From: Halomicronema hongdechloris C2206 | GTDB lineage: Bacteria > Cyanobacteriota > Cyanobacteriia > Phormidesmidales > Phormidesmidaceae | Direction of reading: 5' to 3' | Length of the DNA stretch: 32,000 nt | Assembly (NCBI RefSeq): GCF_002075285.3 | Contig: NZ_CP021983.2 | Span: 4,230,001 to 4,262,000, forward strand | Part shown: piece by piece, positions 1 through 32,000 of the stretch | Layout of the letters: every line of letters begins with the position of its first letter | Numbering within the stretch: position 1 is the first letter of the stretch | The notes under the pieces: generated by a model | What the model was told of the DNA's origin: nothing | What the model saw: the letters and a program-made list of their open reading frames with translations, nothing else | The model's database searches: none | Program-made: the position numbers and the translations under genes

Positions 1-1928
1 TTGAGGCCTTTAGCCAAGCAGGGGCTAACTATCCAGTGGATATCGCTTATTCAGGGGTATATCACTGGTGGTACACCATCGGTATGCGCACGGCTGGCGA
101 TTTGTACGGCGGGGCGCTATTCCTGATGATTATGGCGGCAGTCTTTCTGTTCGCTGGTTGGTTGCACTTGCAACCGCGATTTCGTCCTAGTTTGGCTTGG
201 TTTAAGAATGCCGAATCCCGGATGAACCACCATCTGGCTGGTTTGTTTGGGGTGAGTTCTTTGGCTTGGGCCGGGCATTTGATCCACGTGGCGATTCCCG
301 AGTCTCGGGGACAACACGTGGGCTGGGATAACTTCTTGTTCACTCCACCTCACCCGGCTGGGCTCACGCCCTTCTTCACCGGGAACTGGGGGGTGTATGC
401 CCAGAATCCAGATACGGCTAGCCATGTATTTGGCTCTAGCACCGGGGCTGGCTCGGCCATTTTGACCTTCCTAGGGGGCTTCCATCCCCAGACGGAGTCG
501 CTCTGGCTGACGGATATGGCCCACCACCATCTGGCCATCGCCGTGTTGTTCATCGTTGCCGGCCACATGTACCGAACTAACTTCGGCATTGGCCACAACA
601 TGAAGGAGATCATGAATGCCCACAATCCGCCCCAAGGCACTCCCTTTGGCGGCATGATTGGCGAAGGCCACAAGGGCATGTATGACACCTACAACAACTC
701 CTTGCACTTCCAGCTGGGCTGGCACTTAGCCTGCCTCGGGGTGATCACCTCTCTAGTGGCGCAGCATATGTATTCGCTGCCCCCCTATGCCTTTCTGGCT
801 AAGAGCTACACTACCCAGGCCGCTCTGTATACCCACCACCAGTACATCGCTGGCTTCATCATGGTGGGGGCCTTTGCCCACGGGGCTATCTTCTTGATCC
901 GCGACTACGATCCAGCTTCCAATAGCAATAATGTGCTGGATCGGGTGTTGCAGCATAAGGAAGCGATCATCTCCCACCTGAGCTGGGTGTCGCTGTTCCT
1001 GGGCTTCCACACCCTGGGGCTGTATGTGCACAACGACGTCATGGTGGCCTTCGGTACCCCTGAGAAGCAAATTCTGGTGGAGCCAGTGTTTGCCCAGTGG
1101 ATTCAGGCGGCCCATGGGAAGCTGCTCTATGGCTTTGACACCCTGCTGTCGAATCCTGGTAGCATCGCCAGCACCGCTTGGCCCAACTATGGCAATGTCT
1201 GGCTGTCAGGCTGGCTAGATGCCATCAACAGCGGTGATAATTCCCTGTTCCTGACCATCGGTCCGGGGGACTTCTTGGTGCACCATGCGATCGCATTGGG
1301 GCTGCACACCACCACCCTAATTTTGGTGAAGGGCGCCCTAGATGCTCGCGGCTCCAAGCTAATGCCGGACAAGAAAGACTTCGGCTACAGCTTCCCCTGT
1401 GACGGTCCGGGTCGGGGCGGCACCTGCGATATCTCGGCGTGGGATGCCTTCTACCTGGCGGTGTTCTGGATGTTGAACACCATTGGCTGGGTCACCTTCT
1501 ACTGGCACTGGAAACACCTGGCTATCTGGCAGGGCAACGTGGCCCAGTTCAATGAATCATCCACCTATCTGATGGGTTGGTTGCGGGATTACCTGTGGCT
1601 GAATTCCTCCCAGCTGATCAACGGCTACAACCCCTACGGCATGAATAACCTAGCGGTTTGGGCCTGGATGTTCTTGCTGGGGCACTTGGTCTGGGCCACC
1701 GGATTCATGTTCTTGATCTCCTGGCGAGGCTACTGGCAGGAGCTGATCGAGACCCTGGTGTGGGCCCATGAGCGCACGCCCCTGGCCAACCTAGTGCGCT
1801 GGAAGGATAAGCCCGTGGCCCTCTCCATCGTGCAGGCCCGCTTGGTGGGATTAGCTCACTTCTCGGTGGGCTATATCATCACCTATGCCGCCTTCCTAAT
1901 TGCGTCAACCTCCAGTCGATTCGGCTGA
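1..1928 (+). CDS. psaB: Photosystem I P700 chlorophyll a apoprotein A2 (PsaB), 5' end cut by the window edge
   Basis: The frame is open from nt 3 ([30 protein letters not shown]), so the GTG at 36 is internal. Contains the FX iron-sulfur loop [18 protein letters not shown] and the canonical C-terminus [31 protein letters not shown] at 1926-1928. Confidence 0.97.
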
Positions 1929-1978
1929 CGGTTGCGTAGACGAGTTTGAGACGGGTAGGAGACTCTCCGTCTCTCTCG

Positions 1979-2018
1979 GGTCCTGGTTCATCGGGGTAGT
2001 TGAACCGGGACCTTTTTT
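1979..2018 (+). terminator. Rho-independent terminator after psaB
   Basis: 12-bp stem ggtcctggttca (1979-1990) / tgaaccgggacc (2001-2012) with one G-T wobble and a 10-nt loop, followed by TTTTTT (2013-2018). A second hairpin gagacgg/ccgtctc lies at 1948-1973. Confidence 0.65.
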
Positions 2019-2060
2019 CCTCTTCAGCCACTGTTATGCATCTTGGAGGTAAACAGTCCG

Positions 2061-2540
2061 ATGACGAATCAAGTGGTTAAACCCTATCTAGACGAGCCTG
2101 AATTGGGGCATCTATCCACCCCAATCAGTGACTCCGCCTTTGTTCGCAGCTTCATTGGTAACCTGCCAGCTTATCGCAAAGGCATGGCACCCATTACCCG
2201 AGGGCTAGAGATTGGGCTGGCCCATGGCTACTTCTTAGTCGGCCCAGAAATCATTGTCGGGGCCCTGCGGGACTACGCCCCCGCTCCCTACTTGGGCGGG
2301 TTGGTCACCGCCATTGCCATCGTGCTGCTAGGCACGACTGGTATGGGAGCCCATGGCTTAGTGTCATTAAAGCCAGTGGCAGAGAGCAGCCCCAAGACTG
2401 ATGCCCTCATGACCTCAGAGGGTTGGAGTGAGATGACGGCAGGCTTCTTCCTCGGGGGCATGAGCGGTGCCTTCATGGCCTATTTCCTGCTGTCCCACTT
2501 TAGTGAGATCGATGCCATTTTCCGAGGATTTGTCAATTAA
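2061..2540 (+). CDS. psaL: Photosystem I reaction centre subunit XI (PsaL)
   Basis: Contains VKPY..GHLSTPISDS..FIGNLPAYRKG..ITRGLEIGLAHGYFLVGP...TSEGWSEMTAGFF, typical PsaL. I prefer the ATG at 2061, preceded by GGAGG at 2045-2049, over the TTG at 2043 in the ORF track. Confidence 0.9.
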   Translation: MTNQVVKPYLDEPELGHLSTPISDSAFVRSFIGNLPAYRKGMAPITRGLEIGLAHGYFLVGPEIIVGALRDYAPAPYLGGLVTAIAIVLLGTTGMGAHGLVSLKPVAESSPKTDALMTSEGWSEMTAGFFLGGMSGAFMAYFLLSHFSEIDAIFRGFVN

Positions 2541-2606
2541 TTCGGGGCAATCCTTGGCTAACCGTAGACGCGGTTTGTCTAATACTGTGTTTAAGGAGAA
2601 GAGACT

Positions 2607-2723
2607 ATGGACGGAACCTATGCAGCGTCTTGGCTACCCTGGCTATTGATTCCGGTAGTCACATGGTTGATGCCGGCGGTGGTCATGGGGCTGCTGTTCT
2701 TCTACATCGAGAGTGATGCCTAG
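2607..2723 (+). CDS. psaI: Photosystem I reaction centre subunit VIII (PsaI), 38 aa, absent from the ORF track
   Basis: ATG 2607 preceded by AAGGAG (2593-2598). Translation [38 protein letters not shown] matches the PsaI single-helix pattern (..YAAS.LPW..IP.V.WL.P.VVMGLLF.YIE). TAG at 2721-2723. Confidence 0.85.
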
Positions 2724-2774
2724 TGCAGCCAAGCCGCAGCACTAGACGCTGATCATCACTATCGATGACTAATG

Positions 2775-2797
2775 GCGGGAGGCTGATAGCCTCCCGC
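2775..2797. terminator. GC-rich hairpin between convergent psaI and ffh
   Basis: gcgggaggc-tgata-gcctcccgc: 9-bp perfect stem, 5-nt loop. Only a weak T tract follows on the + strand and none on the - strand. Confidence 0.45.
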
Positions 2798-2846
2798 TTG
2801 AGCATTTATGGCGCTGGCTAGTCAGCACAAAGCATTGTGGCAGCGG

Positions 2847-4313
2847 CTATAGCTGGCCAAAGCCCTTCTTCTTTTTGGCTTTTTTCTTCTTCTTGCCGCC
2901 ACTGTAGCCCCGAAAGCCTGGGGGTGGGCCGCCCATACCGGGTAATCCACCGCCACCCATACCCGGCATGCCGCCACCCATACCCGGCATGCCACCGCCC
3001 ATGCCCGGCATGCCGCCGCCAGAACCCATCTGTTGCATAAGCGATCGCATCTTTTGAAAATCGCTGACCAGTTTGCCCACATCCTTATCGCCATACCCAG
3101 ATCCCTTGGCAATGCGACGGCGGCGACTGGGAGATCCAGAGAGTAACTTGGGATTCTTCCGCTCCTGACGGGTCATGGAGTTAATCATGGCCTCCACCCG
3201 CTTCAGCTGGGTTTCGCCCTGTTCTAGCTGTTCGCTAGAGAGCTTGCCCATACCGGGAATCATCTTCATGATGCCGCCCAAGGAGCCCATGCGCTTCATC
3301 AGCCGCATCTGCTTCAGAAAATCATCGAAGTCGAATTCGGCTTCCATGATCTTCTTCTGCATCTTCTCGGCATCGGCGATATCGATCTCCTCTTGGGCCT
3401 TTTCCACCAAGGTGAGGACATCCCCCATGCCCAGGATGCGCGAGGCCATGCGGTCAGGATAGAAGGGCTGCAGGGCTTCGACTTTTTCGCCGACCCCGAC
3501 AAATTTGATCGGCTGCCCCGAGATCTGCCGTACCGAGAGGGCCGCCCCGCCGCGGGAATCTCCATCCAACTTAGTCAAAACGGCCCCGGTAATGCCGATT
3601 TCGTCGTGGAAGGTGCGGGTCAGGTTGGCGGCTTCCTGACCGGTCATGGCATCGACCACCAGCAGCACTTCGTGGGGCTGAATCGCCTGCTTGATGTCGG
3701 CCAGCTCCGCCATCATCTTGGGATCGATCTGCAGGCGGCCGGCGGTATCGACAATCACCGTATCGATGCCGTCCGTCTTGGCCTGCGCTACCCCTTGGCG
3801 GGCAATGTCCACGGGGTTAGCCTCGGTGCCCAACTCGAAGACAGGGACATCGATTTGCCTGCCCAGAGTGACCAGCTGATCCACAGCAGCGGGACGGTAG
3901 ACGTCGGTGGCTACCAGCATGGTCGTCCGGTTTTGCTTGCGCAGATGTAGGGCTAACTTAGCAGTGGCAGTGGTTTTACCGGTTCCCTGCAGACCGGCCA
4001 TGAGGACAATGGTGGGAGGCGTGCCGGCCTGGGCCAAGGGAGCATTGGTCTCCCCCATCACCCGCACCAGCTCGTCGTTGACGATCTTGATGAATTGCTG
4101 ATCGGGCGTGACCCCGGCGATTACCTGGGCTCCCAGGGCTTGCTCTCGCACCTGCGCTACGAAGGTCTTCACCACCTCTAGGTTGACGTCGGCTTCCAGG
4201 AGCGCTCGCCGTACTTCTCGCAGGGCACTTTGTACATTAGATTCAGAAATCTTGTCCTGGCCCCGCAGGGATTTCCAGGCAGACTCTAGGCGTTCTGAAA
4301 GGGCGTCGAACAT
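2847..4313 (-). CDS. ffh: Signal recognition particle protein Ffh (SRP54)
   Basis: MFDALSERL..., GTPase P-loop GLQGTGKTTT, DTAGR, TKLDGD, a Met-rich M domain, then a Gly/Met/Pro repeat and a poly-Lys tail. Confidence 0.97.
   Translation of the reverse strand: MFDALSERLESAWKSLRGQDKISESNVQSALREVRRALLEADVNLEVVKTFVAQVREQALGAQVIAGVTPDQQFIKIVNDELVRVMGETNAPLAQAGTPPTIVLMAGLQGTGKTTATAKLALHLRKQNRTTMLVATDVYRPAAVDQLVTLGRQIDVPVFELGTEANPVDIARQGVAQAKTDGIDTVIVDTAGRLQIDPKMMAELADIKQAIQPHEVLLVVDAMTGQEAANLTRTFHDEIGITGAVLTKLDGDSRGGAALSVRQISGQPIKFVGVGEKVEALQPFYPDRMASRILGMGDVLTLVEKAQEEIDIADAEKMQKKIMEAEFDFDDFLKQMRLMKRMGSLGGIMKMIPGMGKLSSEQLEQGETQLKRVEAMINSMTRQERKNPKLLSGSPSRRRRIAKGSGYGDKDVGKLVSDFQKMRSLMQQMGSGGGMPGMGGGMPGMGGGMPGMGGGGLPGMGGPPPGFRGYSGGKKKKKAKKKKGFGQL
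2953..3015 (-). repeat. 3 x 21-bp in-frame tandem repeat in the ffh 3' end
   Basis: ccacccatacccggcatgccg / ccacccatacccggcatgcca / ccgcccatgcccggcatgccg, encoding (GMPGMGG)x3. Confidence 0.9.
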
Positions 4314-4727
4314 AGTAGGTTACAGTGAGCGGCAGGGATCCCAACGATCAATCGGGGTGAAGAATCCCCTGACATTGAGTATCGTAAGGTCAAATATCTC
4401 ATTTTAAACCGTGTCTAAGTTTAGACCTAGCGCTGTGGGCCAAGACTCTGGGCTAGAGCCGTCGTCCTTCCAGCGGATCAATGACCTGATGACGCGGTTA
4501 TTTCCAGCAGACGGCAGCCTCATCCTCAGTGCCGAAATATTTCTGGGCTTAGATCAGCCAGAGCGAGACATCTATGCCTTTCCCATGCGATCCCTGCAAG
4601 CCTCCCTATTGTTCCGGGCCAGCCAGTAGGGAACAGTCTCAATATCCCAGATTTGGCCCTGGAGTGCCCTAATGCTTGCGAGCAGCAGCTATACGAACGG
4701 GGGTTGCGATCATCGCACTTAAGCGAA

Positions 4728-5402
4728 CTATTGAATATCCTCTGGGTCAACTCCCAACTCTCGCAACTTAGCCGCGAGTTTTTCGTTGTGCTCCTCCGGG
4801 GTAGGCACCAAGTCTCCCTCGGGTGTGAAGAATCGCAGCTGCCCTTGATGACTGCCCAGGTAGAGTCCCAGCTGCTGACTCCAACGCCAACCCTGTTCAG
4901 TAGGGATAATGGGCTGATAGGTACCATCCACCAGGTGAAAGCCTTCAAACTCCAAGCTGTAAGGATCGAACCAGAAATAATCGAGGGTACGAAAGATGTC
5001 TTGGTAAATCTGCTTTTTCAGGCCGCGGTCCGTCTTAGCCGTCGACTCCGACAGCAACTCCACAATCACGTTCGGGTATTTACCATCTTCTTCCCACACC
5101 ACCCAGCTTTTGCGCGGTTTGCGCTCGGTGTCCAGTACCACGAAGAAGTCCGGGCCTCGGAAATCTTCTGACTTCCGCTGGTGTGGACTGTAGTAAATGG
5201 TGAGATTACCGAAGGCATAGAAGTCTTGGCGATCGCTCCAGAGCCGTTCCAAACTTTGGATCAACAGCAAAATCTGGCGCAGATGCAGTTCAGTTTCCAC
5301 GGGGGGTTCATCGCTGTAGAGGTCTCCAGGCGGAAAGCGTATCGCGTTCGATGATGCCTGCTCTGGTTGGGCCTGAAGGGATTCGGTAGTAGGCACAGAC
5401 AT
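4728..5402 (-). CDS. Uma2 (DUF820) family putative endonuclease
   Basis: 224 aa with the family-typical ..NLTIYY......PDFFVVLD.....SWVVWEE.GK.PNVIVELLSEST...D...K...Y......YFWFDP core, abundant in cyanobacteria. Confidence 0.8.
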   Translation of the reverse strand: MSVPTTESLQAQPEQASSNAIRFPPGDLYSDEPPVETELHLRQILLLIQSLERLWSDRQDFYAFGNLTIYYSPHQRKSEDFRGPDFFVVLDTERKPRKSWVVWEEDGKYPNVIVELLSESTAKTDRGLKKQIYQDIFRTLDYFWFDPYSLEFEGFHLVDGTYQPIIPTEQGWRWSQQLGLYLGSHQGQLRFFTPEGDLVPTPEEHNEKLAAKLRELGVDPEDIQ

Positions 5403-5429
5403 AAGCGAAAACCGTCATAGCAGTTACGC

Positions 5430-5510
5430 TCAGTGTAGCAAGGGCAGACCTGGGCACAGCCCGCTACCCATCAGGATAAAGGGAGCCCAGTCGTAGGGGG
5501 GGTCATAATC
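5430..5510 (-). pseudogene. 3' relic of a further CHAT-protease gene
   Basis: The minus strand reads DYDPPYDWAPFILMGSGLCPGLPLLH*, matching the invariant C-terminal tail HPY(Y/H)WAPFILIGNGL of both CHAT genes. Homology stops where repeat family B begins at 5514. Confidence 0.5.
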
Positions 5511-5513
5511 TAC

Positions 5514-5580
5514 GCGGTCCCCATAGAGTTTTAGGCGGGACGCAACCATTTTTTCCTGGTCCTTCTCTATGGCTGAGCCA
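5514..5580. repeat. Dispersed repeat family B, copy 1
   Basis: gcggtccccatagagttttaggcgggacgcaaccattttttcctggtccttctctatggctgagcca. Internal 8-bp inverted repeat ccatagag/ctctatgg. Related copies at 10393-10467 and 17594-17760. Confidence 0.75.
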
Positions 5581-5761
5581 GCCCCAGGCAATCTGGCTTG
5601 GCCCGTCTGTCCGCTACCGTCTTATCTCAGTTCTCAATTTTGAGGGGTGAGTTTTGAATGCAGGAACGCTCTGGCACTGAACGATTCAGCCTGATCATGC
5701 GTCGTTCAATAAGAGGGAAATGGATATTACGTCTGCCGTTCTGCACGAGTCAACGCTATCC

Positions 5762-8408
5762 TTACAAGCCATTGCCAATGAGGATAAACGGGGCCCAGTA
5801 GTAAGGATGGGCCAGGCTGTCGCCGATGGGCTGGCCGGTGACGGTGCTGACGACCTCGATGGTGCCACGCTCGCCGCCGACCAGACTCAGGTCATCGGCA
5901 ATCAGGGCCTGTTGCGCCCGCTGTAGCGCCTCTGCCTTGGAGTAGCCATTTTGCAAGGCCAGATAAAAGGCATCCATCAGCGCCTGGGTGCCGCCGTCAC
6001 TCACCTGCCACAGCGAGGCGATGGCGGCATCGGCCCCAGCTTGCTGCATCAGGTAACCAAAGCCCAGAATCTCTTCCCCGTTCCCCAAGGGCGCATCACC
6101 CACTGCCGTTTCACAGGCGCTCAGCACAATCAACTCCACATTGGGAAAGCTCCACTGCTGTTTGACGTCGGTCAACGTAGCTCTGCTACCATCGCCAAAC
6201 AAAATAAACGAGTCCTCTGGCGGCCCTGGATTGAACGCTGCATGGGTCGCGAGGTGAATGATGCTGTAGTCATCCATGTCGTACAAGATGCTGAGATTAA
6301 AGGCCTGATTCAGGCGCTTCACCGTTTGCGGAATCAACTGAGCCAGGGTGTCCACCTCAGGCCCGGCAAAGTCTAGTCCAGTGAAGGAGAGGGTGCGAGC
6401 ATCGCTGATTTCAACCTCATAGGCTCCCTCAGTAAAGGCGGCGGCTAGCACACTGGGGGTGTCAGCGGTGGGGGGATTGTCTAAGTCGCTGACGCTGGCC
6501 GCCGTAATGTTGTTGACCTGAAAGCGTTCGACCAGCCACTGGTTGCCGTCATGGAGAGCGGCTAGGGGGATGTAGCGCAGTTGCCCGTCCGGCGCATAAA
6601 TCAGAGTTGTGGCCTCAGCTTGAGCGAGATCGTTTTCTAGGGGGCGAATCAGCCAGTCGTAGAGCTGCTGGGCCGGGGTTATCGCCTCCGAGAAGGGAGT
6701 TTCCAGGGCTGAGCGCAGGTCGGCGATCGCCTGATTCAGGTCGGTGCGCGATACGGAAACCGTGCGCCGAATCGGTTCTTGATTGGCCGTGACCAGCACC
6801 AGTTCCAGGCGGTCTTCTAGCACCAGCGGATAGAGCACCACCGCGTTTTGCTCTAGATTCCGTAAATTGTCGCGCAGGTCCGTCAGCTGGCTAAGCGCTA
6901 GCGCTTCGCCCCCTGTGGTTCGTTGCAAATTGCTGACGAGTGCTCGCACCACCTCGCTCTCTAGAAAGCGAGCAAACTCTTGCCGCACGGCGGACTCTAG
7001 CTGTCGCAGCTCGATCAGGCGCTGCTGCTGCTCTGGCGTGCGCTCACTCGGGGGAATCTGAGCCAACTCAGCCCGCTCCTGCCCCAGTTCTATCAGCCGT
7101 GCCTGACTGGCCTGATACAGCTCAATTAAATCTTGCTCAGTTGGCCGCAGCGGCACTCCCGCTTCAGTGCTCTCAGTGCTGCGCACCCCCCGCAAATACT
7201 CATCCAGCTCCTGCACCTTCAGCAAATCCAGCACCCGCTGCGCCTCCAGGATGCGGTCTTGTTGCAGCAGCATATCCGCCAGTTTGCGATAGCTGCCGGC
7301 AATGCTGTCGGTAAAGGCTTGTTGGTCCTCAACGGATAACCCCACAATGTCCCCCCGCATCGCTTCCCACTGGTTCACCGATTGCTTCAGAAACACGATG
7401 GCTAACTCTGGCTCTTCTAGATTTTCCAGCACATAGCCGAGGTTGTTGAGGCTGATGGCTCTGCCCTTGCGATCGCCAATCTCCTGACGGATGGCCAGGG
7501 CGTCCTGGTAATAGCCCAGGGCCTGCTCATATTGGCCCAGGTTGTCATACACTCCCCCAATGTTGTTGAGGGTTTGGCCAACGCCTTGGCGATCGCCAAT
7601 CTCCTGGCGAATGGCGAGGGCGTCCTGGTAATAGCCCAGGGCCTGCTCATATTGGCCCAGATTGTGGTACACCGCCCCAATGTTGTTGAGGGTGACCCCT
7701 TCCCCGGCGCGATCGCCAATCTCCTGGCTGATGGCTAGGGCGTCCTGGAAGTAGCCCAGGGCCTGCTCATATTGCCCCAGGTTGTCATACACCGCCCCAA
7801 TGTTGTTGAGGGTGACCCCTTCCCCGGCGCGATCGCCAATCTCCTGGCGGATGACCAGGGCGTCCTGGTAGTAGCCCAGGGCCTGCTCATATTGGCCCAG
7901 GTTGTCATACACCGCCCCAACGTTGTTGAGGGTGACCCTTCCCCCCGGCGATCCTGAATTGTCTGCTGAATCTCCAATGCCGCTTCGTAATACTCCAGAG
8001 CTTGGGGATATTGCCCCAAGTCATCTGAGATTGCTCCCAGCCCAGTCAAGGTCTTCGCTTCGCCTTGGCGACTCTCTTCAGGAAAGGCGGCTCGCACGTC
8101 AGGGGCCTGGTAAAGGGCCAGGGCTTGTTGTAGCCGCTCCCAGGCTGCCTGATAATCACTGATGCGCGCCAAAATTCCAGAGACTCATCGAACAGGGCAT
8201 CGGCTCTTGCTTTGGCGGTCGGCAGCGCTTTCACCTTGGGCCAAGCGGTCGGCGGGTGTGAACCGAAAGCCGTTCTCGATGCTCTTTGGCTGTCCGGGGT
8301 TCTCCCGAGGGTAGCCACCATCACGGCGGTGAGGGCAAGCAATCCGAATAGCTGGCTGGGTAACGCAATGGGGGCTGGGCTCCAGTGTTTGGGGGTTGAC
8401 ATCAGCAT
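5762..8408 (-). pseudogene. Signal-peptide TPR-CHAT protease, broken into three frames as given
   Basis: Three ORFs concatenate into one protein. ORF 8046-8408 gives the leader with hydrophobic core LFGLLALTAVMVATL. ORF 7735-8172 gives the first TPR units. ORF 5762-7912 gives the remaining TPR units plus the CHAT domain (His in IHLATHAAF, Cys in VLSACETA). Frame breaks lie near 8171-8176 and 7936-7938. Confidence 0.75.
7441..7980 (-). repeat. About 4.5 near-identical 120-bp tandem repeats (40-aa TPR units)
   Basis: Units start at 7501, 7621, 7741 and 7861 with only a few substitutions each. Each encodes GDRxGEGVTLNNIGAVYxNLGQYEQALGYYQDALAIRQEI and carries a HIP1 site. Confidence 0.92.
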
Positions 8409-8438
8409 ATATGTCTCAGCCGCAAGGACTTATTCAGG
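8392..8438 (-). repeat. Conserved CHAT 5' element, copy 1
   Basis: ggggttgacatcagcatatatgtctcagccgcaaggacttattcagg is 43/47 identical to 15725-15771. Here it overlaps the annotated ATG at 8406-8408. Confidence 0.85.
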
Positions 8439-8492
8439 TTGATAGAATCTTTCATTGGCGAACTCCGAGACAACCATCATGCCGGCAGCGCC

Positions 8493-8641
8493 CTCTGCCC
8501 TGGATTCCGGGTCGCGCTGCGCTTGCCCGGAAATGACGGAAGTCTTTATCGTGATGAATGTTTGAGGCCTGAAGACAACGTACTCCCGTCATTCCCGCGC
8601 CTCGCGGAGCGTGCCCGGAGGGCGTGGCGGGAATCCAGGGG
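8493..8641. repeat. Repeat family A: two inverted hairpin units (MITE/REP-like)
   Basis: Left unit ctctgccctggattccggg...cccggaaatgacgg (8493-8539). Right unit in opposite orientation cccgtcattcccgcg...gcgggaatccagggg (8585-8641). Each unit is itself palindromic. Confidence 0.7.
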
Positions 8642-8847
8642 AATCAAATCTCGGCGACGGCTCCGAGGCGCTCTGCGTAGGGTGGCAAGTTCATTGCCGC
8701 TGCTCTCAGCAATGGTCAAGGCTCTTGGCTGGCCCACCAATCTTTCGCAAAGGTGGGCATTGAGTAGATGGAATGACGAGTATCATTAGGCCTTAGAAAA
8801 GGCAAATGCCCACACTACGAATACCCCTACTTGTTCGGCCAGGGATT

Positions 8848-8879
8848 GGTAACGCTCGCTAAGGCCACCGCTGAATTGG
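8848..8879. repeat. Repeat family C, copy 1
   Basis: ggtaacgctcgctaaggccaccgctgaattgg, near-identical to 9987-10017. Confidence 0.7.
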
Positions 8880-8995
8880 GGTGGCTCCCAGATGCGATCG
8901 CATGGTTGTCGGCTAGCATTTAGATCAAGACGGATATTCAAGCTGCCACCCCTTTGGGGGCTTACCACAGGACAGCGCTAATTCTGGGAACTTCG

Positions 8996-9359
8996 ATGGC
9001 GTTACCCTCTACCGACTCAACCACAGACACCATCGCCATCATGCTGGATCGGGAGGGTGGAGCACTTTCATGCCTGTCCAGGGTGACCATTTGGCTCCCC
9101 AGGCGCCGGAGGAAGCTGCGTCCAACCAGTGATATCGATTTACTGATATGTGGTGGAACATCTCAACGATCAGCGCAAGATCGACTTGATCACCTGTATC
9201 CGGGATACCTTGGATGACCTCATGGTGGCTAAAGATATTGTGGTGGCGACCCGCCAAGAAATAGCTGACTATCGCGACACGATTGGCCACGTGATTCATA
9301 CCGTCTTGAAGGAAGGCAAAGTCTTGTATGACAGCCGGCGCGATCGCCCAGGAAACTAA
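8996..9359 (+). pseudogene. MNT-type nucleotidyltransferase (partner of the HEPN gene), frame-disrupted
   Basis: RPTSDIDLLI (9122-9148) is in one frame. The continuation VVEHLNDQRKIDLITCIRDTLDDL...VLKEGKVLYD starts one nt out of frame at 9150. A FGS motif (9090-9098) sits in yet another frame relative to the DxD. Confidence 0.6.
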
Positions 9360-9741
9360 ACGATGGTTGGCCTACGCACAACAAGATATGGATGTCGCCA
9401 GCGAACTGGCAGCAGCTGGAAAAGGGTATACCCATGCCATCTGTTACCACGCGCAACAGGCCGCAGAGAAAGCCATCAAAGCCGGACTAATCTTTGCTCA
9501 GATTGACTTTCCCTTCGTGCATGACTTAACGGTCTTAAAAAATCTGCTGCCAAAGGATTGGCAGACTCGTCAAGATCCAACCAATCTAAACACTTTGACC
9601 AGTTGGGCAACGGCATCCAGATATCCGGGGATTGCTCCTGACCCTACTGAGCAGGATGCCTTACAAGCTCGGCAAGAGGCGGAAAGAATTATGGGTTTGA
9701 TTCGGGCAGATGTCAGCCAACGAGGACTCACCTTGATTTAA
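9328..9741 (+). CDS. HEPN domain protein (MNT/HEPN pair)
   Basis: 137 aa with ..WLAYAQQDMDVA..L......Y.HAICYHAQQAAEKAIKAGL and ..ASRYPG, the classic HEPN helical pattern. Overlaps the 3' end of the MNT reading frame. Confidence 0.8.
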   Translation: MTAGAIAQETKRWLAYAQQDMDVASELAAAGKGYTHAICYHAQQAAEKAIKAGLIFAQIDFPFVHDLTVLKNLLPKDWQTRQDPTNLNTLTSWATASRYPGIAPDPTEQDALQARQEAERIMGLIRADVSQRGLTLI

Positions 9742-9853
9742 GAGCACTCTGCCTAGCTTTCGAAACTGGCGGCTACGCCAATGACCATCACAGTGAGGAC
9801 CATTGGCCAGTGGCAAAGTCCTCTGCCTGGATTCCGGGTGCCCGGAATGACGG
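9741..9853. repeat. Repeat family D copy 1, ending in a family A unit
   Basis: agagcactctgcctagctttcg...ggcggctacgccaatgaccatcac..gtgaggac...ctctgcctggattccgggtgcccggaatgacgg. Homologous to 17452-17598. Confidence 0.65.
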
Positions 9854-9986
9854 ACATCGTTTTCGCGGTTACACTCTCCCAGACCTCTGCAACCAGGACA
9901 TTTTGCCTGTAGTGAGCTGGTAGTGAACGTCAGGGGACTACCCCCTTATTGCCTGAGCCCCTTGGCAGGGCTTGTCGGTGAGGGGT

Positions 9987-10017
9987 GGTAACGCTCGCTA
10001 AGGCCACGCTTAATTGG
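9987..10017. repeat. Repeat family C, copy 2
   Basis: ggtaacgctcgctaaggccacgcttaattgg. Confidence 0.7.
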
Positions 10018-10021
10018 ATAG

Positions 10022-10150
10022 CTCGGGGTGCTCACCCGAGGGGATTTCGTTCCCCTCGGACTCCGACGACCAGGGCGTTCCGCCGCCCTGGACCCCGCGG
10101 AAGGGATGGCCGATCTGCCGTTCAAGATCGCGTCGCATCGGCAGAGATGG
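10022..10150. other. Cluster of consecutive GC-rich hairpins
   Basis: Stems: ctcggg/cccgag (10022-10040); ccgagggga/tcccctcgg (10036-10059, 9 bp, shares bases with the previous stem); ccagggcg/cgccctgg (10070-10091, 8 bp); ctgccg/cggcag (about 10106-10140). Confidence 0.5.
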
Positions 10151-10157
10151 CGAGAGA

Positions 10158-10310
10158 TCTTTCCCCCTTATTCCCTATCCCCTCTTCCCTCTTCACCCTT
10201 CGACTGCGCTCAGGGCAAGCTCTTCACTCTTCTTCGCACGGGCATAGCCCTACACACTCTTCACGACACATCCCCCTCCCACCCCATCACCCCTCTCCCC
10301 CTCTCCCCAT
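10158..10310 (+). repeat. G-depleted C/T-rich tract
   Basis: Includes tctttcccccttattccctatcccctcttccctcttcaccctt. 10261-10310 contains a single G. A purine-rich counterpart lies at about 17341-17425. Confidence 0.8.
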
Positions 10311-10365
10311 CACATTCCCGCGCCTCGCGCAGCGTGCCCGAAGGTCGTAGCGGGAATCCGGAGGG
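10311..10365. repeat. Repeat family A unit
   Basis: cacattcccgcgcctcgcgcagcgtgcccgaaggtcgtagcgggaatccggaggg, close to 8585-8641. Confidence 0.7.
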
Positions 10366-10392
10366 CTAGGCTCAGAGCGCTCTGCTTAAAGG

Positions 10393-10467
10393 CTGGGACA
10401 CAACCACTTTTATCCGGTCCCCATAGATTTTTCTCTGGGACGCAGCCATATTTAGGCGGTTAGGCCA
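10393..10467. repeat. Repeat family B, copy 2
   Basis: gggacacaaccacttttatccggtccccatagatttttctctgggacgcagccatatttaggcgg. Confidence 0.7.
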
Positions 10468-10624
10468 AACTAGGGGCCAGTGGGGGCACTCTCTAGACTC
10501 CCAGGTAAAACTCAACACTGATGATGAATGCATAGGTTAGGTAGAGGCTCTGAGGCAATATAGAATCCGGGCAAGTGCCTCACCAAATGGTGCGAATCGC
10601 AATTATCACCCGATTTGACACCCC

Positions 10625-12650
10625 ATGACGAAACGTTCTTTGCTTCAACGCACAGCCGTCCCTGTTGGGCCTGGTGGTCTGCGTTAGCGGGCGGCATCAA
10701 CTGGGGGCAGGGGTCAGCGCCCCGACTAGGCTGGCCCAAACCGAGTCTGCCGAGTTGTTTTACCGCGTCGACGGAGAGCCGATTCCCCTGCAGTTGCAAG
10801 CAGATGCGATCGCAGTGGTCTTCACTGAGCCACCGGCGGCTCGGGGTCATCCCCCCATCCCCCTCTACCGGCGACTCCAGGCCGACCTACAGGGCACTCG
10901 GGGCGACGCCGTCACCGTGCACCCCGTGGGCACCGACTACGCCATCGTCACCCTGCCCAGGGGCAGTCGCTCTAGTCGCAGCACCCTGATCGAACGGGTG
11001 CAACGGCCCTACGTCGATGCCATTTTGCCTGTCCTCAGTTGTTGCGATCGCAACGAGCAGATTCTGCTGCCCAACGAAATCATCGTCAGTTTTGAGCCAG
11101 ATACTACTCCGGCCCAGCGGCAAGTGATCCTGGCCGCCCAGGGGCTCACCGCCATTCGACCGCTGCAATTCAGTGACGACCGGGTCCTGGCGCGGCTTAT
11201 AGAACTGGATCACGACACCGCCGTATTGACTGCCACCGAGCGGCTGCATGCCACAACCGGGGTGCGATCGGCCACTCCCAATTTCATCCAGGTACGGGCA
11301 CCCCTGGAGCCGCCGATGCAACCGCCCCTCTCGCCGTCACCGGCCCAGTTTGCCGCCCGATCCCGTCGTCCGGCTAATCTGAGGACCCTAGCCTGGTACC
11401 TAGATAGCACCAGGCTGCACCCCAACCTAGAGAACCGGGGGGTGAAGGCCCCGGCCGCTTGGACCCTGGGCAGCCGGGGCGAGGGCATTACGGTGGCGGT
11501 GCTGGACACCTTCACCCAATGGGATCATCCGGCATTGCAAACCAATACCTATGAGCTGCCCGCCCCATGTCCGTCGGCTTGGCCCGAGAAACTCGCGGCT
11601 GGGACTTTGTCGACGATGACCCCGATACCCGCATCGAAGCCGACGAGCTGGCCATTTTGCGGCCCCCCTTTCAGAGCACGTTTACTTTGTCCGATGCAGC
11701 CCTGCTGGCGCAGCATGACCCCTGGGTCGCCCGGCTCAGACAGGACCATCCAACGGCAACAGATGCCCAGATTGCCGCCCATATTCGCCGACCAGATCCA
11801 GGCGCAGGTGGTCAATGAGTTTCATGGCACCCAGGTGGCCGGGGTGATTGCCGCCCATGGCCAGAGCGATACCGCCTTCACCGGCGTGGCCCCGGCGGCC
11901 AGGATCTTGCCCGTCCGGATTGGGGATATTTCCAGTGGCCCCATGCTGGCGGCCAGCGTTGAGGCGATTGCCTACGCGGCTGAGCGCGGAGCCGATGTGA
12001 TCAATATGAGCTGGGGCATGCTGCCCGCCACCGAGATCGCGGCTGTGATCACCCAGGCGCTGGAAGACAATCCCGACCTGGTGATAGTGGCGTCGAGTGG
12101 CAATTTTGGCGACGGGGAGGTCTCGTTTCCGGCCAGCCTACCGGCGGTGGTGGCCGTGGGGGCCTCGACCCTAAATGGCCATCGGGCTCCCTATAGTAGC
12201 TTTGGGCCAGGGCTGACGCTGGTAGCCCCCGGCGGGGTGATTCAGTCGCACCCAACCAGTGGCATCTTAACCACGGGGGGAACGGTGACCCCGGGATTTT
12301 GGCAGGGGATGCCGCTACCGACGCAGCCCTGGAGTTGGACCCAAGATCCCCAGGGAACCTACATTTGGACCCAGGGCACCTCCTTTTCCTCCCCCATCGT
12401 CGCGGGCATTGTGGCGTTGATGCAGAGTGCCGATCAGGATCGGAGCTTAAGTCGCGATCGCATCGTTGAGTTACTCACCGCAGCCGCCAGCCATGGGCCA
12501 CTGACCCTGACGGATGAGGAGCGAGACCGCTATCAAACCCTGGCGACCCAGACCAACACCCCAGCCACGGCACCAGCGCTGACCTACTTTTTCGGCAGCG
12601 GGTTGGTGGATGCCGCCGAGGCGGTGCGCCTGGTGCAGGCAACGGACTAA
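10625..12650 (+). CDS. S8 (subtilisin-like) serine peptidase with leader and I9-like propeptide; reading frame apparently disturbed at three points
   Basis: Catalytic Asp (ITVAVLDT), His (HGTQVAGVIAA) and Ser (GTSFSSPIVAGIVALM) all lie in the long ORF 10665-12650. The leader MTKRSLLQRTAVPV (ATG 10625) is one nt out of frame. The family motif RGWDFVDDDPD appears only in the alternative frame 11567-11790. Confidence 0.8.
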
Positions 12651-15600
12651 AGGCCATTGCCGATGAGGATAAACGGTGCCCAGTGGTAGGGATGCTCCAA
12701 CCCAGTAGTCGCCAGAGGCTGGCCATCGCGGGATTCGATCACAATGGAGGCCCGCGACGCCGCCAGGCGGGTTTCGGTTTCTTCGTCGTAGAGCAGGCTG
12801 AGCTGGGCCTGACGCAGGGCTTCGGCTTTGGTCAGTTCCCCAGAGGCCAGTAGCTCATAGAAGCGCTGCATCAGCAGGCTGGTGCTGTCGTCGTTGACAG
12901 ACCACAGCGAGGCAATCACCGTCTCGGCCCTGCCCTTCTCTAAAAAGTAAGAACTGATGCCGGCAATCTCGGTACCATCGCCTGCCGGTCCCCCTAAGGC
13001 GGTCTGACAGGCAGAGAGCACCACTAAGTGCAGATTACTCAACCGTCGATGCATGGCCTCGATATCGTCAATCTTCAGGGGTTCCCCATTGCCCAAGAGA
13101 ATAAAAGACTCTTCGGCGCGACCTGGTACGAAGGCGGCATGGGTGGCCAGGTGCAGCACTCGATGGCCACGTACCTGAGCTTTCAGGGTATCCAGGGTAA
13201 AGTCATTGTTGAGAAACACCTGGCCCGGATAGATACCCGCCGGGTCAGTCGCATCACTGCGAATGATGGCATCCAATTCGGCATCGACCGCCGGCAGGGG
13301 ATTGAAGTCGGCCACAGCCTGCGTCAGCCCCAGCCCCAACACCTGGGATTGCTCAATGTCAGCAAGGCGGTCTTCTGTATCGGTCAGCCCCGGCGCCAGC
13401 ACCGTGGAGATGCGGTAGCGCTCCAGCAGATACTGCTCCCCGTCGTAGAGGGCCGCCATCGGGATGTAGCGGGTAACGCGGTCATTGACGAAGATCAGAT
13501 GATCGATGTCGTTGGCGGCCAGTTCTGTTTCCAAGGGCCGAATGATCCAGTCGTAGAGTTGCTGGCTGGTGGCTTGCAGCTCTGTCAGGGTGCCAGGATT
13601 GCCCGTCTTCAGCAACTCCCCGAAGCGCTGCACCGTACTCGCCAGTTCCCCCTGGGACACTGGCACCTCCACACTGCCGATGACGTTGCCGGCCGCGGCC
13701 CACACCAGCCACAGCTTGTCTTCCAGCACGAAGGGATAAATCAGCACCGCCTGTTCACCATCCTGGGTATAGGCATTCAGCAGTTCCTCCGCTTCGCCGC
13801 TGAGATTATCGGGATCTACAAAGACCTCATCCTCGGCCCGGTTCGCTCGAACGGCAGCCTCAAACTCCTCGACTTGCTGGTTGTACTGGGCGGTGAGGGC
13901 CTCAAGCTGGTCGTAAAGGCTGTCCAGTTCGGCGCAGGCGCTGCCTTCACAGGCGATGACTTCGCCACCGAGGGCGACCAGGCTACCGTGGGCGTCGATG
14001 ACGTCCTGTTCCGGGTCAGTGTACTGCAAGTCGCCACCGGTCCAGGTGGCGCGGGTGGTTTCAGTAAACTCGCGCAGTTCTTCAAGTTTGAGCAGGTCAA
14101 GGACTTGTTGGGCTTCTGGGATGCGGCCCTGTTCGAGCAGGAGGTCGGCCAGGAGGCGGTAGTCATCAGCGATGGTGTTGGTATAAGCTTCCTGCACTTC
14201 AGTGTCGAGACCCTGAATGTTGTCACGAATAGATTCTCGAATCTGCACTAGGGCTTTGAGGAAGATGATGGCCAGCTCCGGCTGACCTTGGTCATTAAGA
14301 ACGCGACCTAGGTTACTGAGAGCGTCTCCTTCCCCAGCAATATCTTCGATGTCGCGGGTGACGGCTAGCTGCTGCTCGTAAAAGTTGATGGCCCGCTGGG
14401 GCTGACCCAACAGGCGGTGGGTATCACCCAAAGAGCCTAGCAACTGTCCCTCCTCAGCCCGATTTCCCGCCTGGCGAACGGCCACCAGCCGCTGCTGATA
14501 CAGGTCAATCGCCCGTTGATGCTGTGCTTCGGCGGCTTGCTGATACTGGGGAAAAACGCTGTTCAAATCATCCAGATTGGCTCCCTCCCTCGCCTGAGCG
14601 AAAATCTCCTGGACGATAGCGATGTAGCGCTCCAAGATGCTCTCCGCCTGCCTGAGTTGTTCGATGTCTTGCTCGGAGATTTGTGTCCCGCCTAGACCTT
14701 GTCCGTCCTCCACTAGCGCCAGAAACTCATCGATAATTGCCAGCGCTTCCTCTGCCAGAAGTATGCTTTCCTGATAGTTCTGGAGTCCGATATGGGTCTG
14801 AACCAAGCTGGATAGGGCAATAACTTCATCTGGAAGACTGTCGAGTTCACGGGCAATGGCCAGGTATTGTTCGTAGTATCTCAGGGCTTGTTGATAGTCT
14901 CCCAATTTGAAGTAAACATTACCAAGCTTGCCTAGATTTTGGCCTTCCTGTTGGCGGTTATTGAGATCGCTGGTAATGGCCAGCCGTTGCTCGTAAACAT
15001 CAATGGCCTGCTCATAGTCCCCCAGGGAAAAGTAGGCCAGGCCCAGGTTGCCCAGAGCATTCGCCTCCCCCTGACGGTTGCCAAGCTTGCGATAAAGGTC
15101 TAGGACCTGCTGCCAAGACTGTAGCGCCTCACGAAACTGGCTGACTCGAAACTGCTGGAGGCCAATGTCGAGGAGCCTATCAGCCTCCACATTTGCCTGA
15201 CTTGCATCGCTAAGGATGGGAGCCGCTTGCTCCGGTGAGGTGTCAACTACTGTAAGGGAATAGCGCCCACGGGAGCTTTCGTCGAAACCGTTCGCCCAAA
15301 TGGTATAGATACCATCAGTAGGCAGCGTTAGGGTAATAAATGAGTGATAGTTGCCTGCCTCAGTATCAATATCATTGTTTCTGGCGAGTTCATCGCCTTG
15401 GTTATCTAAGATCAGCAAAAACGTATCAAACTCAACGCTTTCTAAAGTGATGGCAATAGTCTGTCCTGCGTTGCCGTCGAAGGTGTAGGTGTCATATAGG
15501 CTGCCATCGTTGAGAGTGTCGTCGCCTGCTTCTAAAACGCCTTCAACCTCTAGCAGCACAGTCGTGGTTTCGTCAGCTTGCTTAGTTTGCCTCATCTGAC

Positions 15601-15715
15601 GACTCAGGGGCTGAGGCTCCTGAGCCACGCCTGGGGCTTGCATTGCAGGGATGATGAGGGCTGTGGCCGTAAAGAAACCGAGCAGCTTGGCAGAGTAGAG
15701 CATGAGCGCAGTCAT
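12647..15715 (-). CDS. Secreted PPC-TPR-CHAT protease (intact, 1022 aa)
   Basis: Signal peptide MTALMLYSAKLLGFFTATALIIPAMQAPGVAQ. PPC-like domain at aa ~55-157 (..YTFDGNAGQTIAITLES.EFDTFLLILDNQGDELARNND...GIYTIWANGF...GRYSLTV). About seven TPR units. CHAT domain with His (LHLATHAAF) and Cys (VLSACQTA). Tail HPYHWAPFILIGNGL. Confidence 0.88.
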   Translation of the reverse strand: MTALMLYSAKLLGFFTATALIIPAMQAPGVAQEPQPLSRQMRQTKQADETTTVLLEVEGVLEAGDDTLNDGSLYDTYTFDGNAGQTIAITLESVEFDTFLLILDNQGDELARNNDIDTEAGNYHSFITLTLPTDGIYTIWANGFDESSRGRYSLTVVDTSPEQAAPILSDASQANVEADRLLDIGLQQFRVSQFREALQSWQQVLDLYRKLGNRQGEANALGNLGLAYFSLGDYEQAIDVYEQRLAITSDLNNRQQEGQNLGKLGNVYFKLGDYQQALRYYEQYLAIARELDSLPDEVIALSSLVQTHIGLQNYQESILLAEEALAIIDEFLALVEDGQGLGGTQISEQDIEQLRQAESILERYIAIVQEIFAQAREGANLDDLNSVFPQYQQAAEAQHQRAIDLYQQRLVAVRQAGNRAEEGQLLGSLGDTHRLLGQPQRAINFYEQQLAVTRDIEDIAGEGDALSNLGRVLNDQGQPELAIIFLKALVQIRESIRDNIQGLDTEVQEAYTNTIADDYRLLADLLLEQGRIPEAQQVLDLLKLEELREFTETTRATWTGGDLQYTDPEQDVIDAHGSLVALGGEVIACEGSACAELDSLYDQLEALTAQYNQQVEEFEAAVRANRAEDEVFVDPDNLSGEAEELLNAYTQDGEQAVLIYPFVLEDKLWLVWAAAGNVIGSVEVPVSQGELASTVQRFGELLKTGNPGTLTELQATSQQLYDWIIRPLETELAANDIDHLIFVNDRVTRYIPMAALYDGEQYLLERYRISTVLAPGLTDTEDRLADIEQSQVLGLGLTQAVADFNPLPAVDAELDAIIRSDATDPAGIYPGQVFLNNDFTLDTLKAQVRGHRVLHLATHAAFVPGRAEESFILLGNGEPLKIDDIEAMHRRLSNLHLVVLSACQTALGGPAGDGTEIAGISSYFLEKGRAETVIASLWSVNDDSTSLLMQRFYELLASGELTKAEALRQAQLSLLYDEETETRLAASRASIVIESRDGQPLATTGLEHPYHWAPFILIGNGL

Positions 15716-15724
15716 CCAAAGCTT

Positions 15725-15792
15725 GGGGTTGACACCAGGATATATGTCTCGGCGGCAAGGACTTATTCAGGTTCAGGCAAGCTTTGATAAAG
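15725..15792 (-). repeat. Conserved CHAT 5' element, copy 2
   Basis: ggggttgacaccaggatatatgtctcggcggcaaggacttattcaggttcaggcaagctttgataaag. Ends 10 nt upstream of the CHAT2 ATG (15713-15715). Confidence 0.85.
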
Positions 15793-15830
15793 AGACACAG
15801 ATGCCAGGCAGCCTGACGTACTCATATCAT

Positions 15831-16193
15831 TCAGGCGACGGATGAGATCTCGTTACCTGTGCCAAAATCCGTAAACTGTCGCACCTCCGGCTCATGGAAC
15901 GCCAGCACAATATCTTGCTTCGGCACGCCTAGATCCACAAGTTGATTAGCAATCCCTGTTTCAGTGCCATCATGCTGAATCCAGATTTGGCCCCCTTTGA
16001 TGTCGAGGTGAAGAATGCAGCCAAAATCCCGTTTGGTGCCTCGCCATCCCACATACAGCAGTTGATAGTGATCGCGCTCAGTATCAAACAGCGTCTGTAC
16101 CTCATACTCTGGCCAGCGGTGCTGGGCGCTGACCTGCTCAGCCCGCTGCGAAATTAATTGCTGGATATATTGCCGATACAGCTCTACAGCCAT
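15831..16193 (-). CDS. xisI: XisI family protein
   Basis: 120 aa with DHYQLLYVGWRGTKRDFGCILHLDIKGGQIWIQHDGTETGIANQLVDLGVPKQDIVLAFH, a textbook XisI pattern. Confidence 0.9.
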   Translation of the reverse strand: MAVELYRQYIQQLISQRAEQVSAQHRWPEYEVQTLFDTERDHYQLLYVGWRGTKRDFGCILHLDIKGGQIWIQHDGTETGIANQLVDLGVPKQDIVLAFHEPEVRQFTDFGTGNEISSVA

Positions 16194-16595
16194 TTTGCGA
16201 TCGCCTCCTGCTTAACATCGTAAACCAGTAACCTCAGCTGATACTTTTCTACTGCTGTGGCAATAAATTCGGCGTTGAAAAAAGCTTTCGTAGACGGCTA
16301 GCCGCACGGCTAAATAGAGATGTCGATTGGGCTCAACTACTGCCAAAGCATCGCGATAGTTGAGAAACTGTCCCAAGGCAGTGTGAAATTCTGACACATT
16401 CGACGGGCTGAGAAAGCTTTTCACCTCTACCGCAATTTTGCGATCGCCCCAATCTGCCGCTAATAGCTTTTCGGCTGCCAGATCAATCTCAAAATCTACA
16501 TCATCGACGTTGATTTCATAGGGATCTGCCGTAATTTGCCACCCCTCCTTTTCCAGGGCAGTGCAGATGACCTAATGAAACCGATCCCTTACCAT
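16184..16595 (-). pseudogene. xisH: XisH family gene with an in-frame stop and a frameshift
   Basis: From ATG 16593-16595: MVRDRFH-TAG(16572-16574)-VICTALEKEGWQITADPYEINVDDVDFEIDLAAE...KIAVEVKSFLS...YESFF. An A6 run on the + strand (16278-16283) then shifts the frame. The corrected tail NAEFIATAVEKYQLRLLVYDVKQEAIAKWL* overlaps the xisI ATG as expected. Confidence 0.75.
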
Positions 16596-16741
16596 ATGCA
16601 GGAACTCATCTGGCAGATTAGTGTCCAGTGACTTATTCACCGTTGTCTATGCCCATGCGATCCCGAACCCAACCGCACGCTTCCCACGGACGCTGGAGGG
16701 TATCGCTAAGATATCAACATGTTTGTTGTCTTTAATCAGCG

Positions 16742-16978
16742 ATGACCACCCTGCCCCGGACTGAACCCATCACCCTGGAACTCCCTGCCCTGCCTAGGGC
16801 AACCCTGGATGAGTTGTACCACTTTCTGCAATATCTTCAGTTCAAATATCAGGTGGATCTGGAATCGGGCCTGAAAACCCTGGAAGATGAGATGGACAAC
16901 TTTGATGGCGATGCGGCCCTGGCAGAACCCGGAGCAATCTCTCTAGCCCATCTGAAACAGGAATTGGGGTTGGAGTGA
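16742..16978 (+). CDS. Putative antitoxin of the RelE/ParE pair (family not recognised)
   Basis: 78-aa acidic protein. Its TGA (16976-16978) overlaps the GTG start of the toxin gene in a GTGA junction. Confidence 0.6.
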   Translation: MTTLPRTEPITLELPALPRATLDELYHFLQYLQFKYQVDLESGLKTLEDEMDNFDGDAALAEPGAISLAHLKQELGLE

Positions 16979-17292
16979 CGTATCAAGTTTTCATCCAGCC
17001 CGCCGCCCAAAGACGTTTAAAGAAGCTGCCTGTTCCAGTGCAGCGAAAACTGGTGACCCTCATTGAGGGTCTGGCAGAGGAGCCGAGACCGTCTGGTTGC
17101 AAAAAACTGAAAGGACGCGAAAATCGCTATCGGGTGCGCTCGGGCGATTATCGGGTGATCTACAGCATTGAGGACACTGCCCTGATTATTCGGATCATCA
17201 AAGTGGGGCACCGACGGCATCCGGAAAGGTTTCAGGATATTCAATCGTCAACTTTAGGGACATCGCAGTTAAATCATTCCATCCTGGGTTGA
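16975..17292 (+). CDS. RelE/ParE family toxin
   Basis: KLKGRENRYRVRSGDYRVIYSIEDTALIIRIIKVGHRR is the RelE/StbE core. About 20 extra C-terminal residues run into a repeat element. Confidence 0.8.
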   Translation: MTYQVFIQPAAQRRLKKLPVPVQRKLVTLIEGLAEEPRPSGCKKLKGRENRYRVRSGDYRVIYSIEDTALIIRIIKVGHRRHPERFQDIQSSTLGTSQLNHSILG

Positions 17293-17351
17293 TCGTAGCC
17301 GATACTGCTGGGTCGTAGGAGCTTATTCACGTTTAGACAAGCCTTGAAAAG
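17286..17351 (-). repeat. Conserved CHAT 5' element, orphan copy 3
   Basis: gggttgatcgtagccgatactgctgggtcgtaggagcttattcacgtttagacaagccttgaaaag aligns in the same orientation over its whole length to 15725-15792 (shared blocks tcaaccc, cttattca, agacaagc/aggcaagc, ttgaaaag/ttgataaag). No CHAT gene follows it. Confidence 0.6.
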
Positions 17352-17451
17352 GGGGAGAAGTTTTGAATTTTGAGTGGAGGGTAAAGGAAGAATGAGAGGG
17401 GCAGGGACAGGGAACCAGGACGTGGCTGAGGCTTTCGGGCAGAATGGAACT

Positions 17452-26271: not shown

Positions 26272-27270
26272 ATGACCACCACCCGCTTAGTCATTGTCCT
26301 GATCGCCTTGGGGGCGCGCTGGTGCTGTTGGCGGTGCAGAATCCGGCCCCAGCCTTGCCGCTAGTATTTCTGGGCTGGCGTACCGTGGCCTTGCCGTTGG
26401 CGGCTTGGGTGCTGGGTGCGATCGCATTGGGGGGGCTCACCAGTCTCTTCCTAGCTGGGCTGCTATCCTTACACACGCCGCCACCGGTGCGCAAATCTCA
26501 ACGCCATAGTCGAGGCCCCAGTGGTCCGGCCCAGCGCTCCTGGGCAGCGGCTCCTACCCCGGCAGCGGCGACCCCAGACCCGGCAGAGACGTCCCAGGAT
26601 CAGGAAGACAACACCCCAAGTTTTACCGGAGAGAGCCCTGCCCCAGAATCTGACTGGCAGGACTGGAGCAACGTATCGTCTCCCAGCCAGTGGGAAGACT
26701 GGGACAAAACCCGGCGCCAATCCTCCCCAGAGGCCTCCCAACGGGCGCGGCGGTCGGGGTCGTCGGAAAGAGGCGGCCCGCATCGATGAATCCTGGCAGG
26801 AATTGGCCCAGGGGTGGGAAGGGGTGGAGCGACCCCCAACCATAGCCCGGGGGGTGAGTCCGGTGGAAGATAACTTGGCAGACATCACCGGGGGCTGGGA
26901 GGACTCTCCGCCCCCAGCCAGAGGCAGGGCTGACACCGCCCCCGAGCATCGGGCCGCAGCCCGGGAGTATGAGACCCCCCAATCCCCGAAAAGGGTGTAT
27001 CAGTCTGGTTCCCTCTATTCCTATAGCTACCGCAATCGGGAGGCTGACCCTGAGGACGCCGCCGTCGACGATGAGGAAGTCGCCATCGAGGACGAGGAGT
27101 CTCTGGCGTCAGTCGAGCCCCATGACATCCCAGCCTACGAGTATGAGGAGGAGCCAGATGAGCCAGAGCGTCCCCATCGGCCACCGACCCCAGGGCCTGA
27201 CGGCGTTTATGACGCGGACTATCGGGTGATTATCCCTCCCCACCGTCCCCTAGAGGACGAGGATGCTTGA
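26272..27270 (+). CDS. LapA-domain (DUF1049-like) membrane protein with a long acidic, Trp-rich tail; apparently shifted out of and back into frame
   Basis: Three pieces read as one protein. ATG 26272 gives MTTTRLVIVLIALG in frame 1. LVLLAVQNPAPALPLVFLGWRTVALPLAAWVLGAIALGGLTSLFLAGLL...ESDWQDWSNVSSPSQWEDWD is in frame 0. AARIDESWQELAQGWEG...VYDADYRVIIPPHRPLEDEDA* returns to frame 1. Breaks lie at the G5 run 26310-26314 and the A3 run 26767-26769. Confidence 0.6.
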
Positions 27271-27328
27271 GTCACATCTTGCTGTGACCTTATCCTCTAT
27301 CTATGCTGTGATATCGCCGCTGCTTGCC

Positions 27329-27913
27329 ATGCCTGCCCAGCCTCACCCCCTGAGCGACTTACTCAAAGGCACCAATCTCTATCTCATCGGCATGATGGGA
27401 TCTGGCAAGAGCACCATTGGTCACCTCTTGGGGCGACGGTTAAACTACCGCTTTATCGACACCGATGAGTTAATCGAGCAAACCACTGGCCAGACCATTC
27501 CCGAGATTTTCCAGCAGCACGGAGAAGCCAGCTTCCGTCAAATCGAGACCGATGTACTGGCCCAGGTATCGGCCTACACCCGCCTGGTGGTGGCCACCGG
27601 GGGCGGCATCGTCACCCAGCCCTATAACTGGAGCTACCTGCACCATGGCCTGGTGATCTGGCTGGAGGTGCCCTTGGCGGTCTTGCAGCGGCGACTGCAG
27701 GGGGATACCGGGCGGCCTCTCCTGCAAAGCGATGGCTGGACCGAGCGACTACAGGCACTCCTAGAGCAACGACAGCCCCTGTATGCCCAGGCCGATGTTC
27801 GGGTCACCGTCACGGCTCAACAGTCCCCCAAAGCCGTGACTCGCCAGACCCTAGAGCAGATTGGCCAGGTGCTGCGCTCCCCCACGCCCGAGCCTCCGCC
27901 CATCGCCCCATGA
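27329..27913 (+). CDS. aroK: Shikimate kinase
   Basis: NLYLIGMMGSGKSTIG..L...L...FIDTD..IE, ATGGG. ATG 27329 preferred; the ORF-track start 27263 remains possible. Confidence 0.9.
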   Translation: MPAQPHPLSDLLKGTNLYLIGMMGSGKSTIGHLLGRRLNYRFIDTDELIEQTTGQTIPEIFQQHGEASFRQIETDVLAQVSAYTRLVVATGGGIVTQPYNWSYLHHGLVIWLEVPLAVLQRRLQGDTGRPLLQSDGWTERLQALLEQRQPLYAQADVRVTVTAQQSPKAVTRQTLEQIGQVLRSPTPEPPPIAP

Positions 27914-27973
27914 GACCACTCCCAGTAAACTGGCCTGATACACTACTGCAATAGTGCTAGCCCAGTCACCATC

Positions 27974-28879
27974 GTGTCCTTCGCCTCTACTCCCCAGCGT
28001 GATTTGATTCAAGAAGCCGATGCCCTGCGGGTCCGTGTCTTGAGTGAGGCCCTGCCCTACATCCAGACCTTTCGGGGCCGCACGGTGGTAATTAAGTATG
28101 GGGGGGCGGCCATGAAAGATGCCGGCCTCAAGGCCAAAGTGGTGCGAGACATTGTCTTCATGGCCTGCGTTGGCATTCAGCCCGTGGTTGTCCATGGCGG
28201 CGGCCCCGAAATCAATACCTGGTTGGGCAAATTGGGCATCGAGCCTCAGTTTAAGCATGGGCTCCGAGTCACCGACGCCACCACCATGGACGTGGTGGAA
28301 ATGGTGCTAGATGGCCGCGTCAATAAGGAGCTGGTATCGCTAATTAACCAGGCTGGGGGCCAGGCCATCGGCCTCTGCGGCAAGGACGCCAACTTAATCA
28401 TGGCCCGTCCCCAGGGCAGTCGCGAGGTGGGGTTTGTGGGGGAAGTCAGTAATGTCAACCCTGGTATTCTCAGGTCCCTGGTGGCCGCCGGTTATATTCC
28501 GGTGGTATCGAGTGTGGCCGCCGATGAGCAGGGGCAAGCTTATAACATCAACGCCGATACGGTGGCAGGGGAAATTGCGGCGGCCCTCAATGCCGAGAAG
28601 CTGATTCTGCTGACTGACACCCGCGGCATCCTGCGTGATTATAGTGATCCGTCCACCTTACTCCCTAAGCTCGACATTCAAACGGCTCGCCAACTCATCG
28701 ACGCAGGGGTGGTAGCCGGGGGCATGATTCCCAAGGTCAATTGCTGCGTTCGCTCCCTGGCTCAGGGGGTGGGGGCGGCCCATATCATCGACGGTCGCAT
28801 TCCCCATGCCTTGCTGCTAGAGATTTTTACTGACCTGGGGATTGGCTCCATGCTGGTGGCATCGGAGTTTTACAGCTAA
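27974..28879 (+). CDS. argB: Acetylglutamate kinase
   Basis: [42 protein letters not shown]. Confidence 0.95.
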
Positions 28880-28935
28880 CTCCGCCGGGGGTTCGGTACA
28901 ATGCGGGGAAAGCGGTTACCCCTGCGATATCTGCC

Positions 28936-29574
28936 ATGGTGGTTCATTCGGTGCAATACGAATGGTTGCTGGCGACCTGCAGCCATTACGACGGTGCCCT
29001 AGCCCTGCTCAAACAGCACCGGCCCTACTTAGAGGCAATCCCCAGCATGCGAAGGCCCCAGCAGAGTATTATCACCCTGCCGTTGCCCAATGCCCGGGTG
29101 CGGCAGGCAACCCATGCGCCCGGTGCCCCTGGCAGTCAGATCGTGGCCGGCGCCGTGGTGATGCTTCCCTGTGATCTGGTCTTCCTCATGTGTGACCCAG
29201 AATGGAAGATTAAGACGGGAGTGGAGATTTTTGTCTATATCCATCGTCCCCAGGAGGACTTTTCCGGACTCTTGAGCCGCTGGCGCCAGACCCAAATTCT
29301 GATGGACCGAGGCTATGAATGGCTGCTGCCCAGCCGCCACCATTACCTGTTGAATGACGGCGCCGACGCTAGCCATCCTCTCTTTGTGGTGTTTCCCCAG
29401 ACTCCAGAGCGGATCGTGACGGGGTTACGGGGGGCTGGATTGCCGGTGGTCGGGTATCCGCCGGAGCAACTGCCTGAGGTCGAGACGTCACCAGAGTTGA
29501 ATGAGCTGACCGATATTCCGGAATTAGAGGATATTGACCCTAGTAGCCTCGAGGCTCCAGATCGCAATGACTAG
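28936..29574 (+). CDS. Hypothetical protein with an acidic C-terminus, family not recognised
   Basis: 212-aa ORF with protein-like composition, in the same orientation as its neighbours. No motif I can name. Confidence 0.5.
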   Translation: MVVHSVQYEWLLATCSHYDGALALLKQHRPYLEAIPSMRRPQQSIITLPLPNARVRQATHAPGAPGSQIVAGAVVMLPCDLVFLMCDPEWKIKTGVEIFVYIHRPQEDFSGLLSRWRQTQILMDRGYEWLLPSRHHYLLNDGADASHPLFVVFPQTPERIVTGLRGAGLPVVGYPPEQLPEVETSPELNELTDIPELEDIDPSSLEAPDRND

Positions 29575-29614
29575 GGGCCATTGATCCGGTGAGACTAGGG
29601 GCTAGGCGTTAACC

Positions 29615-31216
29615 ATGGGGGCGTTGCCGTCATCCCTGGGGCGATGGGGCGGGCTGTGTCTGACGGCCATGCTGGGATTGCGGCTGCTCTTCTGGGGGCT
29701 GGCATTTCCCAATCCGGATGAGGCCTATTACTGGCTGTGGGGACAGCATCTGGATTGGTCCTATTACGATCATCCGCCCTGGCAGGCTTGGAGCCAAGCG
29801 TTATCGACGGCGCTGTGGGGCCGCTCGACTTGGGCGCTGCGCTGGCCCAACCTGATCAGCAATGGCTTACTCTTGCTGGGATACTGGCGGATTAACCGCT
29901 ATCTCTACGGCTACCGTGGCCGGGAGCGGTTTTGGCTGACGTTGATGCTGCTGGGAGCCTCGCCCTTATTTTTCCTGTTTTTGGCCCTGGCCTGGCCGGA
30001 TCACTGGCTGGTGACCTTCTCGGTGTGGGCGGGGTATCTTTGGGTGCGGTTTCTAGATGGGTATTTGGCCGATGGTCGGGGGGCGACCTGGCGACTCTAT
30101 GGCGCTGCCTTCAGTGTTGGGGCAGCGGGGCTGTGTAAGTATACGGCGGTGTTGGTGCCTTTGGCCGGCTTGGCCCTGGTGGTGAGGGAGCGGCAATGTT
30201 GGCCGCTGTTGCGGGATCGACGCCTCTATGGGGCAGGTGCGATCGCATTGCTCTGCCTCAGCCCCATATTGATTTGGAACCTGCAGCACGACTTTTTCTC
30301 CTTTCGCTATTACCTAGACCGCAGTACCACCAGCACCGGCTTTGCAATTCAGCCCCTACAGCCCCTAGGGTTCTGGCTGCTGAGTGGGCTGATCTTGTCG
30401 CCCCTGCTGGCTTGGCGACTCTGGCGCACTTGGCGCCAGCCCCCCCCTACTACCGCCAGCCTCTATGGCCGCTTCGCCGGTTGGCTGTTTGGGCTTTCCA
30501 CTGGCGGGTTCTCCCTGCTCGCCTTGGTTGCCCCGGTGCTCTACTACTGGAACATCCTGGCCTACCCCCTGTGGCTACCGCTGCTAGCCGGTGCTTGGCT
30601 GGTCCGCCAAGACCATGTTCTCCCAGCCAAACGGGCTAGCTGGCCACGCTCCCTACTGGTCACTCAGCTTCTGGGCCTGGCTGCCGCCACCCTGCTAGTC
30701 ATCCACTACACCGTGATGCCCCTGACAGCCTGGTTGGGTACCGCTGACAACGACAGTGCCGCCCTCTATGGCTGGCAATCCCTGGCTAGGGCGGTACAAG
30801 CCCAGGCGGCTCAACTATCAGACGGCGACCAGCCACCATTGTGGCTCACCACCGACTATCGTTCGGCTGCGGCCTTGGCCTATGCCCTCAATGATCCCAG
30901 CGTCATGGCCCTCTCCGGCCGCTTAGACCAGTTCGATTTCTGGTACGATCGGGACGCTCTGCAGGGACGCAACGCCGTGCTACTCGGGGAAACCTGGCAT
31001 CCCATCTGCCCCAGCCATCAAGCCTTCTTTCAGCAGACGTCCCGGCCCGATAGTCTGACGGTGGAGCGCTGGGGACAACCGATTCAGACCTATGGGCTGC
31101 TCCGGGGAACTGGCTTTCAGGCCGGCCCCAGCGACGAGTATCCCCTGCTAGCCACCTATCCCTTGGCCTTCAGCAGCGATGGAGAAGTCTGTCGCTCGGC
31201 TCCAGTGGCTCCTTAA
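29615..31216 (+). CDS. GT39/ArnT-like membrane glycosyltransferase
   Basis: Multi-pass membrane protein with the N-terminal loop FPNPDEAYYWLWGQHLDWSYYDHPP, typical of the PMT/ArnT superfamily. Confidence 0.8.
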   Translation: MGALPSSLGRWGGLCLTAMLGLRLLFWGLAFPNPDEAYYWLWGQHLDWSYYDHPPWQAWSQALSTALWGRSTWALRWPNLISNGLLLLGYWRINRYLYGYRGRERFWLTLMLLGASPLFFLFLALAWPDHWLVTFSVWAGYLWVRFLDGYLADGRGATWRLYGAAFSVGAAGLCKYTAVLVPLAGLALVVRERQCWPLLRDRRLYGAGAIALLCLSPILIWNLQHDFFSFRYYLDRSTTSTGFAIQPLQPLGFWLLSGLILSPLLAWRLWRTWRQPPPTTASLYGRFAGWLFGLSTGGFSLLALVAPVLYYWNILAYPLWLPLLAGAWLVRQDHVLPAKRASWPRSLLVTQLLGLAAATLLVIHYTVMPLTAWLGTADNDSAALYGWQSLARAVQAQAAQLSDGDQPPLWLTTDYRSAAALAYALNDPSVMALSGRLDQFDFWYDRDALQGRNAVLLGETWHPICPSHQAFFQQTSRPDSLTVERWGQPIQTYGLLRGTGFQAGPSDEYPLLATYPLAFSSDGEVCRSAPVAP

Positions 31217-31360
31217 GCCGGCAGGGGGCAAGGGGGATATCGCAGCCGCAGTTTTAAAGACTCGGTATCAGCGACAGCCAGGCTAGAGCGATCACTGGGC
31301 GGTAAAAGGGTATGGACCGTTAAACGGCTCCGCAGCTGGGTTATCCAGCATCAGCAATGG

Positions 31361-32000
31361 TTGGGGGTGCTCCTGTGGTGCCTTCTCGGCGGTATGCTGC
31401 GCTTTACCAACCTGGCCCTGAAACCGGCGTGGATGGATGAAGTCAGCACGGTCATTTTTAGTTTGGGCAATAGCAGCCACCTGGTGCCCCTGAACCAAGT
31501 GATCAGTGTGGAGCAGCTATTGCGGCCCCTGGTCCCCGATGCCACCGCCACGGTGGCAGATGCCGTGCAGTATCTGCTGCAGGAAAATAATCATCCGCCT
31601 GCCTACTTCGCCCTGGCCCATCTCTGGATGGATTGGTTTCCCCCGGTGAGGGGATTGGCCTCCCTCTGGGCGGCTCGAGCCCTAGCGGCTCTATTGGGCA
31701 CCCTATCGATTCCCTTGGCCTATGGCCTGGGGCGCTTGAGCTTCCAATCACCGTTGGCCGGGCAACTGGCGGCGGCCTGCATGGCCGTGTCGCCCTTTGG
31801 CATTTACTTGGCCCAGGAAGCCCGCCATTACACCATGGCCATTGCCCTGGTGCTGGCCTCTCTCTGCTGTTTCGTCGTGGCGGTGGGACGGCTGCTGATG
31901 CGGCAGTCCATTGATCTCTGGTTGGTCTTGGGATGGATCGGGGTCAATGGCTTAGCCTTCGCCACCCATTATTTTGCGGTCCTGACCCTGGTGGCAGAGG
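31361..32000 (+). CDS. Second GT39/ArnT-like glycosyltransferase, 3' end beyond the window (not in the ORF track)
   Basis: Frame 2 is open from the previous stop at 31216 to the window end. It reads ..LLWCLLGGMLRFTNLALKPAWMDEVSTV...HPPAYFALAHLW...SPFGIYLAQEARHYTMA. The start is uncertain: TTG 31361 is the first canonical in-frame start, and ATG 31312 is one nt out of frame. Confidence 0.7.
   Translation, partial: MGVLLWCLLGGMLRFTNLALKPAWMDEVSTVIFSLGNSSHLVPLNQVISVEQLLRPLVPDATATVADAVQYLLQENNHPPAYFALAHLWMDWFPPVRGLASLWAARALAALLGTLSIPLAYGLGRLSFQSPLAGQLAAACMAVSPFGIYLAQEARHYTMAIALVLASLCCFVVAVGRLLMRQSIDLWLVLGWIGVNGLAFATHYFAVLTLVAE

What the first reader, a model, noticed from the sequence alone, without database searches (positions are those of the whole stretch)
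5762..15715. Two signal-peptide TPR-CHAT proteases bracketing a pro-subtilase: candidate exported protease module
CHAT2 (12647-15715, minus strand) reads: signal peptide, PPC-like beta-sandwich, about seven TPR units, helical linker, then a caspase-like CHAT domain with an intact His/Cys dyad. CHAT1 (5762-8408) has the same plan without the PPC domain and the same C-terminal tail, HPY(Y/H)WAPFILIGNGL. Between them, on the other strand, is an S8 subtilase with its own hydrophobic leader and an I9-like propeptide. The CHAT proteases with known roles that I can recall (HetF, the type III-E TPR-CHAT Csx29) act in the cytoplasm. I know of no assigned function for an exported PPC-TPR-CHAT next to an exported subtilase. 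The module sits in an island with TA modules, Uma2 and XisHI, and shows family turnover (a relic and an orphan 5' element). Two readings are possible: a zymogen-activation cascade in which the subtilase processes the CHAT protein, or an exported effector system. Both are hypotheses.
Basis: partly seen in the sequence, partly recalled or inferred. Interest (0 to 1): 0.7.

Follow-up and report, generated by a model that had tools for sequence, protein, structure and literature searches.

The report
Exported TPR-CHAT plus subtilase protease cluster
This stretch of the Halomicronema hongdechloris chromosome carries a local, possibly damaged copy of a gene cluster conserved across cyanobacteria, in which caspase-like TPR-CHAT proteases and a subtilisin-type protease, all with export signals, sit side by side; nobody appears to have described or tested this pairing.

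Summary
The domain calls are right. CHAT2 (12647-15715, minus) is an intact leader-PPC-TPR-CHAT protein with a His/Cys dyad. The gene between the CHAT genes is a pre-pro-subtilase with an intact Asp/His/Ser triad. But the deposited sequence breaks two of the three genes. CHAT1 needs two frameshifts to be read. The S8 gene has three, one cutting off its signal-peptide start and a compensating pair leaving 76 residues out of frame inside the annotated ORF. All are 1-bp indels in G/C-rich runs with no later decay, and the assembly is an old 454/PacBio/36-bp hybrid, so real versus artefact is about 50/50. The neighbourhood hypothesis passes: 26 of 45 cyanobacterial loci of this S8 family have a CHAT gene within 10 kb, 12 within 600 bp, and the three closest relatives have TPR-CHAT genes on both sides of the S8. 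Leaders are conserved family-wide. The cluster often includes a Tat-exported C14-DUF4384 caspase, an exported trypsin, and an ECF-sigma-like/DUF1822/caspase-CHASE2 sensor set. The claim that known CHAT proteins are cytoplasmic is outdated: DdvA is a periplasmic TPR-CHAT and is CHAT2's best structural match. Verdict: a real, undescribed variant of caspase-like protease systems; mechanism inferred only.

The parts
12647..15715 (-). CHAT2: intact leader-PPC-TPR-CHAT protein (1022-aa ORF; database start is Met5 at 15703, 1018 aa, ASC73065.1)
   Evidence: ORF; Pfam PPC, TPR, CHAT; 100% match P0121; AF2 model
15620..15703 (-). CHAT2 Sec-type leader MLYSAKLLGFFTATALIIPAMQAPGVAQ
   Evidence: 11-residue KD maximum 2.18; homologous leaders in 96/115 family members; disordered in model. 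No SignalP available.
15242..15562 (-). CHAT2 PPC-type beta-sandwich (aa 52-158)
   Evidence: Pfam PF04151, 31.5 bits, above cutoff; eight strands in AF2 model, pLDDT about 88
13766..15208 (-). CHAT2 TPR array and helical linker (aa 170-650)
   Evidence: Pfam TPR families; AF2 helices; LGN, DdvA and separase fold matches
12656..13750 (-). CHAT2 CHAT (caspase-fold) domain; His859 at 13139-13141, Cys903 at 13007-13009
   Evidence: Pfam CHAT E 4e-62; dyad columns invariant in 32-sequence alignment; coordinates
10625..12650 (+). S8 pre-pro-subtilase gene as reconstructed (673 aa after three 1-bp corrections). The annotated ORF starts at 10674 (658 aa, ASC73064.1). Triad: Asp in 11493-11510, His in 11820-11837, Ser in 12375-12392.
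10650..10665 (+). S8 frameshift 1: separates ATG-MTKRSLLQRTAV from SLLGLVVCVSG..., removing start codon and n-region from the leader
   Evidence: Three-frame reading; homolog leaders; KD 0.64 versus 2.85
11558..11792 (+). S8 segment that is out of frame in the annotated ORF, bounded by compensating frameshifts near 11560 (CCCGCCCC) and 11790 (CGCC). Its ancestral +1 frame encodes GWDF...DPDTRIEADELAILRPPFQSTFTLSD...
   Evidence: MAFFT with 9 homologs; 53-60% identity in ancestral frame versus 56-62% elsewhere; corresponds to an ordered 4-helix insertion in the homolog model
5762..8408 (-). CHAT1: leader-TPR-CHAT gene without PPC, broken by two frameshifts (near 8150 and near 7925). Repaired it is 882 aa with an intact dyad (HLATHA 6239-6256, LSACET 6107-6124) and is 35% identical to CHAT2.
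7317..8036 (-). 120-nt TPR-unit DNA repeats in CHAT1: the reported family is five overlapping 240-nt copies at 120-nt spacing, three of them 84-100% alike; frameshift 2 lies inside this array
   Evidence: the repeat finder D1 and D2
5457..5567 (-). Relic of the 3-prime end of a third CHAT gene (...DYDPPYDWAPFILMGSGL)
   Evidence: tblastn E 2.7e-4 against the last 45 aa of CHAT2; repeat D4
8392..8455 (-). 64-nt 5-prime element of CHAT1 (paired with 15725-15788)
   Evidence: 84% identity although the proteins are 35% identical; absent from 81 related loci
15725..15788 (-). 64-nt 5-prime element of CHAT2
8590..10364 (+). Inserted MNT(broken)/HEPN cassette between CHAT1 and S8, bracketed by 52-nt direct repeats (8590-8641, 10313-10364; 88%)
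   Evidence: Repeat D5; HEPN Pfam; MNT frames. In L083 the TPR-CHAT and S8 are directly divergent.

Best explanation
The region is one copy, reduced and possibly damaged, of a conserved cyanobacterial cluster of exported proteases. The core is a Sec-exported pre-pro-subtilase of one specific S8 family flanked by one to three Sec-exported TPR-CHAT (caspase-fold) proteases. In other genomes the cluster also carries a Tat-exported Peptidase_C14-DUF4384 caspase homolog and/or an exported trypsin-like protease. It is often contiguous with a DUF928-like secreted protein, a membrane caspase-CHASE2 protein, DUF1822 and a sigma-like protein, which together form the EACC2-type set described by Kaur et al. 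2021.

Most likely mode of action (inferred, not shown): the proteins work outside the cytoplasm (periplasm or thylakoid lumen) as a multi-protease module. The subtilase matures by removing its prodomain. The serine and caspase-fold proteases then process each other or a shared target, with the TPR arrays acting as the substrate- or ligand-binding platform. In full clusters the proteolytic event is coupled to the CHASE2 sensor and sigma-like factor, much as proposed for the periplasmic TPR-CHAT anti-sigma factor DdvA.

In this genome only S8 and two TPR-CHAT genes are present. In the deposited sequence S8 and CHAT1 carry five 1-bp frameshifts. So either only CHAT2 is functional (very recent inactivation) or the assembly has indel errors and all three genes are intact.

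What is shown: domain architecture, catalytic residues, conserved leaders, gene linkage. What is inferred: export compartment, who cleaves whom, biological role.
For: Linkage:
- 26/45 cyanobacterial loci of this S8 family have a CHAT ORF within 10 kb and 12 have one within 600 bp.
- CHAT ORFs cover 16-24% of bases lying 1-7.5 kb from the S8 gene.
- Even assuming 100 CHAT genes per 7-Mb genome, P is about 3e-5 for the 10-kb count and 2e-8 for the immediate-neighbour count.
- The three closest S8 relatives (49-53% identity) have TPR-CHAT genes on both sides of the S8.
- From the CHAT side, the loci of PPC-TPR-CHAT homologs P0176 and P0166 contain the S8, and that of P0123 contains trypsin instead.
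- The trypsin partners form one family at 43-57% identity.

Export:
- Sec-type leaders in 96/115 TPR-CHAT and 69/93 S8 homologs.
- 23/29 S8-linked full-length CHAT ORFs have leaders.
- 12/12 C14-DUF4384 proteins have a KRR[QHN]F[LI]QF Tat motif.
- Trypsins have Sec or lipoprotein leaders.
- The PPC domain is typical of secreted protease precursors.

Activity:
- The dyad is present in 29/29 linked CHAT ORFs.
- The S8 triad is invariant.
- The pro-form fold is supported.

Precedents:
- DdvA, a periplasmic TPR-CHAT, is the top fold match.
- A CHAT to C14 activation cascade is documented for SAVED-CHAT/PCaspase.
- The EACC2-caspase/ECF sigma/DUF1822 systems are described.
Against: - No experiment bears on export, cleavage or phenotype.
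- Signal peptides were judged by hydropathy and motif only; no SignalP or TatP was available.
- 19/45 S8 loci show no CHAT within the available flanks. Five of these are a distinct paralog context with a 2,000-aa protein upstream, and several others are short contigs.
- The null model used assumed CHAT gene numbers, not counted ones.
- In this window the sensor/sigma genes, C14 and trypsin are absent.
- Two of the three genes are frame-disrupted as deposited.
- Such islands also collect Uma2, TA and transposase genes, so part of the clustering could reflect a shared variable-island habitat.
- DdvA's own proteolytic activity has not been demonstrated.
Confidence: 0.6

Rival explanations
1. Decaying relic: in this strain the module is non-functional. 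The five frameshifts are real; S8 has lost its export signal and an ordered subdomain, CHAT1 is a pseudogene, and only CHAT2 survives as an orphan. This concerns the state of this copy and is compatible with the family-level explanation.
For: - Frame breaks.
- The neighbouring XisH has an in-frame stop plus a frameshift, which a homopolymer error cannot produce.
- MNT is broken, and a third CHAT gene survives only as a 110-nt relic.
- Broken and intact genes alternate along the island, while psaB, psaL, ffh, ribBA, argC, rnr, argB and CHAT2 are intact.
- The scrambled S8 segment corresponds to a confidently folded 4-helix insertion in the homolog model.
Against: - All five lesions are 1-bp indels in G/C-rich short runs, with no stop codons or larger deletions.
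- The out-of-frame S8 segment is as conserved as the rest of the gene (53-60% versus 56-62%).
- Repairs give proteins of exactly homolog length (673 and 882 aa).
- A conserved non-island gene (26313-27264) shows the same kind of split.
- The assembly mixes 17x 454, 14x early PacBio and 36-bp Solexa reads.
Confidence: 0.5
2. Free-acting secreted exoproteases: the TPR-CHAT, S8, trypsin and C14 proteins are independent extracellular enzymes for nutrient scavenging, matrix remodelling or attack on competitors, co-located only because they are co-regulated. There is no cascade and no signalling.
For: - Export signals on all of them.
- The PPC domain and subtilase prodomain are hallmarks of secreted degradative proteases.
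- Copy number and composition vary between genomes.
Against: - TPR-CHAT relatives with known roles (separase, Csx29, DdvA) are tightly regulated, highly specific proteases or sensors, not bulk degraders.
- The cluster is recurrently contiguous with a CHASE2 membrane sensor, DUF1822 and a sigma-like gene.
- The Tat-exported C14 protein with DUF4384 is not a typical scavenging enzyme.
Confidence: 0.2
3. Coincidental neighbours: S8 and TPR-CHAT genes are unrelated cargo of the same hypervariable islands, which are rich in Uma2, TA modules, XisHI and transposases. Their adjacency has no functional meaning.
For: - The islands do accumulate Uma2, ParE/RelB, Fic, HEPN/MNT and IS elements.
- TPR-CHAT is a very large multi-copy family, with 2252 hits among the scored candidates.
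Against: - Adjacency holds across many genera (Calothrix, Rivularia, Nostoc, Mastigocoleus, Coleofasciculus, Leptolyngbya, Leptothoe, Kaiparowitsia, Xenococcaceae).
- In 18 of the 26 loci with a CHAT ORF the nearest one is on the S8 strand, and gaps in the closest pairs are 89-580 bp.
- P is at most 3e-5 under a deliberately generous null.
- The trypsin family replaces or joins the S8 in the same position.
Confidence: 0.07

Closest known systems
DdvA, transmembrane anti-sigma factor of Myxococcus xanthus (PDB 8rot, 8rw5; PMC11506125)
   Same: Extracytoplasmic TPR-CHAT with a canonical His-Cys dyad. It is the best PDB fold match of CHAT2 (E 8e-12, about 900 aligned columns). It is linked to an ECF sigma factor, as the full cyanobacterial clusters are linked to a sigma-like gene.
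   Different: DdvA is membrane-anchored, with a cytoplasmic zinc anti-sigma domain and one TM helix. CHAT2 has only a cleavable-type leader followed by a PPC domain. DdvA has no subtilase, C14 or trypsin partner, its distribution is reported as narrow (Myxococcota), and its protease activity is unproven. Sequence similarity to CHAT2 is undetectable by phmmer.
EACC2-caspase systems with ECF sigma factor and DUF1822 (Kaur, Iyer, Burroughs, Aravind 2021, PMC8195603)
   Same: The caspase(CHAT-like)-CHASE2 protein, DUF1822 and a roughly 470-aa sigma-like protein sit directly beside the S8/TPR-CHAT genes in at least ten related loci.
   Different: That description does not mention subtilisin and, as far as I could find, does not mention exported TPR-CHAT or C14-DUF4384 partners. 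None of these three genes is present in the window. I did not verify that the 470-aa protein is a sigma factor; Pfam and NCBIfam gave no hit.
SAVED-CHAT to PCaspase cascade of the Haliangium type III-B CRISPR/CBASS locus (bioRxiv 10.1101/2023.06.23.546230)
   Same: A CHAT protease and a Peptidase_C14-type caspase are encoded together, and the CHAT enzyme activates the caspase by cleavage. This gives a working precedent for a CHAT plus C14 protease cascade in bacteria.
   Different: That cascade is cytoplasmic, triggered by a cyclic oligonucleotide through a SAVED domain, and has no TPR, leader peptide or serine-protease partner.
Csx29 (TPR-CHAT) of type III-E CRISPR 'Craspase', and eukaryotic separase
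   Same: TPR or helical array N-terminal to a CHAT caspase-fold domain with a His/Cys dyad. Separases are among CHAT2's fold matches.
   Different: Both are cytoplasmic or nuclear and regulated by Cas7-11/RNA or by securin. There are no cas genes in the window, and neither has export signals, a PPC domain or a subtilase partner.
Pro-subtilisins with N-terminal propeptides (pro-subtilisin E 3whi, fervidolysin 1r6v, Tk-SP 3afg)
   Same: The S8 family model aligns over propeptide plus catalytic domain (TM-score normalised to target up to 0.82). The catalytic Asp/His/Asn/Ser are invariant.
   Different: The cyanobacterial family has two tandem beta-alpha-beta prodomain modules and a family-specific ordered 4-helix insertion between the catalytic Asp and His. 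It is genomically tied to TPR-CHAT genes.

Membership tests
CHAT domain (Pfam PF12770), caspase-hemoglobinase fold | Profile match above the gathering score | tested here: met
   CHAT2 210.7 bits and the CHAT1 fragment 210.6 bits, against a cutoff of 24
CHAT domain (Pfam PF12770), caspase-hemoglobinase fold | Catalytic His and Cys in the conserved H-x-A-T-H and S-A-C-x-T motifs | tested here: met
   HLATHA and LSACQT in CHAT2, HLATHA and LSACET in CHAT1; columns invariant in 32 sequences; 29/29 S8-linked CHAT ORFs
TPR-CHAT architecture (separase / Csx29 / DdvA type) | Helical TPR array N-terminal to the CHAT domain, with overall fold similarity | tested here: met
   AF2 model; Foldseek top hits DdvA 8rw5 and 8rot, then separases
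DdvA-like TPR-CHAT anti-sigma factors | N-terminal cytoplasmic zinc anti-sigma domain plus a single TM helix upstream of the periplasmic TPR-CHAT | tested here: not met
   CHAT2 begins with a 28-aa leader followed at residue 52 by the PPC sandwich, so there is no cytoplasmic domain
DdvA-like TPR-CHAT anti-sigma factors | Adjacent cognate ECF sigma factor gene | tested here: not met
   No sigma-like ORF in the window. A sigma-like gene is present in related full clusters.
Type III-E CRISPR Craspase (Csx29) | Association with Cas7-11 (gRAMP) and a CRISPR array | tested here: not met
   The ORF map and Pfam of window neighbours show psaB, psaL, ffh, Uma2, HEPN, XisI, ParE, ribBA and so on, with no cas genes. 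Repeat search of 4500-17500 found no CRISPR-like array.
Peptidase S8 (subtilase) | Profile match and catalytic Asp-His-Ser triad with oxyanion Asn | tested here: met
   PF00082 at 150 bits; D, H, N and S motifs present in the window gene and invariant in 29 family members
Peptidase S8 (subtilase) | Continuous reading frame through the catalytic domain | tested here: not met
   76 residues between Asp and His are out of frame relative to all homologs. Whether this is a real mutation or an assembly error is unresolved.
Pro-subtilases with N-terminal propeptide (I9 / fervidolysin-type) | Beta-alpha-beta propeptide domain N-terminal to the catalytic domain | tested here: met
   Fervidolysin_NPro-like at 22.8 bits, cutoff 21; two such modules in the homolog model; fold matches to 3whi, 1r6v and 3afg covering the propeptide. 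The Inhibitor_I9 profile itself did not hit.
PPC (bacterial pre-peptidase C-terminal) domain PF04151 | Profile match above cutoff and a beta-sandwich fold | tested here: met
   31.5 bits against a cutoff of 25.9; eight-strand sandwich at aa 52-158. Its position is atypical (N-terminal, after the leader).
Sec-exported proteins | N-terminal signal peptide with n-, h- and c-regions | tested here: inconclusive
   The hydropathy and motif test is passed by CHAT2 (2.18), CHAT1 (2.45), repaired S8 (2.85) and most homologs. The annotated S8 fails (0.64). No SignalP-type predictor and no experimental data were available.
EACC2-caspase / ECF sigma / DUF1822 system (Kaur et al. 2021) | Caspase-CHASE2 protein, DUF1822 protein and sigma factor encoded together | tested here: not met
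   tblastn of all three families against the window gave no hits. They are present next to the S8/TPR-CHAT genes in L014, L015, L024, L029, L031, L034, L039, L041, L080 and L082.
Catalogued anti-phage defence systems (PADLOC-DB 2.0) | Specific profile match to a named system component | tested here: not met
   Only generic TPR, subtilase and caspase models hit

The most novel reading that the evidence does not exclude
Filamentous and other cyanobacteria run a caspase-type proteolytic cascade outside the cytoplasm. Sec-exported TPR-CHAT proteases, a Tat-exported C14-DUF4384 caspase homolog and an exported subtilase or trypsin activate one another in the periplasm (or lumen). They either execute envelope-directed cell death or filament fragmentation, or generate the signal read by the CHASE2 sensor that controls a sigma-like factor. 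This would be a periplasmic counterpart of the cytoplasmic CHAT to PCaspase and Craspase pathways.
Probability: 0.25. Interest if true: 0.8.

Novelty: new variant of a known kind. Interest (0 to 1): 0.5.

Why it matters
Bacterial caspase-fold proteases (Craspase, SAVED-CHAT/PCaspase, orthocaspases) have so far been understood as cytoplasmic immune or cell-death enzymes. The only characterised extracytoplasmic TPR-CHAT, DdvA, is a membrane-tethered anti-sigma factor whose protease activity is unproven.

The cluster described here contains soluble exported TPR-CHAT proteins, a Tat-exported C14 protease and exported serine proteases, and it is conserved across many cyanobacterial genera. If it works as a unit, it would extend caspase-like cascades to the cell envelope. 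It would also give a concrete genetic handle on the long-standing but poorly mechanistic reports of programmed cell death and filament fragmentation in cyanobacteria.

On the practical side, the public S8 protein ASC73064.1 / WP_137455179.1 contains a 76-residue out-of-frame stretch that annotation did not flag, because the wrong frame happens to stay open.

Tried and rejected
- PDB sequence search with full CHAT2 found only TPR proteins, and the CHAT domain alone found nothing even at E 10. Only the fold search was informative.
- NCBIfam and PADLOC gave no specific family or system for any component.
- Look-ups of the other H. hongdechloris TPR-CHAT paralogs (P0131, P0158) and of P0127 returned nothing, so I could not check whether the genome has a second, complete cluster.
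- The proteome supplement of PMC6416890 is stored only up to locus tags well before XM38_0402xx, so expression of these genes could not be checked.
- The 64-nt 5-prime element was searched in 81 related loci with no match, so I dropped the idea of a family-wide regulatory motif.
- I considered a type III-E CRISPR association and rejected it because there are no cas genes or arrays.
- I considered local low coverage as the cause of the frameshifts. The alternation of broken and intact genes argues against it, but a frameshift in a conserved gene outside the island keeps assembly error open.
- Literature searches for exported or secreted CHAT, TPR-CHAT in cyanobacteria, and DUF4384 found no description of this cluster. 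The library lacks most subscription journals, so absence is not proof.

Full report
**Source and context.** The window is from the Halomicronema hongdechloris C2206 chromosome. The S8 and CHAT2 proteins match ASC73064.1 and ASC73065.1 at 100% on a 5,577,845-bp contig. The region of interest is an island between psaB-psaL-ffh and ribBA-argC. The island also holds Uma2, a broken MNT with an intact HEPN, XisI, an XisH fragment and a ParE toxin.

**What is really there: CHAT2.** CHAT2 (12647-15715, minus strand) is a single intact ORF. Pfam gives PPC (aa 74-139), many TPR families and a full-length CHAT domain (E 4e-62). An AlphaFold2 model built from 32 homologs (pLDDT 77, pTM 0.71) shows these parts:
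- a disordered leader and linker, residues 1-49
- an eight-strand sandwich, 52-158
- helical repeats and a linker, 170-650
- an alpha/beta CHAT domain, 656-1018

The dyad is His859/Cys903, and both columns are invariant in the family alignment.

**What is really there: CHAT1.** CHAT1 is not one gene as deposited. It is read from three frames (8046-8408, 7735-8172, 5762-7912). The breaks lie at a GCGCGC repeat near 8150 and a G-run near 7925, inside an array of near-identical 120-nt TPR repeats. Repaired, it is an 882-aa leader-TPR-CHAT protein with an intact dyad. It is only 35% identical to CHAT2, so the two are old paralogs.

**What is really there: the S8 gene.** The S8 ORF looks intact, and RefSeq annotates it as a 658-aa protein. 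Alignment with nine homologs shows that 76 residues between the catalytic Asp and His are out of frame. The homologous GWDFVDDDPDTRIEADELAILRPPFQSTFTLSD... sequence is in the +1 frame at 11567-11818, bounded by 1-bp shifts near 11560 and 11790. A third shift near 10655 detaches the ATG-MTKRSLLQRTAV n-region from the rest of the leader, so the annotated protein begins MVCVSGRHQ and has no hydrophobic leader. Three single-base repairs give a 673-aa pre-pro-subtilase; homologs are 672-675 aa.

**Are the frameshifts real?** Evidence for assembly artefact:
- All five lesions are 1-bp indels in G/C-rich short runs.
- There are no stop codons or larger lesions.
- The out-of-frame S8 segment is as similar to homologs (53-60%) as the rest of the protein (56-62%).
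- The assembly is a hybrid of 17x 454, 14x early PacBio and 36-bp Solexa reads.
- A conserved gene outside the island (26313-27264; homologs are single proteins of 330-390 aa) is split in the same way.

Evidence for real decay:
- XisH carries an in-frame stop as well as a frameshift.
- A third CHAT gene survives only as a 110-nt relic.
- Broken and intact genes alternate along the island.
- About 20 kb of other coding sequence in the window is intact.

I cannot decide and put it at about 50/50. If the lesions are real, they are very recent, and they would remove export and an ordered four-helix subdomain from the subtilase.

**Is the S8-CHAT neighbourhood more than chance?** A profile of the S8 family retrieved 45 full-length cyanobacterial loci and 33 distant S8 loci, 32 of them from other phyla. 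With a CHAT HMM built from the homologs, 26 of the 45 family loci have a CHAT ORF within 10 kb and 12 have one within 600 bp. Among the distant loci, only L065, which is itself cyanobacterial, has one. CHAT ORFs occupy 11%, 22%, 24%, 16% and 9% of bases in successive distance bins out to 10 kb. Under a deliberately generous null of 100 CHAT genes per 7-Mb genome, the binomial P is 3e-5 for the 10-kb count and 2e-8 for immediate adjacency. With 15 genes it is 5e-23. These gene numbers are assumptions, not counts.

All neighbours tested by Pfam are TPR-CHAT, and one (Leptothoe, L026) is PPC-TPR-CHAT directly downstream of the S8. The three closest relatives of the window's S8 reproduce the bracket arrangement:
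- L082: TPR-CHAT, S8, C14-DUF4384, 473-aa protein, DUF1822, CHASE2, 240-aa protein, TPR-CHAT, all on one strand.
- L083 (Leptolyngbya CCY15150): a divergent TPR-CHAT upstream of the S8, as with CHAT1.
- L084 (Kaiparowitsia): TPR-CHAT, then S8, then a convergent TPR-CHAT, as with CHAT2.

From the CHAT side, the loci of PPC-TPR-CHAT homologs contain the S8 (L080, L081) or a trypsin-family protease instead (L079). The trypsins of four loci are one family at 43-57% identity.

**The larger cluster.** Clustering of all flank ORFs and a gene-order map show a recurrent set: a sigma-like protein of about 470 aa with no profile hit, DUF1822, a caspase(CHAT-like)-CHASE2 membrane protein, a roughly 232-aa protein with weak DUF928 similarity, one to three TPR-CHAT genes, the S8, and Peptidase_C14-DUF4384. 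The first three correspond to the EACC2-caspase / ECF sigma / DUF1822 systems of Kaur et al. 2021 (PMC8195603), which does not mention subtilisin. None of these extra components is present in the window, even as relics. The 52-nt direct repeats at 8590 and 10313 suggest the MNT/HEPN cassette was inserted between a once directly divergent CHAT1-S8 pair.

**Export.** No signal-peptide predictor was available. A crude hydropathy test finds a hydrophobic N-terminal segment in 96/115 TPR-CHAT and 69/93 S8 homologs. The leaders visibly share MKR or MRH n-regions and A-x-A-Q ends. Further points:
- 23/29 full-length S8-linked CHAT ORFs have such leaders.
- All 12 C14-DUF4384 proteins carry a KRR[QHN]F[LI]QF twin-arginine motif.
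- Six of the seven ~232-aa proteins in the DUF928-like cluster, and the trypsins, have Sec or lipoprotein leaders.
- The CHASE2 proteins have the usual topology: about 380 cytoplasmic residues, a TM segment, the CHASE2 domain, then three TM segments.

The full cluster therefore spans the envelope and includes at least three exported protease classes. The compartment (periplasm versus thylakoid lumen) is unknown.

**Comparison with known systems.** The best structural match of CHAT2 in the PDB is DdvA (8rw5, 8rot), followed by separases. CHAT2 is not a DdvA-type protein, because it lacks the cytoplasmic zinc domain and the TM helix. The SAVED-CHAT to PCaspase pathway shows that a CHAT enzyme can activate a C14 caspase by cleavage, which is a useful precedent for TPR-CHAT plus C14-DUF4384. 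The S8 homolog model (pLDDT 87) has two prodomain-like modules and matches unprocessed pro-subtilisin E, fervidolysin and ProN-Tk-SP. PADLOC and NCBIfam give nothing specific. I found no paper describing the exported TPR-CHAT/S8 cluster.

**Mechanism.** The linkage, the export signals and the active sites are shown. Everything else is inferred. The best-supported reading is an extracytoplasmic multi-protease module: the subtilase self-matures, serine and caspase-fold proteases process one another or a shared target held by the TPR arrays, and in full clusters this couples to the CHASE2 sensor and the sigma-like factor. The interchange of S8 and trypsin partners fits a requirement for 'a serine protease' rather than for one enzyme. 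Independent scavenging exoproteases, or mere island co-residence, are less likely but not excluded.

**Verdict.** This is a new variant of known caspase-like protease systems, of moderate interest, and its state in this strain is uncertain.

Noticed in passing
window 26313-27264 (+): A conserved cyanobacterial gene (N-terminal LapA-like TM segment, acidic C-terminus ending VYDADYRVIIPP) is split into two overlapping ORFs in different frames near 26740-26780. Homologs P0241-P0252 are single proteins of 330-390 aa that match both frames. This is a frameshift in a gene outside the island.
   Followed up: yes
window 16190-16740 (-): XisH is a pseudogene. It has an in-frame stop at about residue 8 (MVRDRFH*VICTALEKEGW...) plus a frameshift near the C-terminus. 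The adjacent XisI (15831-16193) is intact.
   Followed up: partly
window 8950-9741 (+): The MNT-type nucleotidyltransferase antitoxin is spread over at least three frames, while its HEPN partner (9328-9741) is intact. This is an odd state for a toxin-antitoxin pair. The cassette is bracketed by 52-nt direct repeats (8590-8641 and 10313-10364, 88% identical) that contain an internal palindrome.
   Followed up: partly
window 8392-8455 and 15725-15788 (weak third copy 17285-17348): A 64-nt element at the 5-prime ends of CHAT1 and CHAT2 is 84% identical although the proteins are only 35% identical. It contains a possible sigma-70-like TGAATA-17 nt-CATATA. It was not found in 81 related loci.
   Followed up: partly
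window 5480-5620, 10380-10520, 17560-17760: A short dispersed repeat (core GGCGGGACGCAACCATTTTT...CCCCATAGAnTTTTAGGC) occurs near both island borders and upstream of the S8 gene, with two copies at 17.6 kb. It could be a MITE- or REP-like element.
   Followed up: partly
window 7317-8036 (-): The CHAT1 TPR region is built from 120-nt DNA repeat units up to 96% identical, which implies recent repeat expansion or homogenisation. Such arrays are also hard to assemble from short reads.
   Followed up: no
L005:10789-13179, L014:15669-17966, L082:12282-14672 and nine other loci: Every Peptidase_C14-DUF4384 protein beside these clusters has a canonical twin-arginine signal (KRR[QHN]F[LI]QF...AQ), which implies Tat export of a folded orthocaspase-like protease.
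   Followed up: partly
L084:1-4020: In Kaiparowitsia the cluster lies next to a 1465-aa trypsin-NACHT-HEAT-TIR protein and a Trypco1 adaptor, which are components of known conflict systems.
   Followed up: no
L001, L003, L008, L013, L036: A second paralogous context of the same S8 family in Rivulariaceae lacks CHAT genes. It has a conserved upstream protein of about 2,000-2,100 aa and a roughly 350-aa protein instead. Calothrix parasitica and Rivularia T60 carry both types.
   Followed up: no
window 10674-12650 (+): The public protein record for this S8 (ASC73064.1 / WP_137455179.1, 658 aa) includes the 76-residue out-of-frame stretch. The wrong frame has no stop codon, so annotation pipelines did not flag it.
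   Followed up: yes
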